Source: an uncultured Actinomycetes bacterium (GTDB taxonomy: Bacteria; Actinomycetota; Acidimicrobiia; IMCC26256; DASPTH01). From it: DNA of 64,000 bases. Positions within the stretch are counted from its first letter, which is position 1; every line of letters starts with the position of its first letter. The translations under genes and the position numbers were made by a program. Of the stretch, positions 1 through 64,000 are shown in pieces. The notes under the pieces were generated by a model. That model saw only the letters and a list, made by a program, of their open reading frames with translations. It was not told where the DNA came from and ran no database searches. Where the stretch lies: assembly GCA_963809795.1 (NCBI GenBank), contig CAWELN010000006.1, forward strand, positions 398,409-462,408, given 5' to 3'.

Positions 1-578
1 CGCTGCTGCTCCTCGGGCTCCCGGCCTGGCTCCTGCGTCTGGTGCTCCGGCCCCGGTGGCTCTTCTCCACCGTGCGGACGCTGGCGCGCTTCATCCCGGC
101 GTTGGTGATCTTCAACGTCGTGCTCGTCTTCACGCACTGGCCACTGATCGTCGACGCCGCGCTGCACTCCGGGCTCCTGCACTTCCTGGTGCACGCGCTG
201 CTGCTCGTGTCCTCGCTCATCGTGTGGCTACCGATCGTGAGCCCGCTGCCGGAGATCCCGCGCCTGCAACCGGTGCTGCGGATGCTCTACCTGTTCGCGT
301 GGTCGGTGGTGCCGACCATCCCCGCGTCGTTCCTCACGTTCGGCACGTCGCCGCTGTACAAGTTCTACGAGCACGTGCCGCACCTCTACGGCATGTCGAC
401 GCTCCAGGACCAGCAGACCGCGGGCCTGATCATGAAAATCGGGGCCGGACTCCTACTGTGGTTGATCATCGCCGTAGTGTTCTTCCGCTGGGCCTCCGAG
501 GAAGACCGCGCGAACACGCCACGGCACGGACTCGACGAGATGGATCGTGAGCTGACTCAGATGGGGCTGAGGAGATGA
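1..578 (+). CDS. ctaG: Cytochrome c oxidase assembly factor CtaG (caa3-type), 5'-truncated by the window edge
   Basis: Multi-TM protein with THWP, HFLVH and DQQTAGLIMK motifs typical of CtaG; the frame is open to the window start. Confidence 0.85.
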   Translation, partial: LLLLGLPAWLLRLVLRPRWLFSTVRTLARFIPALVIFNVVLVFTHWPLIVDAALHSGLLHFLVHALLLVSSLIVWLPIVSPLPEIPRLQPVLRMLYLFAWSVVPTIPASFLTFGTSPLYKFYEHVPHLYGMSTLQDQQTAGLIMKIGAGLLLWLIIAVVFFRWASEEDRANTPRHGLDEMDRELTQMGLRR

Positions 579-1279
579 CCGACACGACCACGTTGGACGA
601 GACGCCGGACTCCGAGGAGGAGCTCCCCGAGCTCGTCCCGAGCGAGTCGCTGGGCTCCGACGCGCCGGCCGAGGACACGCCGCTGAAGGCGCGGGTGCTC
701 CTGCCGTTCCTGGTGCCGCTCATCTCCATCGCCATCGTCGCCGTGCTCGTGCTCAACATCTCGCGGGTGTTCCTCGCCGGCGACGAGGACGCCGCGTTGG
801 TGATGGGCATCGTCATCACCTTGACGATCCTGGGCGGCGCCTCCATCATCGCCGCCGCGCCCCGGCTGAAGACGTCGTCGTTGGCGCTGATCCTCTGCGG
901 CCTGTTCGTCGTGGTGTCGCTGGCGGGCCTGGTGTCGCTCGGGCCCAGCTTCGACGAGGGCGACGGGGGCGCCGCCGGGTACGTGCAGCCCACCGGCCCC
1001 GCCAAGGGCACGGTGGCGGTGCAGGCCGAGGCGTCGATCAAGTTCAACGCCACCGAATTCACCGCGCCGGCCGGGATCGTGCAGATCAACTACAGCGGCG
1101 CCACCGGCCACACCCTCGCCATCCAGGACCCGAAGTTCGCCGGCTTCCTGCTCACCACCGACGCCGGTGGCCCGAAGTCGGGCAAGGTCGAGCTGACCCC
1201 GGGCAAGTACACCATCTACTGCACCGTGCCGGGCCACGAAGCGCAGGGGATGAAGGCCACCATCACCGTGTCGGGTTGA
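575..1279 (+). CDS. Membrane protein (3 TM) with C-terminal cupredoxin domain
   Basis: Type-1 copper ligands HTL...YCTVPGHEAQGM; ATGA overlap with ctaG. Confidence 0.85.
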   Translation: MTDTTTLDETPDSEEELPELVPSESLGSDAPAEDTPLKARVLLPFLVPLISIAIVAVLVLNISRVFLAGDEDAALVMGIVITLTILGGASIIAAAPRLKTSSLALILCGLFVVVSLAGLVSLGPSFDEGDGGAAGYVQPTGPAKGTVAVQAEASIKFNATEFTAPAGIVQINYSGATGHTLAIQDPKFAGFLLTTDAGGPKSGKVELTPGKYTIYCTVPGHEAQGMKATITVSG

Positions 1280-1289
1280 GCGGGCCCCG

Positions 1290-1697
1290 ATGACGAAGAC
1301 CACCCGCCGCGTCCTGGCGGCGCTCGCCCTCGTGCTGGTCGCCGCGGTCCTGTTCGCCGCGTGCGGCGGCGGCGGTGGCGGCGGAAGCAGCAGCAGCGGC
1401 TACCAGGAGCCCAAGGGCCCGGCGACCGAGACCATCGCCATCCAAGCCGGCAACTTCTACTTCAAGCCCGACACGATCACGGCCACGCCGGGCATCGCCA
1501 AGATCTCGATGACGGCCGCCAACGGCATCCACGACCTCGTGTTCGACGGCGCCTACCCCGGCTTCCTGCTCGAGGCCGACGGCGGTGGTGGCGCGCAGTC
1601 GAAGAAGATCGACCTCAAGCCCGGCAAGTACACCTTCTACTGCGACATCCCCGGCCACCGCGCCGCGGGCATGCAGGGCACGCTCACCGTCAAGTAG
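1290..1697 (+). CDS. Cupredoxin (plastocyanin/azurin-like) lipoprotein
   Basis: Lipobox LFAAC, Gly/Ser linker, HDL...YCDIPGHRAAGM. Confidence 0.85.
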   Translation: MTKTTRRVLAALALVLVAAVLFAACGGGGGGGSSSSGYQEPKGPATETIAIQAGNFYFKPDTITATPGIAKISMTAANGIHDLVFDGAYPGFLLEADGGGGAQSKKIDLKPGKYTFYCDIPGHRAAGMQGTLTVK

Positions 1698-1767
1698 GAG
1701 ATGGAGCGGAGCCGTGCCCGGAGGGCGGGACGGCGGAGCGGAATCGACCGGTCAAGTAGGAGATGGA
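1689..1767. repeat. 17-bp direct repeat GTCAAGTAGGAGATGGA (1689-1705, 1751-1767) enclosing a 45-bp GC-rich imperfect hairpin
   Basis: Exact repeat read from the sequence at the junction of two convergent genes. Confidence 0.85.
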
Positions 1768-2686
1768 TGCAGGGGAGCCGGCCGGCACTACGACGGCCAA
1801 CGCACCCGCGACCGGCGTGATCGTCGCGGGCAGCGGGCCGGCGTGCTCACCGCTGGCCCAGAGCTCCACCGGCGCGCCGGTGCCGGGCACCTCGACCGTC
1901 ACCGTGGTGCCGCGCCACGTACAGACGTCGGGATGCTCGACGTGCTCCCCGCGGAAGACCGACGGGAACGTGCGGAGGAAGTCGACGCGCGACACCGGGC
2001 CGACGACGCACACGTCGAGCAGGCCGTCGTGCACGCTCGCCGCCGGCGTGATCGCCATCCCGCTCGCGTACGTGCGCGTGTTGCCCACCGCGACCAGCCA
2101 CGCGTCGGTGTCGATCACGGTGTCGTCGACGGTGAGATGGAAGCGCTGTGGTCGGTAGGTGGCGAGGGTGCGCAGCGTGGCCAGCACGTAGAGCGGCGCG
2201 CCGCTGGTCCAGGTGACCTGGTTGGCCCACTCGTTGGCGGCGGCGTCGAACCCGGTGTTGGCGACGGTGGTGAACCACGTCTGGCGGCCGTCGGCCGTGT
2301 GCACCCGTCCCAGGTCGGCGCGCACGACGTGACCGGTCCGCAGCACGTCGATCGCCGCGGCGACGTCGTCCCGCGGGATGTCGAGCTGGCGGGCGAAGTC
2401 GTTGCCCGAGCCCACCGGCACGATGCCGAGCACGCCGTCGTGGTCGGCGGCGACGCCGGCGAGCGCGCACACGGTGCCGTCGCCCCCGCACGCGACCACG
2501 GCGCGGCCCCGGGCGAACGCGTCGCGCGCCAGCGTGACCAGGTGGTCGGGGTCGGCCGACAGCTCGACCTCCAGGTCGAGGCCGGCGTCGGCGAGCGCGT
2601 CGGCGACGACGGGGGAGTCGGGCCCGCCCGCGACCGCGGCCCGCCGCGGGGTTCATCACCGCGGTCCAGGCCTCGGGCACATGCAT
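1690..2686 (-). CDS. Diacylglycerol kinase-family (YegS/DagK) lipid kinase, with one frameshift at 2611-2615
   Basis: NPAAG in the upstream frame, GGDGT and GSGNDFAR downstream; removing one base from the G5 run joins the frames. Confidence 0.85.
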
Positions 2687-2743
2687 CGGCGGGAGCGTAG
2701 TGGTGCGATTCGGGCGGGAGAGGGGAAGGGATAGGTTGCGCGG

Positions 2744-3433
2744 GTGACCGAGCTCGACCTCCACCAGATCCCCGGTCACGTCGCGATCGTGGCCGACGGC
2801 AACGGCTGCACGGTGGGCGAGGCGGCGCTGGTCGACGTCGTCGAGGGCGCGCTGGAGATCGGGTTGCGGTGGTTGACCGTCGACCTCGTCCCGAGCGCGC
2901 GCTGGAGCGAGCCGATCGGTGAGCTGCGGGCGCTGCTCGCCGACGCCGAGCGCGTGCTGCTCGCCCGGCGCGACGCCTGGCACGCCCGAGGGGTCCGCGT
3001 CCGCGCCATCGGGCGGCGCGGGGAGCGCCTCCCGCGCCGGCTCCGGACGACGCTCGACGACACCGAGGCGCTCACGGCCGCCAACCACGGGATGACGCTG
3101 ACCCTCGGCGTCGACCACGACGGCCGGGCCGAGCTGGCGGCGGCGATGGCGGCGATCGCGGAGGAGGTCCGGGACGGCGCCCGCAAGGTGGCGGCGATCG
3201 ACGGCGACGTGCTCGCCGCCCACCTCGAGGCCCCCGACCTCCCGGACCCCGACGTGCTGGTGCGCACCGCCGGCGAGACCCGCACCTCCAGCTTCCTGGT
3301 CTGGCAGGCCGCCTACTCCGAGTTCGTGTTCACCGACGTCGCCTGGCCCGAGTTCCGCCGCGCCGACCTCTTCGTCGCCGTCGCCGAGTTCCAACGCCGC
3401 GAGCGCCGCTTCGGCGCCGTCGACCCCACCTAG
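2744..3433 (+). CDS. uppS: cis-prenyltransferase (UppS-like), degenerate active site
   Basis: HVAIVADGNG and PDPDVLVRTAGETRTSSFLVWQAAYSE present; lies next to recO as in other actinobacteria; lacks RWA..GH and FSTENW. Confidence 0.8.
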   Translation: MTELDLHQIPGHVAIVADGNGCTVGEAALVDVVEGALEIGLRWLTVDLVPSARWSEPIGELRALLADAERVLLARRDAWHARGVRVRAIGRRGERLPRRLRTTLDDTEALTAANHGMTLTLGVDHDGRAELAAAMAAIAEEVRDGARKVAAIDGDVLAAHLEAPDLPDPDVLVRTAGETRTSSFLVWQAAYSEFVFTDVAWPEFRRADLFVAVAEFQRRERRFGAVDPT

Positions 3434-3515
3434 CTCGAACATCCGGCACTACGAGTGCGCAGACGTCAGCCTTCTGACGGATGTTCGGACCGGGAGGGCG
3501 AATTACACTGGTGTA

Positions 3516-4232
3516 GTGAACCTGTACCGGGACCAGGGGGTCGTGCTGCGCACGATCAAGCTGGGGGAGACCGACCGCATCGTCACCATCCTCACGCAGG
3601 GTCACGGGAAGATCCGGGCGGTGGCGAAGGGCGTGCGGAAGCCGGGGAGCCGCTTCGGCGCCCGGCTCGAGCCGATGAGCCACCTCGCGCTGCAGTGCTA
3701 CCGGGGCCGCGAGCTCGACGTGGTCACCCAGACCGAGACCATCGACGCCAACCGCGCCCTGCGCGAGCACTACGGCTGCCTCACCCACGCCATCTCGATG
3801 CTCGAGGCCACCGACCAGGTCGCCCAGGAGCGCGAGCCCAACCCCGCGCTCTACCGCATGCTCGTCGGCGCGCTGCGCACCCTCGCCGAGCACCCCACGC
3901 CGCTCGTGAGCGCCGCGTTCTTCTGGAAGCTGCTCTCGCTCGAGGGCTTCCACCCGATGCTCGACCTGTGCGCCCGCTGCGGCGCCGACGACGGCCCGTT
4001 CACCGCCTTCGACCTCGAGGAGGGGGGCGTGCTCTGCGCGACGTGCGGTCGCTTCACCGGCCGTCGCATCGAGCCCGACACCCTGCAGATGGTCCGGCGC
4101 ATCCTGGGCGGCGAGCTGCGCACCGCGCTCGCGGAGCCGCCCGGGCCCACCACGACGGCCACCGAGCGGCTCGCGCTCACCAGCCTGGAGCACCATCTGG
4201 AGCGCCGTCTGCGCAGCGCCGCGCTGCTCTGA
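3516..4232 (+). CDS. recO: DNA repair protein RecO
   Basis: GVVLRTIKLGETDRIV, AVAKGVRK, C-terminal CxxC...CxxC. Confidence 0.95.
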   Translation: MNLYRDQGVVLRTIKLGETDRIVTILTQGHGKIRAVAKGVRKPGSRFGARLEPMSHLALQCYRGRELDVVTQTETIDANRALREHYGCLTHAISMLEATDQVAQEREPNPALYRMLVGALRTLAEHPTPLVSAAFFWKLLSLEGFHPMLDLCARCGADDGPFTAFDLEEGGVLCATCGRFTGRRIEPDTLQMVRRILGGELRTALAEPPGPTTTATERLALTSLEHHLERRLRSAALL

Positions 4233-4289
4233 CCGCCGCGACGCCGAGAAGAGCGCACGAGAACGCCCCCACTAGGATCGCCCCCCGGT

Positions 4290-5618
4290 ATGGCCAAGAA
4301 CGACTTGATGGACCGCGTCGTCAACCTGGCGAAGCGACGCGGCCTGGTCTTCCCCTCGAGCGAGATCTACGGCGGGTTCCGCTCGACCTGGGACTACGGC
4401 CCCCTCGGTGTGCTCCTCAAGCGCAACGTGAAGGACGCCTGGTGGCGCAGCATGGTGCAGCTGCGCGACGACGTCGTCGGCCTCGACGCCGCCATCCTCA
4501 TGGCGCCGAAGGTGTGGGAGGCGAGCGGGCACGTCGCGACGTTCACCGACCCCCTCGTCGACTGCCGCAACTGCAAGGAGCGCTTCCGCGCCGACGAGCT
4601 GCCCGACTCCGGGGCGTGTCCGAACTGCGGCATGAAGGACACCTTCACCGAGGCGCGACAGTTCAACCTCATGTTCAAGACCTTCGTCGGCCCGGTGGAG
4701 GACGACGCTTCGGTGGCGTACCTGCGCCCGGAGACCGCGCAGGGCATCTTCGTGAACTTCGCCAACGTGCAGACGACGACCCGCAAGAAGCCACCGTTCG
4801 GCATCGCCCAGATCGGCAAGTCGTTCCGCAACGAGATCACGCCGGGCAACTTCGTGTTCCGCACCCGCGAGTTCGAGCAGATGGAGATGGAGTACTTCGT
4901 GCCGCCCGAGGACGGTGCGCAGTGGTACGAGTACTGGTGCCAGGAGCGGTTCCGTTGGTACACCGACCTCGGCATCCCCGAGGACCAGCTCCGCCTGCGC
5001 CCGCACGCCACCGAGGAGCTGTCGCACTACTCGGCCGCCACCTCCGACGTGGAGTTCCTCTACCCGTGGGGCTGGGGCGAGCTCGAGGGCATCGCCAACC
5101 GCACCGACTACGACCTCACCCAGCACAGCAAGTTCTCCGGTCAGGACCTGACCTACTACGACCAGGAACACGACCGCCGGTACTTCCCGTACGTGATCGA
5201 GCCGGCCGCCGGCGCCGACCGCGCCACCCTCGCCTTCCTCCTCGCCGCCTACGAGGAGGAGGACGTCGACAACGGCAAGGGCGGCACCGAGAAGCGGACG
5301 GTGCTGCGCCTGCACCACCGACTGGCCCCGATCAAGGTCGCGGTGCTGCCCCTGTCGAAGAACGAGCGGCTGGTGCCGGTGGCCGACGAGGTGGCGGCCC
5401 TGCTCCGGCCGGAGCTGATGATCGATGTCGACGTGGCGGGCTCCATCGGGCGCCGCTACCGTCGACAGGACGAGGTCGGGACCCCGTTGTGCGTGACCGT
5501 CGACTTCGACACCCTCGACGATCGGGCGGTCACCATCCGTGACCGCGACTCCATGACGCAGGAGCGGGTCCCGATCGATGGCCTGCTCGACGAGCTGAGG
5601 AAACGCCTCCAAGCATGA
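4290..5618 (+). CDS. glyQS: Glycine--tRNA ligase (alpha2 type)
   Basis: [40 protein letters not shown]. Confidence 0.97.
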
Positions 5619-6700
5619 ACGACAACTACTACGAGGAGCTCGGGGTCGAGCCCGGGGCATCGCGCGACGAGATCCGCGACGCGCACCGCCGGCGGGTCTC
5701 CGACCTCGAGGCCGCACGCGAGAAGAAGGGCATCTCCGAATCGCAGCTGCAGGCGAACCGCGACGAGGTCGCGCGCGTCCGCGCCGCGTGGAACGTGCTG
5801 TCCGACCCGTTCCAGCGCCAGCGCTACGACGCGCAGCTCGACGCGCCGGCCGACGGCGACGTCGAGCTGGTCGACGACGACGACGCCGGACCGCGGGCGG
5901 GCACCGAGCAGCAGCCGACCGGCTGGCGGAAGTTGCTCGCGCCGCCGCCGCCGAAGGAGAACGCGGGCGGCGCCAAGAACGGCAACGGCAAGAAGGCGGC
6001 GCAGCCGACGAACCGGCGCAACCGGCCCGAGCCGACGATCGTCCTGCCCGAAGGCATGCAGCTCGCCGAACCGCGGCAGCGGGGCATGGCGATGCTGTTC
6101 GACATCGCCGTCCTCTTGGTGATCTACACCGGCATCAGCTTCCTCCTGCCCGCGGTGATCCAGAGCGATTACTCCGACATCGTCAAGCAGATCGACAAGG
6201 TCGGCACGCTCCACGACAAGCAGAACGACCTCAACGACGCCAAGACCGCCAAGGACAAGGCCTCGGCCCAGACGGCCGTCGACAAGGCCGAGAAGGACGT
6301 GAAGGACGCCGGGATCAAGGTGCCGCCGAGCACCGCCAAGGCCTCCGACAAGAAGGAGACCGAGCTGCGCGACAGCATCGTGGGCACCCAGTACGCGATC
6401 GCGGTCACCATCCTCGTCCTCGGCCTGCTCTATCTCGTGCCGTCGACCGCACGTACGGGGCAGACGTTCGGGATGCGCAACCGCCGGATCAAGGTGGTGC
6501 GCGTCGACGGGTCGCCGGTCACGTGGTGGGCGGCGTTCGTCCGCTTCTTCATCCCGTTGGCCATCGCGTTCGTGCTCCTGATCCCGCTGTCGACGCTGGC
6601 ACCGCTGCTCGGCCTGGCCATCGTCGGGTGGAGCTTCTTCGACCGCAACCGTCAGGGCATCCACGACAAGCTCGCCCGAACGGTCGTCGTCGCCGCGTAG
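5615..6700 (+). CDS. J-like domain / RDD-family membrane protein fusion
   Basis: N-terminal YYEELGV...[13 protein letters not shown] without HPD; C-terminal RDD motifs ([22 protein letters not shown]). Confidence 0.8.
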
Positions 6701-6749
6701 TCTCGAATCTCGCGATCCTGATCACACCCGGTCAGACTGGAGTTGAGCT

Positions 6750-9383
<2,634 letters not shown>

Positions 9384-9448
9384 CGCTCGGGAGTCGTTCC
9401 TCTGCGGTCCCCCGGCGCGGGATCCGACTTCCCGCTAGGTTGTCGGCG

Positions 9449-9856
9449 ATGACGCGCCCGCAGCTGACGGAGAGCGGACGCTTCCGATGGGATCGTCAGT
9501 TCGCCCGCACGGACGCATGGACCGGCACGACCTCGCGTCGCTGCGTCGATCTGCTCGTGATGCTGGGCATCGCCGCGGCCGTCGTCGACGTGGCGACCAC
9601 CTACGTCGCCCTGGCCGTGTCGAACCACGTCGAACGCAATCCGGTCATGCGAGCGGCGTTCGACAACGTCGGCCTCGTGCCCGTTCTCGTGGTCAACCTC
9701 GCGCTGCGCGTGGCGATCCTCGTCTGCCTCGCCTACATCGCGGTCCGCGCCCGGCGTCCGGCGATCCGGTGGGTCGCCGCGGGCACCATCGGCGTGGTCG
9801 CGGTCTGGTGGTGCGTCGTCGTCTTCGCCAACGCGGTCGCCCTCGGCCGGGCCTGA
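9449..9856 (+). CDS. Small membrane protein, DUF5658-like
   Basis: D..TT...E.NP motif followed by TM helices; start uncertain. Confidence 0.6.
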   Translation: MTRPQLTESGRFRWDRQFARTDAWTGTTSRRCVDLLVMLGIAAAVVDVATTYVALAVSNHVERNPVMRAAFDNVGLVPVLVVNLALRVAILVCLAYIAVRARRPAIRWVAAGTIGVVAVWWCVVVFANAVALGRA

Positions 9857-9894
9857 GCGCGATGAGTGTCGCACCCCGGTCGTAAGTTCGGACC

Positions 9895-10983
9895 ATGACC
9901 GACGTCGTCGCTGCCCCGCTCACCCGCCGCGCCCACGAGGGCGCCGAGGCCTTCGTCGGCGCGCCGGTACGCCACCGGGAGGAGCGGGAGGCCGAGCTGG
10001 CGGTCATGCTGGCCCCGGGGGCGACCCGGCCGGTGGGCGCCGGGGTGCGGTTGCGCCCGGAGGCGCCCGACCCGCTGCGGCTCTGCTTCGAGCGCGACCT
10101 CGACCGGATCAAGCACTCACGGCCCTGGCGGCGCCTGGCCGGCAAGTGCCAGGTGTTCGTCGCCCCGGAGAACGACCACCTCCGCACCCGCCTCACCCAT
10201 GCGGTCGAGGTCGCCCAGGTCGCCACCGGGATCGCCCGGGCCGCCAACCTGTGCCTGCCGCTCACCGAGGCCATCGCGCTCGCCCACGACTGCGGCCACG
10301 GCCCCGCGGGCCACGCCTCCGAGGATGCGTTCTCGCCGTTCCTCCCGGGCGGCGGCTACGACCACGCGGTCTACGGCGCCGACGTCACCCTCCTGCCGCT
10401 CAACCTGTGCGTGGAGACGCTCGACGGCGTGCGCAACCACTCGTGGCGCCGGCCCGCACCGTCGACGCCCGAGGGCGAGGTGGTCGCGTGGGCGGACCGG
10501 ATCGCGTACGTCTGCCACGACTTCGAAGACGCCGTCCGGGCAGGGATCCTCGAGCCCGCCGACCTGCCCCCGGCGGTGCGCGACGTCGTCGGCGCCCGGC
10601 CGTCGGAGCAGATCGGCGCGTTCATGCAGGCGGTGCTGGACGCCGTCGACCTCACCGGCGCGGTCGGGATGACCGAGCCCGCCGCGGGCGCGCTCGCCGA
10701 CTTCCGCGCCTTCAACTTCGAGCGGATCTACCTGCGCCCGGCCGCGCGCCGTCAGGCGGCGCGGGTCGTGCGCCTGCTCGGTGATCTGGTCGAGCACTTC
10801 GCCGACGCGCCGCGCCGGATCCCGATGGTGCGCGACGGCGAGGTGCCGGCACCGGTCGCGGGCTCGCCCGAAGCCGCCGCGCTGGCGGTGCACCACGTGA
10901 GCGGCATGACCGACCGCTACGCGCTCGGGCTCGGCGTCGAGCTGCTCGGGTGGCGGCCCGACGACCTTCCCCGCGGCGTGTGA
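9895..10983 (+). CDS. dgt: dGTP triphosphohydrolase-like HD protein
   Basis: FERDLDRI, RTRLTH, LAHDCGH, ADRIAY, GMTDRYA; upstream of dnaG. Confidence 0.9.
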   Translation: MTDVVAAPLTRRAHEGAEAFVGAPVRHREEREAELAVMLAPGATRPVGAGVRLRPEAPDPLRLCFERDLDRIKHSRPWRRLAGKCQVFVAPENDHLRTRLTHAVEVAQVATGIARAANLCLPLTEAIALAHDCGHGPAGHASEDAFSPFLPGGGYDHAVYGADVTLLPLNLCVETLDGVRNHSWRRPAPSTPEGEVVAWADRIAYVCHDFEDAVRAGILEPADLPPAVRDVVGARPSEQIGAFMQAVLDAVDLTGAVGMTEPAAGALADFRAFNFERIYLRPAARRQAARVVRLLGDLVEHFADAPRRIPMVRDGEVPAPVAGSPEAAALAVHHVSGMTDRYALGLGVELLGWRPDDLPRGV

Positions 10984-11030
10984 AACGCGTCGACGCGCCG
11001 GCGCCGCCCCGGCCATAGGCTCGCAGCCCG

Positions 11031-12856
11031 ATGGGCATCCTCGACGAAGACGTGGCCCGGGTCCGGGACGCCACCGATCTCGTCGCCCTGGCCAGCGAGC
11101 ACCTCGCGCTGAAGCGGGTGGGCAAGCGCATGGTCGGCCTGTGCCCGTTCCACGCCGAGAAGACGCCGTCGTTCGGGATCAACCCCGAGCTGAACCTCTA
11201 CTTCTGCCACGGTTGCCAGGCGAGCGGCGACGCGATCACGTTCGTGCGCGAGGTCGAGCACCTCGACTTCGTCGACGCGGTGGAACGGCTGGCGTCCCGC
11301 GCCGGCATCACCCTGCGCTACGACGACAAGGCGATCGCCAAGGACCGCACCAAGAAGCAACGGTTGGCGGAGGCGGTCGCGGGCGCGATCGCGTTCTACC
11401 ACGAGCTGTTGCTGCAGTCGGCCGACGGCGGTCTCGCGCGCCGCTACCTGCGCTCGCGCGGCTTCGACGGCGACGCGGCGCGGCAGTTCCAACTCGGCTG
11501 GGCGCCCGACGCGTGGGACCAGCTGAGCGTGCACCTGCAACGGCAGAAGTTCGCGCGCGACGACATCGTCGACGCCGGCCTCGCGTTCGTGAACAAGGTG
11601 AACAAGCTGCAGGACCAGTTCCGCGCCCGCCTCATGTTCCCGATCTACGACTCGCGCGGCGAGGCGGCGGGATTCGGCGGGCGCGCGCTCGGTGCCGACG
11701 GCCCGAAGTACAAGAACTCGCCCGAGACGCCGATCTACCAGAAGAGTCGGCTGCTGTACGGCCTCAACTGGGCGAAGGGCGAGATCGTCGCGCGGGGCGA
11801 GGTCGTGATCTGCGAGGGCTACACCGACGTCATGGCCTTCGCGCTCGCGGGCGCACCCAACGCGGTTGCCACGTGCGGCACCGCGCTCGCCGACGACCAC
11901 TTCCAGATCCTGAAGAACCTTGCTCGGAAGGTGGTGCTCGCGTACGACTCGGATGCCGCCGGCCAGGGCGCGGCGGAGAAGTGGTACGGGTGGGAGCAGC
12001 ACTACGAGATCCAGCTGCAGGTCGCCGACCTCCCGGCCGGTCGCGATCCCGCCGACGTCTGGCACGACGACCCGCAACAGCTGCTGCATGCGCTCGAGCG
12101 CGCCACGCCGTTCCTGCAGTTCCGGCTCGACCGCGTGCTCCAGGCCGCCGATCTCGCCACGCTCGAGGGGCGGGCGCGCGCGGCCGAGTCAGGGGCGGCC
12201 ATCGTCGCGCAGCACCCGAGCGACCTCGTACGCGACCAGTACGTCATGAAGCTGGCGGGCGAGCTCGACATCGACGCCGACCGGCTCCGCGAGACGGTGG
12301 CGCGCCTCCGACGTGAACCCAGCGCGTCGCCGGCGCCGCGCCGCGCGCCGGCATCCTCGTCCGCCCCGGCGCCCGAGCGCCCGCGTCCGCCGACGCGCGT
12401 CGACCGGCGGGAGCTCGACGTGCTGCTGTACGCGGTGCACGAACCCGAGCTCGTCGTCGACTGGCTCGACGCGCGGCTGTTCGCCGATCCCGTCACGCGC
12501 GGCGCGTTCGAGGTGATCGCGTCGACCGACGACTTCCACCGCGCGCTCGCCGAGAGCGACGGTGCGGTGCACGAGCTGCTGGAGCGCGTCGCGGTCGAAG
12601 AGCCGGTTGCGTCCGACGAACCCGAGACGTTGCGCGCGCATCTGATGGCGAACACCATCGGTCCGGCCGCGCAACGGGCGCTGGTGGGGATGCTACGCGC
12701 CCACGACGAGCGCGCCACGTCGCTGAAATTGCTCCTGGACGCGCTCGCCCACGCGCGTGAGATGGGCGACTGGGAAGCCGTCCAGGAGCGCGGATTCGAG
12801 TTGCTAGGGTGGGTCGGCGAAGAAGCACGCGGGGCAGCCCCAGCGAGAGAGACACG

Positions 12857-12860
<4 letters not shown>
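11031..12860 (+). CDS. dnaG: DNA primase
   Basis: CPFH zinc finger, [20 protein letters not shown]. Confidence 0.97.
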
Positions 12861-14185
<1,325 letters not shown>

Positions 14186-14452
14186 TCCGTCCCGCGGCCG
14201 CAGAGACGGCCCCGACAGCGTTCACCTCGAATTCACTGCGGCGTGGTCTTGCGTCCGCCAGGCACTTCCTACGTTGTGTCGCACAGCGGACTCCGAGGCA
14301 GCCGACTTTTCCTACCCCCCTGGCGAATGAAGCGACTCCGGGGTTCCGCTGACGGGTGTTGAGGCACCGCGCAGGGGCCCGGCTACGGCCGGGCCTCGTC
14401 GCGCACGGAGCTTCGTCGATTACGGAGATCGTCTTTCGGGCAGAAACGACGT

Positions 14453-14713
14453 ATGACGGTGTTCGAGTTCACCTGTCGTGACTGCGGCTCGTTCGAGGTG
14501 GTCCCGGTGGGAGACCTTCTTCGCCACCTCGCCCGCGAGCCCGCGTTCCGGTGCCCCGAGTGCGGCGCACCCGTGTCCGTCGATGTGCTCTCCAACTTCG
14601 AGCCGAGCGACGAGGCCTGGTTCTCCGCCTTGAAGCGCCACCCCGATCCTGACCGCCCACGTCGGGAGCGGGTGCTCGAGGCCAGGGCCCCGAGTTCGTC
14701 ACGGGTTGCCTGA
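14453..14713 (+). CDS. Small zinc-ribbon protein, hypothetical
   Basis: CRDC...CPEC in an 86-aa ORF. Confidence 0.5.
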   Translation: MTVFEFTCRDCGSFEVVPVGDLLRHLAREPAFRCPECGAPVSVDVLSNFEPSDEAWFSALKRHPDPDRPRRERVLEARAPSSSRVA

Positions 14714-14750
14714 CCGCGGCGAACTTGCCGAGACAAGGCGGCGGTGACCG

Positions 14751-15476
14751 TCAGTCGGGCCGCCGCGCGACAGACGAGAAGAATGCCTCGTAGGCCGCGA
14801 CCAGATCGTCGTCGGAGGGGAGGGTCACCGGATCGACGAGGGTCTTCGCGTGCATCAGCGCGAACTGGCCGGCCCGGGCGATGTCGGAGGCGAGCGCGGC
14901 GACGAACGCGTCGAGCTCGGAATCGGGAAGCGCACGGTTTACGAGTCCGTACCGTTCCGCCATCGCGCCGTCGAACGGCTGCGAACCGAGGATGACCTCG
15001 AGCGTCCGTGCCCGCCCGATGAGCGCAGGGAGTCGGGGCACGGCGCCGCCGCCGGGGCCGTAGCCGACGTGGACCCCGATCTGCTGGATGGACGCCCGCT
15101 CGAAGCTGGCGAACCGAAGATCGCACGCGAGCGCGAACTCGTTGCCGCACCCGAGGGCAACGCCGCGAATGACGGCGATGCTCACTACGGGCAGCCTCGC
15201 CAGACGCACCGTGAGGTCGAGCCAGGGCGGCAACCCGGTCGGACCCGGCTCCGACGGTGTGTCCGCGGCACGGGTCATGTCGTAGGGGCCGAGGAAGTGT
15301 TCCGGGATCGCGCTGTCGAAGACCACGACCTTGACGTCCGGATCGGCTTCGAGCTGCCCGACGAGCGCCTGCAGCTTGAGGATCATCTCCGGGTCGACTT
15401 TGTTGAGGGGCGGGTTGTCGAACGTGACCAGCCACAGCTCGGGACGTTCGACGGTGACGGTGAAGCTGTCGGGCAT
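14751..15476 (-). CDS. Enoyl-CoA hydratase/isomerase family protein
   Basis: FDNPPLN, G.GNEFALACDLRFAS, PGGG, GRARTLE; GAGGAG RBS. Confidence 0.85.
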   Translation of the reverse strand: MPDSFTVTVERPELWLVTFDNPPLNKVDPEMILKLQALVGQLEADPDVKVVVFDSAIPEHFLGPYDMTRAADTPSEPGPTGLPPWLDLTVRLARLPVVSIAVIRGVALGCGNEFALACDLRFASFERASIQQIGVHVGYGPGGGAVPRLPALIGRARTLEVILGSQPFDGAMAERYGLVNRALPDSELDAFVAALASDIARAGQFALMHAKTLVDPVTLPSDDDLVAAYEAFFSSVARRPD

Positions 15477-15716
15477 GGCGGTCTCCTCGTTGGTCTTGGA
15501 ATCCGCGTGGCCCCTGGCCTCGTGCCCTGAGGTCGGGATCGAGCGGACCTCGCGTAGCAGTTGCTCAGCGAGCTCCCGGCACTCCGGGTCGTCAAGTTAT
15601 CTCGGTGACGGTTCGAGCTTTCGGGTGGCGGCAAACCGTTCTCGCGCGGCGCCGAACGATCAGGCCCGCTAGCTTGCCGACGGTCCCTTCCGGTCGCGCG
15701 GTACCGAGGTTCGACG

Positions 15717-16466
15717 ATGGCGGAGACGACGGCCGACGAGAAGCGCCGGCGGATGCAGGCGTTCAGCTGGTACCACACCGTGGACCTTGGCGATGGCGTC
15801 CTGACCCCTGGTCAATACGATCATCGCGATGTGCTCGCCAGTTACGGCATACCTGCCGTTCTGGCCGGAAAGACGGTGTTGGATGTCGGGCCAGCGCACG
15901 GATTCTTCGCATTTGAATTCGAGAACCGCGGCGCAAGTCGCGTTGCAACGCTCGAACTGCCGACTTGGACCGCCCACGATGGCAGCCATGCGCTGAAAGC
16001 CGCTTTTGAGGACGACGCGGCGGACGAGCACCACGAGGCATACCTACACGACGCCTTGCGCTTCGCCATACAGGCCCGCAACTCGCGAGTCGAGCAGCTC
16101 TTCGGCAACGTCTACGACTTGGCTCCCGAGACCTACGGCACCTTCGACGTGGTCTTCTGCGGCAGCATGCTCCTCCACATCACTGACCCGCTCCGAGCGC
16201 TGTACGCCATCCGCAGCATCACGACCGAGAACGCTCTGATCGCGACCTCGATCGACGCCAGCCGGTGGAGACGACGTACCCCCCGAGCCGTCTTCTATGG
16301 CCAAGTGGATGGTCAGACCTTCTGGGCGCCGAACATGGCATGCCTCGAACGATGGGCACTCGCCGCCGGATTCGCGCGGGTCGATCGGGTCTCGGAGTTC
16401 CGTCTCCGAACCGTCGACGGACAGTTCGACCAGCCCCACGGAGTCATTCGAGCCTGGGTGAAGTAG
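15717..16466 (+). CDS. Class I SAM-dependent methyltransferase (CmoB/DUF1698-like)
   Basis: WYHTVDL, GKTVLDVG..HGFFAF, FDVVFC...LLH..DPL. Confidence 0.8.
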   Translation: MAETTADEKRRRMQAFSWYHTVDLGDGVLTPGQYDHRDVLASYGIPAVLAGKTVLDVGPAHGFFAFEFENRGASRVATLELPTWTAHDGSHALKAAFEDDAADEHHEAYLHDALRFAIQARNSRVEQLFGNVYDLAPETYGTFDVVFCGSMLLHITDPLRALYAIRSITTENALIATSIDASRWRRRTPRAVFYGQVDGQTFWAPNMACLERWALAAGFARVDRVSEFRLRTVDGQFDQPHGVIRAWVK

Positions 16467-16683
16467 TTCATCAGCCGGTCGGCGGCGCCCTGCGGAAGCC
16501 CGACGGTGTACGCGGGAGCACGTTCGTCGTTCCAAACTGGCGGATGCGGTTGGATGGCGACCGTATCCTCGGACCGGCCCCTGCGGGCCACGGATCACCG
16601 GAAATCGGACCACGCGTCCTCGATGATGTCGCGCCGCCGACCAAGGATCGGCCGAGAGACCAAGAACTGCAAGGCGTTGCAAC

Positions 16684-16756
16684 GGGGCCGTAGCTCAGTG
16701 GTCAGAGCAGGGGACTCATAATCCCTCGGTCGAAGGTTCGATCCCTTCCGGCCCCA
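16684..16756 (+). tRNA. tRNA-Ile2 (CAT, lysidine-modified)
   Basis: Cloverleaf with anticodon arm GGGGA-CTCATAA-TCCCT; resembles the ileX type and lies downstream of rpoD; elongator Met is less likely. Confidence 0.85.
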
Positions 16757-16757
16757 C

Positions 16758-17354
16758 GTGCCGAGCTCACCTCCACCCGCGGGCCCCGGGGGCCGCAGCA
16801 GCCTGCCGCCGGTCGAACGGCGCGGGCTCGTCGGCCGGCGCGAGCCGGTGGCCATCGTTCTCCGGGAGCACGACCCGGCGTGGGCGCAGCGCTTCGCGAT
16901 CGAACGGCAGAAGATCCACGCCGCGCTCGGAGACCGGGCGCTCGTGGTCGAGCACATCGGCTCGACGTCCGTCGTCGGTCTCGCAGCCAAGCCCATCGTC
17001 GACATCTGCCTGGCGGTGCCGGACTCGTCCGACGAGGCGGCCTACGTGCCCGATCTCGAGGCGCTCGGGTACTCGATCCGGGTCCGCGAGCCGGACTGGC
17101 ACGAGCACCGAATGTTGCGGACTGCGGCCCGCGACGTCCATCTCCACGTCTTCACCGCCGGTTCGGGTGAGATCGAGCGGCACCTGCTGTTTCGTGACCG
17201 GTTGCGCCGCGACTCCGCCGACCGCGCGCTCTACGAGTCGACGAAGCGGGTGCTCGCGCAGCAAGAGTGGGAGTCGATGGACGACTACGCCACCGCCAAG
17301 AGCGATGTCGTCGAGGAGATCCTGGCCCGGGCGCGGCGCGCCGAGTGGGAGTGA
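16758..17354 (+). CDS. GrpB-family protein
   Basis: EHIGSTSVVGLAAKPIVDI, HLHVF, HLLFRD.LR, Y..AKS. Confidence 0.9.
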   Translation: MPSSPPPAGPGGRSSLPPVERRGLVGRREPVAIVLREHDPAWAQRFAIERQKIHAALGDRALVVEHIGSTSVVGLAAKPIVDICLAVPDSSDEAAYVPDLEALGYSIRVREPDWHEHRMLRTAARDVHLHVFTAGSGEIERHLLFRDRLRRDSADRALYESTKRVLAQQEWESMDDYATAKSDVVEEILARARRAEWE

Positions 17355-17563
17355 GGTCCCGGACGTGCGCCACGATCTACCGCGCCTTGCTCGGGACGGG
17401 CACTCACCGGTACGTCCTCTCCTCCGGTCGGCGCGATCGGGCATCCTGCCGGGATGGCATTCTCCCTCGACGGGCTGGTTCTGCTGCGCCGAGCCCACCG
17501 AGCTGCAGTTCCAGCGGTCCGGCGCCACCGAGGTGTCGTTCCAAAGTCGTTGCTAGCGCCGGC

Positions 17564-17610
17564 GCAAGCACATCCGCTTGCACCCGTGCTTGCGCCCGTG
17601 CAAGCACGGG
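17564..17610. promoter_or_regulatory. Cluster of GCAAGC/GCTTGC half-sites including the 11-bp perfect IR CCCGTGCTTGC-N6-GCAAGCACGGG; putative RHH operator
   Basis: Four hexamer copies read directly; function is inferred. Confidence 0.45.
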
Positions 17611-17653
17611 CTCCGGAACAACAATGTGCGCGCGGCGGCGCGACCGAGCGGCG

Positions 17654-17954
17654 ATGGATGTCACAGGGCAGTCGTATGGTCGGACCATGTCCGCCGCGCA
17701 ACCACGCCGCCGAGAGCGGCGTGTCGCTGAACGCCATCGCGGTGCAGGCGCTCGCGGCGGCTGCGGGGCCCGAGTTCCTGCGTGACGTGCGCGCCGGCGG
17801 CACGCCGTCGTCGGTGGGCGACGAACGCCGAGTGTTGGAGCGTCCATCGGCCGACCGGATGCACCCGATCGTCACGCAGTACGTGAGCTACTGGGTCGAC
17901 CGGTTGGGCGGGGAGGCGACGTCGCGGGTCATCCTGTCGATCTTCAAGCTCTGA
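17654..17954 (+). pseudogene. Degenerate HicB/Arc-like ribbon-helix-helix protein
   Basis: HAAESGVSLNAIAVQAL resembles the RHH helix-turn G.SLN motif; the N-terminus is not cleanly in frame. Confidence 0.4.
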
Positions 17955-18915
17955 GGCGGTCCATCACCCGGGCGCACTCGACGCCGTCGCGGAACGTCGG
18001 CTCGCCGTCGGGGACCTCCCCCGCACGCACCGCGTCGCGTACCACCTCCGCCCAGGCCCGCATCGGCACCAGGTGCGGATCTTCGACCGGCGCGTCGAAG
18101 GCGAAGACCTGGGTCGAGCCTTCGTGCGTGCGCAGCGTGATGCGCTGGTCGCCGACCGACTCGAGCACGCCGTCGGACCCGAGCACGGTGATGCGCGTCG
18201 GGACCGGCGCGGGCGTGACGAACGACGTGTCGATGGTGACGCTGGCGCCGCCCGCGGTGCGCATCCACGCGGTGAACGCGTCCTCGGCGGTGCACTCGAA
18301 CCGGTTGCCGTCGCGGTCCGGCCGTTCGGTGACGGTCACCCGGGTGTGCGCGCCGGCGTCGGTCAGGTCGCCGAAGGTCCAGCGCAGGAAGTCGATCGCG
18401 TGCGAACCCCACGCGCCGATCCAGCCGCCGCCACGCGACGCGTCGAACAGCCACCCGTACCAGCGCAGCGGGATGCGAGAGCCGGCCGCGAACGCGCTCC
18501 ACTGCACGTGCTCGACCGTTCCCACCACACCCTCCTGCACGAGCTCGCGGAGCCGAGCGCGTCCCGGGTGGTGACGGAACTCGAAGTTCAGCAGCGCGAC
18601 CACGCCCGCGTCGCTTGCAGCCGCTTCCATCGCGAGCGCATCGTCCTCGTTGCACCCGAACGGCTTGTCGCACAACACGGCCTTGCCCGCCTCGACCGCG
18701 GCGACGACGAGCTCGCGGTGGCAGAACGGCGGCGAGTGCACCGCGACCACATCCACGTCGTCACGCGCCAGGAGCGCACGCCACGCCTCCTCGTCCCGCG
18801 GTGACACGACGTCGACGACCTCGCACCCCTCGGTCGCGGCGAAGACCGGCGCCACCACCCGCCGCCCGAAGCCCCGGCCGATCACGCCGACCCCGACCGT
18901 CGCCGTCGTCCCCAT
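17944..18915 (-). CDS. Gfo/Idh/MocA-family oxidoreductase
   Basis: VGVIGRGFG, VLCDKPF, GGGWIGAWGSHAID. Confidence 0.9.
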   Translation of the reverse strand: MGTTATVGVGVIGRGFGRRVVAPVFAATEGCEVVDVVSPRDEEAWRALLARDDVDVVAVHSPPFCHRELVVAAVEAGKAVLCDKPFGCNEDDALAMEAAASDAGVVALLNFEFRHHPGRARLRELVQEGVVGTVEHVQWSAFAAGSRIPLRWYGWLFDASRGGGWIGAWGSHAIDFLRWTFGDLTDAGAHTRVTVTERPDRDGNRFECTAEDAFTAWMRTAGGASVTIDTSFVTPAPVPTRITVLGSDGVLESVGDQRITLRTHEGSTQVFAFDAPVEDPHLVPMRAWAEVVRDAVRAGEVPDGEPTFRDGVECARVMDRLRA

Positions 18916-19080
18916 CCGCCCGCTCCTCGCTCGACCGCCGCTCCTGCGCGGCGAAGGTACTCCTGAGCGGCCGCTGAGCGGCGCGGTGACAGGACGGCCT
19001 GCCGGGGCGTCTACGCTTCCCCCTGGTGCTTGCTCGCCGGGCAGATGGTCCGCCGACCGAGTTCGGATGGGTTGTCCGCA

Positions 19081-19788
19081 ATGGGCGAGAGGGTCGCCGA
19101 TCGGCCGGCGTGTTGGATGCTCGTGCCCGCGGGCCGCGCCCACCACGACCCGGACGCCCCCCGACCGTCCCGTATCCCCTTGCTCCTCGCCGTGGCGCGT
19201 CGGGGCATCCCGGATCTGCTCGAGTCGACCATCGTCCCCGCGATCCTCTTCTTCGTCCTGGTGAGCACCCTCAACGCTGCCGTGGCCATGGCCGCGGTGC
19301 TCGCCTGGGCCTACGGCGCGCTGCTGCGCCGGATCGTGCGGAAGGATCGCATCCCCTCGCTGCTGGTGCTCGCCACGGTGGGCCTCACCGTGCGCACCGT
19401 GGTCGGGCTCCTCAGCGGGAGCACGTTCGCCTACTTCGTCCAGCCCGTCGCGACCACCGTGGTCCTCGCCGCCGTGTTCCTCGGCTCGGCGGCGATCCGG
19501 CGGCCGGTGATCGCCCGCGTCGCCCACGACTTCTGCCCGTTCGCGGCCGAGGTCGCCGACCGACCCGCGGTGACCCGTCTGTTCGGGAACCTCACCATGG
19601 TCTGGGCCGGCGCCCAGCTCCTCACGGCCGGGATGACGTTGGCGATGCTCGTGAGCATGCCGGTCGCCATGTTCGTGGCGTTCAAGACGGTGGCCGCGCT
19701 CGGGATCTCGGTGGCCGCGGTGGTCATCACGATCTCGCTGGCGCTGCGCACGGTGCACTCCGAGCAGCTGGTGTTCGCCCCCGCCTGA
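19081..19788 (+). CDS. VC0807-like integral membrane protein
   Basis: About 6 TM helices, YFVQPV, RP..ARVAHDF, LT.VW. Confidence 0.65.
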   Translation: MGERVADRPACWMLVPAGRAHHDPDAPRPSRIPLLLAVARRGIPDLLESTIVPAILFFVLVSTLNAAVAMAAVLAWAYGALLRRIVRKDRIPSLLVLATVGLTVRTVVGLLSGSTFAYFVQPVATTVVLAAVFLGSAAIRRPVIARVAHDFCPFAAEVADRPAVTRLFGNLTMVWAGAQLLTAGMTLAMLVSMPVAMFVAFKTVAALGISVAAVVITISLALRTVHSEQLVFAPA

Positions 19789-19857
19789 CCCGCCGCCCGC
19801 ATGGGTGCGGAATGCACCCATTGCCGCCGGCTCCGGTGCACCGTACCGTCGCCTGAA

Positions 19858-19874
19858 TTGCAATCCCGTCGCAT
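19858..19874. promoter_or_regulatory. Putative Nur box TTGCAA-N5-TCGCAT
   Basis: Resembles the Streptomyces Nur consensus tTGCaa-N5-ttGCAA; ends 27 bp upstream of nikM; a Fur-family gene is in the same operon. Confidence 0.6.
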
Positions 19875-19901
19875 TTGGCGGGTGGCGACTCGGGGGGCGG
19901 A

Positions 19902-21029
19902 GTGCACATTCCCGACGGCTACCTCAGCCCCCAGACCTGCGCGGTGATGTACGGCGCCGCCGCGCCATTCTGGGTGGTTGCGGCGCGGCGGGTGCGCAGG
20001 GTGGTCAAGACACGTTCCGTCCCGCTGCTCGCGCTCGGCGCCGCGTACTGCTTCCTCGTGATGATGTTCAACGTGCCGGTGCCCGACGGCACCACCGCGC
20101 ACGCGGTCGGCGCGGTGTTGGTGGCGGTGCTGCTCGGGCCATGGGCAGCGGTGATCGCGGTCAGTGTCGCGTTGGCCATCCAGGCGCTGTTCTTCGGCGA
20201 CGGCGGCGTCCTCGCGTTCGGCGCCAACTGCTTCAACATGGCGGTGGTCATGCCTCTCGTCGGCTACGCGCTCTACCGCGCGATCGCCGGGCGCGTCGCC
20301 CTGACGTCGCCTCGGCGCGCCCTCGCGGCGGGTGTTGGCGCCTACGTCGGCATCAACGCGGCTGCGCTCTTCGCCGCCATCGAGTTCGGGCTGCAGCCGG
20401 ACCTCTTCTACAAGACGACGGCGAATGGTGGCCACGTACCGTTGTACGCGCCGTTCCACCTGTCGCAAACCATCCCGACGATGCTCGGCGCGCACCTCCT
20501 CGTCGCCGGCGTCGTCGAGTTCGTCCTGACGGCCGGAGTGATCGCGTACCTCCAACGGGCGAACCTCCCGATCCTCCGGATCAACCACCCACGAGTGCCC
20601 GACGCGGCCGGCGAGCGCATTGGCGATGACGGCCGCGACGTCGCGCCCAGGCCTCGGCTCCGCGGCATCCTGATCGGGCTCGGGGCCCTCGTCGCCCTGG
20701 TTCCCCTCGGTCTGCTGGCGAGCGGCGGCGCGTTCGGCGAGGACAGTCCCTCGAATCTCGACCTGAAGCAGTACGGCCTCGACGCGGTGCCGACCGGGCT
20801 GCAGAAGTACAGCGACTTCTGGTCGAGCGCGCTGCTTCCGGGCTACGACGTCAAGCACGGCTCGCAGCCGAACCTCGGCTACTACGCGTCCGCCATCATC
20901 GGCACCGTCCTCATCGTCGGCGTCGTGTTCACGGTGTTCCGCGTCGCCGCCCTGCCTCGGCGCCGGCGCGGCGGCCGCGACGGTGACCGCACGGACGCCC
21001 ACGTCGAACGCGACACGGCCGGCGTGTGA
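19902..21029 (+). CDS. nikM: Ni ECF transporter substrate component, NikMN fusion
   Basis: GTG start gives MHIPDGYL (Ni-type N-terminus); TTAHAVG, GDGG; C-terminal PDGLE-like region. Confidence 0.9.
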   Translation: MHIPDGYLSPQTCAVMYGAAAPFWVVAARRVRRVVKTRSVPLLALGAAYCFLVMMFNVPVPDGTTAHAVGAVLVAVLLGPWAAVIAVSVALAIQALFFGDGGVLAFGANCFNMAVVMPLVGYALYRAIAGRVALTSPRRALAAGVGAYVGINAAALFAAIEFGLQPDLFYKTTANGGHVPLYAPFHLSQTIPTMLGAHLLVAGVVEFVLTAGVIAYLQRANLPILRINHPRVPDAAGERIGDDGRDVAPRPRLRGILIGLGALVALVPLGLLASGGAFGEDSPSNLDLKQYGLDAVPTGLQKYSDFWSSALLPGYDVKHGSQPNLGYYASAIIGTVLIVGVVFTVFRVAALPRRRRGGRDGDRTDAHVERDTAGV

Positions 21030-21979
21030 TGGGCACCGCCGACGTCGCGACGACCGGGACCGCCGGGCGCCTCTCGCCCGACTGGCTGTTGCGGGGCGAG
21101 ATCGGACTGTGTCCGTGTGGCTGCGTCGGAAAGCGGCGACGCGGTGGGTTCGTGGCGAAGACCCTCCGCGGGGTGTCCGGGTTCGTCCGCCGCGCGATGT
21201 TCTCCGACGACGTCGCCGCGACGCCGGGCCTGCTGCAGCGGCTCGACGCCCGGGTGAAGGTGCTCACGCTGCTCGGTCTCCTGGTCGTGGCCGCGTTCTT
21301 GCACTCGATCGCCGCGCTGGCAGCGATGTACGTCGTCGCCCTCGCGATTGCGTCGGCGAGCCGCCTCTCCATCAGGTTCTTCGTCGCTCGGGTGTGGCTC
21401 TTCGTGCCCGTCTTCACCGGGATCGTCGTGCTCCCCGCCACGCTGAACCTGGTCACGCCGGGCACGATCGTCGTCCCCTTGGGCCACTGGTTCGGCGGCC
21501 CGGTCGGACTGACCGCTGAGGGCCTGGAGTCGGCGGGGCTCATCGTCATGCGGGTCGCGGTGTCGATCTCGCTCGTCGTGCTCCTCACCGTCACCACGCC
21601 GTGGACGCGGTTGTTGCACGGGCTCCGATCGCTGCGGTTGCCGACGACGGTGATCCTCGTGCTGGCGATGGCGTACCGGTACCTGTTCCACCTGCTCACC
21701 TCGGTCGAGGACATGTACACGGCCCGCCGTGCGCGCACCGTCGGCCCCGACCGCGATCTGGGGAACGGGCGGAGGTTCGTCGCGGCGTCGGCGGGGGCAC
21801 TCTTCGGGAAGGCGCACGGGCTCTCGGAAGAGGTGTACCTGGCGATGGTGGCACGGGGGTTCACCGGCGACGTCCGGCTGCTGGCCCCCGAACGAGTGAA
21901 GCGGCGCGACCTGGCGTGGTGCCTCGCCTGCTGTGCCATCGGCCTCCTCCTGTTGTGGGGTGACCATGTCCTCCGCTGA
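21029..21979 (+). CDS. nikQ: Ni/Co ECF transporter T component
   Basis: LDARVK, MAYRYL, AMVARGF. Confidence 0.9.
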   Translation: MGTADVATTGTAGRLSPDWLLRGEIGLCPCGCVGKRRRGGFVAKTLRGVSGFVRRAMFSDDVAATPGLLQRLDARVKVLTLLGLLVVAAFLHSIAALAAMYVVALAIASASRLSIRFFVARVWLFVPVFTGIVVLPATLNLVTPGTIVVPLGHWFGGPVGLTAEGLESAGLIVMRVAVSISLVVLLTVTTPWTRLLHGLRSLRLPTTVILVLAMAYRYLFHLLTSVEDMYTARRARTVGPDRDLGNGRRFVAASAGALFGKAHGLSEEVYLAMVARGFTGDVRLLAPERVKRRDLAWCLACCAIGLLLLWGDHVLR

Positions 21980-22793
21980 GCCGCGGTCCACGCCGCTCCT
22001 GGAGTGCCGCGACCTCGAGTACTCCTACCTCGGGCGGTTCCCCGCCCTCGACCGCGTCTCGTTGACGGTCGAGCGGGGGGAGAGCGTCGCCCTCCTGGGT
22101 GCGAACGGCTGCGGGAAGTCGACGCTGCTCAAGCTGCTCGACGGTCTCCTGTTCCCCGACGCCGGCGCCTACCGTGCGTTCGGCACCGACGTCACCGAAG
22201 ACCACCTGGAGGACGACCAGTTCTCGCGCGCGTTCCGGGGCCGCGTCGGGTTCATCTTCCAGAACTCCGACGCCCAGGTGTTCTCGCCGACGGTGCGCGA
22301 CGAGGTCGCGTTCGGACCCTTGAACATGGGCCTCGAACGCGACGCGGCGGAGGCGCGCGTCGACGACACGCTCGCCATGCTGGACATCACCGGGCTCGCC
22401 GATCGCCCGCCGTACCAGCTCTCGGGCGGCGAGAAGAAGCGGGTCGCCATCGCATCCGTCCTCGCGATGAACCCGGAGGTGCTCCTCTTCGACGAGCCGA
22501 CCGCCGCCCTCGACCCGCGTACGCAGCACTGGATGGTGGAGCTCATCGCCGAGCTCCACGACGTCGGCCGGACGATCGTGCTCGCGACCCACGATCTCGA
22601 GGCGGTCCCACTGGTCGCCGACCGCTGCGTGGTGCTCGACGAGGACCACCGGGTCGCGAGCGACGGCCCGACCGGCGCGGTGCTCGAGGACGTCGCCCTG
22701 CTCCAGTCCACGAATCTCGTCCACGCCCACGCGCACTTGCATGCCGGCGCAGCCGCGCCGCACGCGCACGCACACGACTCGGGGCACCACTGA
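21966..22793 (+). CDS. nikO: ECF transporter ATPase with His-rich tail
   Basis: GANGCGKST, LSGGEKKR, DEPT; tail HAHAHLH...HAHAHD..HH. Confidence 0.92.
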   Translation: MSSAEPRSTPLLECRDLEYSYLGRFPALDRVSLTVERGESVALLGANGCGKSTLLKLLDGLLFPDAGAYRAFGTDVTEDHLEDDQFSRAFRGRVGFIFQNSDAQVFSPTVRDEVAFGPLNMGLERDAAEARVDDTLAMLDITGLADRPPYQLSGGEKKRVAIASVLAMNPEVLLFDEPTAALDPRTQHWMVELIAELHDVGRTIVLATHDLEAVPLVADRCVVLDEDHRVASDGPTGAVLEDVALLQSTNLVHAHAHLHAGAAAPHAHAHDSGHH

Positions 22794-22794
22794 C

Positions 22795-23232
22795 GTGGCG
22801 GCGTCGCTCGTCGAGCGGACGCTGGCGGAGATCCGGGCCGGTGGTGGGCGGGTCACGCCCGCACGGCGGGCGGTGTTGGCCGCCATCCTCGATACCGGCG
22901 GTCACCACTTCACCGCGGCGGAGATCTTCGCCGCGGTCGACGACGCCCGGCCCCGACCCGACCGCGCCACCGTGTACCGCACGCTCGATCTCCTCACCGA
23001 GCTCGGCGTCGTCACGCCCCTCCAGCTCGACGGCGACGCGACCGTCTACCACCGCGCCGACCACCGGCACGGCCACCTCGTGTGCACCGGTTGTGGCGCG
23101 ATCGCCGAGCTCCCGGAGGCCGCGCGGCAGCTCCTCGCCGGGTCGGTCGAGGACGAGACCGGGTTCGTCGTCGACACCGGACGGGTCGCGATCGCGGGCT
23201 GGTGCCGCGCGTGCGCAGGGAAGGACCTCTGA
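22795..23232 (+). CDS. Fur-family regulator (Nur-like)
   Basis: RVTPARR, TVYRTLDLL, HGHLVCTGC, C-terminal CRAC. Confidence 0.88.
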   Translation: MAASLVERTLAEIRAGGGRVTPARRAVLAAILDTGGHHFTAAEIFAAVDDARPRPDRATVYRTLDLLTELGVVTPLQLDGDATVYHRADHRHGHLVCTGCGAIAELPEAARQLLAGSVEDETGFVVDTGRVAIAGWCRACAGKDL

Positions 23233-23576
23233 TGCACGAGCTCGCGCTCTGCCAGGCCATCGTCGACACGGTGACGCGCCACGCCGACGGGCACCGGGTG
23301 GAGCGGGTGGAGGTGCGCATCGGCCACTTTCGCCAAGTCGTGCCCGACTCGTTGCTGTTCTCGTGGGATCTCCTCGTGGACGGCACCGAGCTGTCGGGCT
23401 GCACGCTGGCGATCGACCACGTGCCCGCGGTCGTCGAGTGCGGCGCGTGCGGGGGCTCGACCACGCTCGACCTGCCGATCCTGATGTGCGGCACGTGCGG
23501 CAGCACCGACGTGGAGCTGGTGAGCGGTGAGGAGTTCCTCATCGCGTCGATCGACCGAGCGAAGGAGGTGTGTTGA
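23232..23576 (+). CDS. hypA: Hydrogenase Ni metallochaperone HypA
   Basis: MHE N-terminus, two CxxC, SGEEF. Confidence 0.95.
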   Translation: MHELALCQAIVDTVTRHADGHRVERVEVRIGHFRQVVPDSLLFSWDLLVDGTELSGCTLAIDHVPAVVECGACGGSTTLDLPILMCGTCGSTDVELVSGEEFLIASIDRAKEVC

Positions 23577-24364
23577 TGGGTCGGTTCCATCGTCACGCCG
23601 ACGGGACGGTGCATACGCACGACCACGAGCACGACCACGAGCACCGCGACGTCGGCGACCACCGGGGCTACGTCGACACCGGCAACGAGCGGGTGGCGGT
23701 GCTCGAGACCATCCTGGCCGAGAACGACCGGACCGCGGACGAGAACCGGTCGGACTTCGCCGCCGCCGGCGTCGTGACCGTCAACCTGATGTCGTCACCC
23801 GGCGCGGGCAAGACCACGCTGCTCAAGCGCACGATCACGATGCTCGGGTCACGCCTGCGCCTCGGCGTCCTGGAGGGCGACATCGCGACGAGCCTGGACG
23901 CCGACGAGCTCAGCGGCCTCGGCGCGCCGGTGGCGCTCGTGAACACCGCCGCCGGCTTCGGTGGCGAGTGCCACCTCGACGCCACGATGGTTCGGTCCGG
24001 TCTCGGCCGGCTGCCGCTGCGCGACCTCGACCTGCTCGTGATCGAGAACGTCGGCAACCTCGTGTGCCCGGCGGAGTTCGACGTCGGTCAGCACGCGCGG
24101 GCGATGGTCTCGGCGGTCACCGAGGGCGAAGAGAAGCCGCTCAAGTACCCGGTGATGTTCCGGGCGTGCGACGTCGTCGTCGTCAACAAGATGGACCTGC
24201 TCCCGCATCTCGACTTCGACCTGGACCGGTTCGTGGGCAATGTCCGGGATGTGAATCCCGCGGCCCGTCTCCTCTTCCTCAGCGCGCGCACCGGTGACGG
24301 CCTCGACGAATGGTGCGAGTGGCTGGTCGAGACCAGCTCGAGACACGGAGGGCTCGGGCTTTGA
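23576..24364 (+). CDS. hypB: Hydrogenase Ni-insertion GTPase HypB
   Basis: His-rich N-terminus, SSPGAGKTT, CHLDA, ENVGNLVCPA, NKMD. Confidence 0.95.
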   Translation: MGRFHRHADGTVHTHDHEHDHEHRDVGDHRGYVDTGNERVAVLETILAENDRTADENRSDFAAAGVVTVNLMSSPGAGKTTLLKRTITMLGSRLRLGVLEGDIATSLDADELSGLGAPVALVNTAAGFGGECHLDATMVRSGLGRLPLRDLDLLVIENVGNLVCPAEFDVGQHARAMVSAVTEGEEKPLKYPVMFRACDVVVVNKMDLLPHLDFDLDRFVGNVRDVNPAARLLFLSARTGDGLDEWCEWLVETSSRHGGLGL

Positions 24365-24389
24365 CACCCGACCAGGACCCGAGTACCAA
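24361..24389 (+). promoter_or_regulatory. Possible sigma-70 promoter TTGACA-N17-TACCAA for the PadR-YceI gene
   Basis: Perfect -35 with 17-bp spacing; imperfect -10. Confidence 0.4.
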
Positions 24390-24450
24390 GGTCTCAGGCG
24401 CGCCGGCGTCCGGTCCTCGGACCGTGATCGGTGTCGATGGGGGTGTGGCG

Positions 24451-25544
24451 GTGGAGCAGCTGGTCATCAGCTCCGATGACGATCCCCGTCGCATGACGCG
24501 CTTCGACCTCGCACCACCCCGCCACTTCGTGTTCCCCGCGGTCCTGCTCCTGCTGTCCGAGGAGCCGAGCTACGGCTACGAGCTGGTCAAGGGCCTCCGG
24601 ACCTTTCGCTTCGGCACCGTCGACCGTCCCGCCGTGTACCGCGCGCTGGCCCAGCTCGAGAAGGACGGCCTGGTGGAGTCGCGGTCGGCCCAGTCGAAGG
24701 CGGGGACCGCGCGGCGCGTGTACCGGCTGACCGAAGCCGGCGAGATCGCCCTGCGGCGGTGGATGGGCGTGATGAAGGAGGAGCGCGACGGGCTCGACCG
24801 CGTGTTGCGCCGCTACCGCGCCACCGCGACCCCCCAGGCGCTGCTGGCCGACGCCGGAGTGCGGTCGGAGGTGCTCTCGGCGCCGCCGGTCATGGCGACG
24901 TCCCCCGCGTCCGACGGCGCCCCGACCACCGGCCTGCGCGTGGTCCCCGCCCTCGACGGCCGGCCGGTCGCGGCGCGGGCGCGGTCGACGGGTCCGACGT
25001 TCGGCACTGCGCGTACCGCCTGCTCCCCGACCGCTCGGCGGTGCTCATCGAGGCCCGGTCGAGCGTCGGGCCGATCACGTTCGGCGCCCTCGGCATCACC
25101 GGCACCATCGGGGTGCAGGCGGTCGGGGAGCAGGTGACGGCCGACGAGGCCGCGTCCGCCCACCTCGAGATCCCCGTCGCCGCGCTCAGCTCGGGGAACG
25201 GTCTCTACGACGCCGAGCTGCGCCGACGGGTGGACGCGGCGCGGTTCCCGGTCGCGACGCTCGACCTCGATCGCTGCCTGGTTGGGGGTTCGGGCGACCA
25301 CCTGACGCTCGAGGGCCGCATCGACTTCCACGGGGTGACCCGCAGCCTCCAGGGCCAGGTGGCCGCCGCGATCCCGAGTCCCGGGCGGTTGGCCGCGACC
25401 GGCGACCAGGTCCTCGACATCCGCGACTTCGGCGTGTCGTCCCCGACCGTCCTGATGTTCCGGATCTACCCGCAGGTCACGGTGAAGCTCCAGGTCGAGG
25501 CCGAGCTCGCGCCGGACGACGAGGACGGAGGTCCCGAACGATGA
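24451..25544 (+). CDS. PadR-family wHTH fused to a YceI domain (one base missing at ~25013)
   Basis: PadR motifs SYGYEL, VYRAL..LE.DGLV, RRVY.LT..G; adding one base gives ...TARYRLLPDRSAVLIEARSS, matching the N-terminus of the YceI at 39110; SGN..YDAELR, FHGVTR, DIRDFG. Confidence 0.75.
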
Positions 25545-25792
25545 AGGTGCTGATCGCGCTGGTGGGTGGCTACCTGATCGGCGCCCGCGCCGGCAGCCGC
25601 GACTTCGACCAGCTCAGCAAGTCGCTGCGCGCGCTCTACGAGTCGGAGGAGTTCGACGACTTCGTGAGCGCGTTGCGCACCCACGCCAGTCACACGTTGC
25701 GCGAGCTGGCCGACGTCCTCGATTCGGGGGGCGAGCTGGTCCCGACCCACGACCTCGTCGAGCGCGTGCGGCAGCTCGCCGCCCGCGACTGA
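25541..25792 (+). CDS. Small hypothetical protein with N-terminal hydrophobic helix
   Basis: ATGA overlap with the preceding gene, GGAG RBS, GYLIGARAG. Confidence 0.7.
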   Translation: MKVLIALVGGYLIGARAGSRDFDQLSKSLRALYESEEFDDFVSALRTHASHTLRELADVLDSGGELVPTHDLVERVRQLAARD

Positions 25793-25799
25793 CGTGGTG

Positions 25800-26603
25800 T
25801 CAGGCGTCGGTCACGTCGCGGCCGATGCCGCGGAGCCCGACCACGTCGCCGGATGTGCCGATCGCGGGTTCGGCCCGGGTCGACAGGTTCCGGCGGGAGC
25901 CGTCACCGCGCTGGATCGCGTAGTCGACGTCGACGGCGCGACCGGTGGCGACGGCGCGTTCCAGCGCGTCCCGCACCTGCGACCGTTCCTCGGGGACGAT
26001 GCGCCCGAGGTGCGCCTCGATGGTGCCCTCGAACTCGAGGGGATCGACCCCATGGATGCGATGGAACTCCGCGCTCCACTGCACGGTGCCGGTGGGCACG
26101 TCCCACAGCCACCGGCCGACGTGCGCGAGGGCCTCGCTCTCCTGCAGCCGCGCCTCGGATTCGGCCAGCAACTGCTGCGCGATGCGCTGCTCGGTGGTGT
26201 CCACCGCGATCGCCACCGCGCCGCAGCGCGCGCCGTCGGCGTCGACGACCGGGTGCAACGACAGCGAGACCGACACGGGCATCCCGGTGCGGCGCTCGAA
26301 GGTCGTCTCCCACCGGTCGACCCGGTCACCCGCCAGCACCGCGTCGACGAGCGTCGCGGCGTGCTCACGGAGGTCGCTCGGGAACAGAACGGGCAACGGA
26401 CCACCGAACACGTGGTCGGCCGCGTAGCCGCAGAGCCGTTCCGCGCCGCGGTTCCAGAGCACGATGCGTCCCTGTGCATCCATCGCGAACATCGCGTCGT
26501 TCGCGGCGTCGACGAGGGTCTCGAGCATCGCGAGTCGTCGCGTCGTCGGGGAATCCGTCTGTACCGTGCGCGGGAGGCTACCCCGGTGTCCCGTCGTGCG
26601 CAC
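25800..26603 (-). CDS. Stand-alone tandem PAS/PAC-domain protein without an output domain
   Basis: DAQGRIVLWNRGAERLCGY and GRWLWDV..GTVQWS...GIGRDVT, then a stop; start uncertain. Confidence 0.75.
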   Translation of the reverse strand: MRTTGHRGSLPRTVQTDSPTTRRLAMLETLVDAANDAMFAMDAQGRIVLWNRGAERLCGYAADHVFGGPLPVLFPSDLREHAATLVDAVLAGDRVDRWETTFERRTGMPVSVSLSLHPVVDADGARCGAVAIAVDTTEQRIAQQLLAESEARLQESEALAHVGRWLWDVPTGTVQWSAEFHRIHGVDPLEFEGTIEAHLGRIVPEERSQVRDALERAVATGRAVDVDYAIQRGDGSRRNLSTRAEPAIGTSGDVVGLRGIGRDVTDA

Positions 26604-26617
26604 CCGGACGCGGCCCG

Positions 26618-27334
26618 ATGACGGCGCGACCCGAGACCACGGCCGAGGACCTGGCTGCGATCGCGCTCGCGTTGGCGCGCCGCTTCTCCGCCGGCGCCAC
26701 GATGTGGTGCCTCGCTCCCGACTGGCCGGAGCACGCGCACCACGTGGCGGTCGAGTTCGTGCACCCGGTGATCATGGGCAAGCGCGCACTGCCGGCGGTC
26801 GCGGTGGTCGACGACGACCCGGTCTCGTGCCTGCGTGTGCAGGTGCGCCGCCACGACGTCCTGCTCGTGGTGGGCCGGGAGTCGAACGCGGCCCGGACCG
26901 TGCTCGAGCGGGCCCGGATCTGGGGGCTGACCACCGTGTGGATCGGGTGCGGGTCCCGTCCCGCGCCCGGGGCAGCCGATCACGTGGTCTGGGTCGACGA
27001 CGACGGTCCCGCCGCGCCGTACGACGGCCGCCTGACCCAGCGGTACCACCTGCTCTGGGAGCTCACCCACGTGTGCTTCGAACATCCGGGCCTGCTCGCG
27101 TCGGTCGACGACTGTGCGGGCGAGGTCTGCATCACCTGCTCCGACGAAGGGAGCGTCGCCGAGGTGGTGGAGGGGGGGACGGCCCACGCAGTGGTGCGGG
27201 ACCCACGGGGTACCACCACCGTCGACACGCTGCTGGTGGGCGCGGTCGTCCCGGGGGACCTGGTGCTGCTCCACGCCGGCACGGCCATCGCACGCGTCGA
27301 CGCGGTCGGCGCGGTCGACGCCGGGAGGCCCTGA
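26618..27334 (+). CDS. SIS-like domain fused to a HypC/HupF-like domain
   Basis: HVAVEFVHPVIMGKRALPA, YHLLWELTHV, CITCSDEG...GDLVLLHAGTAI. Confidence 0.8.
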   Translation: MTARPETTAEDLAAIALALARRFSAGATMWCLAPDWPEHAHHVAVEFVHPVIMGKRALPAVAVVDDDPVSCLRVQVRRHDVLLVVGRESNAARTVLERARIWGLTTVWIGCGSRPAPGAADHVVWVDDDGPAAPYDGRLTQRYHLLWELTHVCFEHPGLLASVDDCAGEVCITCSDEGSVAEVVEGGTAHAVVRDPRGTTTVDTLLVGAVVPGDLVLLHAGTAIARVDAVGAVDAGRP

Positions 27335-27335
27335 C

Positions 27336-27995
27336 GTGGCCGAGGGCACCGACTTCCTGTATCCGTTCATCGAGGGCGACGAGCGCGACGCGGGCACCCT
27401 CCTCGTCGATCTCGCGGCGTCGGTGGAGGCCAAGGTCGCCGCCGGGGACGCGCTGCGCGAAGCCACGTTCGCCCGGCTCGGGACCGAGGTCGCCGCGACC
27501 GCGCGCTCGATGGCGGACCGCTTCCGCCGGGGTGGCCGGCTCTTCACGTTCGGGAACGGCGGGAGCGCCACCGACGCCCGCTCCCTGGCGTCGCTGTTCG
27601 GCCGCCCGCCCGCCGGTCGCCCGCTCCCGGCGCGGTGCCTGGTCGACGACCCTGCCGTGCTCACCGCCCTGGCCAACGACGTCGGCTTCGAGCTGGTCTT
27701 CACCCGCCAGCTCATCGCCCATGCCGGGCCCGACGACATCGCGGTGGGCATCTCGACCAGCGGCAACTCCCGCAACCTGCTGCGCGCGCTCGAGCACGCG
27801 GCGCGCACCGGCCTGCTCACGCTCGGGTTGGCGGGCTACGACGGCGGCGACATGCAGAGGTGCGGCGCGCTCGACGCCTGCTTCGTCGTCGAATCCGACA
27901 GCGTGCACCGCATCCAGGAGGTGCAGGCGGCGTTGGCCTGGCGCCTGTGGTCGGAGGTCCAGGCGTGCCTCGACGAGGACGCGACCGGTGTCTGA
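27336..27995 (+). CDS. GmhA-like SIS-domain (phosphoheptose isomerase family) protein
   Basis: FGNGGSATDA, LTALAND, STSGNS, HRIQE. Confidence 0.88.
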   Translation: MAEGTDFLYPFIEGDERDAGTLLVDLAASVEAKVAAGDALREATFARLGTEVAATARSMADRFRRGGRLFTFGNGGSATDARSLASLFGRPPAGRPLPARCLVDDPAVLTALANDVGFELVFTRQLIAHAGPDDIAVGISTSGNSRNLLRALEHAARTGLLTLGLAGYDGGDMQRCGALDACFVVESDSVHRIQEVQAALAWRLWSEVQACLDEDATGV

Positions 27996-29088
27996 CGCCG
28001 CCGCGCCGATGCCGGGCGACCGCGAAGCCGCGGTCCTCGACCGCATCACCGCCTTCCGGCGTCGTCGGCCGCGCCTCACCGACGACGTGGTGACCCTCGC
28101 GCACGGCGCAGGCGGGAAGGCGTCGGCGGCGCTGGTGGACTCGGTGTTCCTCGACGCGTTCGCGCACGGCGACCCCGGCCCCTTGCCCGACGCGGCGACG
28201 TTGTCGCTCGCCGGCGGGGTCCGACTCGCCTTCAGCACCGACTCGTTCGTGGTGCAACCGCTGCGGTTCCCAGGCGGCTCCATCGGCCACCTCGCGGTGC
28301 ACGGCACCGTGAACGACCTCGCGGTGCAGGGCGCGGAGCCCCGCTGGCTGTCGGCGGCGTTCGTGCTCGAGGAGGGGTTCCCGATCGACGAGCTGCGCGG
28401 CATCGTCGCCGACATGGCCGACGCGGCCCGGGCCGCCCACGTGGAGATCGTCACCGGCGACACCAAGGTGGTCGGGCGCGGCGCGGCCGACGGCATGTTC
28501 GTCACCACCGCGGGCGTCGGCGTCATCCCCGAGGGACGAACGCTCGATGCCGCCCGCGTGGAACCGGGTGACGTCGTGCTCGTCTCGGGCACCATCGCCG
28601 ACCACGGGATGGCGGTGATGCTCGCACGCGGCGACCTCTCGCTCGAGAGCGACATCCGCTCCGACACCGCACCCGTGGGCGTGCTGGTCGACGCGCTCCT
28701 GACCGCGGCGCCGCGGACGCGGTGGCTGCGCGATCCCACGCGCGGTGGCGTCGGCACCGTCTGCAACGAGCTGGCGCGCGACTCGGGCCTGGCCGTGGTC
28801 CTCGACGAGGCCGACCTCCCTGTCCTCCCGGCGGTGAACGGTGCGTGCGACCTCCTCGGGATCGATCCGCTGATGGTGGCCAACGAGGGCAAGGTGGTCG
28901 CGGTCGTGGCGCCCGAGGAGGCCGACGACGCGCTGCGGGCGATGCGCGCACACCCGTTGGGCGGTGACGCGGCGCGCATCGGGGAGATCGCGGCCGAGCC
29001 CGAGGGCATCGTCGTGCTCCGCACGACGTTCGGCGGCACCCGCATCGTCGACATGCTCGTCGGGGACCCGCTGCCCCGGATCTGCTGA
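27988..29088 (+). CDS. hypE: Carbamoyl dehydratase HypE
   Basis: HGAGG, TDSFVV, GDTKVV, RDPTRGG, C-terminal PRIC. Confidence 0.96.
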   Translation: MSDAAAPMPGDREAAVLDRITAFRRRRPRLTDDVVTLAHGAGGKASAALVDSVFLDAFAHGDPGPLPDAATLSLAGGVRLAFSTDSFVVQPLRFPGGSIGHLAVHGTVNDLAVQGAEPRWLSAAFVLEEGFPIDELRGIVADMADAARAAHVEIVTGDTKVVGRGAADGMFVTTAGVGVIPEGRTLDAARVEPGDVVLVSGTIADHGMAVMLARGDLSLESDIRSDTAPVGVLVDALLTAAPRTRWLRDPTRGGVGTVCNELARDSGLAVVLDEADLPVLPAVNGACDLLGIDPLMVANEGKVVAVVAPEEADDALRAMRAHPLGGDAARIGEIAAEPEGIVVLRTTFGGTRIVDMLVGDPLPRIC

Positions 29089-29095
29089 GGCCACG

Positions 29096-31369
29096 GTGGT
29101 CCGCACGTTGCTGCGCGTCACCGGCACCGTGCAGGGAGTCGGCTTCCGCCCGTTCGTGTACCGGCACGCGGTCGCGCTCGGCCTCGTCGGCACCGTGCGC
29201 AACGACAGCGAGGGCGTGCTGATCGACGTCGAGGGCGACCCGGCCGGCGTCGCCGCGCTGGAGCGGGTCCTGACCGAGTCGCCCCCGCCGCTGGCCCGCG
29301 TGGCATCGGTGGAGGCGCGCCCGGTCGCGCCCGACGGCGAGCGCGACGACTTCCGCATCGTCGAGACCGACGCGGTCGGGCCGCTGGCGACCGCGGTGAG
29401 CATCGACACCGCCGCGTGCGACGACTGCCTGGCCGAGGTGGACGATCCGGGGGATCGCCGCTACCGGTACCCGTTCACGAACTGCACCAACTGCGGGCCC
29501 CGCTACACCATCACCCGGCGCGTGCCGTACGACCGGCCCACCACGACCATGGCCGGCTTCTCGATGTGCGCGCGGTGCCGGGCCGAGTACGACGACCCGG
29601 GCGACCGCCGCTTCCATGCCCAACCGAACGCCTGCCCGGACTGCGGGCCGCGCGTGTCCTGGCGCGATGCGCAGGGGGTGCCCGGTGCCGACGGCGACGA
29701 CGCGCTGGACGCCGCCGTTGCCGCGCTGGCGAGCGGGGCGATCGTCGGCGTGAAGGGGATCGGTGGCTTCCACCTGGCCGTGCGGGCCGACGACGAGGAT
29801 CGCGTCGCCGAGCTCCGACGGCGCAAGGCACGCGACGACAAGCCGTTCGCGGTGATGGTGGCCGACGTCGCCGCCGCCGACGCGGTCGGGATGCTCGACG
29901 ACCGGGCGCGGGCGGTCCTCACGTCGCCGGCACGACCGATCGTGATCGTCCCGCGACGCGACGTCGGCACGATCGCGCCCTCGGTCGCACCGGGATCGCC
30001 CGACCTCGGGGTGTTCCTCCCGTATTCGCCGCTCCATCATCTCCTGGTGCGGGGCGTCGGGGCGCCGCTGGTGATGACGAGCGGGAACCGCAGCGACGAC
30101 CCGATCGCGCACGACGACGCCGACGCCGTCGCCCGCCTGGGCCCGCTGGTCGACGCCTTCCTCACCCACGACCGCCCCATCCACATCCGCTGCGACGACT
30201 CGGTGGTGCGGGCGACCCCGCGCCGCGTGCAGGTGCTCCGGCGGTCGCGCGGCTACGCGCCCGAACCGCTCCGGCTCCCCGGCGCGGCCTCGCGTGCGGT
30301 GCTGGCGGTCGGGGGTGAGCTGAAGTGCACCATCGCGGTCACCCGCGAGCACGACGTCGTCGCCGGCCACCACCTCGGCGACCTCGAGCACCTCGCCACG
30401 TACGAGTCGTTCCTCCAGTCGCTCGCGCACCTGCCGGCGCTGTACGGCGTGTCACCGGAGGTCGTCGCGCACGACCTCCACCCGGAGTACCTGTCGTCGA
30501 AGCTGGCGCGCGACCTCGACGTCCCCACCGTCGCGGTGCAGCACCACCACGCACACGTCGCCGCGTGCATGGTCGAGCACGAGCGGCGCGACCCGGTCGT
30601 CGCGCTGGCGTTCGACGGCCTCGGGTACGGGCCCGACGGCACCCTCTGGGGCGGCGAGGTGCTGGTGGCCGGGTTCGACGGCTTCGAGCGCGTCGGCCAT
30701 CTGCGGTCGGTGCCCATGCCCGGGGGCGCGGCGGCGATCCGGGAGCCGTGGCGCATGGCGACGGTCTGGGGTGAGCTCGCCACCGGCGATGCGATCGCGG
30801 TGCGCGGCGTCGACCCCGCCCGCGTCGCCGACGTGCGCAACCTCGCCGGCCGGCCGTCGACCCTGACCACCACCAGCATGGGCCGCTTGTTCGACGCGGT
30901 CGCGGTGCTCCTCGGCGGGCGCACGTCGGTGAGCTACGAGGCCCAGGCCGCCATCGAGCTGGAGTGGTCGGCGCGGCGGGCGGCACCGGGCGACCGGCTC
31001 GACCGGGCTGACCTGGCCGACCTCGTGTCCGTCGCGGACGGCGACGGCGGCCTCGTCCTCGACCCCGGCGCGCTCGTGGCCCGGCTCGTCGCCGAGCGCC
31101 GGGCGGGTACCGACGTCGCGGTGCTCTCGGCCGGGTTCCACGACGCCATCGGGCGCGCCGCAGTCCGGGTCGCGGCCGAGATCGCGCGGACGCGCGGCAT
31201 CGACGCGGTCGTCCTCACCGGCGGCGTCTTCCAGAACACCTACCTCACCGAGGTGGTCGAGTGCGGTCTCGCGGCGGAGGGGCTGCGGGTCCTCGTGCAC
31301 GCCCGAGTGCCGCCGAACGACGGTGGGCTCAGCATCGGCCAGGCGGCGATCGCCGCCCTCGGCACGTAA
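29096..31369 (+). CDS. hypF: Carbamoyltransferase HypF
   Basis: GTVQGVGFRP, zinc fingers, HDLHP, QHHHAH, PPNDGG. Confidence 0.96.
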   Translation: MVRTLLRVTGTVQGVGFRPFVYRHAVALGLVGTVRNDSEGVLIDVEGDPAGVAALERVLTESPPPLARVASVEARPVAPDGERDDFRIVETDAVGPLATAVSIDTAACDDCLAEVDDPGDRRYRYPFTNCTNCGPRYTITRRVPYDRPTTTMAGFSMCARCRAEYDDPGDRRFHAQPNACPDCGPRVSWRDAQGVPGADGDDALDAAVAALASGAIVGVKGIGGFHLAVRADDEDRVAELRRRKARDDKPFAVMVADVAAADAVGMLDDRARAVLTSPARPIVIVPRRDVGTIAPSVAPGSPDLGVFLPYSPLHHLLVRGVGAPLVMTSGNRSDDPIAHDDADAVARLGPLVDAFLTHDRPIHIRCDDSVVRATPRRVQVLRRSRGYAPEPLRLPGAASRAVLAVGGELKCTIAVTREHDVVAGHHLGDLEHLATYESFLQSLAHLPALYGVSPEVVAHDLHPEYLSSKLARDLDVPTVAVQHHHAHVAACMVEHERRDPVVALAFDGLGYGPDGTLWGGEVLVAGFDGFERVGHLRSVPMPGGAAAIREPWRMATVWGELATGDAIAVRGVDPARVADVRNLAGRPSTLTTTSMGRLFDAVAVLLGGRTSVSYEAQAAIELEWSARRAAPGDRLDRADLADLVSVADGDGGLVLDPGALVARLVAERRAGTDVAVLSAGFHDAIGRAAVRVAAEIARTRGIDAVVLTGGVFQNTYLTEVVECGLAAEGLRVLVHARVPPNDGGLSIGQAAIAALGT

Positions 31370-31381
31370 CGGGCCGCGCGG

Positions 31382-32291
31382 TCAGGAACCGCGGAAGGGA
31401 GGCGCGGCACCCCGGCCCATGCCCCAGCTCATGCCCCCGAGGCGGCCCTCCTCGAGCAGATCGGGGCCCCGCACGTCGTACGCGGTGAGCAGGCCTTCGC
31501 CGTCGTCGCCCCGGTTCATCGCGATGCACGGGGCGCGGAACGGGCACCGCGCGCAGTGCACCCACGACGGGTCGGGGTCGATGCGGACGTCCGGGTCGAT
31601 CATGTCCAGGACGACTCGCGCCAACCGGCGCGCCGCGCCGGCCTTCTCGACGTCCGACCGCGGGACCAACCGCCGCCGGTACGCCGGCGGGTCGATGCGC
31701 AGCTCCGTGTACTGGACGCCCGCGATCGTCGTGGCCAGCTCGATCTCCTCCCAGGCCCAGCACGCGAGCGCAGGCGCGCTCGTCGAGCCGGAGCTCGTCG
31801 TCGTCGGCGAACTGCCGGACCACGCGGTGCTCACCGAGCCAGCACCGGTCGTCGTCGTCGACCAACACCAGGTCGATGCGGTCCCGGTAGCGCACCGCGT
31901 CGCCCGCGGTGCTGGCCAGGTGGGTGTCGGGGAGCACCGGGTCGGGGACGTGCACGTCGATGTCGGCCTCGACGCGCAGGGGCGTCCCCTCGTCGGCCGT
32001 GGCCGCCCACCGCAGGAACCCCTCGAGGAGCGCGCGACCGTCGGCCGGCCCGCCCGCCTGCTCGTACGCCGCGTGGACGAACGGCTCGACGATCGTCCGG
32101 TCCCAGGCCCACATGCCGGGGAAGTAGTGCACCGCCAGCGCGGCCCGGAGCGCCACCACCAGGCTCCCGTCCGGCTCGAGCGGGGCGGCGTGGGGCACCA
32201 GTCCCCGCCGGGCCCGGGCGCCGAGATCCCAGGCGCGCCGGCAGCGACCGAACCACTCCCGGTCGTCGGGGGTGACGACGAACTTGGGCAT
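31382..32291 (-). CDS. PD-(D/E)XK superfamily Cas4/AddB-like protein with four conserved Cys; frameshift at ~31772
   Basis: N-terminal F.RCRR, VEA, RIDLV...GEHR, C-terminal HCARCPFRAPC; joins ORFs 31329-32342 and 31382-32731. Confidence 0.7.
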
Positions 32292-32344
32292 CGCCTCATT
32301 CGACGCCTGCGCCCGCCGCCGGTCAAAGGGTGCGCAAGACACTC

Positions 32345-32370
32345 ATTTACAGGTCCGGGGGAGGGGGGTA
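32345..32370 (+). promoter_or_regulatory. Possible SigF/SigB-type promoter ATTT-N17-GGGTA upstream of hhyS
   Basis: Resembles GTTT-N15-17-GGGTA. Confidence 0.4.
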
Positions 32371-32426
32371 CACCCGGGATGGCGGACCAACGCCCCGCCC
32401 ATGGGTCGAGCGCGGGAGGCCCCATC

Positions 32427-33482
32427 GTGACCAGCACGCAAGCCCCTCCGGACGAGACCGTCGTCCACATCCTCTGGATCAACGCCGGGCTGAGCTGTGA
32501 CGGCGACTCGGTCGCCCTCACCGCGGCGACCCAGCCCAGCATCGAGGAGATCGCGCTCGGCGCCCTGCCCGGCCTCCCGAAGATCGCGGTGCACTGGCCG
32601 CTGATCGACTTCGAGTGCGGCCCGGTCGGCGGCGCCGACGACTTCATCGAGTGGTTCTTCAAGGCCGACCGCGGCGAGCTCGAGCCGTTCGTGCTGGTGG
32701 TGGAGGGCTCGATCCCCAACGAGGCGATCAAGAGCGAGGGCTACTGGTGCGGGTTCGGCAACAACCCGGAGACGGACCAGCCGATGACGACGAGCGAGTG
32801 GCTCGACCGCCTGGCGCCGAAGGCGCTGGCGGTGCTCGCGGTCGGCACGTGCGCGGCCTACGGCGGCATCCACGCCATGGCCGGCAACCCGACCGGCGCG
32901 ATGGGCGTGCCCGACTACCTCGGGTGGGGCTGGAAGTCGAAGGCGGGCCTGCCCATCGTGTGCGTGCCCGGGTGCCCCGTGCACCCGGACAACCTCTCCG
33001 AGACCATCCTCTACCTCCTGTACCAGGCGACCGGCCAGGCGCCGATGATCCCGCTCGACGACGCGCTGCGACCGCAATGGCTGTTCGGCGCCACCGTGCA
33101 CGAGGGCTGCGACCGCGCCGGCTACTACGAGCAGGGCGACTTCGCGACCGAGTACGGCTCGCCGAAGTGCATCGTGAAGCTCGGGTGCTGGGGCCCGGTG
33201 GTGAAGTGCAACGTGCCCAAGCGCGGCTGGATCAACGGTGTCGGCGGGTGCCCGAACGTCGGTGGCATCTGCATCGGGTGCACGATGCCCGGCTTCCCGG
33301 ACAAGTTCATGCCGTTCATGGACGAACCACCCGGCGCGCGCGTGTCGACGATGGCGAGCGGGGTGTACGGCAGCGCGATCCGCGGGCTGCGCCGCATCAC
33401 CGCCAAGACCATCGACGAGGAACCGAAGTGGCGGACACCCGGCACGAAGCTCACGACCGGCTACCAGGGCGAGTGGAGGTAA
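32427..33482 (+). CDS. hhyS: Group 1h [NiFe]-hydrogenase small subunit
   Basis: GLSCDGDS, GTCAAYGG, PGCP, HEGCDR, GGCPNVGGICIGC; no Tat signal; GGGAGG RBS (alternative ATG at 32379). Confidence 0.95.
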   Translation: MTSTQAPPDETVVHILWINAGLSCDGDSVALTAATQPSIEEIALGALPGLPKIAVHWPLIDFECGPVGGADDFIEWFFKADRGELEPFVLVVEGSIPNEAIKSEGYWCGFGNNPETDQPMTTSEWLDRLAPKALAVLAVGTCAAYGGIHAMAGNPTGAMGVPDYLGWGWKSKAGLPIVCVPGCPVHPDNLSETILYLLYQATGQAPMIPLDDALRPQWLFGATVHEGCDRAGYYEQGDFATEYGSPKCIVKLGCWGPVVKCNVPKRGWINGVGGCPNVGGICIGCTMPGFPDKFMPFMDEPPGARVSTMASGVYGSAIRGLRRITAKTIDEEPKWRTPGTKLTTGYQGEWR

Positions 33483-33486
33483 TCCG

Positions 33487-35271
33487 ATGGCGACGACCAA
33501 GACCAAGGACGCCAACGGGCTCGTCGAGATGGCGTGGGACCCGATCACCCGGATCGTCGGCAGCCTCGGCATCTACACCAAGATCGACTTCGGTCAGGGC
33601 AAGGTCGCGGAGTGCCACAGCACGTCGTCGATCTTCCGCGGCTACAGCATCTTCATGAAGGGCAAGGACCCGCGCGACGCGCACTTCATCACCAGCCGCA
33701 TCTGTGGGATCTGCGGTGACAACCACGCGACGTGCTCCTGCTACACGCAGAACATGGCGTACGGCGTGCACCCCCCGGCGCTGGGCGAGCAGATCGTCAA
33801 CCTCGGCGAGGCGGCCGAGTACATGTTCGACCACAACATCTTCCAGGAGAACCTGGTCGGCGTCGACTTCTGCGAGAAGATGGTCGCGGAGACCAACCCG
33901 GGTGTCCTCGAGCAGGCGAACCGCACCGAGGCGCCCCACGCGGCCGACCACGGCTACAAGACGATCGGCGACATCATGCGGTCGTTGAACCCGTTCTCGG
34001 GTGAGTTCTACCGCGAGGCACTGCAGGTCAGCCGGTACACGCGCGAGATGTTCTGCCTGATGGAGGGACGCCACGTCCACCCGTCGACGCTGTACCCGGG
34101 TGGAGTCGGCACGACCGCGACCATCCAGCTCTTCACCGACTACTACACGCGGCTCATGCGCTACGTGGAGTTCATGAAGCGCGTCGTCCCGATGCACGAC
34201 GACCTCTTCGACTTCTTCTACCAGGCGCTGCCGGGCTACGAGGAGAACGGCCGGCGGCGCGTGCTCCTCGGCTGCTGGGGCGCGTTCCAGGACCCCGCCG
34301 TCTGCAACTTCAAGTACCGCGACATGAGCGAGTGGGGACGCGCCATGGGCGTCACGCCCGGTGTGGTCGTCGACGGCAAGTTGGTCACCAACGACCTCGT
34401 CGACATCAACCTCGGCATCCGCATCCTCCTCGGTTCCTCGTTCTACGAGGACTGGGAGGGCCAGGAGATGTTCGTCAGCCGGGACCCGCTCGGCAACCCG
34501 GTCGACCGCCGCCACCCGTGGAACCAGCACACCAACCCGCGACCGCAGAAGCGCGACTTCGACAGCAACTACAGCTGGGTCATGTCGCCGCGCTGGTTCG
34601 ACGGCACCGACCACCTCGCGCTCGACACCGGCGGCGGCCCGATCGCGCGCCTCTGGTCGACCGCGCTGTCGGGGCTGGTCAACACCGACCACATCAAGGC
34701 GACCGGTTCGAGCGTGCAGATCTTCCTGCCCCGCACCGCGCTGAAGCCCGAGATGACGCTGGAGTGGAAGGTGCCGCAGTGGTCGAACACGCTCGAGCGT
34801 GACCGCGCGCGCACGTACTTCCAGGCGTACGCGGCCGCCAGCGCGCTCGATTTCATCGAGAAGGCCCTGGCCGACGTGCGCGCCGGCAAGACGAAGACGT
34901 GGGAGCCGTTCGAGGTGCCCGACGAGGGCATCGGCTGTGGGTTCACCGAAGCGGTGCGGGGCGTGCTGTCGCACCACATGGTGATCCGGGAAGGGAAGAT
35001 CGCCAACTACCACCCGTACCCGCCGACCCCGTGGAACGCCAACCCGCGCGACGTCTTCGGCACCCCCGGTCCCTACGAGGACGCGGTGATGAACACCCCG
35101 ATCTTCGAGGAGAACACGCTCGAGAACTTCAAGGGGATCGACATCATGCGCGCCGTCCGCAGCTTCGACCCGTGCCTGCCGTGCGGCGTCCACATGTTCC
35201 TCGGCAAGGGCAAGACGCTCGAGCGGGTGCACACCCCGACCCAGGTCGCGGACTCGACCCTCGCCACCTGA
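33487..35271 (+). CDS. hhyL: Group 1h [NiFe]-hydrogenase large subunit
   Basis: L1 TSRICGICGDNH and L2 RSFDPCLPCGVH group 1h signatures. Confidence 0.96.
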   Translation: MATTKTKDANGLVEMAWDPITRIVGSLGIYTKIDFGQGKVAECHSTSSIFRGYSIFMKGKDPRDAHFITSRICGICGDNHATCSCYTQNMAYGVHPPALGEQIVNLGEAAEYMFDHNIFQENLVGVDFCEKMVAETNPGVLEQANRTEAPHAADHGYKTIGDIMRSLNPFSGEFYREALQVSRYTREMFCLMEGRHVHPSTLYPGGVGTTATIQLFTDYYTRLMRYVEFMKRVVPMHDDLFDFFYQALPGYEENGRRRVLLGCWGAFQDPAVCNFKYRDMSEWGRAMGVTPGVVVDGKLVTNDLVDINLGIRILLGSSFYEDWEGQEMFVSRDPLGNPVDRRHPWNQHTNPRPQKRDFDSNYSWVMSPRWFDGTDHLALDTGGGPIARLWSTALSGLVNTDHIKATGSSVQIFLPRTALKPEMTLEWKVPQWSNTLERDRARTYFQAYAAASALDFIEKALADVRAGKTKTWEPFEVPDEGIGCGFTEAVRGVLSHHMVIREGKIANYHPYPPTPWNANPRDVFGTPGPYEDAVMNTPIFEENTLENFKGIDIMRAVRSFDPCLPCGVHMFLGKGKTLERVHTPTQVADSTLAT

Positions 35272-35290
35272 GCTCACGACCGGAGCTGGC

Positions 35291-35875
35291 ATGGCGGCGC
35301 AGAACCTCCGGGTGGTCGGAGACCGGATCGAGCAGCTGCTCGACGAATTGCACGCCACCGCCGAGCCGGCCACCTGCGCGCTGGCGCAGGAGCTGCTCCG
35401 GCTGGTGACGGAGCTCTACGGCGGTGGGCTCGAACGGGTGGTGGCGCTGGCACGCGAGGACGCGCCCGAGCTCATCGACCGGCTCCTCGCCGACGAGCTG
35501 GTCGCCAGCCTCCTGCTCGTGCACGGCCTGCACCCCGAGTCGGTGACCGCCCGGGTCGAGCAGGCGCTGGAGTCGGTGCGACCCTTCCTCGCGACCCACG
35601 ACGGCGACGTCGAGCTGCTCGACGTCGACGAGGACGCCGGCGCGGTGCACCTGCGGCTGCTCGGCAGTTGCGACGGCTGCCCGTCGTCGGCCGTGACGTT
35701 GCGCGACGCGGTCGAGCGGGCGATCGTCGAGGCGGCGCCCGAGATCACGATCATCGACGTCGAACAACCGTCGACCGAGGCCCCCGAACCGGCGGTGATC
35801 GGCACCCCGGTGACCCTGACCCGCAAGCCGGCGCCGCGCTTCGAGAGCTGTCCCACCGGGGTTGCGGCGCGATGA
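35291..35875 (+). CDS. NifU-like Fe-S protein (HhyE-like, short)
   Basis: LLLVHGLHP, VRPFL..HDGDV, GSCDGCPSS. Confidence 0.85.
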   Translation: MAAQNLRVVGDRIEQLLDELHATAEPATCALAQELLRLVTELYGGGLERVVALAREDAPELIDRLLADELVASLLLVHGLHPESVTARVEQALESVRPFLATHDGDVELLDVDEDAGAVHLRLLGSCDGCPSSAVTLRDAVERAIVEAAPEITIIDVEQPSTEAPEPAVIGTPVTLTRKPAPRFESCPTGVAAR

Positions 35876-36496
35876 GCGGCGACCCCCTCGCAGCCGTACG
35901 GCGCCTCCGCCGCGCGCCGTCACCGCCGCCCCCGGTGGGCGAGACCTGCGAGCTCTGCGGCGAGCCGGTGGGGCCCGAGCACAACCACCTGGTCGACCTC
36001 GAACGTCGCAACCTCATGTGCGCGTGCCGGCTCTGCTGGATGCTCTTCGCGCCCGACGGTGCCGGCGGCGGGCACTTCAAGGCGGTACCGGAGCGGTACG
36101 TGGCGTTCCCCGACCTCCGGTTGACGCGCGCCGAGTGGGACTCGCTCCAGATCCCGGTGAGCGTCGCGTTCTTCTTCGTGAACTCGAGCATCGATCGCGT
36201 CGCCGCGTTCTACCCGGGCCCGGCGGGCGCGACCGAGTCGCTCCTCCCGCTCGACACGTGGGACGAGCTCGCGATCGGTCACGCCGAGCTGGCGACGCTG
36301 CTGCCCGACGTCGAGGCGTTCCTCGTGCGCGCCGTACGCGGTGCCGACGAGGCGGAGTGCTTCCTCGTGCCCATCGACGCGTGCTACGAGCTGGTCGGTC
36401 GGTTGCGGATGCTGTGGCGGGGCTTCGACGGCGGGCAGGAGGCGCACCAGGCGCTCGAAGCAGTTCTTCCTCGAGGTGCGGGCGAGGGCGTCGTGA
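35872..36496 (+). CDS. DUF5947-like (HhaA-like) hydrogenase accessory protein; extra base at ~36460
   Basis: CELC, CACRLC, FYPGPAGATES, PIDACYELVG, WRGFDGG; the corrected frame ends QFFLEVRARAS* overlapping the next GTG. Confidence 0.8.
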
Positions 36497-37140
36497 GCGA
36501 CCTCGAGTTCGAGGTGCTCGACGCGCAGCCCGAGCCCTACGCGGCGGTGCCGACGATCATGCTCCGGCTGCGGGTCACCGAGCGCAGCGGGATGCCGGTG
36601 CACGCCGTGGCGCTGCGCTGCCAGGTGCGCATCGAGCCCCAGCGGCGGCGCTACACCGACGCCGAGACCGCGGCCCTGGTCGAGGTGTTCGGCGAGCGCA
36701 CCCAGTGGGCCGATTCGCTGCGGCCGTTCCTGTGGACGCACGTCTCGACCACCGTGTCGTCGTTCTCGGGCAGCACCGAGGTCGACCTGCCGATCACGTG
36801 CACCTACGACTTCGAGGTGTCGGGCACGCGCTACTTCCACACGCTGGCCGACGGCGAGATCCCGCTCCTCCTGTTGTTCTCGGGCACGACGTTCGTCGCC
36901 GGAGCCGACGGGTTCTCGGTCACCCCGGTGGCGTGGCACGAGGAGGCCGCGTTCCGTCTCCCGGTGGCGGTGTGGCAGGGGATGATGGACGCCCACTACC
37001 CGAACCGCGCGTTCGTCACCGTGAGCCGCGAGACCCTCGACGGGCTCCTCCGGTACCGCGCCGCGCACGCGCTGCCCACCTGGGACCTGGTCCTCGAACG
37101 GCTGCTGAAGGAAGCAGGCGCGGCGGGGGAGGAGCGGTGA
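36493..37140 (+). CDS. DUF6084-like (HhaB-like) accessory protein
   Basis: CQVRIEP.RRRY, CTYDFEV, PLLLLFSGT, HYPN. Confidence 0.8.
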   Translation: MSDLEFEVLDAQPEPYAAVPTIMLRLRVTERSGMPVHAVALRCQVRIEPQRRRYTDAETAALVEVFGERTQWADSLRPFLWTHVSTTVSSFSGSTEVDLPITCTYDFEVSGTRYFHTLADGEIPLLLLFSGTTFVAGADGFSVTPVAWHEEAAFRLPVAVWQGMMDAHYPNRAFVTVSRETLDGLLRYRAAHALPTWDLVLERLLKEAGAAGEER

Positions 37141-38489
37141 GCGATCGCTTCGACGCCGCCCGCGCCGTCGCCGACGCGGTGCTGTTCGAGGGCTACGTGC
37201 TGTACCCGTACCGCGCGTCGGCGCCCAAGAACCAGATCCGGTGGCAGTGGGGTGTGCTCTTCCCGCGGGCATTCGCCGAGGCCGACGGCTCCGAGCGGTG
37301 GCGGAACCGCACCGAGTGCGTGGTCGACCCCGGGAGCTCGCCCCGGCTGACCGTGCGCGTGCGTGGGCTGCACGTGCAGCACCGATCGGTCGAAGTCGAC
37401 GGCACGCCGGTCTCCGAGGTGCACGTCGACGGCGTCCCGTGGGTGCCGTGGGACGAGGCGGTGGAGTGGGAGGTCGACCTGCCGGCCGTGCCCCTGCTGC
37501 CGCTGCAGGAGGCGACGCACGAGGAGCTCGTGGCGCTGCCCGGCGGCGAGGAGCGGGAGCCACTGCGGAGCGCCGACGGCACCGAGTGCGGCGTCCTGGT
37601 GCGCCGCCGCGAGCCGATCGACGTCGTCGTGAGCGTCGCCGCCGAGTGGGCGGCCGGCAACGGTGCGCTCGTGAAGGCCACCGTGGTGGTCGAGAACGCG
37701 TCGCCGGCGACGGTCGACACGACGACGCGTGATGACGCGCTCCGGCGCGCGCTCGTGGCCGTCCACCTCCTGCTCGGCGTCGACGACGGCGCCTTCGTCT
37801 CGCTGCTCGACCCTGACGACGGTGCGCGGGCCGCGGTCGCGGGATGTGACGGCGACGGCACGTTCCCGGTGCTCGTGGGCGGCGACGACCGGGTGATGCT
37901 GGCCGCGCCGATCATCCTGTACGACCACCCGGAGATCGCCCCCGAGAGCGACGGTGATCTGTGCGACGCCACCGAGATCGACGAGATCCTCGCGCTGCGC
38001 GTCCTGACCCTGACCGACGAGGAGAAGGCGGAAGCCCGTGCCACCGACCCCCGCGCGGCCGCGATCGTGGACCGCATCGACGACATGGCGCCCGAGACCT
38101 TCGCGCGCCTGCACGGGACGCTTCGGGAGTTGCGCCCGCTGCCGGATGAGGATGCGGACGTGGCCGTGCCGTGGTGGGAGCCCGCCGTCGACGCCGCGGT
38201 AGACCCCTGGTCCGACACCCTCCTCGTCGGCGGCGTCGAGGTCGCGGCGGGGACCCGCGTGCGGCTCCGGCCGTCGCGCCGGGCCGACGCGCACGACATG
38301 TTCCTGCGCGACATGGTCGCCACCGTGGCCGGTGTCTTCCACGACGTCGACGACGAGCTCCACGTCGCGGTGACGGTCGACGACGACCCCGCGACCGAGG
38401 CGATGCTCGCGCACGGTCGCTACCTGTACTTCCATCCCGACGAGATCGAGCCGCTCGCGTCGGACGAGTCGCGGTCGCGCTCCTCGTGA
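37137..38489 (+). CDS. Conserved group 1h accessory protein (HhaC-like)
   Basis: AVADAVLFEGYVLYPYRASA.KNQ.RWQ, PIILYDHP, DATEIDEIL, YLYFHPDE. Confidence 0.8.
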   Translation: MSDRFDAARAVADAVLFEGYVLYPYRASAPKNQIRWQWGVLFPRAFAEADGSERWRNRTECVVDPGSSPRLTVRVRGLHVQHRSVEVDGTPVSEVHVDGVPWVPWDEAVEWEVDLPAVPLLPLQEATHEELVALPGGEEREPLRSADGTECGVLVRRREPIDVVVSVAAEWAAGNGALVKATVVVENASPATVDTTTRDDALRRALVAVHLLLGVDDGAFVSLLDPDDGARAAVAGCDGDGTFPVLVGGDDRVMLAAPIILYDHPEIAPESDGDLCDATEIDEILALRVLTLTDEEKAEARATDPRAAAIVDRIDDMAPETFARLHGTLRELRPLPDEDADVAVPWWEPAVDAAVDPWSDTLLVGGVEVAAGTRVRLRPSRRADAHDMFLRDMVATVAGVFHDVDDELHVAVTVDDDPATEAMLAHGRYLYFHPDEIEPLASDESRSRSS

Positions 38490-39001
38490 GCGCGCGCGTG
38501 CTCGTGGCCGGGATCGGGAACATCTTCCTCGGCGACGACGGCTTCGGCGTCGAAGTGGCCCAGCGGCTGCGCCGGCGCCCGGCGAGAGACGGCGTGCGGG
38601 TGGAGGACTACGGCATCCGCGGCGTCCACCTCGCCTACGAGCTGCTCGACGGCTACGACGCGCTCGTCCTCGTCGACGCGGTGCCCATGGACGAGCCCGC
38701 GGGCACGGTGGTGGTGATGGAACCGGATCCGCCGTCACCGGCGACCGAGGGACTCGGCGGCCCCGTGCTCGAGGCCCACAGCATGGATCCGGTCGTCGTG
38801 CTCGACCTCCTCGCCGGCCTCGGCGGCACGGTCGACCGGGTGCTGGTGGTCGGCTGTGCGCCGGCGTCGCTCGACGAGGGGATCGGCCTGTCGGCGCCGG
38901 TCGAGGACGCGGTCGACCGCGCCGTCGACGCCATCGAGGACCTGCTCGGAGACCTGTGCGCGCCGATCGCGCGCACGGATGCAAAGGAGACCTGCCCATG
39001 A
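38486..39001 (+). CDS. Hydrogenase maturation endopeptidase
   Basis: GIGNIFLGDDGFG, LVDA, AHSMDP. Confidence 0.92.
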   Translation: MSARVLVAGIGNIFLGDDGFGVEVAQRLRRRPARDGVRVEDYGIRGVHLAYELLDGYDALVLVDAVPMDEPAGTVVVMEPDPPSPATEGLGGPVLEAHSMDPVVVLDLLAGLGGTVDRVLVVGCAPASLDEGIGLSAPVEDAVDRAVDAIEDLLGDLCAPIARTDAKETCP

Positions 39002-39102
39002 TCCGCAAGCTGTTCGTGTTGTCGGCGCTCGCGGCGGTCGCCGGCCTGGTGATCCGCTCGCTGCCCGACATCCAGCGGTATCTCAAGATCCGTGAGATGT
39101 AG
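38998..39102 (+). CDS. 34-aa membrane peptide (DUF6893-like), below the ORF-track cutoff
   Basis: MIRKLFVLSALAAVAGLVIRSLPDIQRYLKIREM; AAGGAG RBS and ATGA overlap. Confidence 0.8.
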   Translation: MIRKLFVLSALAAVAGLVIRSLPDIQRYLKIREM

Positions 39103-39109
39103 GCGGTTC

Positions 39110-39625
39110 GTGGCCCGCTACCGCATCGTGCCCGAGCGCTCGAAGGTGTTCATCTCCGCCCGCTCCAGCCTCCACCCGATCGACACGCGCACCGACGGGT
39201 TGGAGGGCTTCGTCGACCTCGAGGTGCAGGGCGGCGGGCGCCTGAACCTGACCGTGCCGACGAAGGGCCGGGTGTCGTTCCCGGTCGAGCGGATGGCGTC
39301 GGGCAACCCGCTCGAGGATCGCGAGCTGCGGCGCCGAATCGACGCCCGCCGCTACCCGACGATCGAGGGCGCGCTCACCGACATGCACGAGACGGGACGG
39401 GACGGCCGGTACCTGGTACGCGGCGACGTGACGTTCAAGGGCTCCACCCGCAGCTACGAAGACGAGATGGCGGTGTCGCAGGACGACGACGGGACGCTGC
39501 GGTTGACGGGGGAGTCCATCTTCGACATCCGCGACTTCGGCATGGACCCGCCGCGCATCCTCATGCTCAAGGTCGAACCCGAGGTCGGCGTGCGGGTCGA
39601 GATCCTCGCCGAGCGGGAGGGCTGA
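39110..39625 (+). CDS. YceI-family lipid/polyisoprenoid-binding protein, no signal peptide
   Basis: RS.VFI.ARSS, SGNPLEDRELR, YPTI, GDVTFKG.TR, DIRDFG. Confidence 0.8.
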   Translation: MARYRIVPERSKVFISARSSLHPIDTRTDGLEGFVDLEVQGGGRLNLTVPTKGRVSFPVERMASGNPLEDRELRRRIDARRYPTIEGALTDMHETGRDGRYLVRGDVTFKGSTRSYEDEMAVSQDDDGTLRLTGESIFDIRDFGMDPPRILMLKVEPEVGVRVEILAEREG

Positions 39626-39627
39626 CC

Positions 39628-39921
39628 GTGTGCCTCGGCATCCCCGGCCAGGTGATCGAGCTGCTCGAGGTGCACGAGCACCTCGCGCGCATCGACGTGA
39701 GTGGGGTGGGTCGGGTCGTGAACATCGGCCTGCTGGAAGACGAGCACCTCGCACCGGGTGACTGGGTGCTCATCCACGTCGGCTTCGCGATGTCGAAGAT
39801 CGACGAGGACGAGGCGCGGCGGGCACTGGAGGGGCTCCAGCTCCTCGGTCGGGAGCTCGACGACGAGCTGCAGGCGCTCGCGACCTCGAGGATCACCGCC
39901 GAGGAAGGGGGTACTCGCTGA
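39628..39921 (+). CDS. hypC: Hydrogenase chaperone HypC
   Basis: MCLGIPG, GDWVLIHVGFAM. Confidence 0.95.
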   Translation: MCLGIPGQVIELLEVHEHLARIDVSGVGRVVNIGLLEDEHLAPGDWVLIHVGFAMSKIDEDEARRALEGLQLLGRELDDELQALATSRITAEEGGTR

Positions 39922-41042
39922 TGCGCTTCGTCGACGAGTACCGCGATCCCGCGGCGGCGCGGGCGCTCATCGCCCGCATCACCGAGGTCGCGGGCGACGA
40001 CCACTTCAAGTTCATGGAGGTGTGCGGCGGCCACACGCACACCATCTACCGGCACGGGATCGAGCACGTGCTCCCGGACACGGTGGAGCTGGTGCACGGT
40101 CCCGGCTGCCCCGTGTGCGTGATCCCGATGGGAAGGGTCGACGATGCGATCGCGGTGGCACAGACCGACGGCGTGATCTTCACGTCGTTCGGCGACATGA
40201 TGCGCGTCCCGGGGAGCACCGGCAACCTGCTCGAGGCCAAGGCGCGCGGCGCCGACGTGCGCTTCGTGTACTCGCCGCTCGATGCCTTGCGCCTCGCGGT
40301 GGAGACGCCCGACCGCGACGTGGTGTTCTTCGCGGTCGGGTTCGAGACCACCGCGCCGTCCACCGCGTTGACGCTGCTCCGGGCGCGCGAGCTCGGGGTC
40401 ACCAACTTCCGGGTGTTCTGCAACCACGTGACGATCGTGCCGCCGATCAAGGCCATCCTCGAGTCGCCCGACCTGCGGCTCGACGGCTTCCTCGGGCCCG
40501 GGCACGTGTCGACCGTCGTGGGGAACCGGCCCTACCGCTTCGTCACCGAGCAGTACGGCAAGCCGCTCGTGACCACGGGCTTCGAGCCGCTCGACGTGCT
40601 CCAGGCGATCGACATGCTGCTGGCGCAGATCCGCGACGGACGGTGCGAGATCGAGAACCAGTACGCCCGCGTGGTGCGCGACGAAGGGAACCCCCGCGCG
40701 CTGGCGGTGCTCGCCGAGGTGTTCGAGCTGCGACCGCACTTCGAGTGGCGGGGGCTCGGCTTCATCTCGCAGAGCGCACTGAAGTTGCGGCCCGAGTTCG
40801 CCGCCTTCGACGTCGAGGAGCACTACCGCATCCCGGGGGTGCGAGTCGCCGATCCCAAGGCGTGCCAGTGCGGTGAGGTGCTCAAGGGCGTCATCAAGCC
40901 CTGGGAGTGCAAGGTGTTCGGCACTGCGTGCACACCGGAGACGCCCATCGGGACGTGCATGGTCTCGTCCGAGGGGGCGTGCGCGGCGTACTACAACTTC
41001 GGGCGCCTGCACCGCGAGGTGGCGGTGACCCTGGGGAGGTAG
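39921..41042 (+). CDS. hypD: Hydrogenase maturation protein HypD
   Basis: CGGHTH, GPGCPVC, GFETT, PGHVS, CMVSSEGACAA. Confidence 0.96.
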   Translation: MRFVDEYRDPAAARALIARITEVAGDDHFKFMEVCGGHTHTIYRHGIEHVLPDTVELVHGPGCPVCVIPMGRVDDAIAVAQTDGVIFTSFGDMMRVPGSTGNLLEAKARGADVRFVYSPLDALRLAVETPDRDVVFFAVGFETTAPSTALTLLRARELGVTNFRVFCNHVTIVPPIKAILESPDLRLDGFLGPGHVSTVVGNRPYRFVTEQYGKPLVTTGFEPLDVLQAIDMLLAQIRDGRCEIENQYARVVRDEGNPRALAVLAEVFELRPHFEWRGLGFISQSALKLRPEFAAFDVEEHYRIPGVRVADPKACQCGEVLKGVIKPWECKVFGTACTPETPIGTCMVSSEGACAAYYNFGRLHREVAVTLGR

Positions 41043-41129
41043 ACCGGGCGGCGGTGGTCACCGGCGCTCTCATCTGGCGCTCATCGACAGCTCACGCCGG
41101 TCTCACGCCGCGCCGACGAGAGTCCGGGC

Positions 41130-42545
41130 ATGGCGACGACGGTGCGGGCGCGGCCCGAACGCACCTCGGCGCCCACGACCCGGGCGCGCCCTCGCTGGCT
41201 GGGCGGCGCGCTCGTGGCCGTGGTGCTCGTCGGGGCGGGCTTCCGACTCTGGGGGCTCGGCGCCAACCGCCTCGGATACGACGAGGCGTTCACCGCCATG
41301 GCCGGCCGCCTGCCGCTGGGCTCCCTCTTCGGGTACTTGCGCGCGCACGACTCCCACCCGCCGCTCGACTACCTCCTGCACCTGCCGCTCGCGCGCCTCG
41401 GCGTCAGTGCCTTCTGGTTCCGCATGCCGGGCGTGCTCTGCTCGATCGCCGCGCTGGGGCTGTTCGCGTGGTGGATGCGCGATCGCGGCCGGGTGGGGGT
41501 GCTGGCCACCGCGATCATGGCGTGCAGCGCGTTCGAGATCGTGCACGGCCGCGAGGCGCGCATGTACGCGGAGCTCGAGCTGCTCGGTGTCGCGGTGGCG
41601 GTGCTGGCGTACGCGTGGTTGCAGGCACCGCGCCGGCGCCACGCCTACCTCCTCGGCATCCTGGTGCTCCTCGGCCTCCTGACCCACGTCTCGATGTTCC
41701 TGGTCGGTGCCGGGCTCCTGGCCCTCCCCGGGCGCCGTCGTGACCGCGAGGCGTGGCGCTGGCGGGGTGCGATCGCCGCCGCCGGCGCGGGGTGGGCCGC
41801 GCTGTGGGGCTCCTCCTTCCTCGTGCAGGCCCGGGGCGGCCACTCGGACTGGATCCCGCGGACCACACCGGGCCGCGTGGTCGACACCGTCTCCAGCCTC
41901 GTCACCCAGGACACCGCGCACGCGCTGGTGATCGTGCTCGCGGTCGCGGCGGGCGGCGTGCTCCTGGTGCGGAGCGACCGGCGGATGGGTCGCGTGTGGT
42001 GCGCGTGCTTCGTCGTCCCGTTGACGCTCGCCGCGGTGGCGGGCTTGGCCGCGCCGGTGCTGCTGGACCGCACCCTCACGATGGTGGCGTGGGCGCCGAT
42101 GTTGGCGATCGCGGTGGTGCTCGACCGGTTGCTGCGGCGCGCGCCCGCGCTCGGGATCGCCGCGGTGGTGGTGGCGGGGCTGCTCGTGCTGCCGCCGTCG
42201 TTCTCCGCGCTCGCGGGGAGCACCGCCCCGGACCGCGCCCTGCGCCGCCTCGAAGCAGTGGCGCGTCCCGGCGACGTGGTCGCGGTACGCGCCGCGGGCA
42301 AGGCGCCCGAGGTGCAATGGACGCTCGGCGTGCGCGGGCACCAACCCTGGAAGCCGGTCACGCTGACCGACGTGGTGCCGACGGTCGCCGGCCTGCGCCT
42401 CGGCGGCGCGGCGCCCACGGGGCGGATCTGGATCCTCGACTGGAACTCACGGGTGCGCGCCGCGCCCGGGTACCAACGGTGTGCGCCGGACCGCCACTTC
42501 GGGGTGAGCCGGATCCTCTGCCTACGCCGCGTCGACGCCGATTAG
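41130..42545 (+). CDS. GT-C fold (ArnT/PMT-like) membrane glycosyltransferase
   Basis: YDEAF, DSHPPL, EARMYA, many TM helices. Confidence 0.8.
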   Translation: MATTVRARPERTSAPTTRARPRWLGGALVAVVLVGAGFRLWGLGANRLGYDEAFTAMAGRLPLGSLFGYLRAHDSHPPLDYLLHLPLARLGVSAFWFRMPGVLCSIAALGLFAWWMRDRGRVGVLATAIMACSAFEIVHGREARMYAELELLGVAVAVLAYAWLQAPRRRHAYLLGILVLLGLLTHVSMFLVGAGLLALPGRRRDREAWRWRGAIAAAGAGWAALWGSSFLVQARGGHSDWIPRTTPGRVVDTVSSLVTQDTAHALVIVLAVAAGGVLLVRSDRRMGRVWCACFVVPLTLAAVAGLAAPVLLDRTLTMVAWAPMLAIAVVLDRLLRRAPALGIAAVVVAGLLVLPPSFSALAGSTAPDRALRRLEAVARPGDVVAVRAAGKAPEVQWTLGVRGHQPWKPVTLTDVVPTVAGLRLGGAAPTGRIWILDWNSRVRAAPGYQRCAPDRHFGVSRILCLRRVDAD

Positions 42546-42574
42546 CTGTCACACCCTCTCCCTATCGTCCCCGC

Positions 42575-43233
42575 ATGGGCTACCGCGGGAAGGTCGAGGA
42601 GCAGGAGCGAGCACGCGTGCTGCGCGCCCGCAACATGACCCTGCAGGACATCGCCACCGAGCTCGGCGTCGCCAAGTCATCCGTCTCGCTGTGGGTCCGC
42701 GACGTGCCCTTCACCCCCTCGAAGCGGCGCACCGGGCCGCACCGACGCCCGCATCCTGCACACGAGGCGAAGCTGGCCCAGATCGCGCGAGCTCGACGCG
42801 GAGGGCATTGCAGCGTATCGGCACGCTGACGGACGACGCGTTTTTCGCCGCCGGGATCGCGCTGTATGCCGGCGAAGGCTCGAAGACCGATGGTGCGGTG
42901 AAGTTCGCGAACACCGATCCCGCGATGATGCCGATTCTTCTGCGCGTGGCTGCGCCGGTTCTTCGACCGTCGACGAGCGTCGTCTTCGCGTGCGCGTCTA
43001 CCTCCACCAAGGACTCGATCTCGAGGCCGCCGAGGCGCACTGGTCGACGTGTCACCGGCGTGCCCTCGTGCGCAGTTCCGGCCGCCGTACCGCGCCGTCG
43101 CCGATCCGAGCATTCGGCGAAACAAGCACGAGTTCGGGTGCGTCTACGTCTGCTACGCGCTGCTCGTTGACGCACCGTCGGATCATGGGACTGGTTCGAG
43201 CGCTGCTATCGTCGAGACGCCATTCCGGGGTAG
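42575..43233 (+). CDS. HTH plus LAGLIDADG-like protein with ~7-8 single-base insertions, abutting tRNA-Asn
   Basis: IATELGVAKSSVSLWVRD (HTH); ALYAGEGSK...FANTDP; reconstructed across several frames. Confidence 0.6.
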
Positions 43234-43300
43234 CTCAACTGGCAGAGCGTTCGGCTGTTAACCGAAGATGTTGAGAGTTCGAGTCTCTCCCCCGGAGCCA
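43224..43300 (+). tRNA. tRNA-Asn (GTT) with encoded CCA
   Basis: TCCGGGG acceptor, TTCGG-CTGTTAA-CCGAA anticodon arm, GTTCGAGT T-loop; variable loop appears one base too long. Confidence 0.92.
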
Positions 43301-43353
43301 GTTCTTCCGCCTCGACTCGCAGGTCGTGCCCCTGCGGGTCGACAATGGGGGCC

Positions 43354-43635
43354 ATGCCACCTCTCGCCGACGACCGGATCACCGAGCGCCTCGCCTCCCT
43401 CCCCGGGTGGACCCGGGAGGGCGACGAGATCGTCAAGACCTTCGAGCTCCCGACGTTCCCCGATGCGATCACCTTCGTGACCCGCATCGCCGACCGGGCC
43501 GAGGCCGCGAACCACCACCCCGACCTCGACATCCGTTACCGGAAGGTGCGGGTCGCGCTCTCCACCCACGACGCCGGCGGCCTCACCGACCAGGACTTCG
43601 ACCTCGCCACCGAGATCGAGGGCTGCCTCACGTGA
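43354..43635 (+). CDS. Pterin-4-alpha-carbinolamine dehydratase
   Basis: AE..NHHPD, LSTHDAGGLT..D. Confidence 0.9.
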   Translation: MPPLADDRITERLASLPGWTREGDEIVKTFELPTFPDAITFVTRIADRAEAANHHPDLDIRYRKVRVALSTHDAGGLTDQDFDLATEIEGCLT

Positions 43636-44066
43636 TCACCCTGGTCGTCGGCGTCGTGATCCTCGCGCTGGCGCTCTCGGTGGTCGTCGCCATCGCCCGC
43701 GACCGAGGGCCGGGCCCCGGCGACGTCGCGGTCGCCTACGAGCTGGCGTGGGATCGCCTCGACTTCGAGTCGGTCTTCACCCTCTCGGGCGGCGAGCTGC
43801 GCGACGGGCTCGACCGCCGCGGCTTCGTCGCCGCCAAGCGCACCGCGTACGAGCAACGAGCGTCGCTCGGCGGCCTCGTCGAGCGCGTCGGCGTCGACCA
43901 GGTCGCCACCGTCGAGGACGCCGGGGTCGTGATCACCCGGGTGGACCTCCGGGACGGCACCGTGGTGCACAACCGGGTGGAGCTGGCGCGCCGCAGCGGG
44001 CGCTGGCAGGTCGTGGCGTACCGGCTCGAGCCGTCGACGGAGGACACGCCCCACGCCGGCGGCTGA
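43632..44066 (+). CDS. Membrane-anchored hypothetical protein (possibly NTF2-like)
   Basis: N-terminal TM, ends L.RRSGRWQV; GTGA overlap. Confidence 0.6.
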   Translation: MITLVVGVVILALALSVVVAIARDRGPGPGDVAVAYELAWDRLDFESVFTLSGGELRDGLDRRGFVAAKRTAYEQRASLGGLVERVGVDQVATVEDAGVVITRVDLRDGTVVHNRVELARRSGRWQVVAYRLEPSTEDTPHAGG

Positions 44067-44084
44067 GCCGGTCGCCCCACGCCG

Positions 44085-44735
44085 TCATCCGTGCTGGGTG
44101 ATCTCCGACGTCAGGCCGCCGCTGCCGAGCTCGACCCGGATCCGCCACTCCTGGCCTCCGGAGGAGAAGAAGCGCACCTCGACCCGGCTGGGACCGTTGT
44201 CGTGCACCTCGGCCGCGAACCCGGGGGCCGGGCTGCTCGAGGCCAGCGAGACCGCGCCGTTCGCCACCGTCACGGTGATCGACCCGCCGGCCGACGAGAA
44301 CGCCTGGTCGAACGCGGGTGCAGGTGTCGGGGCGGGGCCGTTCCCGGGACCGGAGTTGCCGTCGTCGACGGGGTCGACCCCGCGGTCGTCGCCGGGCTCG
44401 GGCACCGGGTGCTCCACCTCCTGCTCGGGCGTGGTCGGGACCGTGGGCGCGGGCACCGTCGGCGTCGGCGTGGTCACTTCCGGTACCGACGGCGTCGGCG
44501 CGCCCCCGTGGGGCTTCGCCACCACGACGCCGTGCTCGTTCTCGAGCTCGGTGCCGGGGTCACTCGTGCCGGCCGCGGCGCGCACGCTCGCCGCCGGTCG
44601 ATCACTCCCGCCACCGCTCGTTGCACTGGCCACCGCGTAGAGCGCGGGCACCATCGCGACGCCGGCGCCGACGGCGAGCACACGCCGCCAACGGCGGGTG
44701 CGGATCGGTGGGACGGGGGACGGTTCGGGGTGCAT
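44085..44735 (-). CDS. Secreted or anchored Pro/Thr-rich protein whose C-terminal domain is paralogous to the anti-sigma factor
   Basis: Signal/TM, PT-rich linker, SAGGSITV...EVHDNGP.RVEVRF...EWRIRV; AGGAGG RBS. Confidence 0.75.
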   Translation of the reverse strand: MHPEPSPVPPIRTRRWRRVLAVGAGVAMVPALYAVASATSGGGSDRPAASVRAAAGTSDPGTELENEHGVVVAKPHGGAPTPSVPEVTTPTPTVPAPTVPTTPEQEVEHPVPEPGDDRGVDPVDDGNSGPGNGPAPTPAPAFDQAFSSAGGSITVTVANGAVSLASSSPAPGFAAEVHDNGPSRVEVRFFSSGGQEWRIRVELGSGGLTSEITQHG

Positions 44736-44765
44736 GGGTTCCTCCTGGGGGATCGTTACGGAGGA

Positions 44766-44794
44766 ACACGCCCGGACCGGCCGGTCGGTTTGGC
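44766..44794 (-). promoter_or_regulatory. ECF promoter GCCAAACCG-N15-CGTGT (target gene)
   Basis: Identical boxes and spacing to the promoter upstream of the sigma gene. Confidence 0.7.
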
Positions 44795-44801
44795 CGGTCG
44801 C

Positions 44802-45479
44802 TCAGTGCTGCGTGATCTCGGGCTGCAGCGCTCCGTTCGCCACGTCGACCCGGATGCGCCACTCGGTCTGCCCGTTGGAGAACCGCACCTCGACGCGTGT
44901 GGGCCCGTTGTCGTGCACCTCCGCGGTGAACCCGGCGGCGGGGCTGCTGGACGCCAACGAGACGGTGCTGGCGCCGTCGAAGTTCACCGTGATCGATCCG
45001 CCCGCCGAGCTGTACGTGGGGGTCTGCGGGCCGGCGGGTGCGGTGGTCGGCGCCGGTGGCGGGACCGCGCCGGTGCCGGACGGGCCGTTCGCGGCCGTGT
45101 CGTCGCTGCCGGTCGGCGTCGTCGCCTGCGGTGCCCCGGTGCCGCCGATGGCCCCGGTGCCGCCGGCGGTGGTGACCGTCGGCTGTGGCACGGTCGTCAC
45201 CACGCTCGGCACCGTCCGATCGGGCTTCGTGGCCGGCGGGACCCGCACCGAGCCGTCACCGCCTCCGGCACGGCCGAGGGCGACCGAGGCTCCGACCACG
45301 ACCACCGCGACGAGCGCGGCCGCGCCGGTGAACGCGGCCCGGCGCCGCTGCCGGGCGCGCCGGAAGCGGGGCCGCAGCTGGTCGAGCACCGCGTCGGGAT
45401 CGCCCTCGGGCCGGGCCTGGGCGTCGAAGCGCCGCCGCAGCTCGTCGTCGACCGGGTCGAAGCGGAGGTCGTCGTTCAT
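44802..45479 (-). CDS. Putative membrane anti-sigma factor
   Basis: Overlaps the sigma stop; short cytoplasmic N-terminus, RRRR+TM, PT-rich linker, extracellular domain. Confidence 0.7.
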   Translation of the reverse strand: MNDDLRFDPVDDELRRRFDAQARPEGDPDAVLDQLRPRFRRARQRRRAAFTGAAALVAVVVVGASVALGRAGGGDGSVRVPPATKPDRTVPSVVTTVPQPTVTTAGGTGAIGGTGAPQATTPTGSDDTAANGPSGTGAVPPPAPTTAPAGPQTPTYSSAGGSITVNFDGASTVSLASSSPAAGFTAEVHDNGPTRVEVRFSNGQTEWRIRVDVANGALQPEITQH

Positions 45480-45979
45480 CCCGCCTCGATCCACTCCCGC
45501 AACCCGGTGCGGCCCGCGTGCAGGTGGTACTTCACCGCGCCCTCGGAGAGCTTCATCGACGCCGCGATCTCCCGCACCGAGAGCTGCTCGACGTAATAGA
45601 GCGACACCGCGATCTGCTGCTGGGTGGGGAGCCGCCGCACCGCGGCCATGAGCGCGTCGTCGGGGAGCGCGGGTGGGTCGACGATCGTGGTGGCCTGGCC
45701 GGCGAGCCGCGCGTGCACCTTCGTTCCCCGCTGCTCGTGCCGGAAGTGGTCCCGCAACCGGTTCAGCGCGACGTGGCGGATCCACCCCGCCGGGTGGTCG
45801 TAGCGCGAGATGCGCCGCCACCGCGCGTAGGCGCGCGTGAACGCATCCTGGACCGCGTCCGCGGCCGCCTCGCGGTCCCCGCAGGCCACCGAGAGTGATC
45901 GGACCATGGGCCAGTAGTGCTCTCTGAACGTGTCGTCGAAGTCAGCCGGCCGGTCGAGGTCGGCGGGGTCAGCATGCAT
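45476..45979 (-). CDS. ECF (sigma-24-type) sigma factor
   Basis: AADAVQDAF, WIRHVALN, LP.QQ...SVREIA..M.LSEGAVKYHLH.GR. Confidence 0.9.
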   Translation of the reverse strand: MHADPADLDRPADFDDTFREHYWPMVRSLSVACGDREAAADAVQDAFTRAYARWRRISRYDHPAGWIRHVALNRLRDHFRHEQRGTKVHARLAGQATTIVDPPALPDDALMAAVRRLPTQQQIAVSLYYVEQLSVREIAASMKLSEGAVKYHLHAGRTGLREWIEAG

Positions 45980-45990
45980 GTGCGCACCGG

Positions 45991-46019
45991 ACACGTCCCG
46001 CCCCGCTCGCCGGTTTGGC
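45991..46019 (-). promoter_or_regulatory. ECF autoregulatory promoter GCCAAACCG-N15-CGTGT
   Basis: AAAC/CGT ECF signature, duplicated at 44766-44794. Confidence 0.7.
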
Positions 46020-46051
46020 TGCCCCCACGATTTCGACTCTACGGTCTGCCC

Positions 46052-46639
46052 ATGGCGCCGACGGCGGGGATCCTGCTCACCGGGGGCCGCAGCCGCCGCA
46101 TGGGCGTGGACAAGGCCTCGCTGGTCGTCGACGGCGAGACACTGGCCGTGCGGGCGGGACGGCTGCTGGCCAGCGTGTGCGAGCCCACCCTGGAGCTGGG
46201 CGACGGGGCGAGCGGGCTCGACCACGTCCGCGAGGCGCCGGCCGGGGCCGGGCCCCTGGCCGCGCTCGCCGCCGCCGGCGTCGCCCTGCGGGGCCGGGGC
46301 TTCACCGGTCCCGCGCTGGTCCTGGCCGTCGACCTCCCCGCGGTCGGGGAACCGCTGCTGCGGTGGCTGCGCGACCGTCCGGGCACTGCCACCGTGGTGC
46401 CGCGCGTCGACGGACGGCTCCAACCGGTGTGCGCCCGCTACGGCGCCGACGCCCTGGTGGCGGCGGACAGCCTGGTCGTCGCCGGCGTGCGGGCGTTGCA
46501 CGACCTCTTCGACGTCGTCGACCACGAGGTCGTGGAGGAGTCGGCCTGGTGCGCGGTCGCGACGCCGGAGTCGTTCCTCGACGTCGACACCCCCACCGAC
46601 GCGGCCCGGTTTGGCGTGCGCCTTCCGGGGTTAGCGTGA
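46052..46639 (+). CDS. mobA: Molybdenum cofactor guanylyltransferase
   Basis: LTGGRSRRMG.DKA, GPLAAL, AVDLP, DVDTP. Confidence 0.9.
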   Translation: MAPTAGILLTGGRSRRMGVDKASLVVDGETLAVRAGRLLASVCEPTLELGDGASGLDHVREAPAGAGPLAALAAAGVALRGRGFTGPALVLAVDLPAVGEPLLRWLRDRPGTATVVPRVDGRLQPVCARYGADALVAADSLVVAGVRALHDLFDVVDHEVVEESAWCAVATPESFLDVDTPTDAARFGVRLPGLA

Positions 46640-46643
46640 AGCG

Positions 46644-47486
46644 GTGAGCTCCGGACCGGCGCGGCGCGCCGTCACCACGGTGCGCGTCTGCGCGCTCGAC
46701 GGCGACCAGGTGCGCGACGTCCCCGACAAGCTCGTCACCGAGGAGCCGATGGAGATCCGGCTCCACGGTCCCGGCCAGGAGCCCGAGGCGCTGGCCGTCA
46801 CCATGCGCACCCCCGGCCACGACTTCGAGCTCGCGGTCGGGTTCTGCCTCACGGAGGGGCTGCTCCACTCGGCCGACGACCTCGACTCGGTCGCGTACTG
46901 CCTCGCCGGCCAGGGGGAGCAGGAGTACAACATCGTCACGGTCAAGGTGCGCGCTCCGGTCGACCGGCGCGGCCACACCCGCACCTTCGTCGCCAACGCG
47001 AGTTGCGGGTTGTGCGGCAAGACCACCCTCGACGACATCGAGCAGCAGGTGGAGCGAGTGGCCGACGGGCCGATGCTGGCGCGGTCGGTGCTCGCCTCCC
47101 TGCCCGAGCGGCTCCGCGAGGCGCAGCGCGTGTTCGACGCCACCGGCGGGCTCCACGCCGCGGCGCGGTTCACGGCCGACGGCGAGCTGGTCACGTTGCG
47201 CGAGGACGTCGGCCGGCACAACGCGCTCGACAAGGTGGTCGGGCACGCCCTCCTCGAGCGCGAGCTCCCGCTCTCCGACACGGTGCTCATGGTGTCGGGG
47301 CGGGTGAGCTTCGAGATCGTCCAGAAGGCGGCGATGGCGGGGATCCCGGTGGTGTGCGCGGTGTCGGCGCCGTCCAGCCTGGCGGTCGATGCGGCGCATC
47401 GTCTCGGCCAGACCCTCGTCGGCTTCGTGCGGGGCGACCGTGCCAACGTGTACAGCCGTCCCGACCGTCTCGACCTCGAGCACTGA
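46644..47486 (+). CDS. fdhD: Formate dehydrogenase accessory sulfurtransferase
   Basis: TMRTPG.D, SCGLCG, TGGLHAA, EDVGRHNALDK. Confidence 0.95.
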   Translation: MSSGPARRAVTTVRVCALDGDQVRDVPDKLVTEEPMEIRLHGPGQEPEALAVTMRTPGHDFELAVGFCLTEGLLHSADDLDSVAYCLAGQGEQEYNIVTVKVRAPVDRRGHTRTFVANASCGLCGKTTLDDIEQQVERVADGPMLARSVLASLPERLREAQRVFDATGGLHAAARFTADGELVTLREDVGRHNALDKVVGHALLERELPLSDTVLMVSGRVSFEIVQKAAMAGIPVVCAVSAPSSLAVDAAHRLGQTLVGFVRGDRANVYSRPDRLDLEH

Positions 47487-47505
47487 CAAGGAGCGCGCGG
47501 CGACT

Positions 47506-49755
47506 GTGGCCTGGAAGACCTCGGCGAGGATCAAGTCGCCCAAGGGCACCCGGCGGGACCTGTGGGTGGGGTTCAAGCCCAATGGCATCGGCGAGACCAA
47601 GCCGAACCACTACAAGGAGGTGCTGAAGACCATCTGGGACAACCGCGACAACCTGCCGTACGCGTGGCGCATCCTGAACCGGGGCGTGTGCGACGGCTGC
47701 GCGCTCGGGGTCGCCGGCTTCCACGACTGGACCCTCTCCGGCGTGCACCTGTGCACGACCCGCCTCAACCTGCTGCGCGTGAACACCATGGGCGCGCTCG
47801 ACGACGCGCGTCTGGCCGACGTGGCGCCGCTGCGGCGGCTGAAGGGCAAGGAGCTCCGCGACCTCGGGCGCCTCGCCCACCCGATGGTCCGGCGGCGGGG
47901 CGAGCCGGGGTTCACCCGCGTGAGCTGGGACGAGGCCCTCGACCTGCTCGCCGACCGGATCCGCGCCACGACCCCGGAGCGCCTCGCGGTGTACCTGACC
48001 GCCCGGGGCATCACCAACGAGACCTACTACGTGGCGCAGAAGTTCACCCGGTTCCTCGGCAGCAACAACATCGACAACGCGGCACGGGTCTGCCATGCGC
48101 CGTCGACGACGACGCTGAAGAAGACGATCGGCGTCGGCGCGACGACGTGCTCCTACACCGACGTCATCGGCAGCGACCTCATCGTGTTGTTCGGCGCCAA
48201 CGTCGCCAACGCGCAGCCGGTGTTCATGAAGTACCTCTTCCTGGCGCGCAAGCGCGGCGCGAAGGTCGCGGTGGTGAACCCGTTGCGGGAGCCCGGGCTG
48301 GACCGCTATTGGGTGCCCAGCAACGTCGAGAGCGCGATGTTCGGTACGCACATGACCGACGAATTCTTCGCGGTGCACATCGGCGGTGACCTCGCGTTCC
48401 TGAACGGTGTGCTCAAGGTGATGCTGGCCGAGGGCACGATCGACCGCGACTTCGTGCGTGAGCACACCGCGGGATTCGACACGCTCGTCGACGAGTTGGC
48501 GCGCGAGTCGTTCGCCGAGCTCGAACGGCAGTCGGGCGCGACGCGCGCCGACATGGAGCGGTTCGCGCGGTTGTACGCGTCGGCGGACGCGTCGGTGTTG
48601 GTCTGGTCCATGGGCATCACCCAGCACGAGCGGGGTGGCGACAACGTCGCCGCGATCGTCAACCTCGGCCTGGCGCGGGGCAACATCGGCCGGCCCGGCG
48701 CCGGCCTCATGCCCATCCGCGGGCACTCCGGCGTGCAGGGTGGGGCCGAGATGGGGGCCTACGCCACCGCGCTTCCCGGAGGGCTCGAGGTGAACGCCGC
48801 CAATGCCGCCGCCCTGGCCGAGCAGTACGGGTTCACGGTCGGCGACCGCCCCGGCATCACCGCCGAGGAGATGGTCGAGGCCGGCGGGCGCGGCGAGCTC
48901 GACGTCCTCTACTCGTCCGGCGGGAACTTCCTCGACGTGCTGCCCGATCCCGCCGCGGTCGAGGAGGCGCTGGCCGGGGTGCCGGTGCGCGTCCACCAGG
49001 ACATCGTCGTGTCGAGCCAGATGCTCGTCGATCCGGGCGAGGTGGTCGTGCTGCTTCCGGCGGCGACGCGCTACGAGCAACGCGACGGCGGCACCGAGAC
49101 CACCACCGAACGGCGGATCGCGTTCAGCCCCGAGATCGACGGGCCGCGGCCGGGCGAGGTGCGCAGCGAGTGGGAGATCTTCGTGGAGCTGGCGCGCCGG
49201 GTCGATCCCGACCGGGCCGGGCTCATGTCGTTCCCGTCGGGTCAGGCCATCCGCGACGAGATCGCCCGGGTGGTCCCGATGTACGAGGGCGTGGAGGGGT
49301 TGCGCACGACCGGCGACGCGGTCCAGTGGGGCGGGACGCGGCTGTGCGAGGGGGGCGTGTTCCCGACCGCCGACGGCCGGGCCCGGTTCCTGGCGGTCGC
49401 GCCGTCGGTGCCCGACGTGCCGCACGGGAGCTTCGTGCTGAGCACCCGCCGGGGCAAGCAGTTCAACACGATGGTGCACATGGAGCGCGACCCGCTCACC
49501 GGCGCCGACCGCGACGCGCTGTTCATGGCGCCCGCCGACATCGACCGGCTCGGGCTGCACGACGGTGACCGGGTCGTGGTGCGCTCGGCCGTCGGCCGGA
49601 TGGACGCCCGCCTCCACGCCAGCGACCTGCGGACCGGCAACGTGCAGGTGTTCTTCCCCGAAGGCAACGTCCTGCTCCGCGCCGGCCGGCGCGATCCGTC
49701 GTCCGGCGTGCCCGACTACAACGCGGTCGTCACCGTCGAACCGGCGGCCCCGTGA
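47506..49755 (+). CDS. FdhF/YdeP-family molybdopterin oxidoreductase
   Basis: CDGC, ARVCH.PS, RGHSGVQG, TRRGKQFN. Confidence 0.9.
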   Translation: MAWKTSARIKSPKGTRRDLWVGFKPNGIGETKPNHYKEVLKTIWDNRDNLPYAWRILNRGVCDGCALGVAGFHDWTLSGVHLCTTRLNLLRVNTMGALDDARLADVAPLRRLKGKELRDLGRLAHPMVRRRGEPGFTRVSWDEALDLLADRIRATTPERLAVYLTARGITNETYYVAQKFTRFLGSNNIDNAARVCHAPSTTTLKKTIGVGATTCSYTDVIGSDLIVLFGANVANAQPVFMKYLFLARKRGAKVAVVNPLREPGLDRYWVPSNVESAMFGTHMTDEFFAVHIGGDLAFLNGVLKVMLAEGTIDRDFVREHTAGFDTLVDELARESFAELERQSGATRADMERFARLYASADASVLVWSMGITQHERGGDNVAAIVNLGLARGNIGRPGAGLMPIRGHSGVQGGAEMGAYATALPGGLEVNAANAAALAEQYGFTVGDRPGITAEEMVEAGGRGELDVLYSSGGNFLDVLPDPAAVEEALAGVPVRVHQDIVVSSQMLVDPGEVVVLLPAATRYEQRDGGTETTTERRIAFSPEIDGPRPGEVRSEWEIFVELARRVDPDRAGLMSFPSGQAIRDEIARVVPMYEGVEGLRTTGDAVQWGGTRLCEGGVFPTADGRARFLAVAPSVPDVPHGSFVLSTRRGKQFNTMVHMERDPLTGADRDALFMAPADIDRLGLHDGDRVVVRSAVGRMDARLHASDLRTGNVQVFFPEGNVLLRAGRRDPSSGVPDYNAVVTVEPAAP

Positions 49756-50504
49756 ACCTCGCGCCCGAGGACCTGCTCGCGCTGTTCGACGTCGCGGCCG
49801 CGGCGCAGCGCGGTGCGCTGGCCACGCTGGGAGCGGCCGAACGTCGCGACCGCACCGATCGCCCGGGGCAGTACCGCCTCGACCTCGTCGCCGATGCTGC
49901 GATCCTCCCGGTGCTCGCCACCGCGGGCGTGCGCGTCCTCAGTGAGGAGTCCGGCTGGACCGGACCCGAGGACGCGCCGGTCACCGTGGTCGTCGATCCG
50001 GTCGACGGCTCCACCAACTGCTCGCGTCACCTCCCGTACTGGGCGATCTCGCTGTGCGCGCTCGACGCCGACGGTCCGTTGTGCGCGCTGGTGCAGAACG
50101 GTGCCACCGGCACGCGCTACACCGCGGTGCGGGGCAAGGGCGCGTTCCGCGACGGCGTGCCGCTCACGCCATCCGGTACGACCGCGCTCGATCGGTCGGT
50201 GATCGGCCTGTCGGGATGGACGGGGACGGAGCTCGGGTGGCGGCAATTCCGGGCCCTCGGCTCCGCCGCGCTGTCGCTGTGCGACGTGGCCGCGGGTCAC
50301 CTCGACGGCTACGTCGACGGTGTCCGCGACAGCGCGTCGTGGGACTACCTGGGCGGCCTGCTCGTGTGTCGCGAGGCAGGCGCCGCCATCGCCGACGCCG
50401 CGGGCGACGTCCTCGAGGTCGCCGACGCCGACGCCCGCCGGCAACTGGTGGCGGCCGGCACCACCGAGCTGCTCGGCGTGCTGCGCGACGCGGTGGCGCC
50501 GTGA
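49752..50504 (+). CDS. Inositol monophosphatase-family protein
   Basis: SEES, DPVDGSTN, GSAAL, WD. Confidence 0.88.
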   Translation: MNLAPEDLLALFDVAAAAQRGALATLGAAERRDRTDRPGQYRLDLVADAAILPVLATAGVRVLSEESGWTGPEDAPVTVVVDPVDGSTNCSRHLPYWAISLCALDADGPLCALVQNGATGTRYTAVRGKGAFRDGVPLTPSGTTALDRSVIGLSGWTGTELGWRQFRALGSAALSLCDVAAGHLDGYVDGVRDSASWDYLGGLLVCREAGAAIADAAGDVLEVADADARRQLVAAGTTELLGVLRDAVAP

Positions 50505-51298
50505 GCGCGGCGTCGGACCTCGACCTCGACCGCCTCCTCGGCGCCGCCCGACGCGCCGCCGGGGCCGGGGCCGGGGTCGTGCTCGACGCGTTCGGCGCGG
50601 CGCGGAACGTCCGCGAGAAGGGGCCGGGTGACTGGGTCAGCGACGCCGACACCGCCAGCGAGGCCGCGGTGCAGTCGGTGCTGCACGACGCCGCCCCCGA
50701 GCTCGCGTTCTTCGGCGAGGAGACCGGCGGCGAGCGCGCCGACGTCGGCTGGTTCGTCGACCCGCTCGACGGCACCGCCAACTTCGTGCACGGCTTCCCG
50801 CTGGTCGGCGTGTCGGTCGCACTGGTGGCCGACGGCGTGCCCGTCGTCGGGGTCGTGCAGGCACCGATGCTGGGCGACGTCTACACGGCGTGCCTCGGGA
50901 GGGGTGCGTTCCTCAACGACGAGCCGATCCGCGTGAGCTCGCGCCGGCCGGAGCGCGCGATCTGCGGCACCGGGTTCCCGTTCCGGGCCAAGCGGCAACG
51001 CCTCGCCGAGTACGTCCCGGTGTTCGAGCGGGCCTTGCTCGCGTTCGAGGACCTGCGTCGCGCCGGTGCCGCCAGCCTCGACCTCGCGTGGACGAGCGCG
51101 GGCGTGTACGACGGCTACTTCGAGCAGAGCCTCGGCACGTGGGACGTCGCCGCCGGCGCGCTCCTGGTGCGTGAGGCCGGGGGAGTGGTCACCGACTGGC
51201 AGGGCGACGACCGGGCGTGGCTGCAGTCGGGCGACATCGTCGCCGGCCCCCCCGACGTGCACGCCCGACTCCTCGCGGTGATCGCGGGCGAGGGCTGA
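50501..51298 (+). CDS. Inositol monophosphatase (SuhB-like)
   Basis: GEE, DPLDGTANFVHG, RRAGAASLDL, WDVAAG. Confidence 0.9.
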   Translation: MSAASDLDLDRLLGAARRAAGAGAGVVLDAFGAARNVREKGPGDWVSDADTASEAAVQSVLHDAAPELAFFGEETGGERADVGWFVDPLDGTANFVHGFPLVGVSVALVADGVPVVGVVQAPMLGDVYTACLGRGAFLNDEPIRVSSRRPERAICGTGFPFRAKRQRLAEYVPVFERALLAFEDLRRAGAASLDLAWTSAGVYDGYFEQSLGTWDVAAGALLVREAGGVVTDWQGDDRAWLQSGDIVAGPPDVHARLLAVIAGEG

Positions 51299-51304
51299 CG
51301 TGCG

Positions 51305-52438
51305 TCAGGGGGTGCGCCGGAAGCGCGCGGCGACGTCGCCGAGCGCGGTGTACACCGCATCGGTGATGTCGACCTGGCGCTGCTCCGCGGCCATCGGATT
51401 GGGCAACCCGTTGCTCACGAACACCGCCACCAACCCGCAGTCGGGGTCGGCGAACCCGCGTGACGACGCCATGCCGCCGTGGCCGAACGCGCGCCGTCCC
51501 GCGCCGCCGCTGAGATCGACGGTGACACCGAGCCCCCACGGCGCCGCGAAGCCGAACACCACGTCGCGCAGCTCGTGGCGGTGCACCGCGCCCATCAGCT
51601 CGACGGTGCGCGGCTCGAGCAGCGGGGGACCGAACCCGAGCAACGACTCGTAGAAGCGCCCGAGGTCACGCGCCGGACCCCGCATCGACGCGCCCGGCTC
51701 CGGCTTGGCGACGTGCCAGGGCTCGTTGTGCAGCTCGTCGATCCGGTAGGGCACCATCCGCAGGGCGCCGTCGTCCTCCACCACCGGGAATCGGTGCCCC
51801 TTCCACGCCACCGGCACCAGGCGGTCGCCGAGCTCCGCCTGCCGTTCGGGTGCGACGCCCAACGACGACTCCGCGGCGCCGAGCGGCGCCAGGACCTCGT
51901 CGCGCAGGTAGGTCTCGATGGGCCGGCCGTCGACGGCTTCCACCACCGCGCCGAGGACCTTCCAGCCGGTGACCGGGTGGTAGCCGGCCCGGGTGCCGGG
52001 CTCCCACGCCGCCGGGGTCGCGGCGATCCGTGCCAGCACCTCCTCGGGCGGGAGGTCGGTGTCGAAGTCGCTGCTGCCGTACATCGGGAATCCACCGGTG
52101 TGGACCAGCACGTGGCGGATCGTGCAGCGCTCCTTGCCGTTGCCCCAGCCGCCCACGTAGGCGCCGATCCGGTCGTCGAGCCCGAGGCGGCCCTGCTCCC
52201 ACAGCTGGAGGACGGCGACGGTGGTGAGTGGCTTCCCCGAGGAGTACCAGAGCATGACGTCGTCGGTGCGGAGCGGGCGCCCGGGTCGGCTCTCGCCCAC
52301 GGCGTCGTCGAGCAGCACGTCGCCGCCCAGTGAGACGAAGACCTGGGCGCCGTCGTGGAGATCCTCCTGCCGCTGGCGCTCCAGGACGTCGAGCACCCCT
52401 GAGCAGTCGATCCCACGCGGGTCAAGTTCTGCCGACAC
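51305..52438 (-). CDS. Serine hydrolase, beta-lactamase/EstA family
   Basis: SSGK (SxxK), HTGG, GYH, FGHGG; start uncertain. Confidence 0.85.
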   Translation of the reverse strand: MSAELDPRGIDCSGVLDVLERQRQEDLHDGAQVFVSLGGDVLLDDAVGESRPGRPLRTDDVMLWYSSGKPLTTVAVLQLWEQGRLGLDDRIGAYVGGWGNGKERCTIRHVLVHTGGFPMYGSSDFDTDLPPEEVLARIAATPAAWEPGTRAGYHPVTGWKVLGAVVEAVDGRPIETYLRDEVLAPLGAAESSLGVAPERQAELGDRLVPVAWKGHRFPVVEDDGALRMVPYRIDELHNEPWHVAKPEPGASMRGPARDLGRFYESLLGFGPPLLEPRTVELMGAVHRHELRDVVFGFAAPWGLGVTVDLSGGAGRRAFGHGGMASSRGFADPDCGLVAVFVSNGLPNPMAAEQRQVDITDAVYTALGDVAARFRRTP

Positions 52439-52512
52439 GGTGCCGAAGCCTAAGTGGGCAGACGCAACGGGTGAGACCGGTCCGCGGCCGGCGAGGAGCA
52501 CGGAGCCCGAAG

Positions 52513-53424
52513 ATGAGCCAGGTCCAATCTTCCACCGAACCCGGTTGGCGGCCCGATCCCTCCGGCCGCTTCGAATGGCGCTACTGGGACGGCGGCTGGA
52601 CCAACCGCGTCGCCAACAGCGTGCCGGCGCCGACGGGTGCGCCCGCACCGAGCCCGGAGCCCGCGCCGGTCACCCCGGCCCCGATCGCGCCGCAGCCCCA
52701 GGCACCCCATTCGGTGCTCCCGACCCCCACCGCGATCCCCGCGCCGGAGCCGACCCCGGAGCCGGTCGACGCGACCGCGACCGCCGCGCTCGACCCGCGC
52801 CCGTCGCGCGACACCGTCGCCCGCGCGCCGTTCGGCGCCGACACCGACGACCCTCCCCCGAGTGACCCCCCGGTGCGCGGGACCCGCCGCACCCCGTGGC
52901 GGGTCATGGCCGACTTCGTGCGGTCCTTCGCCGACCAGCCCGAGTCCTACCACTCCGACCTCGCACGCGAGCCGCTGCCCGACGACGGCCGCGGCGGCCA
53001 CATCCTCTCCGCCGCGCCCGGGAACTACGGCCACGCGGCCCTGGTCGCCGTCGCCGCGTGTGGCGTCGTGATCGGGGCGTACCTGCCCTGGATCTCCGGC
53101 ACCATCGGGATCGCCAATTTCGGACGGTCCGGCTTCGACCAGGGCCTCGGCGCCGGCTACACGATCGGGGCCATCTCCCTGGCGGTCAGCGCCCTGCTGT
53201 CGGTCCGGATGCGGGTCTTCCGTTGGCTGACGGTCGTGTTGTCGTTCGTGATCGCCGGCTTCGTCGTCCGTGACCTGCTCAACAGCTACGACGCCATGCA
53301 GACGATGAACGCGGCCCGGTCGGTCGACGCCAACGTCGGCATGGGCCTCTGGATCATGGTCGTCTCGGCCGCGATCGCGATGATCGCCTCGGTCCGCCTC
53401 AGCGAGGATCAGAAAATCGATTGA
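52513..53424 (+). CDS. DUF2510-domain Pro-rich membrane protein
   Basis: PGWRPDPSG..EWRYWDG.WT, Pro-rich linker, four TM helices. Confidence 0.8.
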   Translation: MSQVQSSTEPGWRPDPSGRFEWRYWDGGWTNRVANSVPAPTGAPAPSPEPAPVTPAPIAPQPQAPHSVLPTPTAIPAPEPTPEPVDATATAALDPRPSRDTVARAPFGADTDDPPPSDPPVRGTRRTPWRVMADFVRSFADQPESYHSDLAREPLPDDGRGGHILSAAPGNYGHAALVAVAACGVVIGAYLPWISGTIGIANFGRSGFDQGLGAGYTIGAISLAVSALLSVRMRVFRWLTVVLSFVIAGFVVRDLLNSYDAMQTMNAARSVDANVGMGLWIMVVSAAIAMIASVRLSEDQKID

Positions 53425-53450
53425 CGCGCGCTAGCCTGAGGTGCTTGCCT
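53412..53450 (+). promoter_or_regulatory. WhiB7-type promoter: GAAAAT-N3-TTGACG (-35)
   Basis: An A-tract 3 bp upstream of a TTG -35 box is the known WhiB7 AT-hook site arrangement; -10 uncertain. Confidence 0.6.
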
Positions 53451-53509
53451 GGTGCGGCAACCCACCAGGGCGACGCCCAGACACCCGCAACGCCGACGAG
53501 GACCTACCC

Positions 53510-53689
53510 ATGAGCGACACGACGACGACGCAGCGATACGGCACGGCAGCCGCCGCCGTCGCGCGCGTCCGGTACGCCCACGTCGCCATGAACGACCTCA
53601 TGGGCTCGGGCTCGTGGTCGATTCCGTGCACCGTGCCGGAGACCTTCCACAAGCCCCGGCCCCGTCGGCCCCAGGTGATCTCCTCGTAA
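53510..53689 (+). CDS. whiB7 leader peptide (uORF, 59 aa)
   Basis: GAGGA RBS, ATG; stop 22 nt before the terminator; overlaps the antiterminator arm. Confidence 0.7.
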   Translation: MSDTTTTQRYGTAAAAVARVRYAHVAMNDLMGSGSWSIPCTVPETFHKPRPRRPQVISS

Positions 53690-53711
53690 CCACGGGAGAC
53701 GATTCCTCACC

Positions 53712-53742
53712 AGGCCGCCGGGGCACCCCCGGCGGCCTTTTT
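53712..53742 (+). terminator. Intrinsic terminator (attenuator) AGGCCGCCGGGG-CAC-CCCCGGCGGCCT-TTTT
   Basis: Perfect 12-bp stem plus U-tract between the uORF and whiB7. Confidence 0.9.
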
Positions 53743-53881
53743 CGCGTTCCGGGCCGGATCCGGGCACCCGACAGCCCCGTACCACCCGCACGACCCGCAC
53801 CACCGCACCGACCGCACGACCGCACCACGTACCACCCGCACCACCGAGCGACGAAGCGCACGACGAGACAGGGGACCGGCA

Positions 53882-54230
53882 ATGTTCGCACTCGAGTACA
53901 CCGCAGTCATCGAAGACGAACCCTGGCGGGTCGACGCCGCGCTGCGCCGACACGACCAGCGCGTTCGTGGATCTGTTCTTCTCGGAGCAGCTCGACGACA
54001 TCCTGCGGGCCAAGGCGTTCTGCGTCGAGTGCCCGGTCAAGGACGAGTGCCTGGCGTCCGCGATCGAGCGGCGGGAGCCGTGGGGTGTGTGGGGTGGCGA
54101 GCTCTTCGCCAACGGCAAGGTGCTCGCCAACAAGCGGCGCCGGGGCCGGCCGCCGAAGGTGCGGCCGCCCGAGCCGGTGCTCGAGGAGCTGATCCCGCGG
54201 TACGACCCGCAGGTCCGCGAGAGCGCCTGA
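53882..54230 (+). CDS. whiB7: WhiB7/WblC-type transcriptional activator; extra base at ~53940
   Basis: Corrected frame gives Cys1, LFFS, CVECPV...C, GVWGGE and the AT-hook RRRGRPPK. Confidence 0.82.
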
Positions 54231-54353
54231 TCCCACGGGCACCAGATCACCGCGAAGGCGGGTCGGGGCGACGAGCCGGGGTACACCTCCCCCCGGTACC
54301 CCTGCGAGCCCCGACCCGCCGCGGTCAACTGGTCCGCTACCGTTTCCCGCCGC

Positions 54354-54430
54354 GGGCGTTTAGCTCAGTTGGCGAGAGCGCCGCCCTTACAAGGCGGAGG
54401 TCGGGGGTTCGAGACCCTCAACGCCCACCA
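54354..54430 (+). tRNA. tRNA-Val (TAC) with encoded CCA
   Basis: GGGCGTT/AACGCCC acceptor, CCGCC-CTTACAA-GGCGG anticodon arm. Confidence 0.95.
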
Positions 54431-54488
54431 CATCACCGCAGGTCAGCGGCCATTTCCCCTTCACCTTGGGAACGAGCCTCCGGTTTCC

Positions 54489-54508
54489 GTCCATCATTCT
54501 GTCCATCA
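54489..54508. repeat. GTCCATCA x2 (12-bp period), probable integrase arm-type sites
   Basis: Direct repeat between the tRNA 3' end and the integrase start. Confidence 0.55.
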
Positions 54509-54529
54509 ACTTGGCTAGGCTGCCAATCG

Positions 54530-55653
54530 ATGGGATCGCTGAGGCAGCGCAGCGAAGGCGTCTGGCAGGCCCGCGTCTACGCGGGGCTCGACCCGTTGTC
54601 CGGGAAGCGCCGGTATGCCGCACGGACGATCCATGCCCGGAATGAGAAGGAGGCAGCCCGCGAGCTGCGCAAGCTGGAGAAGTCCGTGGCCGCCGGCAGG
54701 CACCCGAGGGGTACGACGGCGATCACGTTCGGTGACCAGCTGCGGGACTATCTGGAGATGAAGCTCTCGAGGCTCAGCCCTGGGTCTCGACCTTCGTACC
54801 GGGCGGCAGTGGAGATCGGCGCAAAGCCGCTCCACGACGTGCCACTCGGCAAGCTCACCGCTCGGGACCTTGACAGCTTGTATGCATCCCTGGAGGCCGA
54901 GGGGAAGGCGAGCGCGACCATTCGGCGGGTCCACAACGTCATCTCTGCTGCACTCGCCCAGGCGGTCCGCCACGGGCTGCTGACTGGTCAACGTGGCGAA
55001 GGACGCCGACCCGCCGCCCGTCCGCACCAAGCCGACGCGCCCGCCGACCAGCGATGAACTGGCGAAGCTCATCAACTCGACCGACGACGACTTCAGGGCG
55101 TTTCTGATTGTCGCCGCGACGACAGGTGCGAGACGTGGGGAGCTGGGCGCGTTGCGCTGGCGGAACATCGACCTCGACGGCGGGACCTTGACCATCTCGG
55201 CGTCGCTGTCCGTCGATGGCACCGAGAAGGACACCAAGACGCACCAAGCCCGCGCTCATCGCTCTCGACCCGCAGACCGTCGATGTGCTGCGGGACCACT
55301 ACAAGCGGGCAAGCGAGCTTTCCGAAGCGTGCGGGTCGCCACTCAACGGCGACCGCTTCGTGTTCTCGCCACGTCCTGGCAGCGATCGGCCGTGGACCCT
55401 GAAGGCACTCACCCGCAAGTTCATCAGGCTCTGCGAGACGACGAACATCAGAGGCGTGCGCCTGCATGACCTCCGGCACTTCAGCGGGAGCCAGCTGATC
55501 GCCGCTGGTGTCGACGTGCTCACGGTGAGTCGCCGCCTCGGTCACGCGAGGCCGAGCATCACAACGGATGTCTACGGCCACAAGGTGCAGGAACACGACC
55601 GCACCGCGGCCGCCGTCATCGGTGAACTCGTGTCGGTCGCCGTCGCTGAGTGA
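54530..55653 (+). CDS. Tyrosine recombinase/integrase with two frameshifts (~54985, ~55240)
   Basis: Arm-binding N-terminus (GSLRQR..W), TGARRGEL, HDLRH, LGH, DVY. Confidence 0.85.
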
Positions 55654-55660
55654 CCGCAAG

Positions 55661-55810
55661 CTCGTCACGGCCGGCGTCGACATCCGCACGTGTCGCCGCG
55701 GCTCGGGCACTCGTGGCCGTCGACCTCGCTTGACATCTACACGAACACCGCAGTGCAGGGCAAGGACAGCGCCGCGGCTGAGGACCTCGGGCAGCTCATC
55801 AAGCCGCGCG
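55661..55810 (+). pseudogene. C-terminal remnant of a second integrase
   Basis: LVTAGVDIRT / RLGHSWPSTSLDIYT...DSAAA parallels the preceding integrase C-terminus. Confidence 0.65.
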
Positions 55811-56482
55811 ACGAACGGCGCGAGCTGAGCTCATCCACCTTCGGCGAGGAACCGCTCGAGCGCATGGCGCGGGACGAACACGCGGCCGCGTGGAGTGAGG
55901 CGCACGGACGGGACGAAGCCGGCTTCGATGGCGCGGTACATCGTGCGCGTGCTGACGCCGGCCAATGCTGCAGCTTCGGGCACTGTGAGCGCGAGCGGGG
56001 GAGCGATGCCAGTACGGTGCGAAGTCGAGGTTCAGCTGCGAGTCTGTTGAGCGGGGCATGGCGCGCTCCCGTGTCGGCTGCTTTGCGGGCTTCAGCACGT
56101 TCCAAGGGCCGGACCACCCCGAGCCGACCGTCGGGCCTGAGCCGTGGTCTCCTGGCCCGACGCCTCGGCACCGACGCCGCGACGCCGACCGAAGCCATCA
56201 TCGCCGAGCAGATCCACGACACTCAATGACGAGGTCGTCTCGCGTCACTCTCCGCGACGGCGCTAAGCCGACGTGGCCCATGATCTGCCCGAGACACGCT
56301 TCTCGCCTCCGCAGGCGGAGGCGCGGGCGTGAGCATCTGGACGCGACACGGGTGGCATTGCAGTGTTCCTGGGACGACCTCAAAGGGCGACGGTCACGCG
56401 TCGATGTGCCGGAACGGACCTGCTGCTTCGAGGAACTCGGCACTGCGCCGCGCGTTGACGTCGACGCGGGCCTCTTGCGATC

Positions 56483-56937
56483 CGGGAGTGATCCGATTCG
56501 TGTGGACGTGGGCCGGGAGTCAGCCGTCACGTGCGCGGGACTGATCCGGCGCGATTCGGGAGTGGTCCGGGAGGATCGCGGATGCGAGGGCGCTCGACGG
56601 GAGTCATCCGTGGGGCGCACGGGAGCTATCGGCGGGGTCGTCGGGAGTCATCGGGCGCGATCCGGGAGTGATCCCGCCTGCCTGGACGGTCGCCGGGAGC
56701 GATCCCGCCCGTGTGGACGGTCGCCAGAAGCGAGCCGTGGGCAGGCCGAGAGTGATCGGGCGGAATCCGTGAGGGTTGCATGCGTGTGCATGACCGTCGG
56801 CGTGATCGGCCAGCGTCGCGGGAGCGATCGCTGCGATGCAGACCGTATTCGGCCCGAGAAGAAGACCTGCCCGCGATCGCGCGCGTCCGTGGGAAACGTT
56901 CGACTGACAACTCCCGCTCGACTCGCGATGACTCCCG
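56483..56937. repeat. Helically phased array of CGGGAGTSAT-like decamers (about 15 direct and 2 inverted copies)
   Basis: Copies start at 56483, 56514, 56536, 56557, 56568, 56598, 56620, 56642, 56663, 56694, 56725, 56747, 56819 (some degenerate); inverted copies at 56907 and 56928. Confidence 0.8.
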
Positions 56938-56938
56938 C

Positions 56939-56962
56939 CTAGGGCCCGCTTGCGGGCCCTAG
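56939..56962. repeat. Perfect 11-bp inverted repeat CTAGGGCCCGC-TT-GCGGGCCCTAG
   Basis: Read directly; no U-tract. Confidence 0.85.
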
Positions 56963-57098
56963 ATCCCTGAAGGAGTGGGGTTGTGTCAAGCGTGGAATCG
57001 GTCGTTGTGCGCGCTTCGAGCCGCAGGCGCGTGTGATCGGTCGCGGGTCGGGGATAGCTCCCGGATGTTGGTCCTCGCACCTGCTTTGCGGGTGTGAG

Positions 57099-57380
57099 AA
57101 GTGTGTCTACGTTTTGATCGTGGTCGTTGACGCGGGTGGAGGCGTCGACGCGGGTGACGCGGGACCGCGTGCCGGGGTCGTCGCGGTCAGGGTCGGTGGC
57201 GTCGTCGCGGGTGTCTCGGTGGTGTCGCGGGAGTTGGCTCCATGGTCACGTTGGGGCAGGGCAGGCTCGAACTTGGCTGCCGTACATCCCTTCGCCACAC
57301 GAACTCGCCGAACGAACACGGTGGCGTGGAGCCGTTTCGGCCTCAGCAGGCGGGCTCAATCAAGTGTCCGGCCGCGCCAC
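57099..57380 (-). repeat. IS110 right-end / putative bridge-RNA region, copy A
   Basis: Diverged direct repeat of 58552-58829. Confidence 0.8.
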
Positions 57381-58459
57381 AGGGTGTGGGGGCCATCTAA
57401 GGCCCGAGCGCGCGCCGTGCTGAGAACCAAGCCCCTCACGCCACCTCCGCGGGATGTGTCGGCGAGGCAGCGGATGTGCCCGTCGCGCAGCCCGTAGTAG
57501 ACGAGCGTGAGGACCTTGCGCGCCGCGGCGACGCGAGCGATGGGCCGGCCGCGGCGTTCGGCGATGCGGTGGAAGTCGGCCATGATCTTCGTCGGGCCAC
57601 GTTGGCGCGCGACCGCCTCGACTGCAGCCCAACGCACGAGTGGTGAGCCTTGCTTGGTGATGTGCCCGCGCCGCACCGTCGTGTCCGACTCATGGTGACG
57701 AGGGGTGAGCCCGGCCCACGAACACAACTGCGGTGCTCCGGCGAAGCGGGTGACGTCACCGAGTTCGGCGACGAACACGCCGGCGAGGATCCGCCCGACT
57801 CCATGGATGGTCTGGACGGCTTCGTAGCCGGCATGGCCACGCAGCGCCTGGTGGGTGTCGCGTTCGAAGGTGTCGATCTCACGGTCATAGACCGCGAGCA
57901 GCGTGCGCAGCGATCGGACCCGCTGGTCATACGCGGGAGCGAGCTCGAGCTCGTCGAGGAGCCGGGTGCCGCGCACCCCGAACAGGTCGCTCATCGGGAC
58001 GGTCACGCCCTCCTTGGCGAGGATCGCGTGCACCTGGCAACGCAGCCCGGTCCGCAACGCGACGAGCTTGGCGCGATGACGCACCAGCTCTCGGAGCTCC
58101 CGCGTCGCCGGCGGTGCGATCCACGCTTCGGGCAGGCGTCCCATCCGCAACAGGTCCGCGAGGTGCGCGGCGTCGCGACGGTCGTTCTTGACCCGCTGAT
58201 GCTGATACATCCGCACACCCAACGAGTGCGCGAGGCGGACGTTCGCGCCGGCGTCTTGGAGAGCGTCGACGAGCCAATACCAGCCATAGGTGGCTTCGAC
58301 CGCGACCTCCGGATCCGGGCCCGCCTTCGCGACCTCGAGCGCGATCGCGATCGGATCGTTGTCCAGGTTCACCGCACTGACGACTTCGCCGGCTTCGTCC
58401 ATCCGCACGATCGTGCTGCGACGACGATGCAGATCGATCCCGACGTACTGTCGCTCCAT
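57356..58459 (-). CDS. IS110-family recombinase (true stop possibly at 57436)
   Basis: YVGIDLH, VEAT, KNDRRDA (DEDD), GVG, AGLTP...ESD, AARK; GAGGAGG RBS. Confidence 0.92.
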   Translation of the reverse strand: MERQYVGIDLHRRRSTIVRMDEAGEVVSAVNLDNDPIAIALEVAKAGPDPEVAVEATYGWYWLVDALQDAGANVRLAHSLGVRMYQHQRVKNDRRDAAHLADLLRMGRLPEAWIAPPATRELRELVRHRAKLVALRTGLRCQVHAILAKEGVTVPMSDLFGVRGTRLLDELELAPAYDQRVRSLRTLLAVYDREIDTFERDTHQALRGHAGYEAVQTIHGVGRILAGVFVAELGDVTRFAGAPQLCSWAGLTPRHHESDTTVRRGHITKQGSPLVRWAAVEAVARQRGPTKIMADFHRIAERRGRPIARVAAARKVLTLVYYGLRDGHIRCLADTSRGGGVRGLVLSTARARALDGPHTLWRGRTLD

Positions 58460-58551
58460 AGGGGCCTCCTCAAACTTGTGAGCAGATACGAACACGAGTG
58501 GCGTACCACCCGAGCTCGCAGGGAGCGGAGGCCCCGCTCCTTCATGGCATC

Positions 58552-58829
58552 AAGTGTGTCTACGTTTTGATCGTGCTCGTTGACGGGGGTGGAGGCGTCG
58601 ACGCGGGTGACGCGGGACCGCGTGCCGGGGTCGTCGCGGTCAGCGTCGGTGGCGTCGTCACGGGGTGTCTCGGGTGGTGTCGCGGGAATCGGATCCATGG
58701 CTGTGTTGGGCAGGGCAGGCTCGACTTGGCTGTCGTGCATCCCTTGGCCACACGAGCTCGACAACCTCGGTGGCGTGGAGCCGTTTCGGCCTCAGCAGGC
58801 GCGCTCAATCAAGCTTTCGGCCGCGCCAC
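58552..58829 (-). repeat. Orphan IS110 right-end / putative bridge-RNA region, copy B
   Basis: Diverged copy abutting the left end of the element. Confidence 0.8.
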
Positions 58830-58916
58830 GCCCCCAATAGCGCCGGGTCAGCGACACGGTTTTCTGCGCACGCGTTCTGTAGTTCCGAAGATTCAGAACT
58901 GCGCGAGGCTTCAGCC

Positions 58917-59707
58917 ATGTCTCGGATGCCACGCTCAGAGGAGCTCTTCGCCTTCGAGATCCTTCGCCGCGTCCTTGGCGCCGACGTCACACTCCACGAC
59001 GACGGGTCGAAGCGAGCGATGGTTGACGGCCTGCTCACGATGCCCGACGGGACCCTCGGCGCGGTCGAGGTGACCACGCTCGGCACGCAGGACGCGCTCG
59101 AACTCATCAGTCTCCTCGCCGGCCGGACCTGGCACGTCGAAGGCGCCCGGTGGGCGTGGCACGTCTGGCTCCCGCAACCGTGAGCGTGCGCACCTTCGAG
59201 GAGTATCTCCCGCCGATCGTGCTCGCATGCGAAGCCGCAGGCGTCACCGAAGCCGTGTACCTCCACCGGACCGCGACCATCAATCCCGCGATCCTCTGGT
59301 GCCTCGAGAACGACGTAAGACTCCACGGCTTCGAAACTGCCTCGACGGCACCGGGCACGGTATGGGTCATCCCGAATGGTGGAGGCGGCGGTGCAGTCGA
59401 CGACGAGCTCACCGGCCTCGTCACCTGGCTGCACGAAGAGTTCGACCGCGAACCCTTCCGGCGATCCGTCGCAAAGCTCGAAGCGACCGGCCGTACCGAG
59501 CGCCACCTGTTTGTGCGGCTCCACGACTCCGGTCTGCCGCCAGAGCTCGTCGTCTCGATGACCTTCGAACGCATTCCGGTCGAGCCGCTCGACCCGCCAG
59601 GCGGACTCACCGGCCTCTGGCTCGCGTCGCAGCGGAAGCTGCCGATCCTGTGGTGGGACGCGCGCCTCGGCTGGCGACGCGACGAGTACGACCAAGACAC
59701 GGCGTAG
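58917..59707 (+). CDS. Hypothetical protein, possibly restriction-endonuclease-like; frameshift at ~59172
   Basis: MVDGLL...GAVEVTT; one missing base joins ORFs 58665-59183 and 59150-59707. Confidence 0.5.
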
Positions 59708-59829
59708 CCGCCAGTGCCACTCGGTCCGTTGTTCGCTTGCCGTTTGGCTGCGGCCATGTCTCACTTCCGATTCTGTTCTGTTATCGGAAGCTGACACTCT
59801 CCACGAGAGCGCCTCAGATACAGATCGGC

Positions 59830-60075
59830 AGGGATGATGCTCGTGCGGTCGCGTCTTGTGGCTGCGAGCATGCGGCGGGGTTCGTCTCGTGTTGGTCTGA
59901 CCGCCAGATCGGCTCGACCCTTCGGGTGTCCTTGAACTGACCTGTCGACCGGGCGAGACGAGCTTCGTCGTGTGGCACAACCGGTCGGGTGAACGTGACC
60001 GAAGAGGCGCCTGAGCTACCAGGCCTGCTCCCTGTCTTGTCCACCCTCCCGGCCGTGCGTGCCACCCCGCCAACC
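59830..60075 (+). ncRNA. Putative bridge RNA in the IS110 left end
   Basis: 5' hairpin plus two large stem-loops; AAGAGGCGCCT (60002-60012) equals the reconstituted donor junction; GAACTGA (59934-59940) is complementary to the right flank; boundaries approximate. Confidence 0.65.
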
Positions 60076-60092
60076 AGACGAAGGAGGGTGGC

Positions 60093-61177
60093 ATGTCCAC
60101 CATCGCAGACGACGACTGGCGTGTCATCGCCGGTGTCGACACGCACAAGGACTCCCATGTCGTGGTCGTCCTCGACGAGCTGGGCCGCAAGCTCGACACC
60201 GCAACGTTCTCGACCATAACACGCGGCTATCGCGACCTGACCGGCTGGATCACCAGCTTCGGTGAAGTCCTCGTAGTCGGTGTCGAAGGCACCGCGTCAT
60301 GGGGCGCCGGACTGTGTCGACACCTACGCGCTCGAGGCTTGAACGTGATCGAAGTGAACCAGCCGGATCGGCATCGCCGCCGCCGGGGCGGGAAGTCCGA
60401 TCGGATCGACGCCGCGATGGCGGCACGAGCAGTGCTCGCGGGAGACGCGACCGCGGTCCCCAAAGCTGGCGACGGACCCGTCGAAGCACTGCGCCAGCTC
60501 CGCCTTGCCCGCACAGGCGCGATGAAGGCCCGCACCGCGGCCGCGAACCAACTCCACAGCGTGTGCGACACCGCACCCGACCACCTCCGAGCGCAGCTAC
60601 GCGGGTTGACGACTCGACGAAGGTTGCGGTTGCGTCTCGTTACCGGCCCGGCGATCCGCTGACACCGACCGGCGGTGCCAAGCGCGCTCTGGTGAGCGTC
60701 GCTCGACGTTGGAGCTCACTCGATGCCGAGATCCGCGAACTCGACCAAGCCATCAAAGCGATCCTCGACACGATCGCCGCACCCCTGCTCGCTCGTCACG
60801 GTGTCGGCTACGAAACCGCTGGCGCGCTGTTGTGCACTGCGGGCGACAACCCCGAACGACTCGCGACCGAAGCGAGCTTCGCATCGCTGTGTGGCACCGC
60901 ACCCCTTCCCATCTCCACCGGCAACTCGAACCGACGACGACTCAACCGAGCTGGCGACCGCAACGCCAACTCCGCGCTCTGGACCATCGTCATGGTCCGA
61001 CTCCGCAGCAAGCACGCACCCACCGTCGCCTACCTCGAACGACGCGTCGCGGAAGGCCACTCGAAACGAGACGCGATCCGCTGCCTCAAACGCTTCGTCG
61101 CACGCGAGGTCTACCTCGACATCCAAGCCATGACCGCGTCACACACACCACGACCAGCCCTCGACATCGCTGCTTGA
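60093..61177 (+). CDS. IS110-family recombinase; frameshift at ~60620
   Basis: GVDTHKD, VEGT, GKSDRIDA, GVG, STG, RLNRAGDR, RCLKR; AAGGAGG RBS. Confidence 0.9.
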
Positions 61178-61208
61178 CACCAAGAGGCGCATTCAGTTCT
61201 GGCGTGGT

Positions 61209-61613
61209 TCAGGATGGCGTGAGGCTGTCGACCGATTCGCCTGACAGCATCTTCCCGACGAGCGCGGTGTCGAAATAGTCGTACCAGGCAGTGATCTTCT
61301 CGTTCTGGATTTCGAACCGTCCCATCACAGGCACGGGCGCCGCCGGAACCCCACCGCCGACGCCGACGCGGTCGATGCGTTCCGTCAGCACCACCGACCC
61401 GGACACGGCGAGGTTGACCATGTCGAACTCGTAGGCCTCGGGAAACATGGTCCACTGCCCGGCGACGTTCTCGATCACCGCTTCAATACCACGGGACGCT
61501 TCCATCCCGACGTTCTGGTAGATCGCGTCATCGGCCAGGAGAGGCCGCAGGACACCCTCGTCGCGCTTCGACACGGCTGCGCAAAATTCGCGGACGACTT
61601 CTTCGGGCGTCAT
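61209..61613 (-). CDS. Limonene-1,2-epoxide hydrolase family (NTF2-like)
   Basis: YQNV, VLTERID, PVMG.FE, W.DYFD. Confidence 0.88.
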   Translation of the reverse strand: MTPEEVVREFCAAVSKRDEGVLRPLLADDAIYQNVGMEASRGIEAVIENVAGQWTMFPEAYEFDMVNLAVSGSVVLTERIDRVGVGGGVPAAPVPVMGRFEIQNEKITAWYDYFDTALVGKMLSGESVDSLTPS

Positions 61614-61626
61614 GGCGCTCCTCCCT

Positions 61627-61666
61627 CACATACAGGTTGTATGTGCGTAACCTACAGGATGTATGT
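61627..61666. promoter_or_regulatory. Two TetR operators: CACATACA-GGT-TGTATGTG and ACCTACA-GGA-TGTATGT
   Basis: Palindromes in the 49-bp divergent intergenic region; the second overlaps the TetR ATG. Confidence 0.8.
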
Positions 61667-62256
61667 CACCACCGCAAGGACGATCCGCGGAGCGCACGCG
61701 CGCTGCACTGGTCGACGCGGCCCGCAAGTTGTTCGTCGCCAAGGGCTATTTCGCGACGGGCACCGAAGAGATCGTCACCAAAGCGAACGTCGGCACACGA
61801 GGCGCGCTCTACCACCACTTCGCCGACAAGCAAGACCTGTTCCTCGCTGTCTTCCATCAGGTCCAAGCGGATCTCGCTGCGGCGACGACAGGGTCTGAAC
61901 GCGGCGACGCGCTCGACCTGTTGATCGGCGCACTCCAACAGTTCCTCGACGCCTCCGCCGACAACGCCGACGTTCAACAAGTCCTGCTCATCGACGGACC
62001 AGCGGTGCTCGGATGGGACCAATGGCGACGCCTCGAAGCCGACTACGGACTCGGAGCCATCACAGCCATGCTCGACGCCGCAGTATCGGAGCGCGCCATC
62101 CCCAAGCAACCGACCGCACCGCTCGCGCACATGCTCTTAGCCGCGGTCGATGAGGCTGCGCTCTACATCGCCAACGCGTACGACCGCCGTCAGGCTCGCA
62201 ACGAAACGCGCCGAGCCCTCGGACGCCTCCTCGACGGGCTGCGATCCGAGAAGTAG
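61663..62256 (+). CDS. TetR-family regulator
   Basis: TR..LVDAAR.LF..KGY, TRGALYHHF.DK. Confidence 0.92.
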   Translation: MSPPQGRSAERTRAALVDAARKLFVAKGYFATGTEEIVTKANVGTRGALYHHFADKQDLFLAVFHQVQADLAAATTGSERGDALDLLIGALQQFLDASADNADVQQVLLIDGPAVLGWDQWRRLEADYGLGAITAMLDAAVSERAIPKQPTAPLAHMLLAAVDEAALYIANAYDRRQARNETRRALGRLLDGLRSEK

Positions 62257-62441
62257 CCGTCGCGCCATTGCCTGGAACGGGTGGGCGACGCCGAGCTCGA
62301 GACCCACGTCGACGCGCTCTCCGCCCACATCGCCGAAGCAGAAGTGGACCGTCACACGTTTGCCCCAGGGGCAGAGCCCGGCGGGGCGGCGAGCTACAAC
62401 CTTCTGACAATCCGGGCGACGTCAGACGCCGGTGTGCCAGG

Positions 62442-63350
62442 TCAAGCGTTTGCGAGAGTGCTGATAAGGCCCCACGTGGCGCTGACCTCGTCAGGGTTTC
62501 CCAGGGGGATTGCCGCGACGTCCGTCGCGCCTCGAGAGGCCAAGCCGGTGAGGGCGGCGCCCACTTGGTCGGCGTTTCCGATGATCGCGACATCAATTGC
62601 GTCCGCGACGCCCTCTCGGTCCAGCATCGCGCTGTACGACGGAATGTCGCGGTAGCTGCCGATCGCAGGACCCAGCCTTTCCCGAGCGCTCGCCGCATCG
62701 TCGGTGACGCAGACGGGCAGACACACCACCACGCGAGGGTCAGGACGACCAGCCGCTGCTGCGGCTGCTCGGATCGTCGGCGACACGTAGCTTTCAATCG
62801 TCGCTGCGCCTGTCATCCATGTGATTGTCCCCGCCGTTCGTTCACCGGCAAGCTGCAACATCCGTGGTCCGAGAGCTGCGATCAGCACCGGCGGCGGCGT
62901 CGGCAGCTCGGCCGCGCCGAGCTGGGTCGACAGCGCGAAACTCTCGTTCGGCGTCGCTGGTTCCCCCGCCATCAACGCGTCGAGCGTCGACAAGTAGTCC
63001 GCCAAGTAGCTCACTGAACGGCGACGGGGAAGTCCGTACAGCCGCTCGAGGTTGTGGGCATGCGCGAGGCCAAGTCCGAGCGCCAACCGGCCACCACACA
63101 GCGCTTGCGCGGTGAGCGCCTGCTCCGCGAGCACCACCGGATGTCTCGTCTGGACGGGTATGACTGCGGTGCCGACTTCGACTTCGCCAACGCCCCAGGA
63201 AGAGATCAGCGTCAAGGCGTCGAACCCGAGATGCTGCGTGATCCACACTGACGACACGTCAGCAGCCCGCGCCTGTTCGTACTCTGCGACCAACTGAGAA
63301 ATCGTGTCCCCGAGGCCGCCACGGTGACCGATCACTACACCAATCCGCAT
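62442..63350 (-). CDS. LLM-class (probably F420-dependent) oxidoreductase
   Basis: GTAVIP...RHP, GRL.LGLG, AALGPRML.LAG. Confidence 0.85.
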   Translation of the reverse strand: MRIGVVIGHRGGLGDTISQLVAEYEQARAADVSSVWITQHLGFDALTLISSWGVGEVEVGTAVIPVQTRHPVVLAEQALTAQALCGGRLALGLGLAHAHNLERLYGLPRRRSVSYLADYLSTLDALMAGEPATPNESFALSTQLGAAELPTPPPVLIAALGPRMLQLAGERTAGTITWMTGAATIESYVSPTIRAAAAAAGRPDPRVVVCLPVCVTDDAASARERLGPAIGSYRDIPSYSAMLDREGVADAIDVAIIGNADQVGAALTGLASRGATDVAAIPLGNPDEVSATWGLISTLANA

Positions 63351-63468
63351 GACGCAGTCCCTTCCAAGGCGTCACCAAACTGAACCTGTCGTTCAAAGAA
63401 ACGGACGCCGACAAACCGCACACGCGCTCGATGGCACGTGAGGAAATGCGCCTGGAAGCCGCCTGCAT

Positions 63469-64000
63469 TCACACGCGGTGGAAGATCGCCATCGAAGTGG
63501 AGATGGCGCGATCGTCCTTGCCCTCGTCGTAGAGCGTCGCGGCGACCGCGATGCGGCTGCTCCCTGCGCCGTTCACCCTCGCTTCGGCTCGGAAGGGACC
63601 GGTGACACCGGGACGCTCCATCATGACGTGCCAGCTCTCGACTTGCAGCGCGTCGGTGCTCGCGTGGTCCGCCGCGGCCTCCATCGCTGCCACCTCGAGC
63701 ACGATGTTGATCGGACCGAGGTGCAGGGCCGCGTGGGGAGCCGAGAACTCGGCGCGCAACGGTGGGAGTCGCCAGAGGCTGTCCGCACCGCGTTCGGCGC
63801 CGAACACCTCGTGCAAGCGCGGCAGGTCCGGGCTGTCTTCGACGTCGATCGGGGGGTTGTCGATCTTCTCGTAGCCGTCGGGCACGTCGCCGAGCGACAC
63901 GCCCATGCCCGATGACACCGCGATCACGCGCTCGGGATTGTCTGCATCGACGGTGCGCGAGCGGCTGTAGCCCATGGTGCGACCGAGGTGGATCACGTCG
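63469..64000 (-). CDS. Hotdog-fold (PaaI-like) protein, 5'-truncated by the window edge
   Basis: LHLGP...LE.AA, RPG..GPFRAEA. Confidence 0.6.
   Translation of the reverse strand, partial: DVIHLGRTMGYSRSRTVDADNPERVIAVSSGMGVSLGDVPDGYEKIDNPPIDVEDSPDLPRLHEVFGAERGADSLWRLPPLRAEFSAPHAALHLGPINIVLEVAAMEAAADHASTDALQVESWHVMMERPGVTGPFRAEARVNGAGSSRIAVAATLYDEGKDDRAISTSMAIFHRV

Follow-up and report, generated by a model that had tools for sequence, protein, structure and literature searches.

A group 1h hydrogenase gene cluster of a soil actinobacterium with a standalone YceI barrel and a PadR–YceI fusion regulator

Gene layout of the hydrogenase cluster

The DNA analysed here, a stretch of 64,000 nucleotides from a soil actinobacterium (hereafter the window), contains a cluster of genes for life on traces of hydrogen. 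A run of forward-strand genes begins with the small and large subunits of a group 1h [NiFe]-hydrogenase, hhyS (32379..33482; Pfam Oxidored_q6 and NiFe_hyd_SSU_C) and hhyL (33487..35271), followed by a NifU-like protein of the HhyE type (35291..35875; Pfam NifU, 80 bits), DUF5947 and DUF6084 joined in a single open frame with no intervening stop (35872..37140; Pfam, 223 and 294 bits) and a conserved hypothetical gene of hhy clusters (37137..38489). The product of the latter belongs to no Pfam family and was matched by tblastn in 59 of 80 related YceI loci and in 14/14 group 1h clusters without YceI. Further downstream lie a hupD/hycI-type maturation protease gene (38486..39001; Pfam HycI, 53.8 bits), the gene of a 34-aa DUF6893 membrane peptide (38998..39102), a standalone YceI gene designated yceI-1 (39110..39625), hypC (39628-39921; Pfam, 87.4 bits) and hypD (39921-41042; Pfam, 512.7 bits). 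Every gap between hhyS and hypD is 19 nt or less, and there are five start/stop overlaps. The window also contains hypA (23232-23573), apart from the slot of yceI-1; the idea that YceI-1 is a hypA replacement was ruled out by its presence.

Assignment to group 1h rests on HhyL, whose best match was HofG (5AA5_C) at 1081 bits, with a runner-up of 161 bits. Hydrogenases of this group oxidize H2 with high affinity and are insensitive to O2, and they form the main biological sink for atmospheric H2. An earlier note on this DNA had reported that Tat signal and cytochrome b were both missing, and our searches agreed: HhyS contained no Tat motif (RRxF), and Ni_hydr_CYTB (PF01292) was found neither above cut-off in the genome (87 % complete) nor in the window. 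DUF1641 (PF07849) likewise gave no match in the genome, with 58 first-look candidates scored, and NCBIfam held no family for YceI-1, the second YceI domain (YceI-2), the 34-aa peptide, the small protein orf83 or two proteins of unknown family. The Ralstonia eutropha HofKG (5AA5) and Mycobacterium smegmatis Hhy/HhyE clusters have in common with this one hhySL, the NifU-like hhyE, DUF5947/DUF6084, hupD, DUF6893 and hyp genes, as well as the lack of a Tat signal and of cytochrome b. By comparison, the present lineage adds yceI-1, padR–yceI-orf83 and an operator-like element upstream of hhyS.

The gene of the 34-aa peptide is served by the ribosome-binding site AAGGAG and overlaps the stop of hupD by ATGA, and its product matched DUF6893 (PF21833) at 52.2 bits (cut-off 24.6) with a hydropathy of 2.06. 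DUF6893 also follows hupD in 10 of the 14 group 1h clusters without YceI; it is thus common in such clusters whether or not YceI is present, and the specific partnership between YceI and the peptide that had been suggested for this locus was not borne out.

The PadR–YceI fusion regulator and the hhyS-upstream element

The second YceI domain (~25005-25544; Pfam, 41.8 bits, cut-off 23.7) is clearly related to YceI-1 (35 % identity, E 3e-29). The earlier note was right about this paralogy; the domain is not the separate gene described there, being instead the C-terminal part of a PadR–YceI fusion regulator encoded at 24493..25544 on the forward strand. In the window the gene occupies two frames, with PadR (PF03551, 63.6 bits, cut-off 27) reading to ~24976 and YceI thereafter. 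The third-position GC signal leaves the frame of PadR for that of YceI at ~24960-24990, and YceI-2 lacks its own start codon. A separate YceI-2 gene starting at GTG 24759 was considered and ruled out, as the PadR frame there has a third-position GC of 0.97-1.0. Comparison with independent contigs revealed that the assembly is one G short at 24976..24979 (forward strand), where a C precedes a G-run. Both of the two contigs that bridge this site, from two studies, carried an extra G after 24976; two further read runs gave none across the site and are hence uninformative on the indel. The additional G yields one 350-aa PadR–YceI ORF (24493-25544), and this read-through aligned over its full length with 16 intact fusions. 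PadR–YceI was a single ORF in 16 of 21 loci, at least 120 homologues among the matches listed all combined PF03551 with PF04264, and the architecture has more than 1000 members in public data, none with a described function.

A model of an intact fusion homologue (L084) displayed a winged helix-turn-helix with a C-terminal helix (H10-57, wing E61-79, H81-111) and a YceI barrel with pLDDT >90. The fused YceI domains formed one group in the tree (SH-aLRT 100) and carry a nearly invariant Cys that is absent from the standalone family. Bacillus subtilis PadR and Lactococcus lactis LmrR are PadR-family ligand-responsive regulators whose operator is ATGT-N8-ACAT. PadR–YceI shares their winged helix-turn-helix and long C-terminal helix, and is likewise encoded divergently from its presumed target operon, padR–yceI being divergent from hhyS in 19 loci. 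Unlike these regulators, it has as presumed sensor a distinct YceI barrel attached through a disordered linker, and its candidate operator is GTG-N7-CAC.

This candidate operator, a 21 bp element (GTGnnAAAnnCACyCATTkAC) at 32330..32350 on the forward strand, overlaps the -35 box of a putative hhyS promoter (TTTACA, 17 nt, TACACC; 32345..32373, forward strand) proposed from sequence and from alignment of 19 intergenic regions. The promoter ends 5 nt before the ATG, a leaderless-like arrangement. Enumeration of exact palindromes in the 19 divergent intergenic regions found no perfect inverted repeat common to them; only their alignment brought out the conserved element, and the weakness of its GTG-N7-CAC dyad counts against its proposed operator role. 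It has a single match in the window and none in 100 shuffles, and occurs in 47 of 48 YceI-type loci as opposed to 0/13 clusters without YceI. Among the clusters checked, the fusion was present in 34/34 element-positive and 0/16 element-negative ones, a contrast confounded by phylogeny in that clusters with both are kin. The element was not found in locus L090, whose genome (G406) gave matches to the YceI part only and no fusion, nor was it found upstream of hhyS in genomes G059 and G325. The element therefore tracks the fusion regulator and not the standalone barrel. The role of sensor proposed in the earlier note fits the second YceI copy, as part of a fusion regulator.

The standalone YceI barrel

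YceI-1 runs from GTG 39110 to TGA 39625 on the forward strand (171 aa; PF04264, 40.9 bits, cut-off 23.7) and has no hydrophobic stretch at its N-terminus, consistent with its earlier description as a signal-less YceI protein encoded within the hhySL-hypCD operon directly after the 34-aa peptide. The absence of a signal is not distinctive, since the best canonical YceI of the genome, sited elsewhere, is also signal-less. The AF2 model (pLDDT 94.2) is an eight-stranded antiparallel lipocalin-like barrel. Although phmmer gave no match to PDB sequences at E up to 1, Foldseek matched the model to the YceI structures 1WUB, 5IXH, 3HPE, 7BWL and 1Y0G with probability 1.00 and TM 0.74-0.81. All top matches were YceI barrels, whereas START-domain chains reached only probability 0.16-0.35 and TM <=0.17; by Foldseek, YceI-1 does not have the SRPBCC/START-like fold of the CoxG type.

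YceI barrels crystallize with octaprenyl phosphate, octaprenylphenol or UQ-8, according to PMC9113575, and the fold thus offers the precedent for isoprenoid quinone binding on which the earlier note had drawn. Structurally described YceI lipocalins (Thermus thermophilus TT1927b, 1WUB; Escherichia coli YceI, 1Y0G; Burkholderia cenocepacia BcnA, 5IXH; Pseudomonas aeruginosa PA0423, 7BWL) have PF04264 and the eight-stranded barrel in common with YceI-1 at only 15-21 % identity. YceI-1 differs from them in being cytoplasmic and encoded in a [NiFe]-hydrogenase operon, whereas the known proteins are encoded next to cytochrome b561, and in the fusion of its sister barrel with PadR. As described in PMC12202499 and PMC13524794, CoxG (Mo-CODH), HucM (Huc) and Ncp (NDH-2) provide menaquinone access for soluble or peripheral oxidoreductases. 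YceI-1 may do the same job, a functional analogy only. Their folds are unrelated to it: CoxG is an SRPBCC protein, and HucM and Ncp are DUF1641 tubes.

Possible roles of the two barrels and their distribution

These features suggest a lineage-restricted YceI system of two parts, a regulator and a standalone barrel, and this could well be the correct description of the cluster. PadR–YceI is probably a regulator of hhy. We infer that it would act as a one-component regulator in which the winged helix-turn-helix, carried by a flexible linker from the YceI barrel, binds the element abutting the -35 box, and that a hydrophobic ligand in the barrel would govern the operon from hhySL to hypD. YceI-1, presumably co-translated with the maturation genes, would bind the same class of ligand. 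That ligand may be an isoprenoid quinone, with menaquinone or menaquinol the most likely candidates, and YceI-1 would then keep quinone within reach of Hhy, a soluble enzyme that lacks an anchor. A lineage-specific role as isoprenoid-quinone carrier and sensor is plausible, but it is doubtful that YceI-1 acts as a shuttle to HhyS itself. Several observations count against the two-part reading. The gene yceI-1 sits within the hupD-DUF6893-yceI-hypC-hypD block and does not adjoin hhySL/hhyE. The HhyS C-terminus was alike in clusters that have YceI and in those that lack it, which gives no support to a docking feature on this subunit. As set out below, most group 1h clusters lack YceI, and some homologues lie away from hydrogenase genes. 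The predicted HhyS and YceI-1 complex scored 0.01 (mark 0.32), which weighs neither way on binding.

The locus bears on two matters for group 1h enzymes, namely electron transfer to the respiratory chain and gene control. The Hhy electron acceptor is given as open in PMC6883350, and the review PMC10657181 does not cover the Hhy electron route. A literature search, with supplementary operon tables outside its scope, found no paper linking the YceI of hhy clusters and PadR–YceI. For one soil-dwelling, abundant group of Actinomycetota, the locus supplies a testable candidate regulator–operator pair together with a protein that may carry lipids or quinones. The YceI system may link both Hhy and the expression of its genes with the quinone pool of the cell. 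If the ligand of PadR–YceI is a quinone, the protein would represent a new type of respiratory-state sensor. In its most complete form, which we consider rather unlikely to hold as a whole, PadR–YceI would sense menaquinone or menaquinol, possibly aided by its Cys, and, once organic electron donors were exhausted, would turn on the oxidation of atmospheric H2; YceI-1 would be the soluble menaquinone carrier of an anchor-less group 1h hydrogenase, and thereby a third independently evolved quinone-delivery fold after HucM/Ncp and CoxG.

YceI-1 might alternatively be a general cytoplasmic lipid or isoprenoid binder with functions in storage, antioxidant activity or membrane-stress protection, co-expressed with Hhy in starvation and taking no part in electron transfer. 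We regard this as somewhat unlikely, with evidence on both sides. Fourteen of the 80 YceI homologues had mixed neighbours and no hydrogenase gene at up to 10 kb distance (a small number of these contigs are short), and these homologues were scattered through the tree. The signal-less canonical YceI elsewhere in the genome and the lack of YceI in most group 1h clusters also fit a general binder, as does the proposal in PMC9113575 that YceI/BcnA quenches lipid peroxyl radicals via bound UQ-8. Against this stands the tight and conserved placement of yceI-1 within the operon, with DUF6893 upstream in 64 of the 80 loci, hypC downstream in 66 and hhyL 5.7 kb upstream in 54, a gene order kept in the more divergent genomes G059, G325 and G267. 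Recruitment of a paralogous barrel into the cluster's own regulator further argues that the ligand matters specifically to Hhy.

It is improbable that YceI-1 acts chiefly on regulation as a partner of PadR–YceI, buffering or delivering the ligand or forming a heterodimer with the barrel of the regulator, and does nothing directly at the enzyme. In favour of this, the barrels are paralogous and their genes share a cluster in 21 of the 80 loci, in 14/14 further genomes (at a distance of 13.5-28 kb) and in the window; both YceI elements are tied to the hhy cluster. The three divergent genomes, however, carry yceI-1 in hhy operons but gave no PadR–YceI, two of them (G059 and G325) also lack the element upstream of hhyS, and G406 likewise shows no fusion. 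The standalone gene thus has the wider distribution.

A part in hydrogenase maturation or assembly, suggested by the position between hupD and hypC, is more improbable still. Clusters without YceI have a HypA-like gene in the slot of yceI-1, and for accessory proteins of the HhyE type PMC6883350 likewise leaves a choice between assembly and electron transfer. The presence of hypA elsewhere in the window, and the maturation of most group 1h clusters without YceI-1, weigh against such a part. To our knowledge, no [NiFe] cofactor assembly step uses a lipid-binding barrel.

Finally, it is very improbable that group 1h hydrogenases in general owe their missing link to menaquinone to a YceI docked on the small membrane peptides. 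The electron route is open in the literature and DUF6893 and YceI adjoin here, yet 10 of the 14 clusters without YceI have DUF6893, and a 401-genome sample of the phylum yielded this YceI in no more than 5 of its 45 group 1h-positive genomes. The distribution contradicts this reading, which would be tenable only if unrelated lipid carriers did the same job in other lineages. This YceI was also absent from all 14 other group 1h clusters compared, indicating that Hhy works without it in most lineages, and cluster types with and without YceI both occurred within a single family (f20). The co-occurrence check proposed in the earlier note thus spoke against YceI as a third solution that holds across group 1h; YceI is an add-on of certain lineages.

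Adjacent to the fusion gene, orf83 (25541..25792, forward strand) encodes a conserved small protein 3' of padR–yceI, with no Pfam or NCBIfam family. An Atlas search returned only an unnamed actinobacterial family and clusters, a YtxH-like hit (0.82) serving as a lead only. By tblastn, orf83 was matched in 26 of the 80 loci, either adjoining PadR–YceI or between hypC and hypD.

Hydrogenase operon and standalone YceI barrel

By sequence, the cluster is assigned to group 1h, since its HhyL scored 1081 bits against the actinobacterial-type enzyme of R. eutropha (5AA5) and 161 bits against the next-best structure. Genes on the + strand of the window (GC content ~72 %) were called by combining third-position GC with Pfam. 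A Fur-family regulator gene (22741-23232; Pfam FUR, 77.6 bits) directly 5' of hypA (23232-23573; Pfam-confirmed) and hypB (23570-24364) may provide nickel-responsive control of maturation genes. Further + strand genes were padR–yceI in two frames (24493-25544), orf83 (25541-25792), a hypC-like gene (about 27071-27334), a SIS-domain gene (27114-27995), hypE (about 27988-29088) and hypF (28964-31369), with a minus-strand gene encoding two PAS domains (25800-26603) between orf83 and the hypC-like/SIS/hypE block. A second minus-strand gene, between hypF and hhyS (31329-32731), displayed an apparent mid-gene frame change, its ORFs 31329-32342 and 31382-32731 being coding-like over part of their length only; this split suggests that the assembly carries further small indels. 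Downstream, hhyS (32379-33482), hhyL (33487-35271), a NifU-like gene of hhyE type (35291-35875), a DUF5947/DUF6084 gene (35872-37140), a conserved hypothetical gene (37137-38489), hupD (38486-39001), a DUF6893 peptide gene (38998-39102), yceI-1 (39110-39625), hypC (39628-39921) and hypD (39921-41042), all on the + strand, read as one predicted operon because gaps are all ≤19 nt and five start/stop overlaps occur. DUF5947 and DUF6084 are two separate Pfam families, here in a single open frame with no intervening stop.

The claim in the earlier note that the enzyme has neither a Tat signal nor a cytochrome b was borne out: HhyS lacks a twin-arginine motif, and no hydrogenase cytochrome b was present in the window or scored above cut-off in the genome (completeness 87 %). 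A HucM-type DUF1641 was likewise not found in the genome. At three loci encoding YceI homologs (L033, L073 and L075), the reading frame beginning at hhyS stays open over 928-981 aa and reaches the hhyL region, owing either to fusion of hhyS with hhyL or to a frameshift in the assembly.

The standalone protein YceI-1 (171 aa; Pfam YceI 40.9 bits, threshold 23.7) was predicted to form an eight-stranded YceI barrel (pLDDT 94.2), resembling YceI structures 1WUB, 5IXH, 1Y0G and 7BWL at TM 0.74-0.81. By sequence it had no match in the PDB and no NCBIfam family. It has no hydrophobic N-terminus; the best canonical YceI of the same genome (161 bits) also lacks a signal, so this absence is not unusual here. 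Its family comprised 1529 proteins of uniform length at E ≤1e-3, and 392 relatives at E ≤1e-10 among 50 %-identity representatives.

The PadR–YceI fusion

A second YceI domain (Pfam 41.8 bits), which the earlier note had described as a paralogous YceI, is indeed paralogous (35 % identity to YceI-1) but is not a gene of its own; rather, the sequence identifies it as the C-terminal part of a PadR–YceI fusion. No plausible start codon was found for it, and at ~24960-24990 the coding signal leaves the PadR frame and continues in that of YceI, uninterrupted by a stop codon. The PadR-YceI2-orf83 module was present near the cluster in 21 loci, in 16 of which PadR and YceI formed one uninterrupted ORF; all five exceptions were MFD-series MAGs. 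Both soil-metagenome contigs that bridge the junction (runs X1 and X2, from two studies, X1 possibly being the source sample) carried an extra G after 24976; no contig from runs X3 and X4 spans the junction. With this G restored, the region encodes a single 350-aa protein (24493-25544) that aligned end to end with intact fusions at 44-53 % identity.

Both PF03551 and PF04264 were present in 120/120 homologs listed for an intact fusion, among 1055 proteins at E ≤1e-10. In an AF2 model of one homolog (locus L084), residues 10-128 form a winged helix-turn-helix and long helices, residues 124-170 are a disordered linker and residues 183-351 fold into a barrel predicted with confidence. In the tree, the fused barrels (21 rows) grouped together with SH-aLRT 100, and none of the 81 standalone copies fell among them. 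The fused barrels also carry a nearly invariant Cys that is absent from the standalone family. Genome G406, the source of locus L090, contained a YceI-only match with no PadR part (C115:19816-20349) that scored 206 bits against the fusion profile, compared with 152 bits for its operon copy, and may represent a regulator-type barrel without the fusion.

Distribution of YceI among group 1h clusters

With each species represented by one genome, a scan identified 176 loci with a YceI homolog, and neighbours of the best 80, nearly all from MAGs labelled Acidimicrobiia, were scored by tblastn with the window proteins. Several of these 80 loci end at contig edges and the counts are therefore lower bounds: DUF6893 lay directly upstream in at least 64, hypC downstream in at least 66, hypD nearby in at least 64, hupD nearby in at least 63, and hhyL at about -5.7 kb on the same strand in at least 54. 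Fourteen of the 80 were orphans with no hydrogenase gene within reach, and the eight of these that were scanned had mixed neighbours (SDR, FAD oxidoreductase, sulfatase and a NicO-like gene). In a quick maximum-likelihood tree, orphans were dispersed among hydrogenase-linked copies (8 changes), with orphan L086 being sister to linked copy L079 of the same MAG. One orphan locus (L032:8966-11412) displayed an open frame joining an adh_short SDR (residues 30-228) to YceI (347-508), with a NicO-like nickel permease gene just 3'. Homologs of orf83 were found 0.8-1.2 kb downstream of yceI-1, beside hypC/hypD and not beside padR–yceI, in ten loci (L021, L022, L045, L057, L071, L080, L081, L083, L095 and L096); orf83 therefore belongs to the hydrogenase cluster independently of padR–yceI.

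An even sample of 401 genomes from the phylum yielded HhyL-like matches in 61, of which 45 were taken as true group 1h (≥62 % identical). Unpublished genomes were counted in both sets (G018 and G239 among the 45; G048, G120 and G148 among the other 16). The co-occurrence of this YceI subfamily with hhyL, which the earlier note proposed to test, was not general, as only 5/45 group 1h genomes carried it at E below 1e-19 (G000, G059, G267, G325 and G122), as did three genomes without a group 1h HhyL. No YceI was seen in the 14 clusters inspected from the 40 that were YceI-negative, yet 10 of these 14 had a DUF6893 peptide after hupD, which argues against the earlier proposal that the small membrane peptides may be docking sites for YceI. 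In six of the 10 the next gene was HypA-like, as judged by eye against the Pfam-confirmed HypA of the window. Thus, DUF6893 belongs to group 1h clusters generally, whilst YceI is an add-on limited to certain lineages; one family of sampled genomes (f20) included clusters both with and without it.

In 10 genomes of the phylum sample, counted by hand, a PadR-only match to the fusion profile shared a contig with an HhyL-like gene, at a distance of 1.4-12.8 kb (G017, G200, G393, G349, G048 (unpublished), G338, G190, G294, G369 and G223). These HhyL-like genes were mostly just 37-45 % identical to that of the window. Related hydrogenases may often have a PadR-type regulator nearby.

Candidate operator and barrel ligand

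The fusion gene was divergent from hhyS in 19 loci, and alignment of their intergenic regions revealed a conserved A/T-rich block, GGTGCAAAAGACACTCATTTAC, with a -35-like TTTACA or TTGAC at its 3' end and a TAnnnC box ~17 nt downstream. The window contained exactly one copy of this element (32330-32350, 2 mismatches), compared with 0 matches in 100 shuffles. The order upstream of hhyS in the window (TTTACA, 17 nt, TACACC, 5 nt, ATG) looks like a leaderless promoter. Scoring the best match ≤250 nt upstream of hhyS, and leaving out L111 (short upstream stretch) and 32 loci without an hhyS match, we found the element at 0-7 mismatches in 47/48 YceI-type loci, whereas 13 scorable clusters without YceI displayed 9-11, equal to background (mostly 9-12). 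Locus L090 lacked the element, and its genome, G406, had YceI-part matches only. Similarly, G059 and G325 carry yceI-1 in its usual slot, and neither the fusion nor the element upstream of hhyS was found. Fourteen element-positive genomes had no fusion inside the 10-kb neighbourhood; in every one of them it was on the same contig, in one frame in twelve and split in G404 and G410. Overall, the fusion was present in 34/34 element-positive and 0/16 element-negative clusters, which suggests that the element tracks the fusion regulator and not the standalone barrel; because the clusters are related to each other, this association is suggestive rather than statistical proof.

The standalone barrel is more widely distributed than the fusion, and a duplicate of it was taken up, as the presumed sensor domain, into the regulator encoded by the same cluster, together suggesting that the barrel ligand matters specifically to Hhy. 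Menaquinone, the presumed acceptor, would be the obvious hydrophobic molecule for an anchor-less cytoplasmic hydrogenase. YceI barrels are known to hold UQ-8 and octaprenyl compounds (PMC9113575), quinone-delivery proteins are described for Huc, Mo-CODH and NDH-2 (PMC12202499, PMC13524794), and as of 2019 the electron acceptor of Hhy had yet to be established (PMC6883350). Against a quinone role, YceI is missing from the majority of group 1h clusters, and yceI-1 lies among the maturation genes of the operon. No HhyS feature was seen to co-vary with YceI presence. Weighing the pattern and precedents against these counter-points, we consider a regulatory role for PadR–YceI reasonably probable, an isoprenoid quinone ligand possible but somewhat less likely than not, and a shuttle function of YceI-1 towards HhyS unlikely.

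No published description of hydrogenase-linked YceI or of a PadR–YceI regulator was found. The open literature, with most subscription journals and supplements outside the search, gave no account of YceI in group 1h/Hhy clusters or of the fusion, and the listed reports on group 1h hydrogenases gave no mention of PadR; titles and abstract openings of the YceI–hydrogenase literature contained nothing on Hhy.

After hypD, the + strand encodes a 471-aa protein (41130-42545) with strongly hydrophobic segments (hydropathy 2.46) and no Pfam or NCBIfam family. It was matched by tblastn in the two closest loci only (L018 and L019) and is a candidate membrane partner.

Follow-up and report, generated by a model that had tools for sequence, protein, structure and literature searches.

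Small PadR-type regulators dimerize through a C-terminal helix, and the operator recognized by PadR and LmrR is ATGT-N8-ACAT. One PadR-class repressor, PhaQ, responds to poly-beta-hydroxybutyrate (PHB), a hydrophobic storage compound. Known YceI proteins stand alone and are mostly secreted or periplasmic. In the part of PMC6291622 available to us, they are described as bacterial lipocalins with links to vitamins E and K2. Soil bacteria use high-affinity hydrogenases to consume atmospheric H2, and how these enzymes are switched on is treated as an open question in the available part of a 2026 mSystems article (PMC13098282). The regulators named there, HoxJ/HoxA with a sensory hydrogenase, RegB/RegA, DosST/DosR, and GylR upstream of Huc, are two-component systems or indirect catabolite sensors. 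The same part of the article describes the direct transcription factors for Huc as unidentified and leaves open how Hhy is induced during starvation (PMC13098282).

We analyzed a 64,000-nucleotide stretch of DNA (the window) from an uncultured member of the Acidimicrobiia, in which Pfam matches mark a set of hydrogenase genes (Oxidored_q6 with NiFe_hyd_SSU_C, NiFeSe_Hases, HypA-F, NifU, DUF5947 and DUF6084). We provisionally take the enzyme to be a group 1h [NiFe]-hydrogenase and use hhy gene names, which also come from the original prediction. Directly after hypB lie the two halves of a gene that we call padR-yceI:

24361..24389, plus strand: promoter-like element of padR-yceI as read from the sequence, with TTGACA at 24361-24366 (overlapping the hypB stop), a 17-nt spacer and TACCAA at 24384-24389; putative function.
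24451..24976, plus strand: 5' part of padR-yceI, encoding a PadR winged helix, a C-terminal helix and most of an Ala/Pro-rich linker (PF03551, 2esh).
24977..24979, plus strand: one-base loss in a GGG run that is one base longer in relatives and in contigs from other samples (DNA alignment, contigs, blastn).
24977..25544, plus strand: 3' part of padR-yceI, encoding the end of the linker and a YceI-like domain, with the stop codon TGA at 25542-25544 (PF04264).

The PadR frame spans 24310..25137 and has two candidate starts, GTG 24451 and ATG 24493. Starting at the GTG gives a protein that begins VEQL.., which aligns with the MEQ/IEH N-termini of homologues, and this start agrees with the 364 residues that had been claimed for the mended gene. 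Upstream, the layout TTGACA-N17-TA(n)GAA recurs before padR-yceI in most of 48 divergent loci. As had been predicted, the PadR and YceI domains sit in frames one base apart. Both exceed their Pfam cutoffs. PF03551 matches the PadR frame over profile positions 1-74 of 75 (E=1.1e-17, 64.2 bits, cutoff 27), and PF04264 matches the frame ending at 25544 over positions 19-150 of 150 (E=7.4e-11, 43.1 bits, cutoff 23.7), the latter a moderate match. By sequence, the best PDB match to the PadR part is 2esh (E=8e-11) and the sole YceI match to the other part is 5ixh (E=1.5e-3); of 48 PDB sequences with matches at E<=0.01, not one spans both halves of the profile.

A single PadR-linker-YceI protein of about 350-365 residues is the normal state of this gene. 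A protein search returned 569 proteins at E<=1e-3, and PF03551 and PF04264 occur together in 109 of the best 120. In two atlas clusters of 78 and 149 members, PadR is present in 100% and YceI in 97-99% of the members, and the linker between the two domains is variable and rich in Ala and Pro. The sensor-type and DNA-binding domains share one uninterrupted ORF in the congeners G003 and G011 and in the protein P0003, and are interrupted in the window at 24977-24979. Relatives are encoded in 144 species genomes, from which we kept 80 loci. All 80 have titles that read Acidimicrobiia or a broader Actinomycetota-level name, and we found the fused family only in Acidimicrobiia. The homologues are normally intact fusions tied to hydrogenase loci, and not always separate, unlinked genes. 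Our literature search found no paper on the PadR-YceI architecture, in line with the original prediction, which had known of no characterized regulator of this kind.

The break in the window copy is a single missing base. G003 and G011, both about 95% identical to the window at the DNA level, each carry one uninterrupted ORF of 411 residues, with which the 3' part of the window gene shares 94-95% identity over 178-179 residues. DNA alignment with these congeners places the missing base at 24977/24978, and pairwise blastn places gaps at 24978 and 24981. Contigs that bridge position 24976, one each from soil-metagenome runs X1, X2 and X4 of three studies, have an extra G behind it in three of three cases and only 3-6 other differences from the window over 395-796 nt; run X3 contributed a 28-nt piece of an unrelated contig and no bridging contig, so that the count refers to the other three runs. 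P0003 (394 residues, representing a cluster with 53 members) differs at a single residue from what the two halves in the window would give when joined, and reads ..PVAARGAVDGSDVRHCAYRLLPDRS.. at the junction. The break had been predicted at about 25013; alignment, contigs and blastn all move the missing G into the run at 24977-24979. Nor is the proposed junction peptide ARYRLLPDRS encoded, since AYRLLPDRS already lies within the YceI frame, whereas the free YceI protein discussed below does carry ARYRIVPERS near its beginning, as claimed.

Because the congeners, P0003 and all three contigs carry the intact gene, the window copy represents either an assembly error or a strain-specific lesion. 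We consider an error of assembly or consensus the more likely source, by a factor of about two. A real and recent frameshift in the source strain, which is somewhat unlikely, would leave a pseudogene encoding a PadR-only protein of 214-228 residues with an out-of-frame tail and an untranslated YceI domain. The gap is, after all, present in the window sequence, and a minority allele would be compatible with the contigs, which drop rare variants and may let such an allele escape comparison. Moreover, when 22959-34182 is compared with L015 over 11.2 kb, no other difference within a gene disrupts the reading frame without being compensated; the assembly is therefore not riddled with indels, which makes a real lesion possible. 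Set against this are the extra G in the near-identical contigs of three studies, the position of the lost base in a run of G, and the pattern of breaks elsewhere. The gene is split into two frames in 7 of 80 other loci, with breaks at different places, and all seven belong to "MFD" MAG records, presumably long-read assemblies, which supply 44 of the 80 loci; none of the remaining 36 is split. This confinement points to assembly indels. For annotation, the split in the source genome, like the similar ones in related MAG loci, is best treated as one broken gene.

The second half of the original prediction was that this protein controls hydrogenase genes. The fused ORF is indeed the normal form, it is tied to hydrogenase loci, and a candidate operator co-occurs with it. 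In 75 of the 80 loci, the retrieved flanks include hydrogenase or hyp genes, and the five others are contigs of 2.6-11 kb. Either hhyS or hhyL is present in 46 of the 50 loci with full flanks; across all 80, hhyL is found in 61 and hypA in 56. The fused gene is transcribed divergently from hhyS in 24 loci, from hypA in 24 and from a free yceI gene in 3, for a total of 51 of 78 loci. In an even sample of 301 Acidimicrobiia genomes, four contain the full-length fused gene (G000, where it is split, G021, G294 and G258), and all four have an hhyS orthologue. The window also holds a free paralogue of the sensor-type domain:

39092..39625, plus strand: free YceI paralogue directly upstream of hypC-hypD (PF04264, E=4.5e-10).

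This protein is 38% identical to the fused YceI domain, and its gene adjoins hypC in many of the 80 loci. Free yceI genes are also found on the hhyS contig of two genomes outside the Acidimicrobiia (G380 and G625). Free YceI relatives that score about as high are also encoded where hhyS is absent, and the YceI domain is therefore not specific to hydrogenases.

The promoters of the locus contain an inverted repeat that we consider a candidate operator, roughly AT(S)(G/A)GTGN-N5-NCAC(C/T)(S)AT. It occurs twice in the window:

32326..32374, plus strand: hhyS promoter with an imperfect 21-bp palindrome, AAGGGTGC-GCAAG-ACACTCAT (32326-32346; position weight matrix (PWM) score 41.9); putative binding site of PadR-YceI.
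19801..19849, plus strand: second site, a perfect 8-N5-8 palindrome, ATGGGTGC-GGAAT-GCACCCAT (19801-19821; PWM score 18.8).

At hhyS, the palindrome runs into a -35-like TTTACA (32346-32351), which is followed by a 17-nt spacer and a -10-like TACACC (32369-32374), and the gene probably starts at GTG 32427 behind GGGAGG. None of 100 shuffles gave a match to this palindrome. A search with the window 18-mer, allowing up to three mismatches, returned the hhyS site alone in the 4.88-Mb genome, against two matches for a reversed-pattern control. The second palindrome abuts TTGCCG, with a 17-nt spacer and TACCGT (19844-19849) behind it, and precedes the gene row cbiM-cbiQ-cbiO-fur-hypA-hypB that ends at padR-yceI. 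The same site lies before cbiM in three further loci (L014, L016 and L037). Three other palindromes from a screen of 350 nt of upstream sequence (GGACGA-N5-TCGTCC, GCGATC-N5-GATCGC and GTGCA-N13-TGCAC) were discarded; they lie 150-330 nt upstream, inside the divergent coding starts of hhyS or hypA; GTGCAC..GAGCTC, for instance, is the beginning of hypA read on the opposite strand.

Across the family, 56 of the 58 loci with hhyS have a site scoring at least 14 upstream of that gene, abutting the -35 box, a count that is partly circular because 50 of these sites had themselves gone into the PWM that then found the 56. In total, 67 sites occur in 1.39 Mb and none in shuffled loci; the additional ones lie before cbiM, hhyS or free yceI. 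By guilt by association, this co-occurrence suggests PadR-YceI as the reader of the operator. Among the genes searched for, padR-yceI alone both encodes a DNA-binding domain and is present in nearly all loci. Of 21 window proteins run as tblastn queries, just one other, the Fur-like protein, matched a DNA-binding family, and its gene lies within 10 kb in 7 of the 80 loci.

That low count is one argument against the alternative in which PadR-YceI is a regulator of something else, or of only itself, s83 and the PAS gene described below, and the palindrome is read by another factor, perhaps a clade-specific activator or a nickel regulator of the Fur/Nur type. We regard this as unlikely. In its favor, a nickel/cobalt transporter operon that encodes a Fur-family protein follows one of the two sites in the window, the padR-yceI promoter of the window has no such palindrome, and G258 has the fused gene and, on another contig, an hhyS (64% identical) with no site before it. 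Furthermore, every genome with the fused gene belongs to the Acidimicrobiia, so the palindrome could be a promoter feature of this clade with a different reader, for instance a Fur/Nur-type protein encoded elsewhere. A Fur-like neighbor in so few loci nevertheless sits poorly with a site at nearly every hhyS promoter, and in 24 loci the site falls within the short divergent spacer between hhyS and padR-yceI. Additionally, 29 hhyS loci from other Actinomycetota (HhyS 65-88% identical) contain no site scoring at least 10, and no fused gene was found in their genomes. In G281, the site is present and only the PadR part of the fused query matched. The hhyS-bearing Acidimicrobiia also include lineages whose neighbors are PadR-only (G041, G151 and G321).

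Our preferred reading, in which we place moderate confidence, is that PadR-YceI, encoded here by a broken gene, controls the Hhy hydrogenase regulon locally as a one-component factor, acting at the 21-bp operator and responding through its barrel to a ligand. A dimer would bind the palindrome immediately beside the -35 box at the hhyS promoter and, in the lineage of the window, also at the cbiMQO-fur-hypAB promoter. A hydrophobic ligand in the YceI barrel would change DNA binding, and the outcome could be of either sign, repression or activation. By analogy with the YceI family, an isoprenoid quinone or some other membrane lipid would be the most plausible ligand; the original prediction had likewise proposed a quinone or isoprenoid, which would report the respiratory redox state.

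Two neighbors of the gene bear on how such a protein might act:

25541..25792, plus strand: s83, an 83-aa gene whose ATG overlaps the padR-yceI stop (ATGA); present after padR-yceI in 74 of 80 loci.
25800..26603, minus strand: stand-alone PAS-PAS protein of 267 residues, convergent with padR-yceI and s83 (PAS_4, PAS, PAS_9, PAS_3).

At its N-terminus, the s83 protein carries a hydrophobic segment (MKVLIALVGGYLIGA), and the stretch behind it was judged helical by eye only; 69 of its ORFs were listed and aligned. It has no match in Pfam or NCBIfam, and an atlas search returned unnamed clusters only, the nearest named one being YtxH at 0.82, a lead at most. The PAS-PAS protein matches TIGR00229 over two stretches (E=1e-28) and has no output domain, and its gene occupies the same position in 78 of the 80 loci.

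Such neighbors would fit a rather improbable alternative in which the YceI domain senses no diffusible ligand and instead anchors the regulator at the membrane or on another protein (s83, the PAS protein, free YceI or the hydrogenase), with control exerted by sequestration. The hydrophobic segment of s83, its start overlapping the padR-yceI stop and the near-constant presence of both neighbors are compatible with this idea, as is the titration by PHB granules of PhaQ, the best NCBIfam match (below cutoff). However, we saw no sign of any contact. A complex prediction for the fused protein with s83 (scores of 0.26 and 0.07, mark 0.32, no controls) speaks neither for nor against one. YceI proteins are, moreover, known as binders of hydrophobic small molecules and, as cited above, are described as bacterial lipocalins. 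A more elaborate version of the preferred reading would join PadR-YceI, membrane-anchored s83 and PAS-PAS into one device that reads the isoprenoid-quinone pool through a barrel related to free YceI, itself a quinone shuttle for soluble Hhy, and directly switches the atmospheric-H2-oxidizing hydrogenase together with its nickel supply. This is doubtful, and we put it forward as speculation.

Finally, we dismiss as negligible the idea that the fusion is an artifact and that the locus naturally holds two separate genes or relies on a programmed -1 ribosomal frameshift: although passing out of the PadR frame into that of YceI amounts formally to a -1 shift, this idea is already contradicted by the single uninterrupted ORFs of the relatives, the breaks in other MAGs lie at differing places, no slippery heptamer was seen by eye at GCGCGGGCG, and the YceI frame has no ATG, GTG or TTG within 24759-25041 and so, as predicted, no convincing start of its own.

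Taken together, our analysis offers three candidates: a transcription factor encoded at the hydrogenase locus, a 21-bp operator in the promoters of hhyS and of the nickel-transporter genes, and, as the class of signal, a hydrophobic ligand of the YceI barrel. Although the carriers are uncultured Acidimicrobiia, factor, operator and signal are all open to in vitro tests with synthetic DNA and recombinant protein. If the proposed regulator is real, a lipocalin-type barrel joins the known sensor domains of one-component regulators; if the full device were also real, a high-affinity hydrogenase would for the first time have a known direct transcription factor, operator and signal.

Compared with the small PadR regulators (TM0937, 2esh; 4esf; 6abt; LmrR, 3f8b/3f8c), the fused protein shares the winged helix, with PF03551 matched end to end, and the helix-like segment after the wing. 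The two-fold symmetry of the candidate operator is also as expected for a PadR-type dimer. In contrast, known PadR members have 100-190 residues and carry nothing or a helical domain at the C-terminus, where the fused protein carries YceI, and the G-GTG half-site in its 8-N5-8 arrangement is unlike the operator of PadR and LmrR. Among NCBIfam models, PhaQ (TIGR02719) matches the PadR part best (65.5 bits, residues 9-109; also 63.9 bits), far under its cutoff of 139.35 bits, so the PadR part is not a PhaQ member; PhaQ also has no YceI domain and a different genomic context. With the YceI-like lipocalins (PF04264; 5ixh, Burkholderia BcnA), the fused domain shares the profile match, but unlike them it sits at the C-terminal end of a DNA-binding protein, with no separate signal peptide. 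The task, setting the expression of an aerobic uptake hydrogenase, would be the same as that of the known uptake-hydrogenase regulators, and PadR-YceI would perform it as a one-component factor encoded at the locus itself.

Between hypB (23570-24364) and a gene of 83 codons, s83 (25541-25792), the window contains two overlapping open frames that lie one base apart. The upstream frame matches the PadR family (PF03551, score 64.2 bits, cutoff 27), and the downstream frame, which ends at 25544, matches YceI (PF04264, score 43.1 bits, cutoff 23.7). No start codon (ATG, GTG or TTG) occurs in the YceI frame between 24759 and 25041, and starting it at 25041 would remove the first strand-like segment (YRLLPDRSAVLIEARS), which is conserved in all homologues in an alignment of 37 family members. 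We conclude that this is one gene, padR-yceI, split by a single base, as originally predicted. It sits in the following gene row.

Gene row of the window, from Pfam matches on its open frames
19875-22793: cbiM, cbiQ, cbiO
22741-23232: Fur-family gene
After the Fur-family gene: hypA, then hypB (23570-24364)
After hypB, with the YceI frame running to 25544: padR-yceI
25541-25792: s83, 83 aa, after padR-yceI
25800-26603, minus strand, convergent: PAS-PAS gene
Beyond the PAS-PAS gene: hypC-like gene, then SIS-domain gene, hypE, hypF
Up to 35271: small and large [NiFe]-hydrogenase subunits
After the hydrogenase subunits: NifU-like gene, then DUF5947+DUF6084 gene
39092-39625: free YceI, with hypC and hypD next

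The position of the break differs from the original prediction, which had put it at about 25013. Alignment with two congeners (~95% nucleotide identity) shows one base missing from the window at 24977/24978, ~35 nt upstream; pairwise blastn sets the gap at 24978 against locus L014 and at 24981 against L015, all inside one ambiguous G/C stretch. Likewise, the proposed junction peptide ARYRLLPDRS is not encoded, and P0003, a near-identical intact database protein, reads ..PVAARGAVDGSDVRHCAYRLLPDRS.. at the junction. The free YceI at 39092, to which that peptide had been compared, does begin ..ARYRIVPERS...

Is the missing base an error or a real lesion? Contigs from four soil-metagenome runs (X1-X4), belonging to four studies, were aligned on 24400-25600. 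X1, X2 and X4 each supplied one long near-identical contig across the break (796, 751 and 395 nt aligned, with 3, 4 and 6 other differences to the window), and all three carry an extra G put in behind 24976; X3 had no bridging contig at the site and stands outside this count. X1 may be the very sample from which the window came, in which case it would not be independent, yet it would point to an assembly error. P0003 (394 aa, from a cluster of 53 members) equals the joined window halves except for one residue, and the gene is intact in the population. At 7 of 80 related loci padR-yceI also lies in two frames, with differing break positions; all seven belong to metagenome-assembled genome (MAG) records titled 'MFD..', the source of 44 of the 80 loci, and none of the other 36 is affected. 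This series, we presume, consists of long-read assemblies. Counting against a pure error, a comparison with L015 over 22959-34182 shows no second uncompensated indel that breaks the frame within a gene. On balance, an assembly or consensus error is the probable cause and a real strain-specific lesion the less probable one, and a programmed frameshift or two natural genes can be excluded for practical purposes.

The seven two-frame loci (L071, L075, L076, L078, L080, L084 and L093) are species-representative MAGs, and the same series has split tblastn matches for hypE, hypF, hhyS or hhyL (L026, L035, L072, L081, L082). These splits are probably assembly indels, which will split genes in annotation.

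With an intact congener protein as query (L003:985-2034, 350 aa), 569 of 8000 candidates scored matched at E<=1e-3. All of the best 120 covered 79-100% of the query, and 109 carried both Pfam domains. A few carry source names, among them 'PadR family transcriptional regulator' and 'DNA-binding PadR family transcriptional regulator/polyisoprenoid-binding protein YceI'. Profile searching across 1.84 billion cluster representatives yielded 7616, 1393 and 236 matches at E<=1e-3, 1e-10 and 1e-30, among which full-length forms are mixed with fragments, free YceI proteins and PadR-only proteins. In the ESM Atlas, two clusters (78 and 149 members) show PadR in 100% of their members and YceI in 97-99%. 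In the alignment, a conserved PadR domain and the helix-like segment after it are followed by a linker variable in length and sequence and then by the YceI part, which is strongly conserved and shows the motifs RSAVLIEARSxVGPITFGA, SGNxLYDAELxRR, FHG and DIRDFxxxSPTVLMLRIYP. At one genome per species, a relative is encoded by 144 GTDB genomes, of which 80 were kept; every one of these is a MAG, titled Acidimicrobiia, Acidimicrobiales, Ilumatobacteraceae, Microthrixaceae, Acidimicrobiaceae or at a broader Actinomycetota level. An even sample of the class has full-length forms in 4 of 301 genomes: G000 (the split gene), G021, G294 and G258. In an even phylum sample both halves were seen in G000 only, at least 1 of 401 genomes, a floor from a stricter first look.

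We compared 21 window proteins with the 80 loci by tblastn. The PAS gene (78/80) and s83 (74/80) are nearly always present, followed by hhyL (61) and hhyS (58), the hydrogenase large and small subunit genes, hypA (56) and the NifU-like gene (49). padR-yceI, s83 and the convergent PAS gene form a conserved trio, and gene order varies among lineages. At least one hydrogenase or hyp gene occurs in 75 of the 80 loci, the five without being contigs of 2.6-11 kb. Where full 10-kb flanks were available, 46 of 50 loci contain hhyS or hhyL; the remaining four have NifU, DUF5947/6084, hypC and hypD, and three of them hypF. padR-yceI is divergent across a short spacer in 51 of 78 loci, from hhyS (24), hypA (24) or free yceI (3). 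Each of the four class-sample genomes in which the fused gene occurs also contains an hhyS orthologue; across the sample, HhyS-like genes were found in 11 of 301. Full-length homologues exist in hydrogenase neighbourhoods, and comparative evidence gives good support to the predicted role as a regulator and to its link with the hydrogenase. We take the window's hydrogenase to be a putative Hhy (group 1h) enzyme, following the original prediction.

s83 starts in overlap with the stop of padR-yceI (ATGA). Its product has a hydrophobic, Gly-containing N-terminus, family-invariant M1, G10, G14, E37, R46, D71 and V76, and no Pfam or NCBIfam match. The PAS-PAS protein (25800-26603, minus strand) stands alone, without an output domain in Pfam or NCBIfam. 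Both may be partners of PadR-YceI.

Several other features of these loci were observed. PadR-only relatives (E=1e-22 to 1e-27, YceI part unmatched) lie 1-6 kb from distant HhyS-like genes (G041:C19, G151:C196 and G321:C46; same-contig HhyS-like proteins 47-53% identical), and the PadR clade may be linked to hydrogenases more widely than the fusion. The free YceI immediately precedes hypC-hypD in the window, as it does in many of the 80 loci; outside the class, two genomes (G380:C19 and G625:C70) have YceI-like matches on the hhyS contig, ~6 kb away from that gene. This stand-alone lipocalin seems a regular member of Hhy clusters; that it carries a lipid or quinone for the hydrogenase is speculation. 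Two long open frames inside or beside the cluster lack a Pfam match (37196-38419, minus strand; 41130-42542, plus strand). The former has tblastn matches in 11 of 80 loci and may be a wrong-frame artefact, because its N-terminus is Ser/Thr/Trp-rich.

The hhyS/padR-yceI spacers contain an AT-rich element of 18-21 nt that reads GTGCAAAAGACACTCATT in the hhyS orientation and, regardless of the position of padR-yceI, is always found immediately ahead of hhyS. In the window it occupies 32326-32346 (matches in shuffles, 0/100), next to TTTACA (32346-32351), a 17-nt spacer, TACACC (32369-32374), GGGAGG and GTG 32427, the likely hhyS start. A weight matrix made from 50 sites (threshold >=14) found 67 sites in 1.39 Mb of loci and none in shuffled loci. 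A site precedes hhyS in 56 of 58 hhyS-holding loci, a partly circular count since 50 of them built the matrix. Lower-scoring sites, which revealed the element's symmetry, occur before cbiM (window 19801, L014, L016, L037), before diverged hhyS promoters (L024, L025, L034, L047) and before free yceI heading a divergent operon (L042, L059). The window's cbiM site is a perfect palindrome, ATGGGTGC-GGAAT-GCACCCAT at 19801, and abuts a -35-like TTGCCG, with TACCGT after a 17-nt spacer; in general the element has the form AT(S)(G/A)GTGN-N5-NCAC(C/T)(S)AT. The element is centred ~45 nt before the expected transcription start, which fits an activator or a repressor alike.

Among the 21 window proteins, PadR-YceI is the only one with a DNA-binding domain that is near-universal across the 80 loci; a Fur-like gene lies within 10 kb in 7 of them. 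As a control we used 29 hhyS loci from other Actinomycetota (HhyS 65-88% identical, 1.5 kb of flank each side, four shortened by contig ends). None had a site scoring >=10, and the phylum search saw no fused gene in their genomes. Five genomes flagged as unpublished are absent from this control and enter only the tally 62/401. In the class sample, a site precedes hhyS in G000, G021 and G294 and is diverged in G281. G304 (HhyS 82% identical) has no site and no fused gene was found in it, G258 has no site before hhyS (64% identical) although the fused gene is present, and none was found in five class genomes with distant HhyS-like genes. The co-occurrence of predicted site and fused gene, which is not phylogenetically independent, is suggestive.

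Divergent from hhyS is an open frame of 320 aa without Pfam match (31332-32291, minus strand), which reads MPKFVVTPDDREWF.. and has its start 35 nt ahead of the hhyS palindrome. Since this start region is conserved in L014-L016 and similar-looking in L021 and L032, the palindrome may act both ways. In the window, cbiM carries PDGLE, and cbiM(+PDGLE)-cbiQ-cbiO and the Fur-family gene (19875-23232) stand ahead of hypA-hypB. This arrangement, with the palindrome at 19801, suggests that the supply of metal (nickel or cobalt) is regulated together with the hydrogenase in the window's lineage.

That the broken fused gene encodes a local hydrogenase regulator is the layered explanation we find best, and reasonably probable. 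A PadR-YceI dimer would bind the palindromic element, the candidate operator, and thereby control how the hydrogenase operon is transcribed; in the window's lineage this control would extend to the nickel-transporter/hypAB operon, which runs into padR-yceI itself. The YceI barrel would bind a hydrophobic molecule, and its occupancy would alter DNA binding. An isoprenoid quinone is a reasonable guess for this ligand: PMC6291622 describes YceI proteins as bacterial lipocalins and reports that vitamins E and K2 (menaquinone) overcome the resistance that lipocalins mediate.

Our literature search, which did not extend to subscription literature or to ~1.7 million PMC articles, turned up no publication that describes a fusion of PadR with YceI or a regulator of hhy from the PadR family, in line with the original statement that no characterised regulator of this architecture was known. 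In PMC13098282, direct transcription factors for Huc are described as unidentified and Hhy induction as open. Among known families, the N-terminal part belongs to PadR on the strength of its Pfam score and of sequence matches in the PDB (2esh, 8e-11), and the C-terminal part belongs to YceI (PF04264) by its score. PhaQ was ruled out for the PadR part (65 bits against a cutoff of 139). The PadR-YceI architecture itself can already be seen in automatic annotation; new, as predicted from sequence, would be a one-component regulator of the PadR type whose sensor domain was previously undescribed and for which a candidate regulon is defined.
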